From Bryobacteraceae bacterium (GTDB lineage: Bacteria > Acidobacteriota > Terriglobia > Bryobacterales > Bryobacteraceae): a DNA stretch of 64,000 bases. A program made the translations under genes and the position numbers. Each line of letters begins with the position of its first letter. Position 1 is the first letter of the stretch. Positions 1-64,000 of the stretch are shown here, in pieces. The stretch is taken from NCBI GenBank assembly GCA_035652975.1, contig DASRCT010000041.1:24379-88378 (forward strand), read 5' to 3'. The notes beneath the pieces are model-generated. The model was not told the DNA's origin. It did no database searches and saw only the letters and a list, made by a program, of their open reading frames with translations.

Positions 1-135
1 TGCGACGGCCACATCCATCACGCTATTAATGTTGTTCTTGGGGTCGATGACGTGGCCTCCCTTGAGCAGGAGGTCATAGCGCGGCTGCGCGGCGAGCGCC
101 GCGGCCAGAAGCGAAAGGGCAAGGCAGATTTTCAC
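1..135 (-). CDS. Amidohydrolase-family protein, N-terminal 45 codons only (the gene continues beyond the window edge)
   Basis: Reverse complement of 1-135 reads VKICLALSLLAAALAAQPRYDLLLKGGHVIDPKNNINSVMDVAVA. This is a signal peptide followed by the DLLxKGGxVIDP...DVxV beta-strand typical of metal-dependent amidohydrolases. The GTG start overlaps the upstream stop as TAGTG. Confidence 0.4.
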   Translation of the reverse strand, partial: MKICLALSLLAAALAAQPRYDLLLKGGHVIDPKNNINSVMDVAVA

Positions 136-3100
136 TACCATACGAGCTTTGCGCCCAATTGAATATCACGGTTCTCAATAGATGTGGCGGTAATGGTTCC
201 AAACGAGGACGTGCCGAACGTTGCGTTCGGGTTGGCGAACTGCGGCGAGTTCAGGACGTTGAACGCCTCAAACCGGAACTGGAATCGCACGCGTTCCCGA
301 ATTGGGAAATTCTTAAACAGCGACAGATCCGTATCGAACAGATGCGGGCCGTGCATCAAATTGCGTCCCGCGTTGCCGTAGGTATACAGCGCCGGCATGG
401 CGAATGCCGTCGGATCGATGCAATTCGTGAGATGTCCGTCTCCGCAGTTGTTGCTCGGCGCGTGCACAAGATCCGGACGGTAGGTACCGCGGGCGCTGGT
501 GTTGGCCGTGTCGGTCGAAACGGATACATTAAACGGACGCCCGCTTTGAAGCGTCGTGATGCCATTGATCTGCCAATTGGCAAATACGCCGCGGAGCACC
601 GGGTTCGCGCCCTTAAAGAATGGAATATCGTACACGTAGCTGGCTACGAAGCGGTGGCGGATATCCCAGTTGGAGTTTCCATAATCGGCGCGCCAGTTAT
701 ATGGGATCATCGGGGCGCCGCCGCCATTCGAGTCTGTGCTGACGTCAAGAGTATGGGACCAGGTGTAACTGGCCAGAAACTGGATCCCATGCGAAAAGCG
801 CTGACGAAGGACGAAGCTCAGACCTTGATAGTTGGCGATCTCGTCGTTGTTAATGGTGCGGATCTGCCCGAACAACTGGTTCGGACGGCGGCTGGCGATG
901 GAGCCGGGGCCAGGAAAGTAGGGCGTGTTGTTGTAGTAGCTGCGGTCGAGATGCAGCGAGTGCGAGCCTAAATACTGCGCCTCAAACGCCGAGCTGCGCC
1001 ACAGCTCGCGCTGCACGCCAAAGCTCCATTGGTGCATGTAGGCCGTGGGCAGATGCCAGTTGTCCGTGATCATGTCCGGTACGGCGGGCTGAGCATTCGG
1101 GGGAACCGCAGTCGGATTTGACAGCGAGAGCTGAGGCGTGGACGGCGAGGAGGTGAACGTGGTTGCAACGCTGAACGGCGGATTGCCGTTCAGGAACGTG
1201 AAGCTATTGGTCTGATTCGGGTTGTAATAGATGCCATAGCCGCCCCGCAGCACGGTTTTGTCTGTCGCGCGGAAGGCGAACCCAAACCGCGGCGCCCAAT
1301 TTTTGTGGTTGGGAAATATAAACTTGAAACCGGGCTGCGGCGGATTGGCGGGAACGATCGCGGTCTGCGTTGCGTTGAGCTCTGTGTGATACCCATTGAC
1401 GGAGTAGGGGACGGTGGGCAGCTCGTAACGAATGCCGTAATTGATAGTCAATCTGCGAGAGACCTGCCAGTTATCCAGTACGAAGAAGCCGTCGCGCCAT
1501 TCCGCCACCACGCCGCGCACCTGCGTCACAGGCGTTGTGAGACTGGCCGGAATCCCTAGCATGAAGTCGGCGGGCGCATAGCCCGTAAACTGGCCTGTGA
1601 AGTTGAAGACGCCGCGCGGGCTGTTGCCGGCGGCCCGGCCCGTGATCAGCTTGCGCAACTCCGCGCCGGCCATGATGTTGTGCGCGCCGCGATTCCAACT
1701 GATCTGCTCGGAACCTTGCCAGGTCTTGTCGTCCTGATACCAGTTGGTGCCGCCGTTGCCGAACCCGCTGAAACCGGTGATGTTGAAATCCGGAATGCCA
1801 GGATTGTTCGCCGTCACGTCCGAGTTGAATCCAGGTATGCCAAGCTGCGCCCCGGCGCCCTGAATGCCGGCCACCGCGAATCCGTTCAACGTCGAGGTAT
1901 TGAAGTACTGGCGGCCGAAGCGGAGATCATTGATCAGGCGGGGCGAAAGCGTGTGCGTGTACCCGATCGTGAAATTGTTGGTGTCTACAGGCGATGTGCT
2001 CGAGCTGGTGGGAACTACGGATCCCGCCAGAAGACTCTCCCACTGCTGCTGGTACCGGAAGTACAGGCGCACCTTGTCGCCGATGTTCTGATCGATGCGG
2101 TCCACGGTTTGATCGGTATTGTTGTTGTTGGCGAGCGACGCGGCATAGTTGCTGGTGACGCCAGGTCTGTTCGGCGTTGGATAATACTGCTGGAGTTTGA
2201 GAACGATCGGCGAAATGCGGTTGGACGGAATGATATTGCCCGGGAACGGCTGGCCCGTGTTCGGATCCTTCACCGCCGTGGTGGTCTGCGAAAAGTCACC
2301 CTGCCACATCTGAGGAGTCATGATCGTGGCCAGCGACGCGGTCTGGCGGATCTGCCGGAGGCCCTCGTATGATCCCATGAAGAAGGTTTTGTCGCGCCCG
2401 TTGAAGATTTTCGGAATGACCACAGGGCCGTCGAGCTCAAAACCGAACTGGTTTTGCCGCAGCGGCGCCTTATTCGCGGTAGGACTCAGGAAAAAGGGCC
2501 GCGCATCGAATTTGTCGTTTCGTACAAACTCAACTGCGCTCCCGTGCAGGGAGTTTGTTCCGCTCTTCGTAATCATGTTGATGTGGACGCCCATGTAAGC
2601 GCCGTACTGGGCTGAGTAGGTGCCGGTTTGCACCTCCACCTCTTGAATGGATTCCACCATGGGCCGCACGGGAGTCGTGGTGATCAGGTTGTTCATGATG
2701 CTGATGCCGTCGAGCGACATGCTGTTCTGAATCTCGCGAGTTCCGGCGCCAATGAAATCCTCGCCGGGCGGCACTCCGTTGGTCGCTTTCTGGCCGGGCA
2801 AGACGCCGGGCGTGGTGATGGCCAACTGCATCGGGTCGCGGCCGTTCAGAGGGAGCTCGGCCACAGCGCGGGTTGTAATGATCTCAGAAACCGTCGCGTC
2901 GTCGGTCTTCAGCACGGGCGCGGCAGCCTGAATTGTGACAGACTCCACGACATTGCCGACTTTCAACACCGCGTCATTGCGCACAACCTGATTGATATCA
3001 ACTTGAACGCCGGTTTTTCGAAATGTTTGAAAGCCCGGCTGCTGGATCGTGATGTCGTACGTGCCGACTCGGACGAACTGGATTGCGTAATACCCTTCCT

Positions 3101-3284
3101 CGTTGGTGGTTGTGTTGTAGGTATCTTGCGTTCCGGTGTTGATTGCGGTGACTCTCGCGCCTACCACGACTTTGCCGCTGGGATCGGTGACGGTTCCAAC
3201 CAGCGATGTATTGGTTGCAATTTGCGCATTGGAAGCGGCCGCCAAAAAGAATACAGCCGCTGCGGACAGATAGAGATTTCGCAT
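135..3284 (-). CDS. TonB-dependent outer-membrane receptor with a carboxypeptidase-regulatory-like N-terminal domain
   Basis: 1049-aa ORF. Signal peptide MRNLYLSAAAVFFLAAASNAQ, then a CarboxypepD_reg-like segment (GTVTDPSGKVVVGARVTAINTGTQ...EGYYAIQFVRVGTYDITI). A plug-like region follows (ELPLNGRDPMQL). The C-terminal beta-barrel ends in an aromatic residue (GAKLVW). Confidence 0.9.
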   Translation of the reverse strand: MRNLYLSAAAVFFLAAASNAQIATNTSLVGTVTDPSGKVVVGARVTAINTGTQDTYNTTTNEEGYYAIQFVRVGTYDITIQQPGFQTFRKTGVQVDINQVVRNDAVLKVGNVVESVTIQAAAPVLKTDDATVSEIITTRAVAELPLNGRDPMQLAITTPGVLPGQKATNGVPPGEDFIGAGTREIQNSMSLDGISIMNNLITTTPVRPMVESIQEVEVQTGTYSAQYGAYMGVHINMITKSGTNSLHGSAVEFVRNDKFDARPFFLSPTANKAPLRQNQFGFELDGPVVIPKIFNGRDKTFFMGSYEGLRQIRQTASLATIMTPQMWQGDFSQTTTAVKDPNTGQPFPGNIIPSNRISPIVLKLQQYYPTPNRPGVTSNYAASLANNNNTDQTVDRIDQNIGDKVRLYFRYQQQWESLLAGSVVPTSSSTSPVDTNNFTIGYTHTLSPRLINDLRFGRQYFNTSTLNGFAVAGIQGAGAQLGIPGFNSDVTANNPGIPDFNITGFSGFGNGGTNWYQDDKTWQGSEQISWNRGAHNIMAGAELRKLITGRAAGNSPRGVFNFTGQFTGYAPADFMLGIPASLTTPVTQVRGVVAEWRDGFFVLDNWQVSRRLTINYGIRYELPTVPYSVNGYHTELNATQTAIVPANPPQPGFKFIFPNHKNWAPRFGFAFRATDKTVLRGGYGIYYNPNQTNSFTFLNGNPPFSVATTFTSSPSTPQLSLSNPTAVPPNAQPAVPDMITDNWHLPTAYMHQWSFGVQRELWRSSAFEAQYLGSHSLHLDRSYYNNTPYFPGPGSIASRRPNQLFGQIRTINNDEIANYQGLSFVLRQRFSHGIQFLASYTWSHTLDVSTDSNGGGAPMIPYNWRADYGNSNWDIRHRFVASYVYDIPFFKGANPVLRGVFANWQINGITTLQSGRPFNVSVSTDTANTSARGTYRPDLVHAPSNNCGDGHLTNCIDPTAFAMPALYTYGNAGRNLMHGPHLFDTDLSLFKNFPIRERVRFQFRFEAFNVLNSPQFANPNATFGTSSFGTITATSIENRDIQLGAKLVW

Positions 3285-3410
3285 GTATCATCCCCCTTAA
3301 CCTGGCGCGGCGGTTAGCGTCGCCAGGCGATGCTGTCGAATGCGGAAATTATAACATCGCCGCAAGCATGCGGCGGCGAACGAGCGTCGGAGGCCGCTAG
3401 GATATAGATC

Positions 3411-4151
3411 ATGCGACGCGTTCGCTATTCCCTCAATCCCGCCATCGCGCCAACAACGCCAGATACCGCCGAAGTGCTCTACGCGGACGCCGACGGCCTT
3501 GACCTAAATGCAGTGCGGCTGCTGCCGCCATGCGCGCCGACCAAGATCATCTGCGTAGGGCGGAATTATCCCGAGCACGCGCGTGAGTTCGGCAACGAGG
3601 TTCCGCCCGAGCCCCTGATCTTCCTAAAGCCGCCCTCGTCGCTCATTGCGTCGGGTGACGAGATCATCTACCCCGCGCTGTCGCAGCGGGTGGATTTTGA
3701 GGGAGAACTGGGCGTCGTGATTGGCCGGCGCGCGCGCAGCGTTGGCACGGAGGAGGCGATGGAGTATGTACTGGGTTACACCTGCGTGAATGACGTGACC
3801 GCCCGCGATCTGCAGCGCAAGGATGGACAGTGGACCCGCGGCAAAGGATTCGACACCTTTTGTCCGGTTGGGCCTTGGATAGTCGGCCGCGACGATATCG
3901 CGCTGGAGAACGTTCGCGTGCGAACTTACCTGAACGGCGAGCTGAAGCAGGATGGGGCGGTGCGGGACATGCTGTTTTCCGTCAGTGCTATTATTAGTTT
4001 CGTCAGCGAGTTCATGACCCTGGAGCCCGGCGATCTCATTGCGACGGGAACGCCGCCTGGAGTCGGACCTATGCCGCCGGGGTCAAACGTCCATGTTGAA
4101 ATCGAGGGGATCGGGGCGCTGCGTAACACGGTCGTCAAGTCTCCCCGATGA
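3411..4151 (+). CDS. Fumarylacetoacetate hydrolase (FAH) family protein
   Basis: [17 protein letters not shown]...[11 protein letters not shown]...[12 protein letters not shown]...[14 protein letters not shown]...[13 protein letters not shown]...[13 protein letters not shown] are canonical FAH-family blocks. Confidence 0.85.
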
Positions 4152-4161
4152 GGAGCCGACA

Positions 4162-4824
4162 GTGAAGTTTTTTCTCGACACCGCCAATCTGGATGAGCTC
4201 CGGAAGGCTGCTGAACTGGGCCTGGCCGATGGAGTCACAACCAATCCTACTTTGATCGCGAAGGAAGGCAATCCGGTCGAGGATCAGATTCGCCGGATCT
4301 GTGAGATCGTCAACGGAGACGTGAGCGCCGAGGTTGTCGCTACCAAAACAGACGACATGCTCCGCGAGGCCCGGCAGCTCGCCAAGATTCATCCCAATGT
4401 CGTTGTAAAAGTGCCGCTCACCCGCGATGGCATTCGCGCCTGCTCCATCCTGAGTAAGGAAGGCATTCGCCTGAATGTGACCCTGTGCTTCTCGGCGGCG
4501 CAGGCGATGCTCGCGGCGAAGGCGGGCGCCTACATTGTGAGCCCGTTTGTCGGCCGCATTGACGATATCGGCTGGAACGGTTCACATCTCATCCAGGAAA
4601 TTGTTCAGATTTATCGCAATTACAACATTAAAACCCAGGTTCTGGCGGCTTCTTTGCGCTCCTCGATCCATGTGATTGAGGCCGCGAAAGCCGGAGCGCA
4701 GATCGGAACCATGCCGTTCAAGGTGCTGGACATGATGTTCAACCATCCCCTGACCGACAAGGGGCTTGATCAATTCCTGAAGGATTACGCGAAGGCGTTC
4801 CACGAACCCGCGTTGTCACGCTGA
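4162..4824 (+). CDS. tal: Transaldolase / fructose-6-phosphate aldolase (short type 3B)
   Basis: [36 protein letters not shown]...VKVPLT...[11 protein letters not shown]...[12 protein letters not shown]. The GTG at 4162 is preceded by AGGAG at 4151-4155. The 220-aa length fits this family. Confidence 0.85.
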
Positions 4825-4828
4825 CCGG

Positions 4829-5212
4829 ATGACGGTTGAGGTGAAGATTGCAGCGCTCGCGGCGTTGGCTGGAGGGCTGCTCGCAGTAGGCGGGTGGATC
4901 GTCCTTTCGACCCGGCCGAGCCCACAGGAGCGCGAGAGGCAGCGGCGTTTTGCTCTCAACCAGCGCGGCCGCATTGCACACGGAGTGCTCACCGCCGGCG
5001 ATGAAAATGTCCTGCACTACCGGTACGAGGTCAACGGCGTGAGCTATAGCACGGCGCAGGACATCTCAATGTTGCGCGAATACCTGCCTACCGACCCTCA
5101 GCGGCTCATCGGCCCAGTCACGTTGAAGTACTCGCCAAAAAATCCCGCGAACTCTATCGTTGTGTGCGAAAGCTGGTCCGGGCTGCGGGTCCGGACGGTG
5201 CAGCGATTGTAG
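4829..5212 (+). CDS. Small membrane-anchored hypothetical protein (DUF3592-like)
   Basis: One N-terminal TM helix (IAALAALAGGLLAVGGWIVL) followed by a beta-rich segment (VLHYRYEVNGVSYST). It starts 5 nt after the tal stop. The function call is weak. Confidence 0.5.
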   Translation: MTVEVKIAALAALAGGLLAVGGWIVLSTRPSPQERERQRRFALNQRGRIAHGVLTAGDENVLHYRYEVNGVSYSTAQDISMLREYLPTDPQRLIGPVTLKYSPKNPANSIVVCESWSGLRVRTVQRL

Positions 5213-5220
5213 GAACAGCC

Positions 5221-5244
5221 GGGCCGGGCTGAGGCGCCCGGCCC
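5221..5244. terminator. GC-rich hairpin between convergent genes (possible bidirectional terminator)
   Basis: GGGCCGGG (5221-5228), an 8-nt loop, then CCCGGCCC (5237-5244). This perfect 8-bp stem lies between the stop at 5212 (+) and the stop at 5249 (-). There is no U-tract. Confidence 0.35.
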
Positions 5245-5248
5245 CTGC

Positions 5249-5770
5249 CTACTGAAGCTGCTCCGGATCTTGCGCCCGGCGTCCGCGAAACGCGGCTGGA
5301 CGCATTCCACGCCTCCCAACGAACCGGTCCATGGCTGTATTCATCTTGTCTTTCTGCTCAGGCGTCAGGATTCCATAGAACTTCTCAAACGCCTTGGTGC
5401 GGATCGCCGTCAGTTGCGAAACCAAATTGCCGATGTTCGCCGACAACTGGTCAATCTGCGCATCGGACGCATTTGCCTTTACGGCGTCGTCCAGCGCCTT
5501 ACGAGCCTCCCGAAGCTGCTGGGCCACGGGTTGAGCGCTCTGACGGGCCGCCTGGAAGATCTGCCTGGCCTGCGTTTGCTGATCGGCGCTCAGATTGAGA
5601 TAGGTTGAGAACCGCTGGACCATATTGCGCCGCATTTGCGCGCGGCGTTGGGCCCATTGGCCGCCCTGAGCCTGCCCCGGCGTTGCTGGCGCGGGCTGAG
5701 CAGTCTGGGCCAAGATGAGTCCTGCTCCAAGCGCCGCCGCGCCGATAATTCGAATGGAATTGCTCTTCAT
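5249..5770 (-). CDS. Periplasmic Spy/CpxP-family (LTxxQ-repeat) protein
   Basis: I chose the internal ATG at 5770 (MKSNSIRIIGAAALGAGLILAQ, a signal peptide) because GGAGGAAG lies upstream. LTxxQ-type motifs are present (LSADQQTQ, LTPEQKDKM) and the protein is helical and Q/A-rich. Confidence 0.7.
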   Translation of the reverse strand: MKSNSIRIIGAAALGAGLILAQTAQPAPATPGQAQGGQWAQRRAQMRRNMVQRFSTYLNLSADQQTQARQIFQAARQSAQPVAQQLREARKALDDAVKANASDAQIDQLSANIGNLVSQLTAIRTKAFEKFYGILTPEQKDKMNTAMDRFVGRRGMRPAAFRGRRAQDPEQLQ

Positions 5771-5836
5771 GAATTCACTTCCTCCACCATCGAAGACGAG
5801 AGGAATGCAGGGCGGACTGACGCGCGTTACGAACAT

Positions 5837-7123
5837 TTACCTGCGTCTGGTCTTGATGGCGATTGGCGTAGAATTGAACCCGAACGCCCGGCGCAGCCGG
5901 TTGATGAGAAAGCGCTCGGTGGAGAAGTGCATTTTCGCCGGCTTATCTGTAAACACGACGAAGGTGGGCGGCCGCACGGATGCTTGCGTCATATAGTAAA
6001 TCTTCAAGTTCTGGTCCCACTTTAGACCCTCAAGGAAGCGGTTCAACTCGCCGGTGCCGACGCGGCGCGAGGCGCTCTCATAGGCTTCGCGAATCAGCCG
6101 GAACAGGGAGAACACGCCTTTGCCGTCCTTTGCCGAAACAAACGTGACAGGGGCGTAGTCGAGAAATTTCAACTCGTCGCGGACCAGCTCGGTGAACTGT
6201 TTGCGCTCCTTCTCGGATTTGAGGTCCCATTTATTGACCACGATGATGATGGCCCGACCATCCTCGTGCGCATAACCGCCGATGGTTGCGTCCAATCCGA
6301 CGATGCCTTCGGCGGCATCCAGCACCAGCAGCACGACATTGGCCATGCGGATATGCCGGCGAGCCATCACAACGCTCAGCTTTTCCGCCATTTCTTTGGT
6401 CTTGCCCTTGCGGCGGATTCCCGCCGTATCGACGAATGTGAAATGCTCGCCTCCGATTTCGACGTCCTCATCGACAGCATCGCGCGTCGTCCCCGCTACA
6501 GGGGAGACGATGGCGCGCTCATAGCCGACCAACGCGTTGAGCAGGGTTGACTTGCCTACGTTCGGCCGGCCGATGATCGCCACTTTGATGCGCTTCGGCG
6601 GATCATCGGGTGCAGAGCCGGCGGCCGGAAAGTCGCGCGTCACGTGATCCAGCAATTCGCCGAGTCCGGTTTTGTGCTCAGCCGAGATCGAAAAGACATC
6701 GGGAAAGCCGAGTTCGTGAAACGCGTGAGCCTGCACCTCGCGCTGGGCCGAATCGATTTTATTCACGGCCAGGGCGACGGGCTTTCCAAGCCGGCGCAGC
6801 ATGGCGGCGAGCTCGCGATCCGCACCCGTAATTTCGGACCTTCCATCGATCAGAAATATGATCTGATCGGCGTTTTCCAGCGCTACGCGCGCCTGCCGCA
6901 AAATTTGGGACGGAATCATCTCCTCGTCGTTGGGGATGATGCCCCCGGTATCAATGACCTCGAAGCGGCGGCCGCGATGCTCGGCTTCGCCATGTATCCG
7001 GTCGCGCGTGATGCCCGGCTCGTCGCCGACGATAGACCGGCGCTGTCCCGTAATGGCGTTGAATAACGTCGATTTACCGACATTCGGGCGGCCGACAATG
7101 ACCACCACGGGCTGATCCGCCAT
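5837..7123 (-). CDS. der: Ribosome-associated GTPase Der (EngA), two tandem GTPase domains
   Basis: Two G1 motifs (GRPNVGKSTLFN and GRPNVGKSTLLN), two DTAG/DTGG motifs, NKxD motifs (NKID, NKWD) and a KH-like C-terminus. Confidence 0.95.
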   Translation of the reverse strand: MADQPVVVIVGRPNVGKSTLFNAITGQRRSIVGDEPGITRDRIHGEAEHRGRRFEVIDTGGIIPNDEEMIPSQILRQARVALENADQIIFLIDGRSEITGADRELAAMLRRLGKPVALAVNKIDSAQREVQAHAFHELGFPDVFSISAEHKTGLGELLDHVTRDFPAAGSAPDDPPKRIKVAIIGRPNVGKSTLLNALVGYERAIVSPVAGTTRDAVDEDVEIGGEHFTFVDTAGIRRKGKTKEMAEKLSVVMARRHIRMANVVLLVLDAAEGIVGLDATIGGYAHEDGRAIIIVVNKWDLKSEKERKQFTELVRDELKFLDYAPVTFVSAKDGKGVFSLFRLIREAYESASRRVGTGELNRFLEGLKWDQNLKIYYMTQASVRPPTFVVFTDKPAKMHFSTERFLINRLRRAFGFNSTPIAIKTRRR

Positions 7124-7165
7124 AATTCTACGCTAGCAAGCCTGAACCGAACCGCTGCGTGTGGC

Positions 7166-7945
7166 TCACTTGTACTCGATGCTGGAGTCGGTCGTGAAGC
7201 GCTTGTAGTTCTCGTAGCGGATCGTCAGCCGGATCCTCTGCGGGCCGGTGCGGAACGGCAGAATGTCGTCTCCCGCCGTGTACGCCGGAAACCAGTACTT
7301 CCCGTCAATCTTCCTGCGCACGGTGGTGAAATGCGGGAACAGATTTTCGCTTTTCGTAGTCACAATCTGCGGGACCGCCTGGCCTTGGAGCCGAACGATG
7401 GAGTCATCGCGCTGGTCGATCCAGATCAGGCCGTCAAAGAGCCGCTGCCCTTCGAGAATCTGACGGGGTCGGATGCGAAACACCCAGCAGGAGACGCCTT
7501 CAGCATCCTCCTCGCCGCCGTACTTCGATTCGTAGAGAAAGAGAGTCTCAGTGGTCATCAGCGCCGGCTGGACCTCGCGAATATCGCGAAAATCCTCGTC
7601 CGTAAGTTTCAGCCACCGCAAATTGCTGAGCGGCTTCCCCACCAGCCGCTCAGTCCGCTCGCCGGACGGGAAAAAAATCACTTCCCGAACTTCACGATAC
7701 TCGCCCCCAGGACTGTCGCGCGAGCTAAAGTCCTGAACTATCACCGTCTGCCGGTACATGTACTGGTTGCGCGCCGCTTCGTTTTCGCTCTCCTTCTTCG
7801 CCGCACGGTAAATCAAATCCGGCGGCGGGTCGCGTGCGAGCAAGGGCGCTCTTGATTCGAATGCTAATATGAACGCGAGGATGGACAGCGATGCGCGGGC
7901 GTACCGCAACACTCTGTTGATCTCATGCGGATTGGCGCTGGCCAT
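7166..7945 (-). CDS. Hypothetical secreted protein, LolA-like / outer-membrane lipoprotein-sorting fold (tentative)
   Basis: The ORF is open to 8125, but a signal-like segment (RASLSILAFILAF) only follows the ATG at 7945 (alternative GTG at 7912). The body is beta-rich (YRQTVIVQDF...WVFRIRP...LIWIDQRDDSIVRLQG...KYWFP). The start is uncertain because it overlaps the divergent ORF at 7869. Confidence 0.5.
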   Translation of the reverse strand: MASANPHEINRVLRYARASLSILAFILAFESRAPLLARDPPPDLIYRAAKKESENEAARNQYMYRQTVIVQDFSSRDSPGGEYREVREVIFFPSGERTERLVGKPLSNLRWLKLTDEDFRDIREVQPALMTTETLFLYESKYGGEEDAEGVSCWVFRIRPRQILEGQRLFDGLIWIDQRDDSIVRLQGQAVPQIVTTKSENLFPHFTTVRRKIDGKYWFPAYTAGDDILPFRTGPQRIRLTIRYENYKRFTTDSSIEYK

Positions 7946-8867
7946 CGCGATTCCGTATTCCCTGGCGCAGCATATCCCGCGCTCCATCATGACGCCATTT
8001 CTGGCGGCCGCCCTGGTGGAAATTGCATTGTACCTGGCGCCGGGATTCGCGGCGACTCGCGCAGCCTTTGAGCGCATCGATCCGCCGTCAGCGCGTGCGC
8101 TTCTTTTGACCATCACAGCCGTCATTCCCTACTTGATCTATGCATTCGGCACGCATACGTTTCACTTGAGACGCCTGGGACTGCTGGCGCTTCTGGCCAG
8201 CGTCGCCGCGGGATGGTTTGTTCTGCAAAAGGCCCGATTTATTGTCGACATTCTGTTCCTGTTCTTCATGGCGGCCGTCTACATGACCCGGGTGTTTGGC
8301 TCTATCTACATCCCGCTTGCGCCACGCGCGCCGGCGGAGATTCTTGGGCACCTGATGTGGATCCGCATGGGCGTCTTCTGCATACTGTCGCTGCGGAAAA
8401 TGGGCGGCATCGGGTTCGGATTCCTGCCAACCCGCAAGGACTGGCTGATCGGGCTTCAACAATACACCTTGTTTTTGCCAGTAGGAATTATCGCAGCGAT
8501 GCTGCTGCATTTTGCTCGGCCCAGCGTTATCATCGGCGTCTGGTGGAAAGAGGCGCTGACCGCCGTTGTGACCTTCTTTGGCGTCTTGTGGGTGGTCGCG
8601 CTGGGCGAAGAGTTTCTGTTCCGCGGCGTCCTGCAACAGGCCCTGGCCCGGCGTCTGGGCAGCCAAATTGCCTCTTTGCTCTTCGCTTCGGCGTTGTTCG
8701 GGCTGGTACACTTGCCATTTCGCCACTTTCCGAACTGGAAATTCGCCGGGCTCGCAGCCCTTGCCGGATTGTTTTATGGCATGGCGTATCAGCGGGCCGG
8801 GAGTATTCGAGCTTCCATGGTCACACACGCGCTGGTGGTTACAACATGGAGAGTCCTATTTGCCTGA
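7869..8867 (+). CDS. CPBP-family intramembrane glutamic endopeptidase (CAAX protease / Abi family)
   Basis: Polytopic membrane protein with the signature EEFLFRGVLQ...FASALFGLVHL...SMVTHAL. The start is ambiguous (7869, 7881 or 7989). Confidence 0.8.
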   Translation: MNARMDSDARAYRNTLLISCGLALAIAIPYSLAQHIPRSIMTPFLAAALVEIALYLAPGFAATRAAFERIDPPSARALLLTITAVIPYLIYAFGTHTFHLRRLGLLALLASVAAGWFVLQKARFIVDILFLFFMAAVYMTRVFGSIYIPLAPRAPAEILGHLMWIRMGVFCILSLRKMGGIGFGFLPTRKDWLIGLQQYTLFLPVGIIAAMLLHFARPSVIIGVWWKEALTAVVTFFGVLWVVALGEEFLFRGVLQQALARRLGSQIASLLFASALFGLVHLPFRHFPNWKFAGLAALAGLFYGMAYQRAGSIRASMVTHALVVTTWRVLFA

Positions 8868-10314
8868 GCCCAGGTCAACGCCGCAGAGGCAGCCGGACAC
8901 CCGCCGCCGCCCGCGGCAAAAGGCGGCTGGATTCGCGATCCTTGCGGCCGTCTACCTGGCCGTGGTCTACCTGATCCCGCGTCCCGCCGCGGTGAAGCCG
9001 GAAGGCTGGCGACTGACGGGAATTTTCATCGCCGTCATTGTTGGCTCCGCGCTCCAGCCGATCCCGGGCGGCGCGCTGGTTCTGATTGCGATCACGCTCT
9101 CTTCGATCTGGGGCGGGCTGAGCATCTCGCAAGCCCTGGCCGGCTACGCGGACGCGACGGTTTGGCTGGTGATGGCAGCGTTCTTCATTTCGCGCGCCTT
9201 GATCAATACCGGTCTTGCGCGGCGCATCGCTTTGTTTTTCGTCAGGCTGTTTGGACAGAGCTCGCTGCGTGTGTGCTACGCGCTCGCCCTTTCGGACGCC
9301 ATTCTGGCGACCGTTATTCCTTCGAACGGCGCGCGATCGGGCGGGGTGATACTGCCTATCGCGCGTTCAATCGCAGAGCTGTACCAGTCCTATCCCGGAC
9401 CCACCGCCGGGCTGATCGGATCGTTTCTGATGACAGCCGTGTATCAGGGAATCTGTATCAGCGCGGCGATGTTCTTCACAGGCCAGGCCAGCAATCCTCT
9501 GGCGGCGCAGATGGCTGCGCCATTCGGCGTTCACGTTACTTGGGCGAGCTGGTTTTTCGCCGGCATCGCGCCGGGGCTGTGTTCTCTGATCGTTGTGCCG
9601 TGGATAGTTCTCCGCTTGAACCGCCCCCAAATCGAGCAGACTCCGGAAGCAGCCGCGTTTGCGCGGCGCGAAATGCAGGCGATGGGTCCGATGAAGAGCA
9701 GCGAGAAAATCCTGAGCGTTGTTTTCGCCTCCGTCTGCGCGCTGTGGGTGACCTCCGGATGGCATGGCATTGACATCACGGTGATCGCGCTCGGCGGCAG
9801 CGTGGCGCTGCTGGTGATGGGAGTACTCGATTGGGAGGATGTCAAGGGCGAGAAGGCGGCTTGGGAGATCTTCATCTGGTATGGCGGTTTGTTGAGGCTG
9901 GGCAGAGCGCTGCATGAAGCGGGCGTCACCACTGCGTTCGCAAATCTGGTGGCATCCACGTTCAGCGGCGCCGGATGGGCGGCGCTTTTTGTGATTGCGC
10001 TGCTGATTTACTTCTACGCGCATTACGCCTTCGCCAGCATCACGGCGCACATGCTGGCCATGTATCCGGCGTTCCTCGCGGCGCTGCTGAGCCAGGGCGC
10101 CCCAGGCGGGCTGGTGGTCTACGCATTCGCCTGCTTCACGAATCTTGCAGCCGGTTTGACAAACTACGGCACCACGCCTTCGCCGATGTATTTCGCCCAG
10201 GGGTACGTTTCGATGAAGACGTGGTGGCGAGTGGGGCTGGTCGCCTCGGTGGTGAATATCGCCATCTGGTCGACGGTCGGGTTCGCTTGGTGGAAGGCGC
10301 TAAAAATCTGGTAG
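8860..10314 (+). CDS. DASS/SLC13-family anion (di/tricarboxylate or sulfate) permease
   Basis: The frame is open from 8578 with no ATG after the upstream gene. The TTG at 8860 is preceded by GGAGAG (8848-8853) and overlaps the CPBP stop. Polytopic, with VIPSNGARSGGVILPIA and TNYGTTPSPMYF hairpin-like motifs typical of DASS transporters. Confidence 0.75.
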   Translation: MPEPRSTPQRQPDTRRRPRQKAAGFAILAAVYLAVVYLIPRPAAVKPEGWRLTGIFIAVIVGSALQPIPGGALVLIAITLSSIWGGLSISQALAGYADATVWLVMAAFFISRALINTGLARRIALFFVRLFGQSSLRVCYALALSDAILATVIPSNGARSGGVILPIARSIAELYQSYPGPTAGLIGSFLMTAVYQGICISAAMFFTGQASNPLAAQMAAPFGVHVTWASWFFAGIAPGLCSLIVVPWIVLRLNRPQIEQTPEAAAFARREMQAMGPMKSSEKILSVVFASVCALWVTSGWHGIDITVIALGGSVALLVMGVLDWEDVKGEKAAWEIFIWYGGLLRLGRALHEAGVTTAFANLVASTFSGAGWAALFVIALLIYFYAHYAFASITAHMLAMYPAFLAALLSQGAPGGLVVYAFACFTNLAAGLTNYGTTPSPMYFAQGYVSMKTWWRVGLVASVVNIAIWSTVGFAWWKALKIW

Positions 10315-10374
10315 CAGCCGGAGAGACGCGAAATGCACACCTTCGCCAGACGCGCTGGCCTGGCCTCCTCCGCG

Positions 10375-11976
10375 CTATTCTTGCGTAGCCTCGGCAAGCT
10401 TGCGCGCCCGCTGCCAGGCCAGCCGCCCTTGCCATTCTTCATACAGCGTTGCGAAGGCTGCCCAGTAGTAACCGGCGACAAACAGGATCAGGAACGGGAT
10501 CGCGAAGAAATTGTAGGTATCGATCGCAAACGCGATCATCGCGGCGAAATAGGTCCCTACCGCGATCTCGATATATGGCAGCCAGCCGCTGCGGCGGCGG
10601 TATTTGGGGACCGCCAGCTTCGTCTTTTCCTCTCCGACCGCGTATTTCGGAGTGCGCGCAAACTCGGTCTTATACCCGAACAGCGCCTCGAGAACGGCTC
10701 GCGCGTTAATAAGCGTCAGCGCGATGCCCGCGGCAATCAGCGCGGGCAGGAAGGCGAAGGCCCGCTTCCACGTCTTCGGAAAAAGCTCGCGGTGGGCGAT
10801 GACATAAAACGCAGAGATCGACCAGAATGACGCCACGATCAACGGCAAATCGATCATCATCATCTGGAACACGCCCATGTAAAACCGCACGATCATTACC
10901 GGCAAAGTCAAAGCGCTCACGATGAGCATGAGCGGATATGAGATGTTCGGGGTCAGGTGGAGAAACGCTTCGAGCTTCGCGCGCCACGGAGCGTTCGAAC
11001 GCAGGATCTCCGGCAGAAGCTTTATTGCGACCTGCGTCAGGCCCTTCGCCCAGCGCGACTGCTGCACCTGGAATCCGTACATCTCCACCGGCAACTCCGA
11101 AGGGCATTCAATATCGGGCAAGTAGACAAATCGCCAGCCTCTGAGCTGCGCCCGGTAGCTGAGGTCGGAATCTTCCGTGAGAGTATCATGTTGCCAGCCG
11201 CCCGCGTCTTCGATCATTGCGCGGCGCAGGATGCCCGCCGTTCCGTTGAAATTGAAGAACAGGCCGTTGCCGAAGCGCGCCGCGTGCTCCAGGACGAAAT
11301 GGCCGTCCAGCAGCATGGCCTGCACTTCTGTCAGCAGGCTGTAGTGTCTGTTGAGATATGTCCAACGCGTCTGGACGACGCCCACGCGGGGGTCAGCGAA
11401 CCAATGAATGGTCCGCATGAGGAAATCGCGCGGAGGCACGAAATCGGCGTCAAAGATGGCGATGAATTCGCCCGTGGCGCTGCGCAGGCCTTCCTGGAGC
11501 GCGCCCGCCTTGAAGCCGCGGCGGTTGGCGCGGTGATGATACTCGATCGGCGCCCCGGCGGCGCGATAGGCAGCCGCCAAACGTTCCGCAAATGCATGCG
11601 TGTCATCCGTCGAATCGTCAAGCACCTGGATTTGCAGCAGGTCGCGCGGGTACTCGATCCGCACCACCTCCTCGATCAGACGCTCCACCACGAAGCGTTC
11701 GTTATAGATCGGCAACTGTATCGTGACGCGCGGCAATGCGTCGAAGCGGCGGGCCGGTTCGGAAGGCAACTTCTTCCGCACCCGCATGTATTCGCGGATG
11801 ATTTCGTAACGGTGCAGTCCGTAGATGGAGAGAATTAACAGCGTGCCGAAGTACGGCAGCAGCAGCGCCCAGTCGAACCATTCAAGGTGATGGATGCCGG
11901 CAAAGGTGTTATCAAACAGCGCGTCGAGTATGCCCGCGCCAGGCGCAGCCAGAATTGCAAATGTGTACGTAAGCAT
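10375..11976 (-). CDS. Membrane-integrated processive family-2 glycosyltransferase (cellulose/chitin/hyaluronan-synthase-like)
   Basis: N-terminal TM helices, then DDSTDDT, FDADF, TEDSDLS and QVQQSRWAKG (the QxxRW motif), then about 5 C-terminal TM helices. No PilZ-like tail is visible. Confidence 0.85.
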   Translation of the reverse strand: MLTYTFAILAAPGAGILDALFDNTFAGIHHLEWFDWALLLPYFGTLLILSIYGLHRYEIIREYMRVRKKLPSEPARRFDALPRVTIQLPIYNERFVVERLIEEVVRIEYPRDLLQIQVLDDSTDDTHAFAERLAAAYRAAGAPIEYHHRANRRGFKAGALQEGLRSATGEFIAIFDADFVPPRDFLMRTIHWFADPRVGVVQTRWTYLNRHYSLLTEVQAMLLDGHFVLEHAARFGNGLFFNFNGTAGILRRAMIEDAGGWQHDTLTEDSDLSYRAQLRGWRFVYLPDIECPSELPVEMYGFQVQQSRWAKGLTQVAIKLLPEILRSNAPWRAKLEAFLHLTPNISYPLMLIVSALTLPVMIVRFYMGVFQMMMIDLPLIVASFWSISAFYVIAHRELFPKTWKRAFAFLPALIAAGIALTLINARAVLEALFGYKTEFARTPKYAVGEEKTKLAVPKYRRRSGWLPYIEIAVGTYFAAMIAFAIDTYNFFAIPFLILFVAGYYWAAFATLYEEWQGRLAWQRARKLAEATQE

Positions 11977-12135
11977 GTCTGGCGCCGCGTACCGCGCCGA
12001 ATCGGATACACCTCAAAGCCTTTTCAATTTTATCCTGTTTTCCACGAATGATAGCGGCGCAGCGGCGGATTTCTTATTTCTTTCGTGCGCTGGCTTGCGG
12101 AACGATCCGTCACGCAATTTTAACGCCGGGCTATA

Positions 12136-12534
12136 ATGCCCGCAATGGCGAGACAGAACTACTCGAGCGGCGCGCCATGGGAGCCGGTGGTAGGTTATTC
12201 GCGCGCGGTGCGCGTTGGTTCACAGATTTTCGTAACGGGCACGACGGCGACGGATGCCAGCGGCAGGGTGGTGGGCGTGGGCGATCCGTACGCGCAGACA
12301 GTGCAGGCGCTGTGCAATATCCAGTCGGTTCTGGCAAAGGCTGGCGCTGAGATGCGGCACGTGGTCCGGACGCGCATTTTCGTCACGGATATTTCGCGCT
12401 GGCGAGAAATCGGCAAGGCGCACAACGAAGCCTTCCATGACATCCGTCCGGCGGCGACCATGGTGGAAGTCAGCCGGCTGATCGATCCGGACATGCTGGT
12501 CGAAATTGAGGCGGATGCGGTAGTGGAGGATTGA
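12136..12534 (+). CDS. RidA/YjgF/TdcF-family (endoribonuclease L-PSP fold) protein
   Basis: YSRAVRVGSQIFVTGTTA...YAQTVQALCNIQSVLAKAGAEMRHVVRTRIFVTD...PAATMVEV..L....LVEIEADAV. An alternative ATG lies at 12145. Confidence 0.85.
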   Translation: MPAMARQNYSSGAPWEPVVGYSRAVRVGSQIFVTGTTATDASGRVVGVGDPYAQTVQALCNIQSVLAKAGAEMRHVVRTRIFVTDISRWREIGKAHNEAFHDIRPAATMVEVSRLIDPDMLVEIEADAVVED

Positions 12535-12550
12535 GTTCGCAATTGCGCTT

Positions 12551-12949
12551 TCAGGCAGTCACTTTCGGCGGCGCTTCGGCGATCAGCTTCTGAACCTTCA
12601 TCAGCAACTGGACCTCACGGCGGGACATCGCCAAGGCTGCGGCAATCCGCTCAGGGGCCTCTCCGCGGCGCACCATTCGCAGCGCCTGCGTTCGCTTGGT
12701 GATATTGATGCTGCGGGGCGGCTGCAGCGCACCCTTTGCGGCGGCCGATGCAGCGACCTCTCCTTCGAGCTCCGACAAGCGCGCCTGAAGCTTCCGCAAC
12801 TCTTCGGCGAGGCGATCGCGGTCGAGAGCCGATTCACGACGCCATGCGTCCAGGGCGCGCTTGAGCGTGAAGAACAGGTAAATGCACGCCAACAGCGCGG
12901 CGGCCACAGCCGCACAGCCCGCGACGGGAATTAGAATGCGTTCGAGCAT
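12551..12949 (-). CDS. Flagellar-locus membrane/coiled-coil protein with a DUF2802-like HTH tail
   Basis: An N-terminal TM helix, a coiled-coil (LAEELRKLQARLSELEGE) and the C-terminus ALRMVRRGEAPERIAAALAMSRREVQLLMKVQKL. It is the last gene of the minus-strand flagellar operon. Confidence 0.5.
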   Translation of the reverse strand: MLERILIPVAGCAAVAAALLACIYLFFTLKRALDAWRRESALDRDRLAEELRKLQARLSELEGEVAASAAAKGALQPPRSINITKRTQALRMVRRGEAPERIAAALAMSRREVQLLMKVQKLIAEAPPKVTA

Positions 12950-12955
12950 GGCGGC

Positions 12956-13777
12956 TCAGTACAGAGTCCTTAACCGTTCCTGCCGGCTGACGACTTCCTG
13001 GATGCGCACGCCGAAGTTGCCGTCGACCACCACCACTTCCCCCCTGGCGATCACGCAGTTGTTCACGATAATTTCAACCGGCTCGTTGATCGTGCGGTTC
13101 AGCTCGATGATGGATCCGGTCGTCAGCTTGATCGCTTCTTTCAACGTGACCTGCGATCGCCCAAACGATACGCTTACCGGCAGCTCCACATCCAGAATCA
13201 GATCAAGCTTGTTGACATCGGCGGTTTGCGCCTGCGGTCGCGCGAGCGCCGCCGGGCGGCGTTGCGGCTCCGGATCGGCGTTTTGCGGCATCGCGCGGTC
13301 GCCCACAATCGCCGCGAGACGGTCCTCAAAAGCCACGCGCGCCCGCGCTTGAGCGTCCGGTCCCAGTGCGACGTCGAGCGCGACCCAGTTCAGGCCCTCT
13401 GGCGGGGACTCGCGTTCCGCGCCATCGCCGCACGCAATTTCCGACTGTATCCGGACCGAGATGGCCCGCGCGAGAGCCGCAAACGTCTGGTTCAGGATTT
13501 CAACGAAAGTGCTCTTCGCCGTGACCCGATCAGGGCTGTCGATTCCCGCGGCGCCGAGCGTCTTGGCGCCGATATCGATCCACGCGTTCTCCGGAGCGGC
13601 GAGCCACGCTGAAGCGCCGATGCTGAATGGCTGCTGCCAAAACCGGTCTCCGTCCGGGCGGTCCGGCGCGGACCGGCTGATCGTGGGTCGTTCACCCCAC
13701 ATGCCCTCCAGAGCCAGTGCAAGTCCGGAAGCGAACTCATCCGCCAGCCATTGACGGCCTTCTTCCACGCTGCTCAT
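12956..13777 (-). CDS. Flagellar motor switch protein, FliY-like (CheC-like N-terminal domain + FliN/SpoA C-terminal domain)
   Basis: The C-terminal 85 aa are a classical SpoA/FliN domain (LDVELPVSVSFGRSQVTLKEAIKLTTGSIIELNRTINEPVEIIVNNCVIARGEVVVVDGNFGVRI). The N-terminal approximately 170 aa carry an S-x3-E-x2-N motif. Confidence 0.8.
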   Translation of the reverse strand: MSSVEEGRQWLADEFASGLALALEGMWGERPTISRSAPDRPDGDRFWQQPFSIGASAWLAAPENAWIDIGAKTLGAAGIDSPDRVTAKSTFVEILNQTFAALARAISVRIQSEIACGDGAERESPPEGLNWVALDVALGPDAQARARVAFEDRLAAIVGDRAMPQNADPEPQRRPAALARPQAQTADVNKLDLILDVELPVSVSFGRSQVTLKEAIKLTTGSIIELNRTINEPVEIIVNNCVIARGEVVVVDGNFGVRIQEVVSRQERLRTLY

Positions 13778-13805
13778 CGCTGTCCAGCTCCATTTCGCGA
13801 GCGCA

Positions 13806-14591
13806 TCACACGCCCCGCTCGCAAGGCCAGCGCTTCTCGATATACGCCCGGAGACGCATGATGGCTTGCGATTTCAACTGCGAAATCCGTGATTCATGAA
13901 GGTTGACGATCCGCGATATCTCGCGCAGGGTCAGCTCCTCGTAGTAATACAGGCTCAGCACGGTGCGTTCAATGTGCGGCATCTTGTCGATCGCCTCCGC
14001 CAGCAGTCGTTCCAGTTCAGCGCGCTCCAACAGGCGGGATGGCCATGCCTCTTCATCATCGGAGACATACTTGAGCAGGTTGCGCGAGTCGTCCTCTCCT
14101 GAAGTTGACTCGAGGCTGCCGATGTTGACGCCGCGCGTTTCAACCAGCCAATCGTGATATTCCTCGATGCTCAGGTCGAGCTCAGCGGCGATCTCCTCCT
14201 CCGAAGGAGCGCGCTGGAGCCGCTGTTCGACGGCGGCAATGGCCGCCTCAATTTGCTTGGTGCGCTTTCTCTGCTGCCGCGGCGCCCAGTCCAGACCGCG
14301 CAGGCTGTCCAAAATCGCGCCCCGGATCTTATACTCGGCGTAGGTTTTGAGCTTAACGTTCTGAGTCGGATCAAAGCGATCTACAGCGGAGATCAGGCCG
14401 AGTATCCCGGTCGAGACGAGATCCTCAAGGCTCACGCTTTCCGGCAGGCGTTCATGGATCCGGCGGGCGATCAGACGAACCTGCGGCAGATGCTCGAGGA
14501 TCACCTGTTCCCGCTCCTCGGGGGAGAGAGCTCCCGCCTGATATGGGTTCGCAGCGGCGGCTGTGTTCTCGTCGATCATGTCGTAGGTCAT
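13806..14591 (-). CDS. fliA: Flagellar RNA polymerase sigma factor FliA (sigma-28 / WhiG family)
   Basis: Sigma-70 regions 2, 3 and 4 are present (DLVSTGILGLISAVDRFDP...KTYAEYKIRGAILD...EELTLREISRIVNLHESRISQLKSQA). I preferred the ATG at 14591 because it forms an ATGA overlap with the flhF stop. The ORF is open to 14606. Confidence 0.9.
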   Translation of the reverse strand: MTYDMIDENTAAAANPYQAGALSPEEREQVILEHLPQVRLIARRIHERLPESVSLEDLVSTGILGLISAVDRFDPTQNVKLKTYAEYKIRGAILDSLRGLDWAPRQQRKRTKQIEAAIAAVEQRLQRAPSEEEIAAELDLSIEEYHDWLVETRGVNIGSLESTSGEDDSRNLLKYVSDDEEAWPSRLLERAELERLLAEAIDKMPHIERTVLSLYYYEELTLREISRIVNLHESRISQLKSQAIMRLRAYIEKRWPCERGV

Positions 14592-15694
14592 CCAGCGATT
14601 GCGCATGTGTTCTTCTCGGACGCCAACAGCGGGCCGAATACGAGTTCGGCGATGCGGCTGCGCGTTGCGGGCTCAAGATCCTCGGGAATCTGCTGCCCGC
14701 CGCTGAGGAATGACACCGGCTTGCCGGTCGTGCGGGGCAGGCTGACCAACGGTCCGTGCGATCCGGTCTCATCGAGCTTCGTGAAGATGAGCTTGCCGGG
14801 CCTGAAGCGCCTGTACTGTTCGAAGGCGCGCTCCATGTCGGCGATGCGCATTGAAGCCGGCAGAACCAGATGTACGTCGATATCGGGGTGGCTTGAAAGA
14901 AACTCCGCTATATCGGCGGCGTCGTCCAAATCGCTCCCGGCTAGGCCGGCCGTATCGATGAGGATCAGTTGTTTAGGAGATCCCTGCTCGAGCGCCTGCG
15001 CCAGCGCAAAGCCCGTTTCGACCGATTCAAAGCCGACGCCGAGAATGGCGGCGTAAGAGCGCAACTGTTCGGCGGCGGCGATCCGGAATACGTCAGTGGA
15101 GATAATTCGCGCCGGGCGGCAGGCCGCAACGCCATAGATCGTCGCAAGCTTCACCAGGGTTGTGGTTTTGCCGGCGCCGGGCGGACCCACAAAGGCGGCG
15201 ACGGTTCGTTCTACGTCGGGCCGCCCCAGCGTGGCGTCGACATGAATGAAATCGAGCAGGGCGGGCCCCAGACTCTCTTGCGCATTCTGTGCGCGGCTGG
15301 CGATCTCGCCGGCTACTGACCGGCTCATGTCGGCTTCAACCAGCGCGTCGAGAATGCGGGCCGCGTCTGCATTGGGCGGATCCGCACTCCACCCCGGGCG
15401 TGGATGCACGACCGCTCCGGCCAGCGTTTCCATCTGCTTTTTGAGGTGTGCAATATCGGCCGAGAGCCGCGCCACCATCTCATCGCGCGATGGCGTCCCC
15501 CGGTTCTCGCCGTCGGCTGGCGCGGCCGCAGCCGGCTGCGAGGCTACGGCGAACACAACTTCGTATTCGCCAAGATATCGCGTATCGGCGGTGGCTCTCC
15601 GCGACTGAACGAGCATGGCGTCCGGACCAAGCTCCTGACGCGCAAGCGCCATCGCGGCTTCTACCGTACCAGCAAAATAAGACTTCAATCGCAT
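14588..15694 (-). CDS. flhF: Flagellar biosynthesis SRP-type GTPase FlhF
   Basis: FVGPPGAGKTTTLVKLA (G1), LIDTAG (G3), TKLDE (G4), and its position between flhA and fliA. Confidence 0.9.
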   Translation of the reverse strand: MRLKSYFAGTVEAAMALARQELGPDAMLVQSRRATADTRYLGEYEVVFAVASQPAAAAPADGENRGTPSRDEMVARLSADIAHLKKQMETLAGAVVHPRPGWSADPPNADAARILDALVEADMSRSVAGEIASRAQNAQESLGPALLDFIHVDATLGRPDVERTVAAFVGPPGAGKTTTLVKLATIYGVAACRPARIISTDVFRIAAAEQLRSYAAILGVGFESVETGFALAQALEQGSPKQLILIDTAGLAGSDLDDAADIAEFLSSHPDIDVHLVLPASMRIADMERAFEQYRRFRPGKLIFTKLDETGSHGPLVSLPRTTGKPVSFLSGGQQIPEDLEPATRSRIAELVFGPLLASEKNTCAIAG

Positions 15695-15706
15695 CCGATT
15701 TCCTCG

Positions 15707-17860
15707 TTACTGAATCACTCCCAGCGACAACGCCTTCACGCCGGCCGGAATCTCGTTGTGCGACAGCGCCATCAAGTTCGGAATCGTGGGCTCCACGATC
15801 TGCCGCAGGAAATATCTCGATGCTGCTCCCGTCAGCACCACCATAGGCCCGTCCGGAGAGCCAACAGCGCGCGACAGCCGGTCCGTGATCTCCCGCACCC
15901 GCTGGGGCGACAGATTGAGATGACTTGTGTGCTCGCCATGCTCCACGCCGGACTCGATCATCTGTTCGAGCGAAGGGTCCAGAAAGAACGCAGGCAGGTC
16001 GCCTGACGCATTCAGATAGGGCTTCACCACTAACCGCCGGATCGCCTGGCGCACATATTCGGTCAGCAGCACGGAATTCCGGGTCATGGTTGCGGCCTCG
16101 CCAAGCGCTTCCAAAATGGTCGCCGAGTCCCGAATTGAAACCCGCTCGCGCAGCAAATTCTGTAAAACCTTCTGCACAACGGAGAGGGGCAGCAATTTCG
16201 GAACCAAATCTTCGACAACTTTGGGATTGTCTTCAGCGACCCGATCGAGCAGCTTTTTGGCGTCCTGCCGCGAGAACAGCTCGTGCGCATGCTTCCGAAT
16301 AATTTCCGCCAGATGCGTGCCCAACACGCTGACGCCGTCAACGACGGTGAAGCCGGCGGCCCGCGCCGCGTCGGCGCGCTCGGAAGGGATCCACACCGCG
16401 GGAATGCCAAAGGCCGGCTCGCGCGTAGCAATGCCATCGATCGCCGTCCCGGGCTTGCCCGCATGGATTGCGAGCTCGTAGCCTTGCGGGATTTCATAGC
16501 GCGCCAGCTCTACTCCCTTGAGCAGGATTACGTACTCCCGAACCTTCAACGAAAGGTTGTCCGTGACCCGCACGGGCGGAAGCAGGTATCCCAGATCCGA
16601 GGCGAGCTGGCGGCGAATGCCGGCGATTCGCCGCAGCAGCGGAGAATTCTGGCCGCCCTCGACCATGCGAACCAGTCCCAATCCGACTTCGACGGCCAGC
16701 GGATCGACGCGCAAGAGCGCTTCGACGTTCTCTTTGGGCGGCTGCGCGGCGGTCGCCGGCGTCATATTTTCGACAGCGGCGGTTTTTTGGCGCATACGCC
16801 AGGCCATCGCTCCCAGGCTTCCGCCAATCAGAAGGAACGGAATCTTCGGCAAGCCCGGAAACGCCGCCATGGCGATCAGCACGCCCGAGGCGAGCAGCAG
16901 CGGCTGCGCGTTCGCAAACACTTGCTTTCGTACGTCGGCGCCAAGCTTGGCGTCCGAACTGGCGCGCGTGACAATCAGGCCGCCCGAAACCGAAATCATC
17001 AGCGCCGGAATCACCGTCACAAGTCCATCGCCGATGGTCAGCACCGTGTATGTCGCCAGCGCGCGTTTCAATTCGAGACCGTGCTGGAGCACGCCAATGA
17101 GAAATCCGGCGATAATGTTGATCGTTGTGATAATGATGCTGGCCACTGCGTCGCGTTGGGTGAAACGTGACGCGCCGTCCATTGCGCCGTAAAATTCGGC
17201 TTCGGCGGCCAGCGCTTTCCGGCGGGCGCGGGCCTCGGCCTCGTCAATGAGTCCGGCGTTGAGGTCTGAATCGATGGACATCTGCTTGCCGGGCATTGCA
17301 TCCAGTGTGAATCGTGCCGTGACCTCCGAAATTCGCACGGCGCCGTGGTTGATCACGACATACTGAATCGCGATCAGCACCAGGAAAATGACCACGCCGA
17401 TGATGTAGTTGCCGCCCACCACGAAATTTCCGAAGGCTTCAATCACATCGCCCGCCGCGGCCGTTCCCGTGTTGCCGTTGAGCAGGATGAGGCGGGATGA
17501 GGAGATGTTCAGCGCCAGCCGAAACAGAGTCATCAACAGGAGCGTGGTGGGAAATACGCTGAACTCGACTGGCCGCGTAATATACATCGAGACCAGGAGC
17601 ACCACGACGGACAGCGTGATATTGGCGCTGATCAGCACGTCCAGCAGGAACGACGGCATCGGCGCGATCATGGCCAGTACGATTCCGAGCACAGCCAGGG
17701 GAACGGCGAAATCGCCCAGTTTCGATAACGGCGCGGCCATGACGCCGCCGCCGGCCAGGGGCGTGGATTTCTTTGCCGGCGGACGCGCCGCGGGCGGCAT
17801 CAACCCAGGCGTTGAGCCTGAGGCGGGCGCTATCTGGGGAGTGCTGGAGGCCATCGTCAA
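15707..17860 (-). CDS. flhA: Flagellar type III export apparatus protein FlhA
   Basis: 717 aa. It has the FHIPEP signature region (RFTLDAMPGKQMSIDSDLNAGLIDE...FYGAMDGASRFTQRDAVA) and a large cytoplasmic C-domain. Confidence 0.95.
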   Translation of the reverse strand: MTMASSTPQIAPASGSTPGLMPPAARPPAKKSTPLAGGGVMAAPLSKLGDFAVPLAVLGIVLAMIAPMPSFLLDVLISANITLSVVVLLVSMYITRPVEFSVFPTTLLLMTLFRLALNISSSRLILLNGNTGTAAAGDVIEAFGNFVVGGNYIIGVVIFLVLIAIQYVVINHGAVRISEVTARFTLDAMPGKQMSIDSDLNAGLIDEAEARARRKALAAEAEFYGAMDGASRFTQRDAVASIIITTINIIAGFLIGVLQHGLELKRALATYTVLTIGDGLVTVIPALMISVSGGLIVTRASSDAKLGADVRKQVFANAQPLLLASGVLIAMAAFPGLPKIPFLLIGGSLGAMAWRMRQKTAAVENMTPATAAQPPKENVEALLRVDPLAVEVGLGLVRMVEGGQNSPLLRRIAGIRRQLASDLGYLLPPVRVTDNLSLKVREYVILLKGVELARYEIPQGYELAIHAGKPGTAIDGIATREPAFGIPAVWIPSERADAARAAGFTVVDGVSVLGTHLAEIIRKHAHELFSRQDAKKLLDRVAEDNPKVVEDLVPKLLPLSVVQKVLQNLLRERVSIRDSATILEALGEAATMTRNSVLLTEYVRQAIRRLVVKPYLNASGDLPAFFLDPSLEQMIESGVEHGEHTSHLNLSPQRVREITDRLSRAVGSPDGPMVVLTGAASRYFLRQIVEPTIPNLMALSHNEIPAGVKALSLGVIQ

Positions 17861-17863
17861 ATC

Positions 17864-18919
17864 CTACGGCAAGCGTCCGTTCATGAGCTTGTAGATGTAG
17901 GCCAGGACTTCAGCCACCGCCCGGTACAAGTGCGCAGGAATCTCCTGACCGACGTCGACCGCTTTGTACAGCGCCTGCGCGAGCGGCTGATTTTCAACGA
18001 TTGGCACGCTGTGCGCAATCGCCTTCTCACGGATGCGCGCGGCCAGATAGTTCTTGCCTTTGGCGACCACCACCGGCGCCCCCGCCGATTCGAGCGAGTA
18101 TCGAATAGCCACGGCGTAATGGGTCGGGTTGACGATGACGGCAGTCGCGGTCGGAACCTCCTTCATCATGTGACGGCGGGCAAGATCGCGCTGGAGCCGA
18201 CGGACTCGTTGCTTGATCTGCGGATTGCCTTCGGTTTCTTTGAATTCGTCGCGAATCTCCTGCTTCGTCATCCGCAGCTCCTTTTGGAACCGGCGCTTTT
18301 GGCGGAACAGGTCGATGCATCCGAGCGCCAGGAACAGAGCCCCCGCGCGCCACAGCAGCGTGTTCAGCGAAGACGCCAGAATCGTGACGCCGCTCTGCGG
18401 GGTTCCAAGCGGCATCGCCACATAGGAGCCTATATTCTCGGTCGTGATAGCCCACACCGCCGCCGCGAAGAGCGGGATCAGGATCAGGCATTGCAAGACG
18501 ATCCGAAGATTCTGTCGCGGCAGGTCTTTCAGGCGCGGCAGCGGATTCAGCCGTTTGGGATCTGGCGATAGCTTGCGGAGGGAGACGCCGAGTTTGGTCG
18601 AGAAGAGCTGCGCCGCCACCGCCACGCCCGTGAGCGCTGTGCCGAACAGCAGCAGAGGTCCCAGGCTGTTGAACGCCAGCGACCGCGCCAGTGCCACAAC
18701 GGCGCCTGCGGTCAACGACGAGCGAAACGCCCCGCGCAGAAGCGACCGCATCGCGTCACCCATGCTCCCAAACCATTGCCGGCCGTAAATCGAAAGCACC
18801 CACACGAAAATCAGAAACTGCGCCGCCGAAACGAACTCCCGGCTGATGGCGAACCGGCCCTCGCGGCGCGCCTTGTCGAGCCTTCGTTGCGTCGGTTGTT
18901 CGGTCCTCTGATCGGCCAT
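17864..18919 (-). CDS. flhB: Flagellar export switch protein FlhB
   Basis: TEQPTQRRLDKARREGRFAISREF at the N-terminus and the NPTH autocleavage motif (VIVNPTHYAVAIRY). Confidence 0.95.
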   Translation of the reverse strand: MADQRTEQPTQRRLDKARREGRFAISREFVSAAQFLIFVWVLSIYGRQWFGSMGDAMRSLLRGAFRSSLTAGAVVALARSLAFNSLGPLLLFGTALTGVAVAAQLFSTKLGVSLRKLSPDPKRLNPLPRLKDLPRQNLRIVLQCLILIPLFAAAVWAITTENIGSYVAMPLGTPQSGVTILASSLNTLLWRAGALFLALGCIDLFRQKRRFQKELRMTKQEIRDEFKETEGNPQIKQRVRRLQRDLARRHMMKEVPTATAVIVNPTHYAVAIRYSLESAGAPVVVAKGKNYLAARIREKAIAHSVPIVENQPLAQALYKAVDVGQEIPAHLYRAVAEVLAYIYKLMNGRLP

Positions 18920-18922
18920 GAC

Positions 18923-19705
18923 TCACATGCCGCCGAAGATCCGTGCGATGGCGCCCATCGAGCGCCGTCCAGCCGCTTCGAATACGTGCGGCAGCACCGC
19001 AATTATTGCCGCAAATACCGCCAGCGCCGCGAGCATCTTCGCCGGAAATGCGACGGTCAGCAGTTGCAGTTGCGCCTGCATCCGGCCCAACAGCGCAAGC
19101 GCGATATCCACCATCAGCAGCAGCGCGACAACCGGCAATGCCACGCGCAGGCCGGTGATCAGCATGTCGGCGCTGGCGCGCATTATCAAATCAGCTCCAG
19201 CCAAAGAGAGGATGCGCGATCCGGGATGTTCGTTCACCACGCTGGCCGCGAGAGCGCGTATCACATCGCGGTCGAAACCGAGCGTGAAGAACAGGACTGA
19301 AGCAATCAACTGAGCCAGCAATTGCAACACGCCCGTGTCCGCCTGGCTGTTGGGGTCGATCGTCGAAGCATAGGAGTACCCGGCCTGGAGCCCCAGAATC
19401 TGCGCGCCGACCTGAAACGATTCCGTGAGAAATGAGACCATCACCCCAGTCGCCAGCCCGAACGCGGTTTCCAAAGCGACGGCTGCTGTCATCGCGCCCG
19501 GTGACATTTCATTCATGCCCGCGCCCAAAACGGGCCACGCCGGCGCCAGACAAATGGTGATGGCCAGCGCGAGCACAATGCGCGCCATGTCCGGCGTGTT
19601 CCGAACGCCGGCGAGCGGCAGAAATGCAACCAGTCCGGACACGCGCGCAAGGGTACGGAGGAATCCGAACAGCGTCGAAAAGGAAAGAGTGATCTCAACG
19701 GGCAT
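18923..19705 (-). CDS. fliR: Flagellar export apparatus protein FliR
   Basis: Polytopic protein in the fliP-Q-R position. The ORF is open to 19732. I preferred the ATG at 19705 because it shortens the overlap with fliQ to 11 nt. Confidence 0.85.
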   Translation of the reverse strand: MPVEITLSFSTLFGFLRTLARVSGLVAFLPLAGVRNTPDMARIVLALAITICLAPAWPVLGAGMNEMSPGAMTAAVALETAFGLATGVMVSFLTESFQVGAQILGLQAGYSYASTIDPNSQADTGVLQLLAQLIASVLFFTLGFDRDVIRALAASVVNEHPGSRILSLAGADLIMRASADMLITGLRVALPVVALLLMVDIALALLGRMQAQLQLLTVAFPAKMLAALAVFAAIIAVLPHVFEAAGRRSMGAIARIFGGM

Positions 19706-19964
19706 ACCGCCCCAGGTCGCCGAAAAGCGCAATGGTGTAGGACATCAGCCGGCTCAGCATCCAGGGCATCGCAATCAGCGTGGCGATCAGAAACGCCGCC
19801 AAGCGCGGCGCCGCCCCGACGCTTGGGTCCTGAATGGAGGTGAGAATTTGCGCCAGGCTGATGACGATGCCGATCACGAAGCCGATAGCCAGCAGCGGCA
19901 TGCTGACCCAGAAGGTGGTCACCAGCGCCTGCCGGAACAGATCGATCGCCATTCCCGTGGACAT
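19695..19964 (-). CDS. fliQ: Flagellar export apparatus protein FliQ
   Basis: 89 aa with two TM helices and the conserved block ...LAQILTSIQDPSVGAAPRL.... Confidence 0.95.
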   Translation of the reverse strand: MSTGMAIDLFRQALVTTFWVSMPLLAIGFVIGIVISLAQILTSIQDPSVGAAPRLAAFLIATLIAMPWMLSRLMSYTIALFGDLGRYAR

Positions 19965-19980
19965 GCCGCTTAACGCCTCC

Positions 19981-20697
19981 TCAGTAGAAACTTTTCACCA
20001 GCGACCCGACCACCAGGTTCCACCCATCCACCAGAACAAACAGCAGAATTTTGAACGGAGCGGAAATCATCACTGGCGGCAGTTGCACCATCCCGACTGA
20101 GAGCGTCACCGAAGCAACCACCAGATCGATAATCAAGAACGGCAAAAACAGCACCGCCCCGATTTGAAATGCGGTCTTCAGCTCCGAAAGCACATATGCG
20201 GGCGCCAGCACTGCCAGACCCAGATCGGCGGGCTTGGCGGGCGGCGGCGAGTGCGAGATCTCGAGGAACAGCCGGATGTCCTTCTCGCGAGCGAAACGAA
20301 GCATGAATGCCTTCCACGGGCGCGTTCCGGCATCCCAGGCCTGCTCCGACGTCAGTTGGCCTTTTTCGAGCGGCTGCCATGCGTGCGTATATACATCGGA
20401 CAAAACCGGCTGCATGATTACGATGCTGAGGAACAGCGCCAGCCCAACCAGCACCTGGTTGGAAGGGGCAGTTTGCGTGCCAAGCGCCTGGCGCAGAAAA
20501 TGCAGCACCACTACGATCCTGAGAAACGGCGTGACGGACATGATCACCGCTGGCAACAGCGTGAGCGCCGTCAGCAGCAGAATGATCTGCATCGGCACGC
20601 CCATCGCGCCTTTGCTGAAGGTGATAACAGGGGCGCCGTTCTGCCCCCAGACCGACGGCGCAACCCCGAGCGCGACGGCGATAAGGATCCGGCTCAT
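19981..20697 (-). CDS. fliP: Flagellar export apparatus protein FliP
   Basis: 238 aa. LTLLPAVIMSVTPFLRIVVVLHFLRQALGTQTAPSNQVLVGLALFLS...FLPFLIIDLVVASVTLSVGMVQLPP matches the FliP signature. Confidence 0.95.
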   Translation of the reverse strand: MSRILIAVALGVAPSVWGQNGAPVITFSKGAMGVPMQIILLLTALTLLPAVIMSVTPFLRIVVVLHFLRQALGTQTAPSNQVLVGLALFLSIVIMQPVLSDVYTHAWQPLEKGQLTSEQAWDAGTRPWKAFMLRFAREKDIRLFLEISHSPPPAKPADLGLAVLAPAYVLSELKTAFQIGAVLFLPFLIIDLVVASVTLSVGMVQLPPVMISAPFKILLFVLVDGWNLVVGSLVKSFY

Positions 20698-20990
20698 CCG
20701 AGCTCCCCGCCTGTAACGCGCCGCGACGGAGCCGCCGGTTCGGACCGGATTATGGTTACGCCCGCAGGATGAATCCCCAGCACCAGCCTTTCGTTCGAAA
20801 GCTCAACCAGCACAAGCGTATGTTGGGGCGTGAGCGGCAGCCGTTCGAGGATTCGCATCGTTGGCGTGCTGCCTCCCATTCGGAAAAATCCGACCCGCGC
20901 CGCGCCGTTGGCCCGGCGTAGCCACCATGCCGCTGCCAACACCATGCCCAGAACAACCAGCACAGAAAGAACGGGCCGCACGGCGTCCAT
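20694..20990 (-). CDS. fliO: Flagellar export protein FliO
   Basis: 98 aa with a single TM helix (VLSVLVVLGMVLAAAWWL), then MRILERLPLTPQHTLVLVELSNERLVLGI. It overlaps the fliP start by 4 nt. Confidence 0.7.
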   Translation of the reverse strand: MDAVRPVLSVLVVLGMVLAAAWWLRRANGAARVGFFRMGGSTPTMRILERLPLTPQHTLVLVELSNERLVLGIHPAGVTIIRSEPAAPSRRVTGGELG

Positions 20991-21015
20991 GTATGGATTA
21001 AGTGGCCGGAAGACG

Positions 21016-21264
21016 TCATTCCTCGCTGACGAAATCCGTGATCCTGACCCCCACCGCCTCTTCGATGATTACGATTTCGCCGAAGCCGATCAGGGCGCCG
21101 CCGACGAGAACATCGATATTCTCGCCGGCGGACCGCGACAGCTTGATGACGCTGCCCGGCTGCAGCTCCAGTATGTCCCGAACCGTCATAATGCGACGGT
21201 CCAGTTCGATATCCACATCCATCGGGATATCCGAAAAGCGAGCCAGCTCTTCCAGCACAGGCAT
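21016..21264 (-). CDS. fliN: Flagellar motor switch protein FliN (minimal SpoA domain)
   Basis: 82 aa: IPMDVDIELDRRIMTVRDILELQPGSVIKLSRSAGENIDVLVGGALIGFGEIVIIEEAVGVRI. Confidence 0.8.
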   Translation of the reverse strand: MPVLEELARFSDIPMDVDIELDRRIMTVRDILELQPGSVIKLSRSAGENIDVLVGGALIGFGEIVIIEEAVGVRITDFVSEE

Positions 21265-21268
21265 CGGT

Positions 21269-22525
21269 TTATCGCTTCAAGTTGATTGTTTCCTGGCTCA
21301 GTTCATCCACTGTCGTGACCACGCGCGCGTTGGCCTGGTATCCGCGCTGCAACACGATCAGGTTTGTGAACTCTTTGGCTATGTCCACGGTGGAGGCTTC
21401 CACCGCGCCGCCCAAGATATTGCCGCGTCCGCCCGTGTTCGGGAGGCCTACGGCGGGAAGAGCGCTCCGGGCGCTAAGAGCATAGTTGTTGTTGCCGACG
21501 GCGATCAGCGATTCGGGGTTCCGCACCAGCGCCATGGCTACCTGGCCGACAACCTCCTGCTCGCCATCCGAGTAGCCGGCGAGAATCTTGCCCCCATCGC
21601 CGAGCCCCACGCGGATGAGATTAGCCGGCGGCGCGCCGTCCTGCGCATTAGCCGATACGGCAGACGGTTGTGAAAATTGGGTAATCCGTGGAGTCGCGCC
21701 GTCATACAAATTCCAGGTAATGTTCATGTCCGCGGCGCCGTCTTTGAGTCCAGTAATCGCGATCTGCGGCATCGGATCCGTGGCCGCCGGGCTGCTGAGT
21801 TTACCCGAGGCGTCGAATGTCAGATCGCCCGTCACCGGCGTGAAAGCCGAGTTCAGGTCCGCATCAGGCACGCTGATGGAGTAGTGCCACAGGTTCCCGG
21901 TAGTCGCATCCTTGGTGAAGGTGAAGGTCAGCATATGCGAGTTGCCGAGCGAATCGTAGACTTCCAGCGTTCTGGAGAAGGTCCCGGTCGCAGGGTCGGC
22001 CGGATCGCCCGCCGCATTCAGGTTCATGTCGAGCGACGCGGTGGTAGTCACTTTCGGCGGCTTCAGCGTGCCAACCGGGACGACGATGTCGCCAATCGGG
22101 GCGTTCGTGTCAATCGTGCCTGCGGCGGTTTTGGTGGTCCAGCCCTGAATTTTCTCGCCGGTAGCCGTGGTCAGATTTCCCTGCTGGTCCACCTGAAGAT
22201 TGCCGCCGCGCGTGTACATAGTCTCGTTAGAGGAGCCTTTGACGACAAAAAATCCGTCGCCCTGAATCGCAGCGTCAAGAGGGCCGCTGCTGCTCTGAAT
22301 GGCGCCCTGCGAAAACTGGCGAATCGTGATCGGCCGGCCGACGCCGAAACCAACCTGGGTTTCGCCGAGGCCGGCGCCCAGGGACTGCGTGACCAGGTCG
22401 TGGAACGATACCACGCTGGTTTTGAAGCCTGGCGTGTTCAGATTCGCCAGGTTGTTGCCCACCACGTCGATCGCGGTGGAGTGCGCATCCAGTGCGGATA
22501 ATGCGGTTGAGAATGATGTCAGCAT
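21269..22525 (-). CDS. flgE: Flagellar hook protein FlgE
   Basis: N-terminal rod/hook motif (SALSALDAHSTAIDVVGNNLANLNTPGFK) and C-terminal motif (EFTNLIVLQRGYQANARVVTTVDELSQETINLKR). Confidence 0.9.
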   Translation of the reverse strand: MLTSFSTALSALDAHSTAIDVVGNNLANLNTPGFKTSVVSFHDLVTQSLGAGLGETQVGFGVGRPITIRQFSQGAIQSSSGPLDAAIQGDGFFVVKGSSNETMYTRGGNLQVDQQGNLTTATGEKIQGWTTKTAAGTIDTNAPIGDIVVPVGTLKPPKVTTTASLDMNLNAAGDPADPATGTFSRTLEVYDSLGNSHMLTFTFTKDATTGNLWHYSISVPDADLNSAFTPVTGDLTFDASGKLSSPAATDPMPQIAITGLKDGAADMNITWNLYDGATPRITQFSQPSAVSANAQDGAPPANLIRVGLGDGGKILAGYSDGEQEVVGQVAMALVRNPESLIAVGNNNYALSARSALPAVGLPNTGGRGNILGGAVEASTVDIAKEFTNLIVLQRGYQANARVVTTVDELSQETINLKR

Positions 22526-22534
22526 ACGATTCCT

Positions 22535-22912
22535 CTAAGGCTTGGCTGAAGTTTGGCCAGGATCGGACGGGGTTGGATTGCTTTGCGCCCCGCCATTCTG
22601 ACTGGCGCCGTCCGGCGAGCTTCCTGCGGTCGCCGCCATGCGGTTGATCCCGCTCAGAATGCCGTCCAGGTCGCTTTTCATTTGCAGGTTCTGCTCGAGC
22701 GTGGTGAATTGCGCGAGCTGAGTCAAAAACTGAATGCTGTCGCTCGGATTCAGCGGATCCTGATTCTGAATCTGGGCAATCATCAGCTTCAAAAATGTGT
22801 TCTCATTAGCGAGATCGTCAACGCCGGAAGCCGTCTTTGCCGTGCCGCCAGTCGTGACAGATCCGCTCACATCGGGCGTATTCTGCACGTTGGAAACGCC
22901 GCTTACTGCCAT
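22535..22912 (-). CDS. flgD: Flagellar hook-capping protein FlgD, short form (N-terminal domain only)
   Basis: ENTFLKLMIAQIQNQDPLNPSDSIQFLTQLAQFTTLEQ is the FlgD N-domain signature. The ORF is only 125 aa. Confidence 0.8.
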   Translation of the reverse strand: MAVSGVSNVQNTPDVSGSVTTGGTAKTASGVDDLANENTFLKLMIAQIQNQDPLNPSDSIQFLTQLAQFTTLEQNLQMKSDLDGILSGINRMAATAGSSPDGASQNGGAQSNPTPSDPGQTSAKP

Positions 22913-24402
22913 AAATCCTCCTCGTCGTCCGTAATCGCCCTGCGGGCGGTTTCATTCAAGGCGTCTGCCCACTGGCGTGGGTCGCCATGCCTTCGCTGCT
23001 GCTGCGCATGCTCCTGTCCTCCACCCTGGCCCCCCTGCGAGCCTGGATCCGGGCTGGCGCTGCTGCCCCCGCCTGCATCGGCGCGAATCTCGATGTCGCG
23101 AACTCCGGTTGCCGCCGTCAAGGGCGAAACGTCGCGCGGATTCCAGACTTTTGTTTCGTAGCCGGCGCGATCGAGCTTTGTCACAAGCTGGCCGACATCA
23201 CGCTGGAGCGCGTGCGTGAAATTCGGGTCGGAGCTGCGCACAGAGATGTGGACATCGCCGCCGCGGTCAATCAGTTGTACTTTCACCGAGCCAGCCTCTG
23301 GCGATGCGCTCTGGAACGAGATTTCGCGGACCGCCGCCGGCTTAGGCTGTTCCGGCGCAGCGACGGCGCCTGCGCGCGCAGCGGGTTCAGCGGTGGAAAC
23401 CGCCTCGGCGAAAGCCTCGCCTTGCATTGGGGGCCGCGGGTTCCCGGAGCCCGGCGTCACGACGCCGGGCTTCAAAATTGTTTCAATGCTCTTGGGATCC
23501 CCGGATGGCGCGACGGATTCTTCGCGCCGGGGCCGCATGGGTTCGAGGGCGGCGCGCCGGTCGCGTTCCCCCTCGGTCAGGTTCTTTTGCTGATTTCCGG
23601 TCTGAGCGTCAGACTTAACAAGCGGTGCGCTGGCGCGAGCTCCGGTCGATAGCAGAGCATCCGCTTCAAGCGCCATATCGCGGTCCGCGCCTTTGGCGGC
23701 TGGGACCGGCTGCGTCGGCGCCGCGAGTCCCTGTGCAGCGGGCTTCAATTCCAGGACGAAAGCCACCGGCGGTTCCGGCGTCTTCGCCAGGCGCGAGTCC
23801 GACGGCGTTGGAACGAACACTGGCGTTGCATCAACCAGCGCTTGATCGAGAGGACCGGCGGCATTGCAGGATGAGCCGGACCGCTCAGGGAGGGGCGCAG
23901 GCGCCATGTTGGCAGGCGCGGCGAGCCCTGGTACCGGCGGCATCACTCCGATTGCGACCTGTGCGGCCGGCGCGGTTGCGGCTTGCTCCGAGTCCGCATC
24001 GCTTTTCTCCTGGTCCCGGTTGCAAGGGCGCCGCGCGGATGACTCCGTCGCATTGCTCTGTTTCGGCGCGCCCGGACTGCCAGATGGAACAGCGGCCGGC
24101 GAGCCACCCGGAAGCGGGAAATGTCCGATTAACACGCTGTTTCTAACGGCTCTTTCCCGCAACCTGCCGCCTTGCGACTCGGTCTGTTGAACGCCGCCTT
24201 TGCTGTCGCTTCCGGCCGACGCAGGCGCATCCGCCGCAGCGGTCCTGGAATCCTGCGCTGGCGGCGCCGCCGCCGTTGTCGTTCCGAGCAGCAGGGAAAG
24301 GAGACTGACGAAAGTGGCAATCGGCCCAGGACTCGTGGACGCTGCGGCCGCGGATTGGGGCGCCGGACCGCCTGGCGATGGAGGGATCGTTGCCACTTGC
24401 AT
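22903..24402 (-). CDS. fliK: Flagellar hook-length control protein FliK (Pro/Ala-rich)
   Basis: C-terminal Flg_hook-like domain (GSVKVQLIDRGGDVHISVRSSDPNFTHALQRDVGQLVTKLDRAGYE). The ORF is open to 24600. I preferred the ATG at 24402 (MQVATIPPS) because it leaves about 200 nt for the divergent promoters. The start is uncertain. Confidence 0.7.
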   Translation of the reverse strand: MQVATIPPSPGGPAPQSAAAASTSPGPIATFVSLLSLLLGTTTAAAPPAQDSRTAAADAPASAGSDSKGGVQQTESQGGRLRERAVRNSVLIGHFPLPGGSPAAVPSGSPGAPKQSNATESSARRPCNRDQEKSDADSEQAATAPAAQVAIGVMPPVPGLAAPANMAPAPLPERSGSSCNAAGPLDQALVDATPVFVPTPSDSRLAKTPEPPVAFVLELKPAAQGLAAPTQPVPAAKGADRDMALEADALLSTGARASAPLVKSDAQTGNQQKNLTEGERDRRAALEPMRPRREESVAPSGDPKSIETILKPGVVTPGSGNPRPPMQGEAFAEAVSTAEPAARAGAVAAPEQPKPAAVREISFQSASPEAGSVKVQLIDRGGDVHISVRSSDPNFTHALQRDVGQLVTKLDRAGYETKVWNPRDVSPLTAATGVRDIEIRADAGGGSSASPDPGSQGGQGGGQEHAQQQRRHGDPRQWADALNETARRAITDDEEDLWQ

Positions 24403-24576
24403 GCAACGAGCGAGGCACGCCAGCTTCCATCGCGCCGCCGCGATTTTCATGCACATCCGGAAGGCCGGCGTCGAAATGTTGTCGAATTCGTTCCGTTCTG
24501 ACAGATTTTTGCCAAAACGAAACGTCCCGTATTGAACTTCTCGGCGGAATTTCCGTAAATTTGAGCGACTTTCGGT

Positions 24577-24592
24577 CGGCCCACGAATTGCA
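24577..24592 (+). promoter_or_regulatory. Weak sigma-54-like -24/-12 element upstream of flgF
   Basis: cGGCCCacgaaTTGCA has GG and GC at the canonical 12-nt register (consensus TGGCAC-N5-TTGCA). It lies only 17 nt from the annotated ATG, which argues against function. Confidence 0.15.
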
Positions 24593-24608
24593 CGACGCAA
24601 GATGACCT

Positions 24609-25355
24609 ATGGATCCCTTGATGATTGCGGCTTCCGGCGGAATGCGAAGCCGCATGGAATCGCTGGATATGCTCGCAAATAATATTGCGAATTCGGGAGT
24701 GGCCGGATTCAAGGCCGACCGCGAGTTCTACAACTTGTATGTTTCCGAGCAGGCGGCGAGCGGTCCGGACCCGGCTCTTGCGGGTTCCATGCTGCCCGTT
24801 ATCGAGCGGCCATGGACCGATCTGTCGCAAGGCGCGCTGGTCGCGACCGGCAGCCCGTCGGACCTGGCGATATCAGGTCGCGGATTTTTTGTCGTCGATT
24901 CGCCGTCCGGACCCCTATACACGCGTAACGGCAATTTCCATCTGGGCAAGTCCGGGCAACTCGAAACCGAGCAGGGTTATACGCTGCGCCTGCGGCGGCC
25001 GGATGGAAGTCCCGCGGCGCTTGATCCCTCCCTCCCGTTCGAGGTCGCCAACGACGGAGTCGTTCGCCAGGGCGGGCAGGATGTGGGCAAGATTGAGATC
25101 GCCGATTTCGACGACAGCGCGAATTTGAAAAAGGCGGGCAGTACATATTTCAAAGTGGATGCGTCAGTATTGGCGCGCGCGGCCGCAAACGTCGAAATCA
25201 AACAGGGAAGTCTCGAATCGGCCAACGTTCCCGTAGCGGAATCGGCGGTCCGTCTGGTGAGCGTCATGCGCCAGTTTGAAATGCTTCAGCGCGCCATGTC
25301 GCTGGGCGCGGACATGAACCGCCGCGCCGTCGAAGAAGTGGCGAAAGTCAGTTAG
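24609..25355 (+). CDS. flgF: Flagellar basal-body rod protein FlgF
   Basis: N-terminal rod motif (LDMLANNIANSGVAGFK) and C-terminal motif (GSLESANVPVAESAVRLVSVMRQFEMLQRA). It lies upstream of flgG. Confidence 0.85.
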   Translation: MDPLMIAASGGMRSRMESLDMLANNIANSGVAGFKADREFYNLYVSEQAASGPDPALAGSMLPVIERPWTDLSQGALVATGSPSDLAISGRGFFVVDSPSGPLYTRNGNFHLGKSGQLETEQGYTLRLRRPDGSPAALDPSLPFEVANDGVVRQGGQDVGKIEIADFDDSANLKKAGSTYFKVDASVLARAAANVEIKQGSLESANVPVAESAVRLVSVMRQFEMLQRAMSLGADMNRRAVEEVAKVS

Positions 25356-25366
25356 TGAGGTGAACA

Positions 25367-26158
25367 GTGATCAGAGCTCTTTACAGCGCTGGCAGCGGGA
25401 TGGTTGCGCAGCAGATGAATGTGGACAATATCGCGCACAATCTCGCCAACGCCAACACCGTTGGTTTCAAGATGCGTCGGGCGCAGTTTCAGGACCTGCT
25501 GTATCAAAGTTTTGTCCAGCCCGGAGCGGCCGCCGGATCGCAGACCGTCGTGCCGAGCGGATTGCAGCTAGGCCTGGGCACTCGTCCCGTCGCCAATGAA
25601 ATCATATTTTCGCAAGGCAACTTCCAGCAGACCGACAATCCGCTCGACCTCGTAATTCAGGGCCGCGGGTTCTTCCAGGTGCGCAGACCATCCGGCGAGC
25701 TGGCGTATACCCGCTCCGGCGAATTTCATCTCGACCGTGATGGCAATGTGGTCACCAGCGACGGCGATCCCCTCGAACCGCAAATCACGATTCCGCCCGA
25801 GGCCCAGTCGATTACCGTCGCCGCCGACGGCACGGTCAGCTACACGCAGCCGGGACAAAATGCAGCGCAGATCGCAGGACAGATTCAGCTTGCCAATTTC
25901 GCGAATCCCGCCGGCCTGAACAGCCTGGGCGGCAGTCTCTTCTCGCCCACCGACGCCAGCGGCGAGCCGACCGTCGGAAATCCGGGCGGCCAGGAAGGAC
26001 TCGGAACGCTGATGCAGGGCTATGTGGAGCAGTCCAATGTCAGCGTGGTCGAGGAGTTTATCAATATGATCGTCAGTCAGCGCGCTTATGAAGCGAACTC
26101 CAAGGTGGTTAAGGCGGCCGACGACATGTACAGCCAGGTGAACAACCTGACGCGATAA
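25367..26158 (+). CDS. flgG: Flagellar distal rod protein FlgG
   Basis: MIRALYSAGSGMVAQQMNVDNIAHNLANANTVGFK...GYVEQSNVSVVEEFINMIVSQRAYEANSKVV. The start codon is GTG. Confidence 0.95.
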   Translation: MIRALYSAGSGMVAQQMNVDNIAHNLANANTVGFKMRRAQFQDLLYQSFVQPGAAAGSQTVVPSGLQLGLGTRPVANEIIFSQGNFQQTDNPLDLVIQGRGFFQVRRPSGELAYTRSGEFHLDRDGNVVTSDGDPLEPQITIPPEAQSITVAADGTVSYTQPGQNAAQIAGQIQLANFANPAGLNSLGGSLFSPTDASGEPTVGNPGGQEGLGTLMQGYVEQSNVSVVEEFINMIVSQRAYEANSKVVKAADDMYSQVNNLTR

Positions 26159-27129
26159 TGCGCGCTGGAATTATAGCCGGATGCATCTGCTCGATCTCGT
26201 TCGGCGCCTGCGTACGGATTGAGGGCGACCGCGTCACGGCCAAACATCTGGCGAAGGCCGCGCCCGCCTTTGCAGCGGTCCCGGGCGATGCCGTGATCGG
26301 GTTTGCTCCGGCGCCGGGATTGCAGCGGAACTTTTCCGCCGGCGAACTTTCCCGGATAGCGCATCGTCTCGGCGCCGTTGAGGAGGTTGTCGAAGGCATT
26401 TGCGTCGAGCGCGCGTCGGAGGTTCTGACGGAGGAGCGGCTTCTGACCGCTATACGATCTGCCTTGCCGCGGACGGGCTTTCAGATCGAGATTCTCGATT
26501 TCAGCCGCTACCCGGTCCCCGCTGGCGAATTGGAATTTACGCTTGCCGGTCTGCCGCGACCTCCTGCAGCCGCGCCGGACGCCCCCGTGATCTGGCGCGG
26601 CCGGGTGAAGTATGGCGATCGACGGACCGTGACCGTCTGGGCCAGCGTACGAATCAGCTCGGAAGGATCCTGGATCGAGGCCGCTCTGCCGATTGCCGCG
26701 AATGAGGAAATTCGGGCCAGCCAGCTCATCCTCAGATCCGGACGAATGTACGGACTAGACGCCGGGGTGATAAGGGATCCGAACGAGCTCATCGGCCGCA
26801 GGCTCGCGCACAGCGTTCGCGCGGGGCAGAGAATCACGGCCGACATGATTGGAGCACGGCGCGAGGTTGAGGCGGGCGACCTGGTTCAGGCGTCGGTGGT
26901 CAGCGGCGCAGCGGCGCTCATGTTCGAAGCGCGCGCCGAATCTGGCGGCCGCACAGGGCAACGTGTATTCGTAAAAATGCCGGATACCGGCCGCAGGATC
27001 TCGGCGCAGGTGATCGCAAAAGGAAAGGTGCAGCTCGATGTCGACAAGAAAGATGTGGCCGCCGCCGGCGGCAGCGCTGATCGCGTTGGTGGCGACGACG
27101 CCCGGCCTGTACGCCGCGAAAAAAGATAA
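26158..27129 (+). CDS. flgA: Flagellar P-ring assembly chaperone FlgA
   Basis: It sits between flgG and flgH. A SAF-like segment (VIRDPNELIGRRLAHSVRAGQRITADMI) is followed by a beta-clip (GDLVQASVVSGAAALMFEARAESGGRTGQRVFVK). The start overlaps the flgG stop as TAATG. Confidence 0.75.
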   Translation: MRAGIIAGCICSISFGACVRIEGDRVTAKHLAKAAPAFAAVPGDAVIGFAPAPGLQRNFSAGELSRIAHRLGAVEEVVEGICVERASEVLTEERLLTAIRSALPRTGFQIEILDFSRYPVPAGELEFTLAGLPRPPAAAPDAPVIWRGRVKYGDRRTVTVWASVRISSEGSWIEAALPIAANEEIRASQLILRSGRMYGLDAGVIRDPNELIGRRLAHSVRAGQRITADMIGARREVEAGDLVQASVVSGAAALMFEARAESGGRTGQRVFVKMPDTGRRISAQVIAKGKVQLDVDKKDVAAAGGSADRVGGDDARPVRREKR

Positions 27130-27757
27130 AGCAAAGCTGGAACCCCAGTCTGGCCTGGACAGGTATCTCGCGCAGGCGCTGGCCGCCGAAGCGCCTGCAT
27201 TCAATCCCTCGATCGGCTCCACCTACGTTCAGGGCGCCCGTCTGGCCGATCTGGTGCGCGATCCCCGCGCCAGTCAAGTCGGAGACATTGTAACGATTCT
27301 GGTTTCCGATAAAGCGTCAGCCACGTCGACCGGAACGACGAACACGGCGCGCAAGAGCAGCTCGAAGGCCGGCGTGCAATCTCTCGCTGGTCCGCTGAAG
27401 GCGACCGGAGCGCTGGCCAATCTGGCCTCCATGACTGGCGATCAGCAGTTGCAGGGCCAGGGCACGACGAGCCGGCAAAGCACGTTCACCACCACCTTGT
27501 CAGCCAGAGTGACGCATGTTCTGCCAAGCGGCAATCTGGTGGTGGAGGGCAACAAGGACGTATGGGTGAACTCCGAGCGCCAATCCGTCACCGTGCGCGG
27601 AATTTTGCGGCCCACAGACTTGTCTGCGACGAACATCATCCAATCGGACCGGCTGGCCGATTTGGAGGTTCGCATTAACGGCAAAGGCGTCGTGGGCGAT
27701 TCGATCCGGCGACCCTTTGTGCTCTATCGCATCCTGATGGGCTTGCTTCCGTTCTAA
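27038..27757 (+). CDS. flgH: Flagellar L-ring protein FlgH
   Basis: GDIVTILVSDKASA...LSARVTHVLPSGNLVVEGNKDVWVNSERQSVTVRGILRPTDLSATNIIQSDRLADLEV are FlgH family blocks. An alternative ATG lies at 27053. Confidence 0.85.
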   Translation: MSTRKMWPPPAAALIALVATTPGLYAAKKDKAKLEPQSGLDRYLAQALAAEAPAFNPSIGSTYVQGARLADLVRDPRASQVGDIVTILVSDKASATSTGTTNTARKSSSKAGVQSLAGPLKATGALANLASMTGDQQLQGQGTTSRQSTFTTTLSARVTHVLPSGNLVVEGNKDVWVNSERQSVTVRGILRPTDLSATNIIQSDRLADLEVRINGKGVVGDSIRRPFVLYRILMGLLPF

Positions 27758-27767
27758 CGGGTCTAAC

Positions 27768-28862
27768 GTGATGAGACGCTTCTCCCTGCTTTTGACATTC
27801 GTTCCGTTACTGGCGCCCGGCGCAGTCCGGCTCAAGGAGCTCGCCTCGATTGAGGGAGTTCGCGAGAACCAGCTGGTCGGCTACGGCCTCGTGGTCGGTC
27901 TGAACGGCACCGGCGATAAGCGGCAGACAGTCTTCTCCGCACAGAGCCTGACGAATATGCTCGAGCGTATGGGCGTCACCGTGCCGTCCACTGCAATTCT
28001 GGTGCGCAACACCGCAGCTGTGATGGTCACGGCCAATCTCCCGGCGTTCGCCCAGCCCGGCTCGCGCATCGATGTGACAGCCGCTGCAATCGGCGATGCG
28101 GCCAACCTGCAAGGCGGAATCCTGATCATGACCGCCCTGAAGGGCGCAGACGGGCAGGTATACGCGGTTGCGCAGGGACCGGTTGTGACGGGCGGCTTTG
28201 TCGCCGGTCGAGGGGGCAACTCGCAGACGCTGAATCATCCCACCGTGGGGCGCATTCCCGCCGGAGCGATCGTAGAAAAGGCGCCGCCGACGGTGGCTCC
28301 CCAGGGCCGCGTCCGGCTGCAACTGCATGACCCCGATTTCACCACTGCCGCGCGCATTGCAGAAGCGCTGAACCAGAAATTCGGCAGCGACTCGAAGCCG
28401 GTCGCGCGCGCCGAAAACTCCGGGCTGGTCGCGGTGGATCTCCCGCCACAGTTCGCCCACCAGAGCGTCGAATTCATCGCGCTAATCGAAAGTCTTCGCG
28501 TGGATGCCGACCGCGTCGCCAAGATTGTCGTCAACGAACGGACGGGCACGATCGTCGTCGGCGGCGACGTGAAGATCGCGCCAGCGTCGATCCTGCATGG
28601 CGCCCTCACGGTGGAGATACAGACCCGGTACGACGTCTCACAGCCGGCGCCGCTTTCGGGAGGGAAGACGGTTGCCGCGCCCGAAACAAGCGTGAGCGCA
28701 AAGGAAGAGAAGGCGCGCAATGTAGCGCTCAAGCAGGGCGCCACCGTGGATGATCTGGTGCGGGCGCTGACCGCAATCGGGTCCACATCGCGCGACATCA
28801 TCGCCATTCTCCAGAATCTGCGTCGGGTCGGAGCGCTCGAAGCGGAAATTGAGGTGATCTGA
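27768..28862 (+). CDS. flgI: Flagellar P-ring protein FlgI
   Basis: RLKELASIEGVRENQLVGYGLVVGLNGTGD...LQGGILIMTALKGADGQVYAVAQG...NERTGTIVVGGDVKI...LVRALTAIGSTSRDIIAILQ. Either GTG 27768 or ATG 27771 could be the start. Confidence 0.95.
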   Translation: MMRRFSLLLTFVPLLAPGAVRLKELASIEGVRENQLVGYGLVVGLNGTGDKRQTVFSAQSLTNMLERMGVTVPSTAILVRNTAAVMVTANLPAFAQPGSRIDVTAAAIGDAANLQGGILIMTALKGADGQVYAVAQGPVVTGGFVAGRGGNSQTLNHPTVGRIPAGAIVEKAPPTVAPQGRVRLQLHDPDFTTAARIAEALNQKFGSDSKPVARAENSGLVAVDLPPQFAHQSVEFIALIESLRVDADRVAKIVVNERTGTIVVGGDVKIAPASILHGALTVEIQTRYDVSQPAPLSGGKTVAAPETSVSAKEEKARNVALKQGATVDDLVRALTAIGSTSRDIIAILQNLRRVGALEAEIEVI

Positions 28863-29194
28863 TGCCGGCCGAGCTCTCAATCAGCGCTGCGCTGCCCTCG
28901 ATCGCAACAGCGGGCGTCAGGGCATCCGACTTCAAGAAGCCGGAGGATGCAGCCAAACAATTTGAAGCGCTGCTGATCGAACAGATGCTGCAGTCGGCGC
29001 GCGCAGGCGGATCGGGCGACTGGATGAACGAGTCCGAGGACGAGTCGGGTTCGGCTCTTTCCGAACTCGCAGAGCAGCAATTCGCGCAGCTGCTCGCCGC
29101 CAATGGCGGTATTGGATTGGCTAAACTGGTGGCGAATGGCCTGTCGCGCGCAAGCGCCGATCAGGCAGCGGCCCAGCCCGATGCGAATCGATAA
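28862..29194 (+). CDS. flgJ: Rod-binding protein (FlgJ N-terminal domain only, no glycosidase domain)
   Basis: 110 aa. AAKQFEALLIEQMLQSAR is the Rod_binding signature. The start overlaps the flgI stop as TGATG. Confidence 0.75.
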   Translation: MPAELSISAALPSIATAGVRASDFKKPEDAAKQFEALLIEQMLQSARAGGSGDWMNESEDESGSALSELAEQQFAQLLAANGGIGLAKLVANGLSRASADQAAAQPDANR

Positions 29195-29444
29195 CTTGAA
29201 CTCCAGCCCGCGAGTTACTCGAGCGGAAGCCCCGGCAGCGCGACCCCCTGCGACCGGCGCCTCTGAACCGCAACCAACGGACGCCGTCAGTCTGTCCGCG
29301 CTAGCGGCCAAACTGACCGCGCCGGACGAGGACCGCATCGAGCGCCTACGCAAAGCCGTCCAGGACGGCTCGTATGCGGTCGACGCTCCCGCAATCGCCT
29401 CGCGGCTCATTGATGCGGCGCTGCGGCGGCCCGACGGCGAATGA
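29181..29444 (+). CDS. flgM: Anti-sigma-28 factor FlgM
   Basis: 87 aa from the ATG at 29181. The C-terminus RIERLRKAVQDGSYAVDAPAIASRLID is the FlgM signature. It overlaps flgJ by 14 nt. Confidence 0.75.
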   Translation: MRIDNLNSSPRVTRAEAPAARPPATGASEPQPTDAVSLSALAAKLTAPDEDRIERLRKAVQDGSYAVDAPAIASRLIDAALRRPDGE

Positions 29445-29486
29445 ATCGCTTCGATTCGCGTTCCTGGACGGCTGCATTGGACCTGC

Positions 29487-32075
29487 CTACTTGGCATCCC
29501 GCCAGTTGTCGCCGATCCCGACCTCCGCAAGCAGCGGAACCTCCAGGGGGTACACCTGCTCCATTTCAGCTTTCACCATCGCTGCAAGCTCGTCGGCTTC
29601 TTCCGGCGGCGCTTCGAAGACCAGCTCGTCATGCACTTGCAGCAACATTTTCGCCTGATATCGTTTTTCGCTGAGCAGCCTGTCAATCCGGATCATCGCC
29701 ATTTTGATCAGGTCTGCGGCCGTACCCTGAAGCGGCGTGTTGACCGCGGTCCGCTCCGCAAATGAGCGGGCGTTTGGATTGCGGCTGTGCATATCCGGAA
29801 TCAGCCGCTGGCGCCCCAGCAGCGTGCGGGATATGCCGGTCTTCCGCACTTCCTCCAACGTGGATTCGATGAACTTGCGCACGCCCGAGTATCGTTCAAA
29901 ATAGGCCTGGATATAGCGCTCCGCTTCCTTGCGATCGATCCCCAAAGACGCAGCCAGACCAAACGGAGTCTGGCCGTAGATGATGCCGAAATTCACCGCT
30001 TTGGCGCGCCGCCGCATTTCGGAATCGATCATAGATGGCGGCTTTCCGAACACTTCCGCGGCTGTGCGCGTGTGAATGTCTTCGCCCCTGCGGAACGCCT
30101 CCACGAGCACCGGATCGCGCGACATGTGCGCGAGCAGCCGCAACTCAATCTGCGAGTAATCCGCCACGATCAGGCGCCAGCCCTCGCGCGGCACAAACGC
30201 CGCGCGAATTTCGCGGCCGAGTTCGCTGCGGATTGGGATATTCTGCAAGTTGGGATTCGATGAGGACAGGCGTCCGGTGGCCGCTCCAATCTGGTTGAAG
30301 GTAGTGTGGAGACGGCCGGTCAGCGGATTGATGAGGGTCGGCAGCGCGTCCACGTAGGTCCCCTTGAGCTTCGCCAGTTGCCGGTAATCGAGCACTTTCC
30401 GCGCGATCTCGTGCTCCTCGGCCAGCGTCTCGAGTACGTCCGCGGCGGTGGAGGTGGTTTTCCCGCGGCCATATTTCGAGGGCTGCGGCAGGCGCAGCTC
30501 CTCAAACAGCACCCTGCTCAGCTGTTGCGGCGAATTGATATTGAACTGCCGGCCGGCAAGTTCGCAAATCTCGGCGGCGAGCCGCTGGATGTCGTCCTCC
30601 ATGCGCCGTCCGAGCGATTTCAACTGCGCCGGCTCGATGCGGATGCCCGTGCGCTCCATTCGCGCCAGGACGAAGCACAGCGGAAGATCAATGGTCTCGT
30701 AGAGGGCTCGGAAGTTCTGTTTGTCGACCTCCGGCGCAAGCCGCTCATAAATCGCAAGCGCCGATTCGGCGCGTTGTTCCGGGCGCGGCAGCAGCTTGCG
30801 ATCCAGGTACTTTTCTGCAAGCGTCTCTGCGCTGCACCCAGAAGGGTCTGCGCACAGCAGAAACGCATACAGCATGATGTCATGCTCGAAGCCGTTGGCC
30901 TCAATGCCTTCATTCATCAGCGCAAGCAGGACCGACTTCACGTCATGCGCGATCTTCGGCCGGCTTGAAGTCAGCACGTTAAGCCCGCGCCGGCTCGCGC
31001 GCACCACCTCGAGCGGCGCGGCCCTGCCCTCGTTCAGTCTCCAGGCAAAGCCGACCGAGGTCGGTCCCAGCGCATCCGCCTCGGCGGACCGGGCCTCGAC
31101 CGCAAGCGGCGCCTCTGCCGGTATCGACTCCAGCCAGGCGTCCAGGTCTTCAGGGGTGTTGAGCGTCTGGTAATCGCGGGTGTGCGAGTCCTCCGCAGGA
31201 CCGAGCTCCTTGAGCAAACTGAAAAACTCCAGCTCCTTATAGATCCGCTTGAGCGTCTGTACATCCGGCGTCTGCGCTTTCACCGCTTCCAGCGAAAACT
31301 CGATGGGCACGTTGGTATCAATGGTTGCCAGCCGTTTGCTGAGCTCAATGCGCTCACGGTTATTCTGGAGGCTCTCGCGATACGTTTTGCGCTCGACTTC
31401 GGCCGCGCGCTCGAGCAGCGCCTCCACCGATCCAAAGCGCGCGATCAGGTCGCGTGCGCCCTTTTCGCCGATCCCCGGGGCGCCAGGAATGTTATCGATG
31501 GAGTCGCCCATCAGCGCGAGCAGGTCGGCCACCTGCTTCGGCTTCACTCCCATGAAGCTCTCGGTCGTCGCCGGATCGTACCAGACATTTTCTTTGACGG
31601 GATTGTACATGCTGACGCGCTCGTCGACGAGCTGGAGCATGTCCTTATCGCTGGAGACAATCACGACGTCGATATCCGAGTCTGCGCATCTATGCGCGAT
31701 CGTGCCAATGACATCGTCGGCTTCAAATCCCGGGTACTCGAGAATCGGAATGTTCATCGCCTCGAGCAAGCGGCGGATGTACGGGATCTGCTCGCCAAGA
31801 TCAGGAGGCATCTCGGACCGGTTTGCCTTATACTCGGCGAACGCCGCGTCGCGAAATGTCGGGCCCGCGCTTTCAAACACAGCGGCGATGTATTCAGGTC
31901 TGTACTCCTTCATCAGCTTTCGGACCATGTTGTGGAAGATATACACGGCTTCCGTGGACAAACCCGAGGTGGTGCGCATGGGCGGAGCGCCGGTCCGCGC
32001 CCGCGCATGATACGCGCGGAAGATGAAGCCGTAGGAATCAATCAGAAACAGGCGTTGGCGAGGCACTACTTCCAA
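29487..32075 (-). CDS. polA: DNA polymerase I
   Basis: 862 aa. 5'-nuclease domain (LFLIDSYGFIFRAYHA...GIGEKGA) and polymerase motifs A (LIVADYSQIELRLLAH), B (RRRAKAVNFGIIYG) and C (LLQVHDELVFE). Confidence 0.95.
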   Translation of the reverse strand: MEVVPRQRLFLIDSYGFIFRAYHARARTGAPPMRTTSGLSTEAVYIFHNMVRKLMKEYRPEYIAAVFESAGPTFRDAAFAEYKANRSEMPPDLGEQIPYIRRLLEAMNIPILEYPGFEADDVIGTIAHRCADSDIDVVIVSSDKDMLQLVDERVSMYNPVKENVWYDPATTESFMGVKPKQVADLLALMGDSIDNIPGAPGIGEKGARDLIARFGSVEALLERAAEVERKTYRESLQNNRERIELSKRLATIDTNVPIEFSLEAVKAQTPDVQTLKRIYKELEFFSLLKELGPAEDSHTRDYQTLNTPEDLDAWLESIPAEAPLAVEARSAEADALGPTSVGFAWRLNEGRAAPLEVVRASRRGLNVLTSSRPKIAHDVKSVLLALMNEGIEANGFEHDIMLYAFLLCADPSGCSAETLAEKYLDRKLLPRPEQRAESALAIYERLAPEVDKQNFRALYETIDLPLCFVLARMERTGIRIEPAQLKSLGRRMEDDIQRLAAEICELAGRQFNINSPQQLSRVLFEELRLPQPSKYGRGKTTSTAADVLETLAEEHEIARKVLDYRQLAKLKGTYVDALPTLINPLTGRLHTTFNQIGAATGRLSSSNPNLQNIPIRSELGREIRAAFVPREGWRLIVADYSQIELRLLAHMSRDPVLVEAFRRGEDIHTRTAAEVFGKPPSMIDSEMRRRAKAVNFGIIYGQTPFGLAASLGIDRKEAERYIQAYFERYSGVRKFIESTLEEVRKTGISRTLLGRQRLIPDMHSRNPNARSFAERTAVNTPLQGTAADLIKMAMIRIDRLLSEKRYQAKMLLQVHDELVFEAPPEEADELAAMVKAEMEQVYPLEVPLLAEVGIGDNWRDAK

Positions 32076-32139
32076 ACTACCAGCAGCGCCCTCGGGCGAT
32101 TCTCCACCCCATCGTCTGCGCCCGCCGGGTGTATAACTG

Positions 32140-32514
32140 ATGACTATGGCCTACGTCGGATATCGCCTGTCGGAGGACGACAATACCGTTGCTGTTATCG
32201 AGACCGCGGATGCGCCCGCGACTGAGGGGCCGCGTCCCGCGAGCATACAAACTCTGTTCAGCGGCCGCGTCAGCGTTCTCCCCGGCACGCTCGAAAGCTC
32301 GCTCGATTCCGTCCACAAAGCCGCGGGTATTGTCATGAAAAAGATGCTCGCGATGGTACCCGAGCGCCCGGACCGCCTCGAGATCGAGCTGGGCCTCAAA
32401 TGCTCGGCGGAACTGGACGCCTGGGTGCTCGCCAGCATCGACGGCGAGGTTCATCTGAAGTTGAAATTGTCTTGGCAGAAACCCGGCGAAGGCCGGCCGG
32501 GCGATCATGGCTGA
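32140..32514 (+). CDS. Trypco2-like (trypsin co-occurring domain 2 / CU044_2847-like) small protein
   Basis: 124 aa. N-terminus YRLSEDDNTVAVIETAD and C-terminus LEIELGLKCSAELDAWVLASIDGEVHLKLKLSWQK match my recollection of this family (vEf.v.lsae.g..i....geanfkvtLtW). The stop overlaps the start of the protease-STAND gene. Confidence 0.65.
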   Translation: MTMAYVGYRLSEDDNTVAVIETADAPATEGPRPASIQTLFSGRVSVLPGTLESSLDSVHKAAGIVMKKMLAMVPERPDRLEIELGLKCSAELDAWVLASIDGEVHLKLKLSWQKPGEGRPGDHG

Positions 32515-35500
32515 AGCCGCTCGAATCGCTCCTGCGGCGCATCAGCGGGCGCTGGTTGCGATCCCGGGCCGCGGCGCGCTGGCAGGAACGGGCGTGTGCG
32601 TTCTTCCGCGCGCACTCGTGCTGACCTGCGCCCACGTGGTCAACACGGCGCTCGGTCGCGACCAGCGCGCGGCCGAATTCCCGGACAGGTCGATTCCGAT
32701 ATCTCCGGTCGCGGCTTCCGGTCTGCTTGACGCCGATGTCGTTGCCTGGTCGCCGCATGACCATTTCGACGTCGCGTTACTGAAGGTCCGCCAGGAACTG
32801 CCTGACGCAGTGCACGCAACCCCGATCTTCGACGCAGGCGACCTCGCCGATCTGGAATTCGACACTTACGGCTTTCCGAAGGGCTATCACAAAGCGCCCT
32901 ATTACGGGCGCAGCGCGCAAGGCAAAGTCGTCGTGAAGACCGCGACAGGGCGGTACCAGGTGGAGCACAACGGCATTGAGGAGGGCTTCAGCGGAGCGCC
33001 GGTGCGGGATCTGCTGCTGCGGCGCGTGATCGGGATCGTCGCCGCTTCCGATAACAGTCTTGCGTTCATTACTCCGTCCGCAGCAATAGCGGACATTTGC
33101 GCTGCCGCGGGCCATTCGCTCGAAGTCATCAGGCTGGACTATCCGTTCGAAATCCTGACGGCCGGGCTTGAAATGGCGCGCGGCAACGTGCTCAGCTCGG
33201 TCGAAGCCCTGTTATCGAACTATTTGGGCGGCCCATCAAATCCGGCGCCATTCGGCGGCCGTGCGGACTCAATGCGCGCTCTCAACGAGTGGGTGGGGAA
33301 TCCTGCGAAGCCGTTTGCTCTGATGGCCTACCCGCCGGGTCGGGGAAAGACCACTACTTTGGTACGCTGGGCCGTCGAGGCGGCGGCAGAGCGTTCCGCC
33401 ACTGTCGTCTTTGTGCCCGTCAGCCTTCGCTTCAATACGGCCAGGCGGGCTGACTTCCTGCAAATCTGGGCGTCTCGTCTCCTCAGCGTTCATGCCAGCG
33501 CGCGGCAGGCGCCGCCTGATCGCGAGGATGAGATCGTCCGTTTGATCGACCAGATCCTGCGCGCGGACTGGCCGGCCGATCGTGCGCCGCTGGTCACGAT
33601 TCTCGATGGCGTCGATGAGGCCACCGATTGGAAGGCCGCCGAAGCGCTCCGATTCCCCATACGGCTCGGCCGGAACGTCAAGGCGCTCATTGCCGCGCGG
33701 ATTCTCGCGGGCCAGCACAGCGAGCAGGACTGGATTCAACAGCTCGGATGGGCTCCGGACGCCACGTCGCTCATTCCGCTGCCGCCGCTCGATCGGAATG
33801 GAATCCGCGAAGTCCTCCGCGCCCCGTCTCACCCGGCCCGCCGCTTTGCTGACGACGATGCGATGATCGATCGTCTCCTGTATCTCACGGGCGGCGATCC
33901 GTTCGAACTGTCGCTGTATTCGGACGCGATCTCGGATTTGCCCGGCGCTTTCCTTGATGAGAAAGACCTGGAAAGTCTTCAGCCGGGACTTAAAACCTTC
34001 TTCCACAAGTGGTGGTCGTATCAGAGGAGCCGTGGTCTTGCGCAGAACCGCGAGGCGTTGAACCTGCTTCATCTTCTCTCGTGCGCGCTCGGCCCCTTGG
34101 AGCGCCGCGATATTCAAGCCATCGCGGGCGACAGCGAGCTGTCGAATGGCGACATACTGGACGAAGCCTTGCAGGCCATCTCGCGGTTTGTCATCGGTGA
34201 TGGCTTGCGCACGCCGTATAGCCTGTCGCATCCGCGCATACGCCTGTTCCAGATCGAGGAGATGGGAGCTGCCCGGCGAGCTTCATGGGACGCGAAAATT
34301 TTGCAATACTGCCTTGACGCGCTCGACAAGCCAGCGTCTTCTGGGCGCCCGGCGCGTTACCAGGTTCAGTTTCTCGGGGCGCATCTCGAAGCGGCCGGCG
34401 CTTTGCGCGAAATGCTTTACCGGCTGGTCGATTCCGGTTGGGTGCGCGCCTGGGAGGATATCGACGGACCGGGAGTCCACACCGGATTTCTAAAGGACCT
34501 GGACCGCGCGTGGCGCGCGGCCGTCCAGTCCCGCGATCTACCCATGCAGATCAAGTGCGCGCTTTGCGCCAGCAGTGTTGCGGCCGCGAGCGACGTGCCC
34601 GGCGCGCTGCTCGCTGATGCGATCCGTGCGGGCCTTATTACGCCGCTCCAGGCAATGAACGTCATTCGGCAGAACGTCACCGATTACCGCGTCGTGGAAG
34701 CGCTGGAGGCCGTCTTTCCGCTCCTGGCCGATGAATCGTTGCGGTCTGAAGCGATACGCCTGGCGCGAGGACTCGCCGAGCCGGAGTGGATCGCCAGCGT
34801 GCTTGCCGCAGCGATTCCGTGCGTTCCCGAACAGGATCGGCCGCGGCTCCTGCAGGAATCGTATGCGCTGGCGATACAGACCGGCGTCGAGTCCACGCGA
34901 GTTCGCCTGCTGACGGCGCTGATCCCGCACTGGCCGGACGCGGCGCGGCAGGAAAGAATCGATGAGGCGGCGCAGTTGGCGCAGCGATTGGATTATCGCC
35001 CGCATCGAGCGGAAGCGCTAATCAGTCTTCTTCCGGTCCTGACGGGAAAGGATCGCAAAGAAGCGCTGGAGACTGCGTTCAGCGCGGTTGCATACGAAGA
35101 CGACGACGCCCCCTTCCTAGAGGTCGTAAGGGCGGCGCCGGCCCCTCTGCCTGAGCGAATCGAATACAGAGTGGCGGGCCGGCTGCTCGAATTCCAAATG
35201 GCTGGTCAGGACGCGCGGTTTCGCGCTCTTGCCGCCGCGGCTTACCCGAAATCGAGTCCGAAACTCCGAAAGGTTGTCAATGCCCACCTGCTTACGGGGA
35301 AACTGGACGACGAGCGTATTCTCACACTTTCCGAGTTGCTGCCGTACATGGATCCGGCAGCGCGGCGCCGTGGGGAGGCGCTGCTCGAGCAGCATCTCGA
35401 GAAAGCCGGCGTGGAAGCCCGCTGCAATGCACTCATCGCCTTGGCGCGAGTGCAGCGCGAAAATGCCCTGCGCGCCACAGAGGCCTACGCCTGCGCCGGG

Positions 35501-36913
35501 ACTCTGGAACTGAAATCGCGGCTGCTCGCCTATGCCGATATCCTGCCGCTGGCGCCGGCGGAGTTGCGCCGCCGTATGGAGTCCGACATGCTTCGAGCGG
35601 CGATCGAACCCGCGGAAGTTGCAGACCGGCTGCGGGCAATTGCGACAGTCGCGCCGCTGCTGCCGTCGCCATTAAAGGAGCAGGCGTTAAGAGAGGCCTT
35701 CGACGCAGCGCGGCAGATCGGCGACGAATTCGTGTTCGGCGAATTCCTTTTGCGACTGTCGGATCATTTGACCGGTGACAATCACGCAGCCGCGCTGGCG
35801 TTAGTCGAAGAGGTGTTCGATCGTGGAGGGAAGCATAAGGTCCGTGAGTATGCGTCCGATTATTCCGAGCAAGTGCTGGGGCGTGTGATCGAGGTCGCGG
35901 CGCGGCTCCCGGATTGGGATCGGGTCCTGCTTCTTGAAGACCTGCCAGTCTCGACCCCCGAGTTGCGCCGCAAAGTTGACGCCGCTCTCGCTGACGCAAC
36001 GCGTCGACTCGACCGGGGTGCAAAGGCGCGCGCCCTGCTCGCCCTCGCAAGAAACGCCGATGCCGCGCGTCGGAAGAGATTCGCCGCTGAGGCATGGGAG
36101 GCGCTGCAACCGGTCCTGGAATTAGTTCCGGCGATCATCCTCGCCGAACTTGCTCACCTGCGCGAAGAGCCTATTGATAGCGCACGCGTCAAGCAGTACG
36201 CGGTCGATATCCTGACGCGAGGAACCAATTCCTTCGGCGGGCGGACCGACGAGGTGACGCGCCTCGTTGAACTATTCCCGAATCACTGGCGCACTGTAGT
36301 TGATGGCGTGAATTCTACGCAAGTCCCTACCGATTTCGAGGATTTGGTGGAATTCACGCGCATGGAGAGGCTCGAGAGGATATCGCGTCTTGCGCCGGCA
36401 GCCGCCGAAGCCGAATTACTGTCGCTGGCGTGGTCTTTACGTGAGAAAGCGAAGAACCCGTTTCGCGCCGCGCTGGTCAGGGCGCGTATGCTGCCGCTGC
36501 TGCCCGCAGCCGATCGCACCGCCGCAATTAGGGAAGTTCACGATCGGATGCCGGAGCTCACCGCTGCGCAGCAGGCGGAAGTGGCGTCAGCGCTTGTCCC
36601 TCATGTTCACGGCGAGCACAGGTCGAAACTGTTGCGCGGCGTTTTGGATTCCATCGTCACGCAGACTACTAAATCTTCTCTGCAATCGGAATTCGAGCCG
36701 CTCAACGATGGCCTGCGGTTATGGGCGCGCGAGGATCCGGACGAGGCGGCAGCGGGGCTCGCCGAGATACTACACAGGCTATCCCGCTGGCGCCGCCCGC
36801 AGCTCTTCCGCGCGCTGACACAACTCACTCCATTCCTGCTGGAGCTTTCCGGCGCGCGCTCGGCCGATGCCATCGCCGCCGCTGCGCGCCAAGTGACTGG
36901 ATGGTGGCCGTAG
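32507..36913 (+). CDS. Trypsin-like serine protease - STAND P-loop NTPase - helical-repeat protein (1468 aa)
   Basis: Protease triad: TCAH43VV, FD88VALLKV and GFS162GAPV. Walker A is YPPGRGK281TTT and Walker B is LVTILD367GVDEA (hhhhDGhDE, as in NACHT/STAND). From about aa 600 to the end there are alpha-helical repeats. Confidence 0.85.
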   Translation: MAEAARIAPAAHQRALVAIPGRGALAGTGVCVLPRALVLTCAHVVNTALGRDQRAAEFPDRSIPISPVAASGLLDADVVAWSPHDHFDVALLKVRQELPDAVHATPIFDAGDLADLEFDTYGFPKGYHKAPYYGRSAQGKVVVKTATGRYQVEHNGIEEGFSGAPVRDLLLRRVIGIVAASDNSLAFITPSAAIADICAAAGHSLEVIRLDYPFEILTAGLEMARGNVLSSVEALLSNYLGGPSNPAPFGGRADSMRALNEWVGNPAKPFALMAYPPGRGKTTTLVRWAVEAAAERSATVVFVPVSLRFNTARRADFLQIWASRLLSVHASARQAPPDREDEIVRLIDQILRADWPADRAPLVTILDGVDEATDWKAAEALRFPIRLGRNVKALIAARILAGQHSEQDWIQQLGWAPDATSLIPLPPLDRNGIREVLRAPSHPARRFADDDAMIDRLLYLTGGDPFELSLYSDAISDLPGAFLDEKDLESLQPGLKTFFHKWWSYQRSRGLAQNREALNLLHLLSCALGPLERRDIQAIAGDSELSNGDILDEALQAISRFVIGDGLRTPYSLSHPRIRLFQIEEMGAARRASWDAKILQYCLDALDKPASSGRPARYQVQFLGAHLEAAGALREMLYRLVDSGWVRAWEDIDGPGVHTGFLKDLDRAWRAAVQSRDLPMQIKCALCASSVAAASDVPGALLADAIRAGLITPLQAMNVIRQNVTDYRVVEALEAVFPLLADESLRSEAIRLARGLAEPEWIASVLAAAIPCVPEQDRPRLLQESYALAIQTGVESTRVRLLTALIPHWPDAARQERIDEAAQLAQRLDYRPHRAEALISLLPVLTGKDRKEALETAFSAVAYEDDDAPFLEVVRAAPAPLPERIEYRVAGRLLEFQMAGQDARFRALAAAAYPKSSPKLRKVVNAHLLTGKLDDERILTLSELLPYMDPAARRRGEALLEQHLEKAGVEARCNALIALARVQRENALRATEAYACAGTLELKSRLLAYADILPLAPAELRRRMESDMLRAAIEPAEVADRLRAIATVAPLLPSPLKEQALREAFDAARQIGDEFVFGEFLLRLSDHLTGDNHAAALALVEEVFDRGGKHKVREYASDYSEQVLGRVIEVAARLPDWDRVLLLEDLPVSTPELRRKVDAALADATRRLDRGAKARALLALARNADAARRKRFAAEAWEALQPVLELVPAIILAELAHLREEPIDSARVKQYAVDILTRGTNSFGGRTDEVTRLVELFPNHWRTVVDGVNSTQVPTDFEDLVEFTRMERLERISRLAPAAAEAELLSLAWSLREKAKNPFRAALVRARMLPLLPAADRTAAIREVHDRMPELTAAQQAEVASALVPHVHGEHRSKLLRGVLDSIVTQTTKSSLQSEFEPLNDGLRLWAREDPDEAAAGLAEILHRLSRWRRPQLFRALTQLTPFLLELSGARSADAIAAAARQVTGWWP

Positions 36914-36928
36914 GCGCCCGTGCTCGCC

Positions 36929-36957
36929 GGTCGCGGCCGCCGTCTGGCGCCGCGACC
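36929..36957. terminator. GC-rich hairpin between convergent genes (possible bidirectional terminator)
   Basis: GGTCGCGGC (36929-36937), an 11-nt loop, then GCCGCGACC (36949-36957). It lies between the stop at 36913 (+) and the stop at 36975 (-). There is no U-tract. Confidence 0.35.
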
Positions 36958-36974
36958 GCGTAGGAACGGAGAGG

Positions 36975-37919
36975 TCATCTCCCGGTGTATGTTATTGTCG
37001 TGGTCGCCGTGCTTGAGACGCCCTTACTGTTTGTTACCGTAACCTGAAATACGTAATCGCCTTTGCCTCCCGCGAACGTAATCAATGGCGTCGCTGTGTT
37101 GCCAAGATTGATCGCCGCTGCGGGACCGCTCACCTCTGTCCAGTTGAACGACAACTGTAGCCCGTTCGGATCAGTTGATTTGGAGGCGTCCAGGACGAGC
37201 TGCTTCTGGGCTGTGGTCTGCGTCGCGCCAGGCGTAAACACGATTGTCGGTCCGGCGTTCGTTCCGGGCGGCGTCGCCGATGGTGTTGCGAACGTCAAGG
37301 TCCCGGATGCTGCGGCCGAATACAGCCCCGCGACGCCGGGAACCAGAACGACGACGTTGTTGATCTTCGGCGGGTTATCGGTCGTATAGCCAAATCCGAC
37401 GGCGATCAGGGCGCCTGAAATATCGCCATAGGGGGTCTTCGGGAAATTGTTGTACACCTTACCGGTCATCAGCACGCTGGGAACGGGCTGACAAGAGGAC
37501 GCAATGTTGGTCACGTTGACCTGATAGCTCTGAACAATCGAGCCGAAGGCAATGGCATTCGGCGGCGTCGGACTGGGCGATCCCGGTTGCGCCGTAAATC
37601 CCAGAATCGTCAGGGTATTCGAGGTTGGATTATAGGTAATCTGTTCGCGAGCCTCAAGCGCTCCGGATGCGATAGCAGCCGCCAGATTGGCGGGAATGTT
37701 CGCCGTCATCGTGGTGAACACGCCGGAGTTGTTACCGGTCAGCGTCAGCGTGCGCTCGATATTGAGGGCAGTGATCGCTGTAGGCGCCGCCGAGCAGGTA
37801 GCTGCGGCGGATCCTCCGGATCCTGAGCCGGAACCGCCGGACTGCGCAAGCGCTGGCGCCATGGTTACGCCAAATGCCAGGGCGTGGATCGCCAACTGAC
37901 GTAAATAAAATCTCCTCAT
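36975..37919 (-). CDS. Secreted protein with a C-terminal PKD-like Ig domain
   Basis: Signal peptide, a GSGSGSGGS linker, and the C-terminus LVLDASKSTDPNGLQLSFNWTEVSGP...YVFQVTVTNSKGVSSTATTTITY (PKD pattern). Confidence 0.7.
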   Translation of the reverse strand: MRRFYLRQLAIHALAFGVTMAPALAQSGGSGSGSGGSAAATCSAAPTAITALNIERTLTLTGNNSGVFTTMTANIPANLAAAIASGALEAREQITYNPTSNTLTILGFTAQPGSPSPTPPNAIAFGSIVQSYQVNVTNIASSCQPVPSVLMTGKVYNNFPKTPYGDISGALIAVGFGYTTDNPPKINNVVVLVPGVAGLYSAAASGTLTFATPSATPPGTNAGPTIVFTPGATQTTAQKQLVLDASKSTDPNGLQLSFNWTEVSGPAAAINLGNTATPLITFAGGKGDYVFQVTVTNSKGVSSTATTTITYTGR

Positions 37920-38276
37920 GTGTCTTCCCCTCCTCCTGCTGTTAAGCGTTACTCCTTGGATTTAGCGGCCTTGCCCTTGAGCGCACAGCGGACCGGACGC
38001 GGGATGTCACACGGGCGCACAGACGGATGCCACACTCGGCTCTGACCGCAACACGTATGATGCAGCAGCGCCGATTTGATTACAAGCTACTAACGTTCAT
38101 GTGGCGGTTTCAGGCGAACGAGTGCGGCGCCCTGGAGTAATGGCCGTCCTGCATCATGTACGGAAACGCGAATCTGAGACATAATAGTAACAGCGGCCAA
38201 AGTTTACCGCGAGGCTGCTGATCGGTCACTGCCCGGTGAGACGTCCAGCCCCATACGACCCAAGGGAATCGCTTCC

Positions 38277-40136
38277 ATGAAATTGCAGTCTGCCGCAGGC
38301 GTTGCGGCATGTATGACGCTGTTGTCCGTTTTTGCGGCGCCTGCCCCGGAATTGACGCGGCCGCGCGCTGGAAAAGTACCAATCTTTCCCGAGTCCGAGC
38401 TCCAGCCGGGAATGAAAGGCGTAGCTTGGACCGTTTTTCAGGGAACTGAACCGGAGCCTGTTCCGGTCGAGATTGTCGGCGTACTCAAGAACGCGTGGGG
38501 GCCGAAACAAGACATCATTCTCGGCAAAATGGGCGGAAAGGCGGTTCGGACAAATGTCGCCGGCGGCATGAGCGGCAGTCCCGTCTACATCGATGGCAAA
38601 CTGGTGGGAGCCATCGCCCTGCGGCTGAGCGTCTTCTCTCCGGATGCAATCTGCGGCATTACGCCGATCGAGCTGATGCTCGAAATCAACGATTTCAACA
38701 AGTCCATTCCGTCCAGCGCAAAAGTTCCCAGCCGCCCCAGCGATCGCGCCGCGGTGGAAATTCCTGATGGCATGCTGGCGCGCGCCGTCTCCGCAGGCGC
38801 TTCCGACAGGTTTACTACGCCGCAATTGATGGTTCCGATCGAAACGCCGCTGACGTTCTCAGGCTTCAGCGATCGAACTCTCAAGGAGTTCGGGCCGATG
38901 TTCCAACAGCTTGGGATGACGCCGGTGCAGGGTGGCGCGAGCAGTAATCTTCGCTCTCCAAAGCCGGTCCCCGGATGGCAGAATGCGCTTCAGCCGGGCG
39001 ATGCCGTCGCAGGTGTGCTGGTGTCAGGCGATATGGCCGTCACCGGGTTGGGAACAGTGACCTACAACGACGGCAAGCGCGTGCTCGCCTTCGGTCATCC
39101 GTTTTTCAATCTGGGTCCGGTGGACATGCCCATGAGCAAGGGTGAGATCCTGATGGTGCTCTCATCCCAATTTCAGCCGAATAAGTTCGGGAACGCCACA
39201 GACATAGTCGGCGCGCTCCGGCAGGACCGCCACAGCGGGATCCTGGGAGAGCTGGGCGCAACGGCCGATATGGTCCCTGTCAACGTCAAGGTGCGGTCGT
39301 ACTCGGACGCCAACACGGTTCTGAAGGAAAAGGATCTGCACTTCAATGTGTTCGTCCACCAGAAGTGGACTCCCTACCTGATGATGGTGACGCTGTTCAA
39401 CTCCATTGAGGGTTTGAACGATTATGCGGAAGAGGCGACCTACCGTCTGAACGGTGAAATTGAGCTCGACGGCCAGCCTAACCTCTCGCTCACAACCATG
39501 GCCGCGCCGAGCGAGATGCCGGTGCCGACGCCCATGGTTCTGGCGGGATGGTGGGGCGACAAGTTCAACCGTCTGTTCCTGAACTCCGTCAGCATGCCCA
39601 AGTTACGGCGTGTGAACGCCACTATCGACCTGCTGCCAGAGCGCCGCATCGCGACCATCGAAAATGCGTGGACTCCGACGAGCGAGCTCGAAGCCGGCGC
39701 GGAGGTTCCGCTGAAGATCTTCCTGCGGCCGTATCGCGGCGAGCGCATCGAGCGCGATGTCACAATCAAGCTGCCGGCCGGAATATCGAAAGGCGAACAC
39801 CGCATCCTGCTCAGCGACGCGGAGACATTGAACCGGATGCAGAGCGCTGCCGGCTCGGCGAACCGCTATATGGACATTCCTCAGACCGTGTCGCTCATTA
39901 ACCAGGAACGCTCCAACAATAAGCTCTATGTGTCGTTGGTCGAGCGCCGGCCGACCATCTACGCCGAGGACAAGACGCTTCCCAACCTTCCGGCTTCGGT
40001 CCTGAATGTGATGCAGACCGGGCGCACCGCGAGTCGCACGATGTCCAGCTCTCCGGAGAGCGCCGTCGAACAGACGTCGATCGCCTTCGATCAGGTGATC
40101 AGCGGCAGCTACTCGCTGCGCATCAATGTAAAGTAG
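38277..40136 (+). CDS. Secreted peptidase S55 (SpoIVB-like) domain protein
   Basis: Signal peptide. GGMSGSPVYIDGKLVGAIA...GITPIELML resembles the SpoIVB Ser block. GLGTVTYNDGKRVLAFGHPFFNLG resembles the SpoIVB His block. Confidence 0.65.
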   Translation: MKLQSAAGVAACMTLLSVFAAPAPELTRPRAGKVPIFPESELQPGMKGVAWTVFQGTEPEPVPVEIVGVLKNAWGPKQDIILGKMGGKAVRTNVAGGMSGSPVYIDGKLVGAIALRLSVFSPDAICGITPIELMLEINDFNKSIPSSAKVPSRPSDRAAVEIPDGMLARAVSAGASDRFTTPQLMVPIETPLTFSGFSDRTLKEFGPMFQQLGMTPVQGGASSNLRSPKPVPGWQNALQPGDAVAGVLVSGDMAVTGLGTVTYNDGKRVLAFGHPFFNLGPVDMPMSKGEILMVLSSQFQPNKFGNATDIVGALRQDRHSGILGELGATADMVPVNVKVRSYSDANTVLKEKDLHFNVFVHQKWTPYLMMVTLFNSIEGLNDYAEEATYRLNGEIELDGQPNLSLTTMAAPSEMPVPTPMVLAGWWGDKFNRLFLNSVSMPKLRRVNATIDLLPERRIATIENAWTPTSELEAGAEVPLKIFLRPYRGERIERDVTIKLPAGISKGEHRILLSDAETLNRMQSAAGSANRYMDIPQTVSLINQERSNNKLYVSLVERRPTIYAEDKTLPNLPASVLNVMQTGRTASRTMSSSPESAVEQTSIAFDQVISGSYSLRINVK

Positions 40137-40148
40137 CCAATCAATTCA

Positions 40149-42410
40149 ATGCACAAAATTGAGTTCTTGTTATTGCCCGCCTGGGTGAGGGCGGTGGTGT
40201 GCGCGGCGGCGGTTGCGGCGGTTGCGCTGCCGGGCCGCGCCGTAGAGACGAAGTTCTGGCAGCAGCAGGATTTCTCCGATTTTGAAAAGGGAAATCTGAA
40301 TAAGATTTCGATCCGCAGCGACGGGCGGCTGTTTCTCGCCCCGGCGCTCACCGAAGTGCTCGATTCTTCCGCGCCGTACCTGTGGGCCCTGGCGCTTGAC
40401 GCTTCAGGCAATATTTATGCCGGCGGAGGCGGCCCGACCGGATCCACTTCAAAACTCTTCCGCATAGCGCCGGACGGCAAGTGGACGACGCTCGCCGAAC
40501 TTCCCGGACTTGAAATTCACGCCATTGCTGTCGATCGTAAGGGCGTTGTCTACGCGGCCACGGCGCCGGACGGGAAGGTCTACCGCGTCGCCAACGGGAA
40601 ATCGGAAATATTTTTCGACCCGCATACAAAATACATATGGGCTTTGGCGTTTTCGCCGGAAAATGATCTCTATATCGCTACGGGGGACCGCGGTGAGGTC
40701 TACAAGGTGACCCCTCAGGGCAAGGGCGCCGTTTTTTTTCAGACCGAGGAGACGCACGCACGTTCGCTGGCCGTTGACCGCGTGGGCAACCTCATCATTG
40801 GCACGGAGCCGAACGGCGTCATTATGCGGGTGACGCCTCAGGGCCAAGGGTTCGTTTTGTATGAGACCCCGAAGCGCGAGATCACGGCGGTGGCCGTCGC
40901 CCAGAACGGATCGATTTATGCGGCTGCCGTCGGCGCGAGAGCTGCTGGTGTTCTGGCCGCGCCGCCCGCGCCCAGTTCGCAGCAGCCCTCCGCTCCTCCG
41001 CCAACTATGGCGCCCACGCCGCCAGGGGGCCGTCAGCCGCAGCCGACCTCCCGAACCGAGGCCGCCCCTCCGCCTCCTTCTCTATCGCCCTCGCCGGCGG
41101 CGATCTCAGGCGGCTCCGAAGTTTACCGGATCGACCCCGACGGGTCTCCGCATAAAGTGTGGACCCACGGGCAGGAGATCGCCTACGCCATTGCCTTCGA
41201 CAACAGCGGAAGGCCGCTGGTTGGCACGGGCAACAAAGGCAACATCTACCGCCTCGACTCCGATCTTCGCTACACACTGCTTCTCAATCTCCCGCCAACG
41301 CAGGTCACCGGTTTTGCTGCGGGGCCGGGCGGGGCGATCTACGCCGCCACCGGCAATGTGGGAAAGGTCTACCGCCTGGGCCCCGCCAGCGAACGGCAGG
41401 GCTCGTTTGAGAGCGACACGTTCGATGGCGGCGCGTTTACGTACTGGGGACGGCTCAGCTTCGTGGGCGCTCTGAACGGCGGCGGGATCTCGTTTGAAGC
41501 CCGCAGCGGCAATGTCAGTCATCCGCAAAAGAATTGGAGTCCGTGGACCCCTGTAACGATTTCCGGCGACGGCGGACGCGTCGCCGCCCCGCCCGCCCGA
41601 TTCCTCCAGTACCGCGTCACGTTCACCGCGTCAGCCGACGGCCGGTCGCCCGAGGTCAGCGCCATCGATATCGCGTATCTCAACAAGAATCTCGCGCCCT
41701 TGATCGAGAGCATCGAGATCACGCCCGCCAATTACCGATTTTCACCGTCCGTCGTTTCGACTCTCACATCCACGACGGGCCGCAGCATTACGCTTCCGCC
41801 GCTTGGAGGCCGGAGACCACCGCCCATGGCCCCTCTGGCCGAAATCAGCTCGCAAACCATGCAGTACGCGAAGGGCTACCAAGGCGCCCGCTGGCTGGCG
41901 CGAGATGACAACGGAGATACGCTCAAATACAAGGTGGAAATCCGCGGCGTGGGCGAGTCAGAGTGGAAGACGCTGAAGGACGAAGTCCATGAGCGCTCGA
42001 TCAGCTTCGATTCCACGGGCTTTGCCGACGGCAAGTACATGTTGCGCATTATCGCCTCCGACTCGCCGAGCAATCCGCCGGATCAAGCCTTATCCGCATC
42101 GCTTGAAAGCGATCTGTTCCTGATCGACAACACGCCGCCGGAAATCGTGGGACTCGCCGCGACCGCCAGCGCCAATGGGATCGAGGTTGGATGGATGGCG
42201 AAGGACGCCTTAAGCGTTGTTTCAAAAGCTGAGTACTCGGTGGACGGTGGAGAGTGGACGGTGGTCGATCCGATCACGAAGCTCTCTGATTCTTCCGAAG
42301 AAGAATATCGCCTCCATCTTCCGCGCACTCATGCCGGCGAATGCACTATCGCGATTCGGGTAACCGACGAATACGACAATCAGACGGTGCAAAAAACAAT
42401 TGTGCGGTGA
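40149..42410 (+). CDS. Secreted beta-propeller repeat protein with a Pro-rich linker and C-terminal Ig/FN3-like domains
   Basis: Signal peptide. Repeated blades (GNIYAGGG..., GVVYAATAPDGKVYRV, NDLYIATGDRGEVYKV, GNLIIGTEPNGVIMRV, GSIYAAAVG; after the linker GRPLVGTGNKGNIYRL, GAIYAATGNVGKVYRL). It starts 12 nt after the upstream stop. Confidence 0.7.
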   Translation: MHKIEFLLLPAWVRAVVCAAAVAAVALPGRAVETKFWQQQDFSDFEKGNLNKISIRSDGRLFLAPALTEVLDSSAPYLWALALDASGNIYAGGGGPTGSTSKLFRIAPDGKWTTLAELPGLEIHAIAVDRKGVVYAATAPDGKVYRVANGKSEIFFDPHTKYIWALAFSPENDLYIATGDRGEVYKVTPQGKGAVFFQTEETHARSLAVDRVGNLIIGTEPNGVIMRVTPQGQGFVLYETPKREITAVAVAQNGSIYAAAVGARAAGVLAAPPAPSSQQPSAPPPTMAPTPPGGRQPQPTSRTEAAPPPPSLSPSPAAISGGSEVYRIDPDGSPHKVWTHGQEIAYAIAFDNSGRPLVGTGNKGNIYRLDSDLRYTLLLNLPPTQVTGFAAGPGGAIYAATGNVGKVYRLGPASERQGSFESDTFDGGAFTYWGRLSFVGALNGGGISFEARSGNVSHPQKNWSPWTPVTISGDGGRVAAPPARFLQYRVTFTASADGRSPEVSAIDIAYLNKNLAPLIESIEITPANYRFSPSVVSTLTSTTGRSITLPPLGGRRPPPMAPLAEISSQTMQYAKGYQGARWLARDDNGDTLKYKVEIRGVGESEWKTLKDEVHERSISFDSTGFADGKYMLRIIASDSPSNPPDQALSASLESDLFLIDNTPPEIVGLAATASANGIEVGWMAKDALSVVSKAEYSVDGGEWTVVDPITKLSDSSEEEYRLHLPRTHAGECTIAIRVTDEYDNQTVQKTIVR

Positions 42411-42413
42411 CTT

Positions 42414-43007
42414 GTGACGCTGCCGTCCCGCGTGCGCGTACGGATCAGCTCCGAAGCGGCCGGTCAGATTTCGCTCACGCCGGTGATCTCCCAGGAGATG
42501 CCGCTCGAGGAGCTGATCGAAATTCTGCTGCAGGCCGCCGGCAAGGACGCGGCGCGCATCCGCGAGATGCTCGCACGGGGCTCCGTGGTGGAGGGCGCGT
42601 CAAGGTTCCGGTGGGACGCGATTCACGCCGACGCCGCGGCCGTCGACGCCGCGATAGGCCGTTTTCCAGACCCCGAGCCGCTGCGCGCATTCGACGCGGC
42701 GCGCTGCTTTCAGGCGCGGTTTCGCGGTCCGTACGGAACCATCGAGCTGCCGCGGGAAATTGCCGCGCGGAGGCGGTTGCTTTCGCGCCGGACCTTCTGG
42801 TCCGCGCTGATGGACGCAATCGCGCCGTTTCCGCCGGAATACATCGGGTATTCCTACCGGCAACGCGCGGATGAATATCGAATCACTCTGTCGCGCTCCG
42901 GAATTTCTCGAATTTTACAGGAAACAGGAAAACTGAAGCATGCGGGGCTTGCAGACCGCCTGCGCCGGTTGGGATTTGAAACCATCGAATTGTCGGTCCG
43001 CCGCTGA
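42414..43007 (+). CDS. Hypothetical cytoplasmic protein (no recognisable motif)
   Basis: 197-aa ORF with a GTG start 3 nt after the upstream stop. Its codon usage looks like its neighbours. I recognised no signal peptide or motif. Confidence 0.55.
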   Translation: MTLPSRVRVRISSEAAGQISLTPVISQEMPLEELIEILLQAAGKDAARIREMLARGSVVEGASRFRWDAIHADAAAVDAAIGRFPDPEPLRAFDAARCFQARFRGPYGTIELPREIAARRRLLSRRTFWSALMDAIAPFPPEYIGYSYRQRADEYRITLSRSGISRILQETGKLKHAGLADRLRRLGFETIELSVRR

Positions 43008-43047
43008 GCGCGGGACACGCGAGCCGTTCTGATCGCGAACATCAAAC

Positions 43048-43075
43048 CTAACCAACACTCCGGTTAGAGTTTTTG
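43048..43075 (+). terminator. Weak intrinsic-terminator-like hairpin with a T-run
   Basis: CTAACC (43048-43053), an 8-nt loop, GGTTAG (43062-43067), then AGTTTTTG. It lies 40 nt after the stop of the 42414-43007 ORF. Confidence 0.3.
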
Positions 43076-43114
43076 CGCTCGCATTCCGCTTACTTGGGCG
43101 GAGGTGTTCACACG

Positions 43115-44473
43115 ATGTTTAAGCACGTAGTCTGGATCGGCGTTGTTGGCGCGATTGCCTTGGCTGCTGATGCGCCGCGGGTGGAACCAAATGCGGGGAA
43201 CTGGAAGACGTGGATCATCCCGTCCGGAAAGGCGCTCCGTGTCGCGCCACCGCCGGATGCGGCCTCGACGAAAAGTGAGCTTGAGTGGCTTCGAAAAGAA
43301 ACGCTCACGGCTGGCGCGACCGCTCAAGCGGCCTTCCAGATTAAGTACTGGGATGCCGGGGCGCCGGCCTACCGGTGGATGGATCTGATCGAGAGCCGGA
43401 TCGCAGCAAACGAGACAATCACTGCTCACCCTCACCGTGTGCTGGCGTACCTGGCAATGGCCATGTACGACGCAACAATTGCCGCGTGGGAATCCAAGTA
43501 TGCTTACAACCGGCCAAGACCCAGCCAGCTCGATCCTTCCATTAAGACTGCGGTAGCTGTTCCGGACAGCCCGTCCTATCCATCGGAGCACGCGGCGACC
43601 GCTGCAGCGGCGGCCGGAGTTCTCGGATACTTTCTGCCGAACGAAGCAGACTCGCTCCAACGACTCGCGGAAGAAGACGCACGCTCCCGTATTTACGCGG
43701 GAGTCCAGTACCCGAGCGACTACACCGCGGGGTTCGAACTCGGACGGCAGGTGGCTGCCAAAGTCATCGAACGAATTGCGAACGACGGCTACACACTGAC
43801 GTGGACCGGCGCCGTTCCGACGGGACCCTGTATGTGGACCGGAACGAATCCGGGAGGCGTTACGGCAACCAGTTGGAAGACTCTGCTGCTTAGCTCGCCC
43901 AGCGAATTCAGGCCGGCGGCCCCGCCTGATTGTCATTCCCCGGAGATGGCTGCCCAGGTCGCAACGGTGAAAGAGTTCCAGCGCACATTCATCGCCAGCC
44001 AGCGGGCGTTCTACTGGCAGAGCGCTGAAGGAAGAGAGACGTGGCCCTACATTTTCGCGGAAAAGTGGATGTTTGAAGACCGGATGGATCGGAATCCGCC
44101 GCGCGTCGCACGAGCTTACGCGCTGCTCACCGCCGCCCAATATGACGCTTATATAGCGAGTCAGGATGGCAAATTCGCTTATTGGTACCTCCGGCCTCAT
44201 CAACTCGATCCGAGCATTACGCCGTTATTCGCCGTTCCGAACTTTCCAAGTTATCCTTCGAACCACGCGGTGTTTTCGGCCGCGCGGGCCGAAGTGCTGG
44301 CCTACCTCTTCCCAGCAAGGGCTGAGCTGGCTCGCGCCACGGCAAAAGAAGCATCCGAATCGCGAATCTGGGCCGGTATTCATTACCCCATCGACGCTGA
44401 AGCAGGCATGCAAGTCGGCCGCTCCGTCGCACAGAAATTTATCGACTGGGCCAGGTCTGACGGATCCGAATGA
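43115..44473 (+). CDS. PAP2-superfamily protein (acid phosphatase / vanadium-dependent haloperoxidase-like), secreted
   Basis: I chose the ATG at 43115 (MFKHVVWIGVVGAIALAA, a signal peptide) because GGAGG lies 11 nt upstream. PAP2 motifs: SYPSEHAA, SYPSNHAV and SRIWAGIHYPIDAEAG. Confidence 0.8.
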   Translation: MFKHVVWIGVVGAIALAADAPRVEPNAGNWKTWIIPSGKALRVAPPPDAASTKSELEWLRKETLTAGATAQAAFQIKYWDAGAPAYRWMDLIESRIAANETITAHPHRVLAYLAMAMYDATIAAWESKYAYNRPRPSQLDPSIKTAVAVPDSPSYPSEHAATAAAAAGVLGYFLPNEADSLQRLAEEDARSRIYAGVQYPSDYTAGFELGRQVAAKVIERIANDGYTLTWTGAVPTGPCMWTGTNPGGVTATSWKTLLLSSPSEFRPAAPPDCHSPEMAAQVATVKEFQRTFIASQRAFYWQSAEGRETWPYIFAEKWMFEDRMDRNPPRVARAYALLTAAQYDAYIASQDGKFAYWYLRPHQLDPSITPLFAVPNFPSYPSNHAVFSAARAEVLAYLFPARAELARATAKEASESRIWAGIHYPIDAEAGMQVGRSVAQKFIDWARSDGSE

Positions 44474-44481
44474 TGCTGAGT

Positions 44482-45060
44482 CTATTGAGAAGCGTTGGCT
44501 AACTCGCGCGACAGCCACGCTTTTGCCAGTTTCCAATCGCGATGGACGCTCTGGGGGGAAACGGAAAGAACCTCGGCGGCTTCCTCTACGCTGAGACCGC
44601 CGAAGAAACGAAGCTCGATGACGCGAGCCTTGCGTTCATCGAGCCTGGCGAGCGCATCGAGCGCGTCATCCAGGCGAACCAGCTCCTGGTCGCGCTCGAT
44701 GGTCGCGATATCGTCAGCGAGCGTGATCCGGCAGTCCTGTCCGGCGCGCTTTTCGGCTCTCCGGGCTCGCGCTGAATCTACCAGGATCCGGCGCATGATC
44801 TGGGCGGAGATCGCGAAGAAATGCGCGCGATCCTGCCAGCGAACCCCTTCCGCCTCGATGAGGCGCAGGAAGGCCTCATGCACAAGCGCGGTCGGCTGAA
44901 GTGTGTGATCGCAGCGCTCGCGCGCGAGGTAGTTCTGTGCGCGCCTGTGCAACTCGGAGTAGACCAGCGGAATCAGCCGATCGAGCGCAGACCGATCGCC
45001 CTGCCCCCAGGCTTTGAGGAGCGTCGTCACCGCCGCACGGTCCGGAACTGTCGGATCCAC
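44482..45060 (-). CDS. ECF-type sigma-70 family factor (kinase-associated ECF class)
   Basis: LLKAWGQGDRSALDRLIPLVYSELHRRAQNYL...PTALVHEAFLRL (region 2) and GGLSVEEAAEVLSVSPQSVHRDWKLAKAWL (region 4). It lies immediately downstream of a Ser/Thr kinase. Confidence 0.9.
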   Translation of the reverse strand: MDPTVPDRAAVTTLLKAWGQGDRSALDRLIPLVYSELHRRAQNYLARERCDHTLQPTALVHEAFLRLIEAEGVRWQDRAHFFAISAQIMRRILVDSARARRAEKRAGQDCRITLADDIATIERDQELVRLDDALDALARLDERKARVIELRFFGGLSVEEAAEVLSVSPQSVHRDWKLAKAWLSRELANASQ

Positions 45061-45097
45061 GAGAAGAGTTTATGTTGAATTTTCGCTGAGCGGCGAG

Positions 45098-48022
45098 TCA
45101 GGGCTCCATGAGCCAGATTCCACCGGTGGTCTCCGGTACGTTGAAGACGAAGCCCGAGCGAATGATGCCATTTCCAAAAGGAGTTGAAACGAAATCCCAA
45201 CGAGGGCTGTGGAAGTGTTGAACTGCGAATGGCTGTCCCTGAGGCTTGCCGCTTTCCGGATCGATTCGCTGTGCGTAAAGGCAGCGGAAACCATCGCGGT
45301 CCAGCAACAGGTACAGGAGCTTGCCGTCTGGAGACCATCCGCAGTGTCGTTCGTACTCGCCAGCAACGTCAAGGACAGGGATCCAGTCGGCCTTCTGCGC
45401 CGCGATGCCCGGGCGAAATCGGGCGATCCAAATCCGGCTGGCCGTTCGAAATGCGAGCCATCGGTCATCCCACGACAAGTGCGGCCTTGTGAGCCCTTCT
45501 CCGCGAAGCACTTCCCGCGGCGCTCCCGACTCTACATCGATAATGCGGACTATAGTTCGCGTTCTGTTGATTCCCAGTATCGACTTGTTGTCGGCGAGCC
45601 AGCCAAAAAGCACGCAGTCATCGCAGATCTTGCGAACTATCCCGCCGCTCGACTTCACTACGTAGCCCGTCGAGGGAGGGTAATTGTCGGAATACGCGAC
45701 GAAAGCGCCGTCCCTCGAAATCGTCGCGTTTACGGATCTATAGGGAAAACTTGTCAGCTCGCGCTCTTCGCCGGTTTGCATGTTGCGGATAACGATTTGC
45801 GTCACTCTCCCCCGGTGTTTCACATAGGTCAGCCACCGTCCGTCATCAGACATGCTGTGGCGCCCAGCCTCGAGGGAAAGATCGAGGCGGAGAGTTTTTC
45901 TCGGGCCGGCGACCTTCCCGGTGTTGGGGTCGAGCGGCAGCAGAAAGCTTCCTGACGTGCTCTCTGCATGCTGAAACACCAAACGGCCGTTGCGATCCGC
46001 CGAAGGTGCGAAGTCATCGCCGGGCCCGCTGGTTACTCGACGAGGCGGACCCTCGATACGGCCGCTTTCCTGAGACACCAGCATAATCCAGACGTTGATG
46101 TTGCCGTCCAGATTTGCCGAGAACCAAACACCTTGTCGCGTCCAGTTTTGCGCGAGCCAGTCACCCGTTCGTAAGTCGCCCTTTCCTGCGAATCCGAGTT
46201 TCCCGATTGCGCCTTCCGCGCCAATCGGAATCAATTCGTTCAGGTTCTTCGCAAACCACCAGTCATACTCCTCTTTGTCAGAACGGTGGCCCCAGAACAG
46301 CACGCTCTGTCCATCGGGCGACCATATAGGATTCCGTGAGTTTGCGAATTGAGGGGCGACCTGGGCAGGCGTGCCTCCGACCGCCGGTATAACGAAAACC
46401 TTGCTTGCAAGCGGCGCCCGTGTAGGTTGTACGATGCCCTGCCCGGTCCAGTAGGCGATCCGGCTGCCATCGGGGGAAAACTTCGGCCGGCGTCCTTCAG
46501 GAGCAAGTAAACGCGGAGTGCCGCCCAGGGTCGGTATGACGTAGATAGCATTAGTTCCGCTCGAGCGATACACGATTGAACTGCCGTCAGGCGAGAAGTC
46601 CGGTTCGCGGTTGTCAGCAGGTCCGCGCGTCAGGCGCAATGGTTCGCCCCCGTTGAGATGTTGCACCCACAAGTCAAGATGATCCTCGCCGGAGCGATCG
46701 GACGCGTAGACGACCATGCGGCCGTCAGACGAAATGGCCGGCTCCGTTGCGAGTCCCGGCTCCCATGACACTCGGGTAAAACGTGGCCCGAGAGTCTGCT
46801 GAACGTGTCCACTCTGCCGTCGATACAACGTCCAGCCCGCCACCGCCAGCAGAATTGCTCCGAGCGTGGCTAAAGAGAGTGCAATCCACGGTGTTGCGCG
46901 ACGCTTCGGTGAGGTCGCTGTCACAGATGCTCGTGCGTCCTCAATACCAGGTTGAGAACCGCGAATCGAGTCATCCAGTTCCAGCCGCGCGTCTGCGATG
47001 TCGTGCAAACGGCGCCTCAGGTCCTTCGCAAGGCAGCGTCTTATCAACCGATGCACATTGGCGGGCAACTCCGGCGGGAGAGCGTTCCAATCCGGATCGG
47101 CCTGCAGGATCGAGACGATCAGGTCCGGGACCGTCCTGCCGGAAAACGGCCGCCGGCCTGTCAGCATCTCGTACAGCACGCATCCGAATGCCCATATATC
47201 CGTGCGTTTGTCGACAGCCTCGCCCCGGGCCTGCTCCGGGCTCATGTAGCTCGCTGTGCCGAGGATAGCCCCGGGCTGCGTGGCGTCAGCATTTATGGTG
47301 GACGTATCGCCGTCCGCTGCATCTGGTCGATGCGGATCGAGTTTCGCGAGACCAAAATCCAGAACTTTGACGACGCCTTCCGGTGTGAGCTTTATATTCC
47401 CGGGCTTCAGATCGCGCTGAACGATACCCCGGTTGTGAGCCGCGTCCAAAGCATCCGCTACCTGGCGTGCTATAACGAGCGCATCCGGTACGTTCAGCGG
47501 GCCTTTGCGCAACCGCTCCGCAAGATCGGCGCCTTCGACCAGTTCTAATACCAAACCGCGAAGCCCGCTTGCCTGCTCCAGACAGTAGATTGCTGCGATG
47601 TTCGGATGATTCAGCGCAGCCAGGACCCGCGCCTCCCGTTCAAATCTCGCCAGCCTGTCAGCGTCGGAAACGAATGCCGGAGGAAGAACCTTTATGGCTA
47701 CTTCACGGTGCAGTTGTGTGTCGGTGGCCCGGTAGACTTCTCCCATGCCACCGCAGCCAAGCAGGCTTTTGATGCGATAGATCCCGAACATCGAGTCCGG
47801 TGAGAGGCGTGCGCTCGCAGGCGAAACGGCCGCCCACACAGGGCGCTGAAGGAGCTCACTGGAAGAATTCGTATGCCTCAGCAACGACTCGACTTCCCGG
47901 TAAAGATCGAGGTCGTCGCCACAAGCTTGGCGCAGAAAAGCCTCGCGCTCTTCCGCTGGGCGTTCCAGCGTCGCGTGGAATAGCGCGTCCACCTGCTGCC
48001 ACCGATGAGGAGCCAGCGCCAT
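45098..48022 (-). CDS. Ser/Thr protein kinase with one TM helix and periplasmic TolB-like (PD40/WD40-like) beta-propellers
   Basis: LGCGGMGEVY, VAIKVL, RDLKPGN, DFG and SYMSPEQ. TM helix WIALSLATLGAILLAVAGW. Repeated SxDG..ivY / FSPDGS blades. Confidence 0.9.
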   Translation of the reverse strand: MALAPHRWQQVDALFHATLERPAEEREAFLRQACGDDLDLYREVESLLRHTNSSSELLQRPVWAAVSPASARLSPDSMFGIYRIKSLLGCGGMGEVYRATDTQLHREVAIKVLPPAFVSDADRLARFEREARVLAALNHPNIAAIYCLEQASGLRGLVLELVEGADLAERLRKGPLNVPDALVIARQVADALDAAHNRGIVQRDLKPGNIKLTPEGVVKVLDFGLAKLDPHRPDAADGDTSTINADATQPGAILGTASYMSPEQARGEAVDKRTDIWAFGCVLYEMLTGRRPFSGRTVPDLIVSILQADPDWNALPPELPANVHRLIRRCLAKDLRRRLHDIADARLELDDSIRGSQPGIEDARASVTATSPKRRATPWIALSLATLGAILLAVAGWTLYRRQSGHVQQTLGPRFTRVSWEPGLATEPAISSDGRMVVYASDRSGEDHLDLWVQHLNGGEPLRLTRGPADNREPDFSPDGSSIVYRSSGTNAIYVIPTLGGTPRLLAPEGRRPKFSPDGSRIAYWTGQGIVQPTRAPLASKVFVIPAVGGTPAQVAPQFANSRNPIWSPDGQSVLFWGHRSDKEEYDWWFAKNLNELIPIGAEGAIGKLGFAGKGDLRTGDWLAQNWTRQGVWFSANLDGNINVWIMLVSQESGRIEGPPRRVTSGPGDDFAPSADRNGRLVFQHAESTSGSFLLPLDPNTGKVAGPRKTLRLDLSLEAGRHSMSDDGRWLTYVKHRGRVTQIVIRNMQTGEERELTSFPYRSVNATISRDGAFVAYSDNYPPSTGYVVKSSGGIVRKICDDCVLFGWLADNKSILGINRTRTIVRIIDVESGAPREVLRGEGLTRPHLSWDDRWLAFRTASRIWIARFRPGIAAQKADWIPVLDVAGEYERHCGWSPDGKLLYLLLDRDGFRCLYAQRIDPESGKPQGQPFAVQHFHSPRWDFVSTPFGNGIIRSGFVFNVPETTGGIWLMEP

Positions 48023-48135
48023 GAGAATTTGAGAATTCTAACATGCACGCCCGCGGAGCGCTCCAGCGCAGTTCGCGCGGCTCGCGTTGATCCCGGAAAC
48101 AGCGATTGCGGAAAGGGCGGCTCGAAGGAAGACGT

Positions 48136-48170
48136 CCAAAAGCGGCGCGGGGCCGCGGTTGCGGCCCCGC
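48136..48170 (-). terminator. Intrinsic-terminator-like hairpin downstream of the 48177-48779 gene
   Basis: On the minus strand the order is TAA stop, 6 nt, GCGGGGCCGC-AACC-GCGGCCCCGC (a perfect 10-bp stem at 48147-48170), then GCCGCTTTTGG. Confidence 0.45.
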
Positions 48171-48176
48171 TCGTCC

Positions 48177-48779
48177 TTACGCCGCCTTCAAGCCGCCTTC
48201 GCGGCCCGAGAAGGGCTTTCGCACCGGAGGCCGGACAGGCCGCGCGCGGCCGGTTTCCATCGGCAGCGGCTGCACACTCCGATTTCGGTAAGTGGTGTGA
48301 AAGTATTCGTCCAGCGGGAACAGCGCATAGGGTTCCAGCTCGTAAAACACCAGCCCCAGCTTATGTTGTATTCGGTAGACGGTGTGAAAGAACGTTCCGC
48401 GGTCTACATTCAGGCGCCGGCAGGCCAGCCTCCAGTCGGCGCCAAGCAAATAGCGAAACCTGAAAATGCGATATTCCTCTTCGGTGAGTGAACGACGGCT
48501 CACATTGATGAAATCCGCAATGTACTCTTCCTCTTTCCGGCCCCACGTGCCTCGGCGGTTCGGACCGGAGTGAATCTCCAGCGTCACCTTGCTCAGGTAT
48601 TTCTCCCTGGTGCTGCAATACCGGAAGCGTTTGTAGCAAGCGCGGAAGATTGCGCGCAGCACGCAGTCACACGCCGTCGATTCACCCTTCCTGGCCAAAA
48701 GGCGCAATCCGATTCCCCGGCAGTGCGCGCATTTTTGTGAAGCCAGCGCCAACGTAGTCGATCTTGTCCACTCTTTCAT
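48177..48779 (-). CDS. Hypothetical regulator: N-terminal Cys cluster + sigma-70 region-4-like HTH
   Basis: CAHC...CDC...C...C at the N-terminus. LTEEEYRIFRFRYLLGADWRLACRRLNVDRGTFFHTVYRIQHKLG resembles a sigma region 4 / LuxR-type HTH. The local GC looks lower than in the flanks. Confidence 0.5.
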   Translation of the reverse strand: MKEWTRSTTLALASQKCAHCRGIGLRLLARKGESTACDCVLRAIFRACYKRFRYCSTREKYLSKVTLEIHSGPNRRGTWGRKEEEYIADFINVSRRSLTEEEYRIFRFRYLLGADWRLACRRLNVDRGTFFHTVYRIQHKLGLVFYELEPYALFPLDEYFHTTYRNRSVQPLPMETGRARPVRPPVRKPFSGREGGLKAA

Positions 48780-48909
48780 CCTTTTTGAATGTCCTCCAGG
48801 CGGCTGCCGCCGCCCGTTTTCTTGTTTTGTCTGTATGTCTCAATACTAAGGCGAGTCGAAAAAAGGTCAACTATTGCCGAATATTTTTTGTTCGTTCTCG
48901 GGCTAGAAC

Positions 48910-48921
48910 ACACTATAGTGT
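48910..48921. promoter_or_regulatory. Perfect 12-bp palindrome ACACTATAGTGT in the divergent intergenic region (candidate operator)
   Basis: Read directly from the sequence. It lies in the 311-nt AT-richer spacer between the two divergently transcribed HTH genes. Confidence 0.3.
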
Positions 48922-49093
48922 TTGGGATATTCCACGATTTACTGCGGGTTTACGGCAAATGATGAAGATTGCGCAATACGCCTTGAATCAGCCGCCTGAT
49001 TTCTAGTATGGTGGCAGTGCCAGACTGCCTATTTCAAACTGAAATCAGGCGTTCACCGCGGCGCCGCCCCGGTCTCGATTTCCCCATTCATTG

Positions 49094-49834
49094 ATGCGAT
49101 TCGAAACTTTGCAGCAGCGCCTGCTCGAATACGTGCGTGAAGTCGTCAGAAACGGCGACGCGACCGAGCGCAGTCTCGCCCGGCTCACCGGCATCTCGCA
49201 GCCACACATACATAACGTGCTGAAGGGCGTGAGGTCCATGAATTCCGAGATCGCCGACACTGTTCTGGAGCGGCTGGGACTGAGCATTTACGATCTCTTC
49301 GAAGCCTCGGAATTATCCAATGCGGCGATGTCGCGCGTGGCCGAACAGGAGGGCCGGATCGAAGCCCCTGTTCTCGTGGACCGGCTCGGTCCCGGTTTGC
49401 CTTGGCCGTCGGAGGTCAGCTTGTTTGAGCGGTTTCCTGTGCCGTTCCGGATTGCCGCAGGCATCCACCATCCTGTGGTGGTCCGGCTTGCAAATGACCC
49501 GCGCATGTTCGGCGTCCTGAACACTGGTCTCGCGCTGCTCGATCGCTCCGAATCCGGGCGCAGGGCGCCGGATGCGGCAAGTCTGTGGGCCGTCTGCCGC
49601 GGCGGAGAGGGCGTCATCCGGTGGGTCCGGGTGGGGCGCGCCGGCGTTTATCTTGCCGCCGCAGACTGCCTGGACTGCCCGAGTCGCTGGGAGTACGTGC
49701 GCATTCGCGAGCGCGATCTTCCGGAAATCGTGAAAGCGCGGGTCACGATCCTGAAGACGCCGGAGCCTTCGCGCGCGCCGCGCCGACTTCCCGGTAGGTC
49801 TCAAGAACCAATTCTGCGGCGCGCCGCCAGCTGA
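49094..49834 (+). CDS. XRE/cI-like HTH transcriptional regulator with a degenerate S24-like C-terminal domain
   Basis: ERSLARLTGISQPHIHNVLKGVRSMNSEIADTVLERLGLSIYDLF is an XRE-type HTH. The C-terminal beta-rich domain has NDPRMFGV where LexA/cI proteins have GDSMxP. Either TTG 49091 or ATG 49094 could be the start. Confidence 0.6.
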   Translation: MRFETLQQRLLEYVREVVRNGDATERSLARLTGISQPHIHNVLKGVRSMNSEIADTVLERLGLSIYDLFEASELSNAAMSRVAEQEGRIEAPVLVDRLGPGLPWPSEVSLFERFPVPFRIAAGIHHPVVVRLANDPRMFGVLNTGLALLDRSESGRRAPDAASLWAVCRGGEGVIRWVRVGRAGVYLAAADCLDCPSRWEYVRIRERDLPEIVKARVTILKTPEPSRAPRRLPGRSQEPILRRAAS

Positions 49835-50939
49835 ACCGCTTCAACTGCTCATAGCCGCGCGCAACGCAGTGGACCCGGACCTCGGAGTTGAGCAGAGCAT
49901 CGCGCAGCCCCCGAGCGATATCGAACACGTTTTCCGGGTTCACCAGCACCGCCGCGTCGCCCACCACCTCCGGCAGCGAGCTGACGTTTGAACACACCAC
50001 AGGCGTGCCGCAGGCCATCGCTTCAAGCGGAGGCAGGCCAAAGCCTTCGTAGAGGGATGGAAACGCGAACGCCGCGGCAGCCTTATAGAACATCCGCAAC
50101 GTTTGAATCGGCACGAACCCGAGAAACCTTACGGCATGTTCGACCCGGCTGCGGATTACAGCCTGCCGCACGGCTGGGTATTTCGAGATTTCGTCTCCGA
50201 TGATGATCAGTCGCAGGTCGCAATAAATCGGGTGCCTCGCCAACTCGCCGCGAAGTACGGCGAAGGCTTCTACCAGCCGAGGAATATTCTTCTGCGGCCG
50301 TATGTTGCCTGCGTACAGGATAAACGGATAGTTGATCTGGTACCGCTCCATCGTGCGATAGGCGTCCTCCAATTCCAGGCCGCGCGAAGGCGCCGTAAAG
50401 ACTGGGTCCGGGGCGTTGTAGATCAGCTTCGTGCGCTCGACCGGAATGCCGAGGGTGTGCTGGATATCGCGGCGCGTCGCCTCGGAGACCGAGATAATGC
50501 TGTCGGCCCGCTCCAGACCGCGCCGCAGCCGGTACAAATGCCAGTCCTGCCGCCAGTCGCGGCTGCCCACAAACAGGAGAGTGCTGATATCGTGCACGGT
50601 GACGACGTATGGCTTGGGCATCCAAAAGGGGACGGCGTTGAGCGGAACATGGTAGAGGTCGGCGCGGCAGCGGCGCAGAAATGCCGCATATGCGACGCCC
50701 GGTCCGAGCAGACGTTTCGGGGGTTCGAACGCCGTGATCTCGAAATTGGCGGGCAACTGCGGCACTTCACTGGCGTCCGCCGGGGAGACGACCACGGTGT
50801 AACGGTCCTGCGCGTCGATGCAGCCGAGGGCGGCCAGCAGGTTTCGAATGTAGGTGCCGACGCCGAAATCGCGAATTTTACGCGCGTCAAAAACGATATG
50901 CAGCGGCGCCTCCGTGCGGACCGCCCGGACAGGGGACAA
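49743..50939 (-). CDS. Family-4 (GT-B, GT1-type) glycosyltransferase
   Basis: [23 protein letters not shown] at the N-terminus. C-terminal [28 protein letters not shown] (E-x7-E region). The ORF is open to 51029. I preferred the TTG at 50939, directly after the rpiB stop. An alternative ATG lies at 50993. Confidence 0.8.
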
Positions 50940-50940
50940 A

Positions 50941-51390
50941 CTATGCCCCGCGACGTTGTTCGAGAGCGGCGATTTTAGCAACCCGACGCGCATGGCGTCC
51001 GCCTTCAAACTCCGTATTGAGGAACGCATCGACCAGCCGGCAGGCGCGGTCGAAATCCGTATAGCGAGCTCCGATGGTCAGCACGTTAGCGTCATTGTGA
51101 GCCCGCGTCAGTCGCACTTCCTCTTCATTCACTGCGAGCGCCGCCCGGATGCCGTGCAGCTTGTTGGCGGCGATCGACATGCCCACTCCCGTCGAACAGA
51201 CCAGAATGCCGCGGTCGGCTGCGCCGGACGATATCGCCGATCCCACCGACGAGGCGTAGTCCGGATAGTCGGTTGAATCCGGGCTGCTCGCGCCGAAGTC
51301 GATCACTTCGTGCCCGCGCGCCTCCAACGCTGGGCGCAATTGTTCTTTCAGGGTGAAGCCCGCGTGATCGGCGCCAAGCGCGATCTTCAT
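50941..51390 (-). CDS. rpiB: Ribose-5-phosphate isomerase B
   Basis: MKIALGADHAGFTLKE...DYPDYA...GILVCSTGVGMSIAANK..GIRAAL...ARLTRAHNDANVLTIGAR. Confidence 0.9.
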   Translation of the reverse strand: MKIALGADHAGFTLKEQLRPALEARGHEVIDFGASSPDSTDYPDYASSVGSAISSGAADRGILVCSTGVGMSIAANKLHGIRAALAVNEEEVRLTRAHNDANVLTIGARYTDFDRACRLVDAFLNTEFEGGRHARRVAKIAALEQRRGA

Positions 51391-51418
51391 AGGTATTCCA
51401 GATCTTATCACCGGCGCT

Positions 51419-51841
51419 TCACCGGCCCGGGCTGGGGGGATCTCCGCTCAGCGGGTGAACCGCGAACACGTACTCTTCAACCGGTCTTCCGCCGATCAGA
51501 TGTTCCCGAATGATCCGTTCGAGGACGGGCGGCGTACAGGAGTGGTACCACACGCCGTCGGGATAAACGACCGCAATCGGCCCGCGGGCGCAGATGCGAA
51601 GGCAATTCGCCTTGGTCCTGTAAACGCAGTTCGGGCCGGTGAGGAGGCCCAGTTCTTTCAGCCGGCGCTTGAGATGATCCCAGGCCGGCGCGCTCACTTC
51701 ACGCGGCGCGCACTTGGGCTCGGTCTGGTCGGCGCAAAGGAAGATATGGCGGCCGAGCCGGGAAATTTGCAGCGTCTCCGCGATGCTGGCGAGGGCTGGG
51801 TCTGTCATGATGGGGTCCGCGTTCACTGCGTTGCCGGCCAC
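51419..51841 (-). CDS. Thioredoxin-like [2Fe-2S] ferredoxin-domain protein
   Basis: [13 protein letters not shown]...[22 protein letters not shown] carries four Cys in the spacing typical of this fold. An alternative start is the ATG at 51808. Confidence 0.55.
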
Positions 51842-53541
51842 GATGCTTGCGCCGACGCCTCGCGGAAGAGCGCGCGCTCGGCGGCTGGCGGCTCAATGCG
51901 CCAGTTGTGGTCCGCCTGGGCCGGCAGTTCGCCGTGCTGGGTGTAATACTCTACGATCAGATCGCGGATCTCATCCGCGGATCGCCAGAGAACCGGCGCA
52001 TGACGAAACATGCCGTAGCCCGCGCTGCCGCCGGCGCGATAGCTGTTTATCGCGATCCGGAGCGGCGTGTCGTCGGACAGCGGCTTGCCTTTGTAGCGCA
52101 AATTTCTGATGCGTTGGCCGACCGGACGGCTGAGATCGATCTCGTATTCAACGCCGCTCGCCATATCGAAATTAAAGCCTGGGAACCTGTGATCGATCAG
52201 CGCCTGCGATGAACAGTCTCCCTCGCATTGTTTGAAATATCTGGCGGCGTTTTCAAGCGCCAGACGGACCATTTTCCCGACGCCGCGGATGGCGAGCAGC
52301 GTGTTGTCGTAGGGATACAGGGCCGCAATCTCGCGAACTGTGACCGGACCTTGGCGCACGCGCACGTTTGTGTTGAAGCAGGCGGCGAAGGACACATCCG
52401 CGCCCGTGAGGGCCATCTGCACAATATTGATCGCGTCGACAAGCGGCGTGTCCTCGACGCGGCACAGCCTGGAATCGAGGTCAGCCGCCGCGTGAGCCGC
52501 AGGCGCTCTCAGGTACTGCTCGGCTGCGTCGAAATACGGCTTCGCCATTCGAATCAGGGCTTCATCAACGGGCGTGGAATCGGTTACCGGAAGGAGTCTG
52601 CTCTTTTTGGCGGCGACGCGCCAGCGCCCACCCGACTCCTCCAGCGTGAAATCCATGCGTCCCAGCGAAATCCCCCAGTTCTTGGGTTGCATCAGGAGGA
52701 CATTGCCGATCCGAGCCGTCTCAAGCTGCTGGTGCGTGTGCCCGAATACGATGGCATCAATTCCCGGCACGCCCGCCGCGATGTCGTATATCATGTTTTC
52801 GCTCGGCGCGCCGCCGGAATCCGCGGCGCCGGTCTTCAGATCCCGGCCAAGGCCGGCGTGAGCCGCCACAATGACCAAATCCGGCCTGGCCTCCGCCTTC
52901 AGCCGGGCAACAGCCTGTTCAACGCCGGTCTTGCCCGGCAGAAATTCATAACCCTTGTAGGATTCGGGTTGATCCCACAACGGAACGCTGGGCGTGGTCA
53001 CGCCGATGATCGCAACGCGAACGCCGGCGATTTCCTTGACAATGAACGGCTCAAACGGACGGTTGTCCGCGCCCGGCGAGACGCGAATATTGGACGAGAT
53101 CCATGGGAAGCGCGCCTCCGTCCGAGCGCGGTCCAGGTTCTTCAGTCCGAAATTGAACTCATGATTGCCCACCACCATCGCGGCATACCCGAGCGAGTTC
53201 ATGGCCCGCATCATGGGATCGCCGTCAAGAGGCGTTCCCAACGGCAGATTCAGCGGCAGTTTTCCGAATTTGACATAGTGCTGATAAACGGACTCAAGCG
53301 GGGCGCCCTGAATGACATCGCCGCAGTCCACCAGAACCGTGTTGGGGTTCTCCGTCCGGATCTTCTGGATGAGCGTGGCGACTTTCGCCAAACCGCGCGG
53401 CGCCGGGTTGCCGGTATAGAAGTCATACGGATAGATGTTGCCGTGCAGATCCGTTGTCGCAAGCAATGTAATTTCGACGGTTTTTGCCCGCCCGGAAAGG
53501 GCGAGAAGGACGGTAAAGAGTACAAGTTGCGCAGTGCGCAT
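51823..53541 (-). CDS. Secreted bifunctional metallophosphatase / 5'-nucleotidase (UshA/CpdB-like)
   Basis: Signal peptide. Motifs [23 protein letters not shown] and VAAHAG...GHTH, plus a C-terminal 5'-nucleotidase substrate domain. Confidence 0.85.
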
Positions 53542-53571
53542 TGGACGTCAATTTCAGTATAATCGGGCCTG

Positions 53572-54327
53572 ATGAAATCATTGATTTTGCTACTTCTGGC
53601 TGGGCTGTGCGCGCTTGGCCAGACGCCCGCCGCAAAAAAGAGCGGCGCTGTGCGGCACACCGCGAGCAAAGGGGCGAGCGCTCGGCTTGCCAACCCGGCG
53701 CTATGGAATAGGCAGGCGCCGCCTGAGTTCAAAGCAAAACTGACGACAACCAAGGGCGACATTGTCATCGACGTGCACCGCGACTGGGCGCCTCTTGGCG
53801 CCGACCGTTTCTATAATCTGGTTCGCAGCGGATTTTTCACCAACGTAAGCTTCTATCGCGTGGTTCCCAACTTCATCGTCCAGTTCGGCGCATCGCCCGA
53901 TCCAAAAGTCGAAGCAGCATGGAACAAAGCGCCGATCAAAGACGACCCCGTCAAGCAGAGCAACAAGCGCGGATTCGTCACATTCGCAATGGGTGGTCCA
54001 AACACGCGCACCACGGAAATCTTTATCAATCTGAAGGACAACACGCAGCTCGACGGCATGGGCTTTGCGCCCTTCGGCGAAGTTGTGGAAGGAATGGACG
54101 TGGTCGACAAGTTGTACAGCGGCTATGGAGATATGAAGGAGATGGGCGGCCGCGGTCCCTCGCAGCCGCGTGTACAAACCGAGGGTAAGGCTTATCTCGA
54201 CAAGGAGTTTCCGCAGCTAGACAGCATCAAATACGCGTCCATCACTTCCCCGGCGCCTTCTGCGCCTCCGGCCAAGAAAGGCGGCGCCGCTCCGCCAGTG
54301 AAAAAGACCATGCCAGTGACCAAGTAA
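53572..54327 (+). CDS. Cyclophilin-type peptidyl-prolyl cis-trans isomerase, secreted, with a Pro/Ala/Lys-rich tail
   Basis: FYRVVPNFIVQFG...GFVTFAMGGPNTRTTEIFINL..N..LD...FAPFGEVVEGMDVVDKL. Confidence 0.9.
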   Translation: MKSLILLLLAGLCALGQTPAAKKSGAVRHTASKGASARLANPALWNRQAPPEFKAKLTTTKGDIVIDVHRDWAPLGADRFYNLVRSGFFTNVSFYRVVPNFIVQFGASPDPKVEAAWNKAPIKDDPVKQSNKRGFVTFAMGGPNTRTTEIFINLKDNTQLDGMGFAPFGEVVEGMDVVDKLYSGYGDMKEMGGRGPSQPRVQTEGKAYLDKEFPQLDSIKYASITSPAPSAPPAKKGGAAPPVKKTMPVTK

Positions 54328-54571
54328 AGGCGGGAACGAACCGGAAGGCGTTCTGAGCTGTAGTACGCCGGATTTCGGGCGGAACACCAAACAACTCGGA
54401 ACGCCATTTCTGGTGCTTAGAGAACTTAGCGACTCCGGAGTTCCGGATCGCTCGTGGAGGACATTCTCTTCTTTGCCTCAGTAGTGGACCAAGAGAGGAA
54501 TATTCTCACGAAATCCTGACCGATATCCAGACGCAGAAGTGTGGTCCAGCCTCCAGCCGCGCTTCTCCGCG

Positions 54572-55723
54572 CTACATGGGTCCTGCGCCTGCGGAGGGGC
54601 TACAGGGATAAATCTGCGGTTCGACGCGCCATCGCGCCCGGTACGCCGACGTAATTTTCTCCTGAAAGGCCTCCACCGCCCGAGGATCGACGAGATTAAC
54701 CGTGCAGCCGCCGAACCCGCCGCCAGTCATGCGCGCTCCATACACGCCGGGAATGCCGAGCGCGGAATCGACCAGGAAATCCAGCTCCGGGCTGCTGACT
54801 TCGTAGTCGTTTTGCAGGCTGCGGTGAGACGCCACAAACAGCTCCCCCATGCGCCGCAGATCAGCGCTCCGGGAGGCGTCTGCGAAGGCGTTCACCCGCT
54901 CGTTTTCGGTGATCACATGACGGGCGCGCCTTCGCGCCGGATCGGGGATCCTATCGGTGATCATATCCAGGGTTGCGTCTCGCAGAGAACTGACATGCGG
55001 AGCGCCTTTACGAATAAACTGCACCGCTTCGGCGCACTCTGCCACCCTCTGCCGGTACGCTGAGGTTCCCAGGTCATGCTTCACCATCGTGTTTACCGCC
55101 AGAATGGCGACGCCGTCAGGCAGGGGGACAGGCTCATACTCGAGGCTCCGGCAATCGATTTTGATCGCCGCATGCGGCTGCCCGAACACGGAAATGAACT
55201 GGTCCATAATGCCGCACGGCATGCCGACAAACTGGTTCTCCGCGCTATGACAAATGCGGACCAGCTCCATTCGGTCAGTGATCGCGCCATCGGACAGCGC
55301 AAGCGCGGATGCAACCTCGAGCGCTGCCGACGAACTCAGGCCGGCGCCGACCGGAACGGTTGAATGAATTAGGATATCCTTCGGTTGAATCTTGTATCCG
55401 CGCAGCGCGAGCTGCTGGGCCACGCCGAACACATAATCGCTCCAGTCGCCGCGCGGCCTTGCATTCCCGATCGCCTCCGCCGGCCATTCGGCGCCCTCCA
55501 GCAGGTCCTCCGAGTAGATCCGCAGCTGGCCCGGCGCCGCGCTCGGCGCCGCGGCTATGTAGCACGCCAGTTCGATCGCTATCGGCAGCACGAATCCTTG
55601 GTTGTAGTCCGTATGTTCGCCGATAAGATTCACGCGTCCCGGCGCGCGGAAGAGCGCCGGCGCCCGATCCCGCGGAAATCGCTCTGGATATTTTTGAATC
55701 AGGTAGTCCGCCGGGACAGCCAC
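54572..55723 (-). CDS. galK: Galactokinase
   Basis: FRAPGRVNLIGEHTDYNQGFVLP, PVGAGLSSSAALEV and GARMTGGGFGGC. I chose the GTG at 55723 because GGAGGA lies 8 nt upstream. The ORF is open to 55855 but has no ATG. Confidence 0.85.
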   Translation of the reverse strand: MAVPADYLIQKYPERFPRDRAPALFRAPGRVNLIGEHTDYNQGFVLPIAIELACYIAAAPSAAPGQLRIYSEDLLEGAEWPAEAIGNARPRGDWSDYVFGVAQQLALRGYKIQPKDILIHSTVPVGAGLSSSAALEVASALALSDGAITDRMELVRICHSAENQFVGMPCGIMDQFISVFGQPHAAIKIDCRSLEYEPVPLPDGVAILAVNTMVKHDLGTSAYRQRVAECAEAVQFIRKGAPHVSSLRDATLDMITDRIPDPARRRARHVITENERVNAFADASRSADLRRMGELFVASHRSLQNDYEVSSPELDFLVDSALGIPGVYGARMTGGGFGGCTVNLVDPRAVEAFQEKITSAYRARWRVEPQIYPCSPSAGAGPM

Positions 55724-55881
55724 AGCAGCAGTCCTCCAAACGCCAGCATAGAAATACCCGTGTAGAGATTCACGTTCACCGGAGTTAGCGGCGCGCTGTA
55801 GCCGGAAAACAGACCGACCACGGTGAGAATGATCCCCATTAAAAGGAAGAACCATCCGGATGGAATTCGAAGATCCAGCAT
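55699..55881 (-). CDS. Small two-TM membrane protein downstream of the SSS symporter
   Basis: 60 aa: MLDLRIPSGWFFLLMGIILTVVGLFSGYSAPLTPVNVNLYTGISMLAFGGLLLWLSRRTT. The ATG lies 9 nt after the symporter stop. No homology call is possible. Confidence 0.45.
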   Translation of the reverse strand: MLDLRIPSGWFFLLMGIILTVVGLFSGYSAPLTPVNVNLYTGISMLAFGGLLLWLSRRTT

Positions 55882-55889
55882 TGCCTTGC

Positions 55890-57542
55890 CTATCGGAAAA
55901 GAAAATTGAGGCCGAAGCACACGATGGCCACGCTGATCGCCAGGGGCCACGGCCGGCGATACCAGGGCTCGCCGGTTTCTCGTGGAATGACTGTGGTTCC
56001 GTAGACCAGGCCTTTCAGTTGCTCTTCGGGCGCCGGCTTCGTCGCCAGGCTGACCAGCACGGTCATCAGAAAACACGCGGCGAAGGCGAAGGTTGCCACC
56101 CAAAAGTTCTGGGCCATGGTCGAAGGGAACTGGTGCACCGGGGTGATCCAACCGCCCTTTCCTTCGGCAGTCGTCAATCCGTGCGTCAGGGTGGCGGCAG
56201 CAGTGCCGGCGATCAGACCTGTGAAGGCGCCGTGTCCAGTGGTTCGCTTCCAGAACATTCCCAGCAGAAAGGTCGCAAACAAAGGGGCGTTCACGAACCC
56301 AAATACGAGCTGGAGAATGTCCATCATATTGTTATAGAGCCGCGCGACGTAGGCGGCGCCAATCGAAGCGACCGTGCCAAAGATGGTGGTGAGGCGCCCA
56401 ACCGTCAGATAGTGCGAGTCCGGCGCGTTGCGGCGAATGTAGCCTTGATAAATGTCGTAGGTAAATACCGTGTTGAACGCCGTCACATTCCCTGCCATTC
56501 CGGACATAAACGACGCCATCAAGCCGGTGAGGCCGAATCCCAGGAGCCCGGAAGGATAGAATTTGGCCATCAAGGTTGTCAACACTTGGTCGTAGTCATA
56601 CCCCCCGCCACTCTTCAGCGGCAAGCTGTAACCGGAACCCATGTGGTTCAGCGCCACCGCGGCGACGCCGGGCACGATCACAATAAAGGGCAGAAACATT
56701 TTGGGAAACGCTCCCACCAGGGGCGTTTTTCGCGCCGAGGACATGGAGTCCGCCGCCATCGCGCGCTGTACCACCAGAAAGTTCGTACACCAGTAGCCGA
56801 ACGACAGAACAAACCCCAGACCGATCAGCATCCCGATTACGTCAACGCCCATCGGATTATCCGAGGCGCTGCCCATGTAGCGCCAGGAGTGCACCATTTG
56901 CGGCGGCACGCGCGCCGCGATCCCTTGCCATCCCCCGGCGCGCCACACGGCCAGAACGGCGAGAGGCGCGAATCCGAGCACGATCAGGAAAAACTGGAGC
57001 ACCTCATTGTAAATGGCGCTGGTCAAACCGCCCAAATAGGTGTAGATCAGGACGATCGCCGCTGACAGCAGCACCGAAGCCGTGAAGCTCCATCCGAGCA
57101 CAAGCTGAAACAGGAGACCCAGAGCGTACATCGAAATGCCGGATGAAAACAGCGTCATCACCGCAAACGTGATCGCATTAAAGCCCCGGGTCTTTTCATC
57201 GAACCGCAGCTTCAGATATTCCGGTACGCTGCGGGCGCGGCTGCCGTAATAAAACGGCATCATGAACAGGCCGACAAACAGCATGGCCGGAATCGCGCCA
57301 ACCCAATAAAAATGCGCGGTCATGATGCCGTACTTGGCCCCGGATGCGCACATCCCGATCAACTCTTGAGCTCCGAGGTTTGTTGCGACGAAGGCGAGGC
57401 TCGTGATCCACAGCGGCACGGAATGACGCGAGGTGAGGAAGTCTTCGCTGGTGGCGACGCCCCGTCTGAGCACCCAGCCAATGCCCAGCACAAAGGCGAA
57501 GTAGATTACGAGAATCAGGTAGTCGACGTAGGCGAGCGCCAA
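55890..57542 (-). CDS. Sodium:solute symporter (SSS/SGLT family), probable sugar (galactose/glucose) transporter
   Basis: 550 aa and about 14 TM helices. The N-terminus DYLILVIYFAFVLGIGWVLRR...DFLTSRHSVPLW is typical of the SSS family. It lies in an operon with galK. Confidence 0.85.
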   Translation of the reverse strand: MALAYVDYLILVIYFAFVLGIGWVLRRGVATSEDFLTSRHSVPLWITSLAFVATNLGAQELIGMCASGAKYGIMTAHFYWVGAIPAMLFVGLFMMPFYYGSRARSVPEYLKLRFDEKTRGFNAITFAVMTLFSSGISMYALGLLFQLVLGWSFTASVLLSAAIVLIYTYLGGLTSAIYNEVLQFFLIVLGFAPLAVLAVWRAGGWQGIAARVPPQMVHSWRYMGSASDNPMGVDVIGMLIGLGFVLSFGYWCTNFLVVQRAMAADSMSSARKTPLVGAFPKMFLPFIVIVPGVAAVALNHMGSGYSLPLKSGGGYDYDQVLTTLMAKFYPSGLLGFGLTGLMASFMSGMAGNVTAFNTVFTYDIYQGYIRRNAPDSHYLTVGRLTTIFGTVASIGAAYVARLYNNMMDILQLVFGFVNAPLFATFLLGMFWKRTTGHGAFTGLIAGTAAATLTHGLTTAEGKGGWITPVHQFPSTMAQNFWVATFAFAACFLMTVLVSLATKPAPEEQLKGLVYGTTVIPRETGEPWYRRPWPLAISVAIVCFGLNFLFR

Positions 57543-57850
57543 GCGATGAGTCTATCACAGCGCTTGGAGATTCCCTCGATGGATAGCGCCGTGGGTTGAA
57601 CTTCCAAATCCCCACAGGGCGTCAGCGTTTTGTTTAACCGCCCAGTCGCAACGCCCGGGCGCGAAGCGGCAGCGTCCGGCCGCGGACTGGCTCGGACACA
57701 AGGTTGTGGCAGTCCTCCGGGCGGGTCTTGCGCTCCGTTGCTGATTCGCAGGGTAGAGTATACTCTCGTTCGAGAGGCGCTCTCGCGCCGGTCCGTTTTG
57801 CCGAGAGTTGGATCTGAAGTTCATAACACGGCTGTCTGTGAGCGCTGGTC

Positions 57851-59281
57851 ATGAGCCAGCCAGCGAACGTGACCGCATGGCTGGTCCGAATGTCCGGGCC
57901 TCTGGCGGGGACCCGGTATCTGGTCCGCGATTCAATTACTCGCGTCGGCCGCAGTTCGCAGAATGACGTCCCGCTGGTTGATTGTCCAACCGTATCCGTC
58001 CATCATCTCGAAATACGCAAGCAAGGCGCCGATTACAAGATTCACGATCTCAACAGCACCAACGGGACGTTTGTCAATGGCGAGCGCGTCACCGAAGCGG
58101 TCCTGAAGCCTCCTTGCAATATTCAGCTCGGCAAAGGCGGGCCCGAGCTTACCTTCCTGCTGGATGACGCGGCCCCGGTTCCGGTGAACGAAACGCTGGT
58201 GGCGCATCCCTCCGACGTTCTCAAATCCGACGCCGGCGCGTCAGCCCCGGAAGAATCCCGCATCACTCGCGCGCACGACGATCTGCTGGTCGAAGCTGTC
58301 GCAAGATCCCGCATGGTTCGCCACAAAGGCATCGGCGACCAGACGCTCATGATTATGCGGCAGACGCTGGACAAAGCCATCCATCGCACGCGGCGGAAAT
58401 TCGTCAAGACCATCGCGGTCCTGGCCGCCCTGCTTCTGGCTGTCTCGGGGTTCGGAGTCTGGAAAATTCTGGCCCTGCGGGCGGAGAAACAGAGAATTGA
58501 TGCGGCGATCCGCGACATCGAGGCTCAGCTTCAACGCGCCAACCAGAACGCCGCGGATGTGAACGAGCTCTATGACCGCCTCAGCAACTACGAAGATCAG
58601 GCGAGGGGGCTCGAAAGGACCTTTTTGTATCGCGTGAGCATGCGCAGGAACGCGGACCCGATCGAGCAGGAGGTCAAGCGCCTCCTGGCGGAATTCGGAG
58701 CGGAAACGTACACCGTCCCGCCGGATTTTCTCGAGCAGGTCAAGCGATTCATTCAGCGATATCAGGGCCCCGACCGCCCGCACATCGTCAAAGGACTCGG
58801 ACAGGCGCAGAATCAGCTGGAGACCGTCCGGAAGATCTTTGAGGAAGATCATCTTCCGCCCGATCTGGCTTACATGGCAATCGTTGAGAGCTCGCTCAGC
58901 GCTGAGAACAGCAGTTCGATGAACGCCGCCGGCCTGTGGCAATTCACGCCGTCGACGGCCAGGGCGTTCGGGCTGAAGGTTCAAGGCGGAATTGATGAGC
59001 GGCTGGATGTGCGTAAGTCTACCCGGGCGGCGTGCCGTTACATGCGAGACTTAATTCTCGATTTTGGCGCCGGCAGCTCCGTGATGCTTGCGCTCGCAGC
59101 GTACAATGTCGGTCCCAGCAGAGTCAAACAAGCCATCCGGCGCGTCACAGATCCAATCAAACAGCGCAATTTCTGGTACCTGTATCGCGCGCATGCCCTT
59201 CCTGAAGAAACCCGTGAATACGTTCCGAAGGTCATCGCTGTGATGATCATCGCGCGGCATCCGGAACGGTACGGTTTCTGA
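57851..59281 (+). CDS. FHA domain - TM - coiled-coil - lytic transglycosylase (SLT) fusion protein
   Basis: N-terminal FHA domain (TRVGRSSQNDVPLVDCPTVSVHHLEI...YKIHDLNSTNGTFVNGERV). TM helix TIAVLAALLLAVSGFGVWKILAL. C-terminal SLT motifs (AIVESSLSAENSSSMNAAGLWQFTPSTA...AAYNVGPSRV). Confidence 0.8.
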   Translation: MSQPANVTAWLVRMSGPLAGTRYLVRDSITRVGRSSQNDVPLVDCPTVSVHHLEIRKQGADYKIHDLNSTNGTFVNGERVTEAVLKPPCNIQLGKGGPELTFLLDDAAPVPVNETLVAHPSDVLKSDAGASAPEESRITRAHDDLLVEAVARSRMVRHKGIGDQTLMIMRQTLDKAIHRTRRKFVKTIAVLAALLLAVSGFGVWKILALRAEKQRIDAAIRDIEAQLQRANQNAADVNELYDRLSNYEDQARGLERTFLYRVSMRRNADPIEQEVKRLLAEFGAETYTVPPDFLEQVKRFIQRYQGPDRPHIVKGLGQAQNQLETVRKIFEEDHLPPDLAYMAIVESSLSAENSSSMNAAGLWQFTPSTARAFGLKVQGGIDERLDVRKSTRAACRYMRDLILDFGAGSSVMLALAAYNVGPSRVKQAIRRVTDPIKQRNFWYLYRAHALPEETREYVPKVIAVMIIARHPERYGF

Positions 59282-59351
59282 TCCGCGACGGCGCTCTGTC
59301 GTCGATCTAGTACCCTACTGACGCGAACGCTCCTGGCCGATACAGCGGGAT

Positions 59352-59990
59352 ATGCTCAAATCCACACGATTTCTCGCGCCAACGCTGGCGGTAATGTGCA
59401 GCGTTGCGTTCGCCGCAAGGCAGGATTGTACGACCCAGCCGGGCGCTGCGGTCGGTGACGGGCCAGTTAGCGCCGAGGCGGTTTTTACCACGGGTGAAGG
59501 GTTTATTTCGATTACGCTCTCCAATTTGCAGGCTGATCCACGGAGCGCCGGTCAATTATTGAACGGCGTCGCGTTTACGCTCAGCGAGGGTCAGACCAGC
59601 GGCTCGCTGGGACCGAACTCAGCCAACCTCCGGCAGGTGAAAAGCGGCGGCGTATTTACCGATTTCGGGCCTTCCTCGACCGGCTGGGCCCTGGCCAGCG
59701 ATTCCGGCGCGGGCTTGCGATTGTGCGTGCTTTGCAGCAACTTGGGGGCGGCTGGTCCGAGTCATCTTCTCATTGGCGGCCCGGCCGGCTCCGGCCGATA
59801 TGAATCGGCAAACGGTTCCATTGCTGGGAATCGGCCGCATAATCCGTTCACCGCCGAGAGCGCGACATTCCTTGTCTATGTGCCTGGCCTTACCGAGAGC
59901 TCGACAGTTACCAGCGTAACTTTCTTCTTTGGCACGCAGGATGGAATCACCGCGCCGGGTTTCTGCGGCGGAACGCCGGTGCTCGAATAG
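59352..59990 (+). CDS. Hypothetical secreted protein
   Basis: Signal peptide MLKSTRFLAPTLAVMCSVAFA. The body is Gly/Ser/Thr-rich and beta-like, with no recognised motif. Confidence 0.5.
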   Translation: MLKSTRFLAPTLAVMCSVAFAARQDCTTQPGAAVGDGPVSAEAVFTTGEGFISITLSNLQADPRSAGQLLNGVAFTLSEGQTSGSLGPNSANLRQVKSGGVFTDFGPSSTGWALASDSGAGLRLCVLCSNLGAAGPSHLLIGGPAGSGRYESANGSIAGNRPHNPFTAESATFLVYVPGLTESSTVTSVTFFFGTQDGITAPGFCGGTPVLE

Positions 59991-59993
59991 TGT

Positions 59994-61295
59994 TTATTTT
60001 GCGGCGGCCGCGGGAGGGTGATAAAACCGCCCTCCGGCCATCCGCATGATCTTGCCCCACAGCGCGCGACCGAGCTCGGGAAGATCGTCCTCGCGATCGG
60101 GTATTACCTGGATATGCAGGCCGGCCATTTCATCCGTGCTGCCTGCTCCCCAGGTGACCCGCTTCGGCGGAAAGCTGGGATTGTGTGGATTGGCGACGGA
60201 ATTATCGTATGTGAACTCCATCTCAAGGCGCGTCCCCGCGGGCAGCGCCACGGGTTCGACGTATCGATATTGCTCCTGTTCATCGAAGTCCCAATCGTCA
60301 ATCCAGATCAGCCATACCCGCTCACCGGAAGGAAGCGTGGCCCATCCTTTCACATCTTTGCAAATATAGTGAGCGTGCGGAATGATGCCAACGGCATGAA
60401 CGTCCACCGGCAGCACAAAATGATCGCGCACCTTGTAGGCGCGCTCTCCGGGGGGTATATCAATGTCACGCGAGACCAAGCCGACATCCACGACGTGGCG
60501 ACTGGGGGCCGCCTCGGTGAAGTACAACGCGATTGCAGCCTGTTCGGTCTGATCTTCGCTGCGCGGATGAAAGTGCTCCTGGACAACGATGAAAGCCCCG
60601 CGCGGCAGCAGCACTGCCGTTCCGGGATACATCTCTACCGGCCCCGATCCGGGCGACCAGCCGCCAAGCGCGCCTGAAGGGAGAAATCCCGGCGTGCCGA
60701 AGCACGAGTATCCTTCCCCGCGCGGATCGAGCCGCTGCGAGGCGTGGCCCGCGTCGAGGAATAAGAGCGCATGATGGACCACCGAGCGATTCGAAGGCTT
60801 GAACTCGACAGCGCGCACCCAACGGTTCCGGTCCAGAGCCGTGGGAACAACGAAGCACCGGTAGGTATCTTTGCCGCGCGCCGGCGCGACGTAGGGGCGC
60901 CTCACCCGCAGGATGAGATCCGGCTTGCCGAGCCGCCACTCATTATCGAAGACCGGAGGCGGCGGGAGCGCGGACGGATCTCCTTCCGGGGCGCCTGCCT
61001 CTGCCCATGCCGCCAGCGTCCGGATTTCGGCGTCGCTGAGCCGGCGTTCCCCCGCGAAATGGCCATACCCGGGCGCCGGTTTCCAGGGAGGCATCTGCCG
61101 TTTCGCTGTTACCCTCGCAATCAGCTTTGCCCATCGCGCCGACTCCTGATAGGTGATCAGAGGAAAGGGCGCAACTTCTCCCCGGTGATGGCACGATGCG
61201 CAGTGCCGGTACAGGATAGGCGCAACCTCGCGCGTGAAGGTTGGCGCCGCTGAAGCGGGAAGGGCCGCGAAAAGCGGCAGAAACAACCGAAACAT
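59994..61295 (-). CDS. Secreted cytochrome c domain fused to a copper type II ascorbate-dependent monooxygenase-like (PHM/DBH-like) domain
   Basis: I chose the ATG at 61295 (MFRLFLPLFAALPASA, a signal peptide), which lies directly after the upstream stop. CASCH heme-binding motif. His clusters VVHHALLF, HFHPRS and PHAHYIC, plus TDEMAGL. Confidence 0.6.
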   Translation of the reverse strand: MFRLFLPLFAALPASAAPTFTREVAPILYRHCASCHHRGEVAPFPLITYQESARWAKLIARVTAKRQMPPWKPAPGYGHFAGERRLSDAEIRTLAAWAEAGAPEGDPSALPPPPVFDNEWRLGKPDLILRVRRPYVAPARGKDTYRCFVVPTALDRNRWVRAVEFKPSNRSVVHHALLFLDAGHASQRLDPRGEGYSCFGTPGFLPSGALGGWSPGSGPVEMYPGTAVLLPRGAFIVVQEHFHPRSEDQTEQAAIALYFTEAAPSRHVVDVGLVSRDIDIPPGERAYKVRDHFVLPVDVHAVGIIPHAHYICKDVKGWATLPSGERVWLIWIDDWDFDEQEQYRYVEPVALPAGTRLEMEFTYDNSVANPHNPSFPPKRVTWGAGSTDEMAGLHIQVIPDREDDLPELGRALWGKIMRMAGGRFYHPPAAAAK

Positions 61296-61297
61296 GC

Positions 61298-62281
61298 TCA
61301 AGTGTGGCCGAGAACCGGGTGCGGTTGATAACACTCCTCGAGCTGGCGAATCTCGTCCTTTTCCAGTTTGATTTTCATCGCCGCGACCGCGTCTTCGAGG
61401 TGTTGCATTTTGCTCGCGCCAATAATGGGCGCTGTGACGCCCGGTTTGCCTAGCATCCACGCCAGTGCGATTTGCGCGTTTGAAACGCCGCGGCGCTGGG
61501 CCACCTGCGTGAGCCGCTCCACAACGGCAAAATCGGACGGCTGATAGTACAGCCGGTGAGCGTATTCGTCGGTTTTAGCGCGAATCGTTTCTCCGAAATC
61601 CTGCGGCCGGCGGTTGCCGGCGAGAAAACCGCGGGCCAAGGGGCTCCACGGGATGATCCCGACGCCTTCCGCCATGCACAGCGGAATCATTTCGCGTTCT
61701 TCTTCGCGGTAAATCAGATTGTAATGATTTTGCATGCTGACAAAACGCGATATGCCGCGCTCGTCGGACTTATACAGCATCTTCGCGAACTGCCAGGCGT
61801 ACATCGAAGACGCCCCGATATAGAGCGCCTTGCCGGCCTTTACAACGTCGTCGAGCGCCTCTAACGTCTCTTCAACCGGGGTGTCGTAGTCGAAGCGATG
61901 GATCTGGTAGAGGTCCACATACTCCATTCCAAGCCGTTGAAGACTGTTATCGATCGCATAGTGGATGTGCTTGCGCGACAGGCCGCGCTCATTGGGCTGG
62001 TCCCCCATGGCGTTGAAAACCTTGGTGGCGATCACGACGTTTTCGCGCGACGGCGCGAAATCGCGGATCGCGCGGCCGAGAATCTCTTCGCTTAAGCCAA
62101 GCGAGTAGATGTCCGCCGTGTCGAAAAAATTGATGCCGAGCTCGAGAGCGCGCTTGATAAACGATCGCCCCTCATCCTCTTCGAGAACCCACTCCCGCCA
62201 CTTCTTGGAGCCATACGTCATCGTGCCGAGGCACAGCCGCGACACTTTCAGACCAGTGTTACCGAGCCGTGTATATTCCAT
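61298..62281 (-). CDS. Aldo/keto reductase
   Basis: MEYTRLGNTGLKVSRLCLGTMTYG...FFDTADIYS...GLSRKHI...YVDLYQIHRFD...IGASSM.... Confidence 0.9.
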   Translation of the reverse strand: MEYTRLGNTGLKVSRLCLGTMTYGSKKWREWVLEEDEGRSFIKRALELGINFFDTADIYSLGLSEEILGRAIRDFAPSRENVVIATKVFNAMGDQPNERGLSRKHIHYAIDNSLQRLGMEYVDLYQIHRFDYDTPVEETLEALDDVVKAGKALYIGASSMYAWQFAKMLYKSDERGISRFVSMQNHYNLIYREEEREMIPLCMAEGVGIIPWSPLARGFLAGNRRPQDFGETIRAKTDEYAHRLYYQPSDFAVVERLTQVAQRRGVSNAQIALAWMLGKPGVTAPIIGASKMQHLEDAVAAMKIKLEKDEIRQLEECYQPHPVLGHT

Positions 62282-62440
62282 CTGAGATCTATTTTGCAGG
62301 CTCATGCGCGAACTATGCAGCGGTTCGACCGGCTGTTTACACACGTACGCCATCTGGCTTGCATCTTGGGGGGTGGGTGTAGGACCGCAGCTCCGGAAGG
62401 CGTTTGCGCGCCGGTTCCCGCTGAGCGTAAAGAAGGGGGC

Positions 62441-62797
62441 TTAGCTGGAAACCGCCAGTGGGTTTGGAAACGCGTCCGAATCCGCCGTCGCTTTATGCAG
62501 GCACTGGAAATCCTTTTCCAACACGATCTCCAGACCAGCGCGATTGGCAGTGATTCCCGTTTGGTCTGTTTCCGCCCACCGCTGAGCTAATTCTTGGGGC
62601 GCACGCAAGCAGATCTCGCCCGCTCTGTAAGTCGCCTCGATCTCTGTGGCGCCCGGCGTCAGCTCAACCGCGTACGTCAGCGCTGCGCCGCCCGGAAACT
62701 GAATGGAGTCGCTCACGCGGCCGCTCATAGAAAGTTGTTCCACTTCGCGGCGGTTTAAACGAAAACGAATGACGTTGCTCTGAATGCGCATCTTCAT
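62441..62797 (-). CDS. Hypothetical protein (small, conserved-looking, function unknown)
   Basis: 118-aa ORF MKMRIQSNVIRFRLNRREVEQL.... Its codon usage looks like its neighbours. Any family assignment (DUF) is tentative and from memory. Confidence 0.5.
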   Translation of the reverse strand: MKMRIQSNVIRFRLNRREVEQLSMSGRVSDSIQFPGGAALTYAVELTPGATEIEATYRAGEICLRAPQELAQRWAETDQTGITANRAGLEIVLEKDFQCLHKATADSDAFPNPLAVSS

Positions 62798-62818
62798 AGG
62801 CGGACTCTTGCTCCTATC

Positions 62819-64000
62819 TTACAGTTCGAAAAGCCGCGCCAGATTAGATCCCTCGCGCACGATGGTCTGCGTCCGCTCCGGACCTGTCGAAACGCATCCA
62901 ATTTCAACGCCGGTCCGCTCTTCCAGGAACTCGAGGTAGCGCTGCGCCGGACGCGGCAGCGCATCGTAGCGCGCGATGCCCTGCGTCGAAGCCTTCCAGC
63001 CGGGCAGTTTTTCATATACCGGCTCAATGGCCAGCATCCCGCGGTACGTCGCCGGCATCTCCGTCGTCTCCTTGCCGTCCACCCGATACGCGACGCAGAC
63101 TGGAATCTCGCCGAGCTCGTCGAGCACATCCAGTTTGGTCATGATCAGGCTATCGAATCCATTCACGCTGGCCGTGTATTTCAGCAATGGCACGTCGAAC
63201 CACCCGCACCGCCGCGGCCGGCCCGTCACCGCGCCGTATTCGTTGCCGCGGCGGCGAATCAGTTCACCGAACTCGTCCAGGCTCTCCGAAGGAAACGGAC
63301 CTGACCCGACGCGCGTAATATAGGCCTTCGTCACGCCCAGAATGCCGTCCATCCGCGTGGGCGGAACGCCGGTTCCCGTGCAGGCGCCGCCTGCCGCCGC
63401 GCTAGAGGAGGTCACAAACGGATACGTGCCGTGATCGATGTCCAACATCGTGCCCTGCGCGCCCTCGAACAGAACGCTCTTGCCCTTGGCGATCGACTCA
63501 TTCAAAAATCGCGCGGTGTCGCACACCATCGGACGCATGCGGTCTGCAAAACGCTCGTAATCCTCGCGAATCCGCGCGTAATCGATAGGCTCATCGATCT
63601 TGAACGTTTCCGCCAGAATGCGTTTGTCCTCGGCCAGGGTGTCGAACAAGACGCGAAAACTTTCGCGATCCAGCAGATCGGCTACGCGAATTCCGCGCCG
63701 CCCAACCTTGTCTTCGTACGCCGGTCCGATTCCACGCGAGGTCGTGCCGATTGGGATCCGGTTCTCGCGCGCCTCCGACATCTTCTCCACCAGCCGGTGA
63801 AATGGAAAAATCACATGCGCGCGGTTGCTGATAAACAGATTGCCGCGAACCTGAATCCCCGCGCTCTCAAGCGTCTCTATCTCCTCGAGCAATGCGGCAG
63901 GATCCACGACGACGCCGTTGCCGATCACAGCCTGAATGCCTGGCCGCAGTATGCCGCTCGGAATCAGCTTGAGAACATATTTCTTCTCGCCGATGAAAAC
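62819..64000 (-). CDS. purA: Adenylosuccinate synthase (N-terminus lies beyond the window edge)
   Basis: GNGVVVDP..L..E...L...G...LFISNRAHVIFPFH...TTSRGIGPAYEDK...EGAQGTMLDIDHGTYPFVTSS...GSGPFPSE...GRPRRCGWFD. The frame stays open to position 64000. Confidence 0.95.
   Translation of the reverse strand, partial: VFIGEKKYVLKLIPSGILRPGIQAVIGNGVVVDPAALLEEIETLESAGIQVRGNLFISNRAHVIFPFHRLVEKMSEARENRIPIGTTSRGIGPAYEDKVGRRGIRVADLLDRESFRVLFDTLAEDKRILAETFKIDEPIDYARIREDYERFADRMRPMVCDTARFLNESIAKGKSVLFEGAQGTMLDIDHGTYPFVTSSSAAAGGACTGTGVPPTRMDGILGVTKAYITRVGSGPFPSESLDEFGELIRRRGNEYGAVTGRPRRCGWFDVPLLKYTASVNGFDSLIMTKLDVLDELGEIPVCVAYRVDGKETTEMPATYRGMLAIEPVYEKLPGWKASTQGIARYDALPRPAQRYLEFLEERTGVEIGCVSTGPERTQTIVREGSNLARLFEL

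Follow-up and report, generated by a model that had tools for sequence, protein, structure and literature searches.

Trypco1 / CU044_2847 proteins were named by Kaur, Burroughs, Iyer & Aravind in 2020 and defined by their adjacency to a trypsin-like peptidase; the pairing was found mainly in vWA–MoxR (VMAP) ternary systems, and such systems were tied to multicellular and social prokaryotes (eLife 9:e52696). Evans et al. [quoted passage not shown] This Streptomyces Pepco pre-forms SDS-stable beta-barrels of 9–10 subunits and becomes a pore toxin once cut by its trypsin–Avs4 partner, which removes a charged, Pro-rich, disordered C-terminal tail of ~2 kDa that follows a conserved Ile. Toxicity of the SsPepco–SsAvs4 system required the trigger, the catalytic Ser and Pepco: deletion of Pepco abolished it, and truncated Pepco alone killed cells. 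The same study reported that a caspase-like protease without its effector still defends, and raised stress-response roles for protease–effector modules (bioRxiv 2025.11.14.688446). Lee et al. (2026) catalogued 589 STAND clades, 198 of them defence-associated, including Avs7–24 (Nature, PMC13581612).

Here we analysed a window of 64,000 nucleotides from a Bryobacteraceae MAG that carries a small Trypco1 gene overlapping a large protease–STAND gene. To our knowledge, phage defence in Acidobacteriota is essentially unstudied. We propose, with a probability of about 0.65, that the locus is a two-gene, sensor-gated cell-death module of the abortive-infection type and of the Pepco–protease class. 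The first-pass annotation of this DNA had read the effector–STAND–repeat layout and the coupled partner as an NTP-dependent conflict or defence module, and every test that we ran is consistent with that reading. It had also taken the pairing to be uncharacterised and without experiments; this is superseded, as Evans et al. characterised Pepco–protease modules genetically and biochemically (bioRxiv 2025.11.14.688446). The kind of system is already known from experiments in 2025, and the locus is a further instance, not a new kind.

The gene pair and its chromosomal setting

The features of the locus are collected in Table 1. The junction of the two genes (...GATCATGGCTGAAG...) places the large gene's ATG and the small gene's TGA within the same 8 nt (32507–32514), so that the overlap first noted between a 124-aa and a 1468-aa ORF is borne out by both the ORF list and the junction sequence. 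NCBI annotation begins the small ORF at the second ATG (32146), giving 122 aa. The 8-nt overlap was present in all three related contigs (L008, L009 and L010), and in distant Trypco1/protease pairs the genes are separated by 13–14 nt or overlap by 1–23 nt. In comparisons with relatives that are 92% and 84% identical, dN/dS was 0.12–0.16 for the small gene and 0.18–0.24 for the large gene. Both genes are real, intact and under purifying selection (dN/dS 0.12–0.24).

Table 1. Features of the Trypco1/protease–STAND locus, in positions of the window.
Feature	Position	Strand	Description and basis
Presumed promoter and RBS of the two genes	32076..32139	.	Intergenic, 64 bp; separates the small ORF from the divergent polA (- strand)
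Small gene	32140..32514	+	124 aa; Trypco1 / CU044_2847 ('Pepco') protein; ORF list and profile matches
C-terminal tail of small protein QKPGEGRPGDHG	32476..32511	+	aa 113–124, after Trp112; one candidate processing region, by analogy
Gene overlap ATGGCTGA	32507..32514	+	8 nt; start of large gene and stop of small gene; operon-type coupling
Large gene	32507..36913	+	1468 aa; trypsin-fold protease, STAND NTPase and helical repeats; NCBI HZT37956.1, Bryobacteraceae MAG
Protease domain, PA-clan chymotrypsin fold	32549..33121	+	aa ~15–205; Pfam, triad, PDB profiles, Foldseek
Triad codons	H43 32633–32635; D88 32768–32770; S162 32990–32992	+	Residue numbering exact
STAND nucleotide-binding domain	33200..33781	+	aa ~232–425; invariant motifs, homologue profiles, fold
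Walker A GRGKTT	33338–33355	+	K281
Walker B LVTILDGVDE	33590–33619	+	D367, D370, E371
STAND helical and winged-helix modules	33782..34606	+	aa ~426–700; invariant columns, AF2, Apaf-1 alignment
Candidate sensor: C-terminal helical repeats	34679..36886	+	aa 725–1460; at least 13 degenerate units of ~33–36 aa
Possible terminator: GC-rich hairpin	36918..36969	.	Core stem 36929–36937 / 36949–36957; without U-tract

A sigma-70 consensus scan found no promoter in the intergenic region upstream of the small ORF, and its promoter role is therefore presumed. Downstream, the possible terminator hairpin (RNA fold -36.8 kcal/mol, z = -2.26) occupies the 61-nt gap between the large gene and a convergent gene for a PKD-domain protein; it was not among the hits of the consensus terminator scan, and matches in both the promoter and the terminator scans were no commoner than in shuffled sequence.

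The neighbours of the pair are polA (assigned from Pfam), flagellar genes, the PKD-domain gene and a gene for an S55-like peptidase, and the position between housekeeping-type genes is stable in three related genomes. No defence-island or mobile-element signature around the pair and no tRNA gene were seen in the window, and no MoxR or vWA genes lie near the pair. Scanning of the ten flanking ORFs for defence functions gave a sole match, of a Ser/Thr-kinase-type protein 8 kb away to PD-T4-6 kinase models.

Domains and homologues of the large protein

[quoted passage not shown] The triad is kept in 16 of 17 trypsin-bearing homologues (alignment A2); in P0013, the exception, R replaces the His and A the Ser. 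Profile searches of PDB sequences matched the domain to MarP and HtrA2, and Foldseek aligned it with MucD, DegS, DegP and SplA (target-normalised TM 0.5–0.78, rmsd ~3 Å). The Pfam match, the conserved triad and the HtrA/DegS-like fold thus agree with the trypsin-fold protease proposed at first pass.

HtrA, DegS and MarP being the closest solved structures of the domain, and polA being adjacent on the chromosome, the protein might be read as a housekeeping quality-control protease of the HtrA type, or the pair as inert or decaying. Both versions were already disfavoured and are highly improbable: the large protein has no PDZ domain by Pfam, it continues into a STAND NTPase in which every motif is preserved, it is specifically paired with Trypco1, and neither ORF is disrupted, both being under purifying selection.

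STAND NTPases are marked by Walker A GxxGxGK[ST], Walker B hhhhDGhDE, a sensor-1 Arg, a GxP motif, a conserved winged-helix His and an NBD–HD–WH fold, and the NTPase that follows was recognised from these motifs and this fold. G278, G280, K281, D367, D370, E371 and the sensor-1 residue R398 are invariant across 23 homologues, and the GxP motif (G463-D464-P465) and the MHD-like H575 (SHPR) are invariant or nearly so in the same 23 sequences. The P-loop NTPase proposed from Walker A K281 and Walker B D367 was thereby upheld, with exact motifs and matches to STAND folds. The AlphaFold2 (AF2) model of aa 1–780 (pLDDT 84) retrieved with Foldseek, besides the HtrA, DegS, MucD and SplA proteases, the STAND proteins Apaf-1 (ADP-bound), MalT and 6mfv. 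At the level of profiles, Pfam gave only nSTAND_NTPase5 (14 bits, cut-off 34) for this NTPase; among the 23 homologues NPHP3_N was matched in 15, AAA_16 in 12 and NACHT (PF05729) in 9, mostly near or below threshold, and the profile search of PDB sequences detected no solved STAND, only proteases and helical repeats.

The C-terminal region consists of degenerate repeats with the core motif R..aL..L(L/A)P.Lp...r and an autocorrelation peak at a 36-aa offset. The count of at least 13 units comes from an iterative repeat HMM that was fitted to the protein itself and is descriptive only. Profile searches matched the region to designed helical repeats, TON_1535 and Pumilio, and Pfam does not recognise it as TPR. 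Residues 700–780 are helical in the AF2 model, and beyond aa 780 the repeats are predicted to be helical from the profile matches to helical-repeat proteins. The helical repeats described at first pass therefore stand, with their length reduced from ~850 aa to ~770 aa (about aa 700–1468). In the repeats dN/dS is slightly raised (0.19–0.40), with no sign of diversifying selection in these values.

Relatives of the locus were collected by an alignment-based scan of genome contigs; a scan with the single large protein confirmed none. Of 16 homologues of this STAND core that bear trypsin, 9 have Trypco1 adjacent (8 of them directly upstream), as against none of 68 loci in which the same core carries other N-domains (Fisher test, p ~3e-7, run with the 8/16 directly upstream). 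At the seven trypsin-bearing loci where Trypco1 is absent, the protease can therefore act alone or with other partners. A CU044_2847 gene is also directly upstream in 10 of 11 inspected plasmid-borne relatives of the protease domain, none of which matches this STAND core. Conversely, the STAND core occurs in homologues with CHAT, PNP_UDP_1, NTase-conflict, DUF4062 or PRTase-CE in place of trypsin. Together, these loci display a two-way modularity in which Trypco1 travels with the protease and the STAND core swaps effectors, which makes a CU044_2847 gene upstream of a 'serine protease' a usable marker of the module class.

An exchange of immune-type effectors on one STAND core is among the properties by which Lee et al. 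recognise defence-associated STAND proteins (PMC13581612); by another of their criteria, known defence genes nearby, the ten flanking ORFs here do not mark the locus as one of defence. Neither protein of the pair matched a PADLOC v2.0.0 model at E<=1, and so PADLOC does not place the module in any of its Avs types.

These homologues also bear on whether the pair could be a conflict or stress module that responds to an endogenous signal (damage, misfolding, kin or colony conflict, developmental death) and not to a phage protein. We regard such a non-antiviral role as quite improbable. The link of these systems to multicellular and social prokaryotes (eLife 9:e52696) and the stress-response roles raised by Evans et al. 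(bioRxiv 2025.11.14.688446) would fit it, as would a chromosomal site that is stable across three related genomes and free of defence neighbours, and repeats whose dN/dS is only mildly raised. However, all STAND–protease–effector modules tested so far respond to phage proteins, the effectors are swapped as in defence-associated clades, and relatives of the pair sit on plasmids or, at other distant loci, beside integrase, transposase or IS genes.

The Trypco1 protein

The small protein matched Pfam Trypco1 (PF19493) with 52.2 bits (cut-off 24.6) and NCBIfam NF041216 (CU044_2847_fam) with 34.7 bits (cut-off 23). The latter match had been anticipated; the label Trypco2 given to the protein at first pass is replaced by Trypco1. 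Trypco2 (PF19631) gave no match to the small protein at E<=1, which rules that label out, and a weak Trypco2 cross-match (E 0.0039) appeared in one distant Trypco1 only (L055). Exhaustive phmmer of the representative library yielded 88 distant relatives and was needed to go beyond the 3 close relatives returned by a word-indexed search.

The AF2 monomer model (pLDDT 78) predicts a beta-hairpin at residues 4–22, a disordered segment at 23–43, a strand at 44–50, the only helix at 51–72 and strands at 79–89, 94–98 and 106–113. In this model, charged and hydrophobic residues alternate along strands 79–89 and 106–113, making them amphipathic; helix 51–72 is moderately amphipathic, its moment being reached by 171 of 5,000 shuffles. 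Foldseek of the monomer model found no meaningful match in the PDB (best E 2.9).

The last strand ends at W112, invariant in 66 of 66 Trypco1 sequences. The 12-aa tail that follows has no secondary structure and low pLDDT in the AF2 model, is rich in Gly, Pro and charge, and contains 4 charged residues and 2 Pro. Tails in the family are short (median 7 aa) and some members have none. No Ile precedes the tail here, and the sole Ile-rich column of the Trypco1 alignment (33/66) corresponds to L97 of this protein. The I97-R98 site and the L10/E15/L17 pattern were both absent from all 11 Trypco1 / CU044_2847 proteins checked at related loci (nine encoded on Streptomyces plasmids, one on a Nostoc plasmid and one on a Streptomyces chromosome), whose partners PADLOC did not identify as Avs4.

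Regulator, substrate and inhibitor were the three roles that the first-pass annotation had offered for the small protein. The published data favour the substrate, and add the part of death effector: by analogy, the protein is probably both the substrate of the protease and the actual agent of death. The other course, in which Trypco1 is a regulator, inhibitor, chaperone or adaptor and the activated protease acts directly on host or invader proteins, is unlikely. It would sit well with a DGR study that terms Trypco domains 'adapter domains', with the effector-less caspase-like protease that still defends (bioRxiv 2025.11.14.688446), with the 7 of 16 trypsin-bearing homologues that have no Trypco1, and with a Trypco1 that does not share the Ile, tail and N-helix features of the tested Pepco. 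Yet the tested system lost its toxicity without Pepco and truncated Pepco was lethal on its own (bioRxiv 2025.11.14.688446), the predicted amphipathic strands of Trypco1 are of a kind typical of barrel formers, and the association of Trypco1 with the protease is strictly directional.

Proposed mechanism and relation to described systems

From the published homologous module and the biology of STAND proteins, we infer the following course of events for the cell-death module. At rest, the large cytoplasmic protein would be a STAND monomer, inactive and with nucleotide bound. The array of ~36-aa helical repeats at its C-terminus would bind a trigger, for which a conserved phage protein is the likeliest candidate, and binding would release the NTPase switch and lead to oligomerisation. 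Oligomerisation would gather the N-terminal trypsin-fold domains and render the protease active, and the protease would then make a site-specific cut in the co-translated Trypco1/Pepco protein. The cut would turn Trypco1, a putative beta-rich, amphipathic, oligomerising pro-toxin, into a membrane-permeabilising pore, and the infected cell would be killed or arrested before the invader spreads.

The step at which Trypco1 is licensed may depart from the published example. Across the family, the invariant C-terminal Trp, the short tails and the N-terminal hairpin suggest that the cleavage site may differ: because Trypco1 has no conserved Ile, long tail or N-terminal helix, the published site is not transferable to it, and with its invariant Trp, short or absent tails and extra hairpin the protease may cut elsewhere. 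For example, the cut might fall in the ~20-aa disordered loop (aa 23–43) or after Trp112 and release or remodel a different pore or oligomer. We suggest, tentatively, that Trypco1 is indeed licensed unlike the published Pepco and that the sensor belongs to a previously unassigned STAND clade whose trigger lies outside the ~15 known Avs targets.

The pair leaves current concepts unchanged. It extends a recently described immune logic (STAND sensor to protease to small pro-toxin) to a soil acidobacterium, its STAND core and repeat sensor escape PADLOC's current defence models, and it makes a clean test case for whether 'Pepco' proteins of the Trypco1 branch behave as the published one does.

Among known STAND proteins, Apaf-1, MalT and the Pyrococcus STAND–TPR protein (1z6t, 8bob and 6mfv) align with the nucleotide-binding, helical and winged-helix modules over about 470–580 columns (about 570 for Apaf-1) and share the ADP-sensing His and the GxP motif, whereas sequence identity is 13–15% and their effector and sensor domains are other ones. 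Closer in layout are Avs and bacterial NLR-like proteins (Gao et al. 2022; PMC13581612), with an N-terminal effector, a STAND NTPase and a C-terminal alpha-helical repeat sensor, and with effector domains that are swapped among homologues; unlike Avs and bNACHT proteins, the large protein matches no PADLOC model, and its degenerate repeats, of ~36 aa each, have an L-L-P-x-L core. The small protein scores above both curated cut-offs for the Trypco1 of Kaur et al. and adjoins a trypsin-like peptidase, but, in contrast to the VMAP systems, this protease shares a polypeptide with a STAND NTPase and has no MoxR or vWA genes nearby. The comparison with SsPepco and SsAvs4 is the closest, and is to be read knowing that Pepco spans Trypco1 and Trypco2 and that SsPepco could belong to either branch. 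Since no PADLOC Avs model matches, neither the STAND core nor the sensor here is that of Avs4; the tail, at 12 aa, is shorter than that of SsPepco (about 20 aa) and is not preceded by a conserved Ile; the N-terminus is a predicted beta-hairpin where SsPepco has an amphipathic helix, which was mutated in that study; and the host is an acidobacterium (Bryobacteraceae). In both systems, a Pepco-class gene for a protein of ~120 aa stands immediately upstream of a trypsin–STAND–helical sensor gene, and the small protein here is, like SsPepco, predicted to be beta-rich and amphipathic with a disordered, charged, Pro-containing C-terminal tail.

The gene pair and its surroundings

The small and large genes overlap by eight bases, from the start codon (ATG) of the large gene to the stop codon (TGA) of the small one (...GATCATGGCTGAAG...), as the first-pass annotation had described; the residue numbers that it gave (H43, D88, S162, K281 and D367) were each exact. 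Both products are identical to NCBI entries from one Bryobacteraceae (Acidobacteriota) metagenome-assembled genome (MAG), HZT37955.1 ('CU044_2847 family protein') for the small protein and HZT37956.1 ('serine protease') for the large one. For the small gene, the start annotated by NCBI is the second in-frame ATG (32146). Three related contigs kept both genes, the 8-nt overlap and a downstream PKD-domain gene (92% and 84% protein identity), and Nei–Gojobori comparison with related contigs gave dN/dS values of 0.12–0.16 for the small gene and 0.18–0.24 for the large gene. Values for the repeat region were slightly above those of the whole large gene (0.19–0.40), with no sign of positive selection on it in these contigs.

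The pair is flanked by polA (divergent, 64-bp gap) and by the convergent PKD-domain gene, from which it is separated by 61 nt holding a stable GC hairpin (−36.8 kcal/mol). Just upstream of polA lies a flagellar basal-body cluster (24609–28862) of two FlgE/F/G-family rod or hook proteins, FlgA and FlgI, with which a weak sub-threshold FliK-like match at 22903–24600 was counted; downstream are an S55 (SpoIVB-like) peptidase-domain protein and then a 753-aa beta-propeller/Reg_prop protein (38277–42410). GC content is flat over the region, and no tRNA or mobile-element gene was seen near the pair in the window. A PADLOC scan of the flanking genes returned one match, a 974-aa protein on the minus strand (45098–48022), 8 kb from the pair, whose residues ~75–400 matched many PD-T4-6 (also mad6 and MkoA) kinase models at E values as low as 9e-86; these matches probably reflect a generic Ser/Thr-kinase domain rather than a defence system. 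The related contig L008 also carries the S55-like gene downstream, together with its next gene, which is truncated by the end of the contig and has no recorded Pfam match there. In L009, the 84%-identity relative, the PKD gene is conserved downstream of the pair, and the upstream stretch (1–1550) has no blastn similarity to window positions 29487–32139 and lacks polA; on this comparison, the upstream boundary is rearranged between relatives.

Features of the gene pair and its products
Feature	Position	Strand	Protein	Basis
Small ORF, 124 aa	32140..32514	+		ORF list
Large ORF, 1468 aa	32507..36913	+		ORF list
Beta-hairpin	aa 4–22		Small	AlphaFold2 model
Disordered loop	aa 23–43		Small	AlphaFold2 model
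Strand	aa 44–50		Small	AlphaFold2 model
Helix, moderately amphipathic	aa 51–72		Small	AlphaFold2 model
Strands	aa 79–89, 94–98, 106–113		Small	AlphaFold2 model
Disordered tail	aa 114–124		Small	AlphaFold2 model
Walker A	G278, G280, K281		Large	Invariant, 23-sequence alignment
Walker B (hhhhDGhDE)	D367, D370, E371		Large	Invariant, 23-sequence alignment
Sensor 1 ('SAR')	R398		Large	Invariant, 23-sequence alignment
GxP	G463-D464-P465		Large	Invariant (D464 nearly so), 23-sequence alignment
MHD-like His ('SHPR')	H575		Large	Invariant, 23-sequence alignment

Domains of the two proteins

The small protein matched Trypco1 in Pfam (PF19493, 52 bits; cut-off 24.6) and, as had been expected, CU044_2847_fam in NCBIfam (34.7 bits; cut-off 23). 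Trypco2 did not score in the Pfam scan, and the earlier label 'Trypco2-like' is therefore wrong at the family level. At E ≤ 1e-3, exhaustive searching with phmmer gave 88 relatives, only one of which, self excluded, fell below E ~1e-10, indicating a divergent family member. Only one residue, the Trp112 that closes the final strand, is invariant in a 66-sequence Trypco1 alignment. No structural match to the AlphaFold2 monomer model (pLDDT 78) was found in the PDB. Charged and hydrophobic residues alternate in the strands RLEIELGLKCS and LKLKLSWQ, whose beta-moments were matched by 40 and 63 of 5000 shuffles, respectively. At the related locus L055, a Trypco1 protein (2361–2792; E 1.4e-13) has a weak second match (residues 81–123, E 0.0039) to the beginning of the Trypco2 profile, which hints at a homologous core common to both Pfam families, as the name 'Pepco' implies.

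The large protein carries Trypsin_2 above the Pfam threshold at aa 27–177. An AlphaFold2 model of aa 1–780 (pLDDT 84, pTM 0.65) matched the proteases HtrA, DegS, MucD and SplA over ~200 columns, and Apaf-1–ADP, MalT and a Pyrococcus STAND–TPR protein over ~470–580 columns. With the invariant motifs (Table), these matches bear out the trypsin-fold protease and the P-loop STAND NTPase originally proposed; that we are instead looking at a housekeeping HtrA-like protease, or at an inert locus, appears very improbable. A NACHT/AAA_16-type match had also been predicted and was recovered in homologues, mostly near or below threshold (AAA_16 in 12/23, NACHT in 9/23; NPHP3_N in 15/23) but not in the window protein, which Pfam STAND models barely reach (nSTAND5, 14 bits). 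The region from about aa 700 onwards is helical, according to the model (to aa 780) and to matches of the family profile to helical-repeat proteins (designed helical repeats, TON_1535 and Pumilio). Autocorrelation of this region peaks at a 36-residue offset, and a self-fitted repeat HMM detected at least 13 units at aa 725–1460 with the core R..aL..L(L/A)P.Lp...r, so the helical repeats claimed earlier are present but their extent needed correction. The protease–STAND–repeat architecture with a small partner is virtually certain.

Association of Trypco1 with the protease

The STAND core (aa ~232–760) is present in 80 or more species-level genomes, drawn from Chloroflexota, Actinomycetota, Nitrospirota, Acidobacteriota, Pseudomonadota, Myxococcota and Bacteroidota, and most homologues bear other N-terminal domains (CHAT, PNP_UDP_1, NTase-conflict, DUF4062 or PRTase-CE) or short N-termini. 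Scored with purpose-built HMMs and Pfam, Trypco1 adjoins 9/16 trypsin-bearing homologues (eight directly upstream on the same strand, one divergent) and none of the 68 without trypsin (Fisher test with a count of 8/16, p ~3e-7); the adjacency of small and large genes thus recurs among homologues, as the first-pass annotation's reading required. On plasmids, tblastn with the protease domain retrieved 32 records, 22 of them from Streptomyces. In 10 of 11 plasmid records inspected, a CU044_2847 gene is annotated directly upstream of the protease, and the STAND-core HMM matched none of the 11 protease proteins within the stretch fetched. On these counts and records, Trypco1 therefore travels with the protease, and the protease–Trypco1 cassette recombines independently of the STAND core. 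Integrase, transposase or IS genes often lie beside distant pairs.

Several loci depart from this arrangement. The remaining plasmid record (L091, S. longwoodensis NZ_CP107814.1) also gave no Trypco1 HMM match in the stretch fetched. In Saccharothrix sp. ALI-22-I (L017, 2026–2322, minus strand), Trypco1 is divergent from the neighbouring trypsin–STAND gene, whereas elsewhere the genes are co-directional and overlapping. The His-Asp-Ser triad is kept in every trypsin-bearing homologue but P0013 (L005, 1101–6056), which has Arg and Ala in place of the catalytic His and Ser (TSARVV, GYAGA) and is by sequence a pseudo-protease; instead of Trypco1 it has an upstream partner (388–1089) of 233 aa, which matches no Pfam family and contains a hydrophobic N-terminal segment. 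Upstream partners of trypsin–STAND genes in two Anaerolineales MAGs (L036, 2109–2945; L038, 2272–2946) are 224–278 aa long, with a zinc-ribbon-like motif (CPxCGK...TCPKTG) and no Pfam match, and may form another protease-associated partner family.

Proposed mechanism and published systems

Trypco1 and Trypco2 were named from neighbourhood analysis (Kaur et al. 2020, eLife 9:e52696), and both are treated as 'Pepco' by Evans et al. (bioRxiv 2025.11.14.688446, November 2025). In that study, S. subrutilus Pepco (SsPepco) and trypsin-Avs4 gave portal-triggered toxicity that needed Pepco and the catalytic Ser, and SsPepco formed SDS-stable nona- or decameric beta-barrels. A charged, Pro-rich tail of ~2 kDa was removed after Ile97, SsPepco truncated exactly there was toxic, and dependence on an amphipathic helix (L10, E15, L17) was shown. 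Lee et al. (Nature 2026, PMC13581612) described 589 prokaryotic STAND clades and 684 sensor clusters. Of the clades, 198 are linked to defence and for the most part carry TPR-like helical sensors; Avs7–21 have known triggers. The earlier statement that this pairing lacked experimental work is therefore outdated; the sequence observations and the outline of the interpretation hold, while the family label, the repeat extent and the novelty do not, the last overtaken by the literature.

We propose, from STAND and Avs biology, that the repeat array would sense a trigger, probably a phage protein, that the STAND switch would then oligomerise and that the clustered proteases would turn active; following Evans et al., Trypco1 would be cut and form a membrane pore, resulting in cell death. 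By analogy, this is the best-supported reading (probability roughly 0.65). A conflict or defence role of the pair is likely, and that Trypco1 itself is a cleaved pore-forming effector is somewhat favoured on the SsPepco precedent. The same machine could answer an endogenous or stress signal instead of phage, which we consider rather unlikely.

SsPepco loses a ~2 kDa tail after Ile97, whereas Trypco1 proteins have short tails after the invariant Trp (median 7 aa, range 0–38) with no conserved Ile before them; in the window protein, the one alignment column rich in Ile is occupied by Leu, and a hairpin is predicted in place of the amphipathic N-terminal helix. None of 11 Trypco1 proteins checked has the I-R pair at 97–98. 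The SsPepco licensing site therefore does not, on these alignments, transfer exactly to Trypco1. In an unlikely alternative, if slightly less so than an endogenous signal, the protease would act on other targets and Trypco1 would serve as regulator, inhibitor or adaptor. The remaining interest of the pair, modest overall, lies in its Trypco1-specific features and in the trigger of the candidate repeat sensor. Judged by sequence, the pair is a new member of the Pepco–protease/STAND class from an under-studied phylum.
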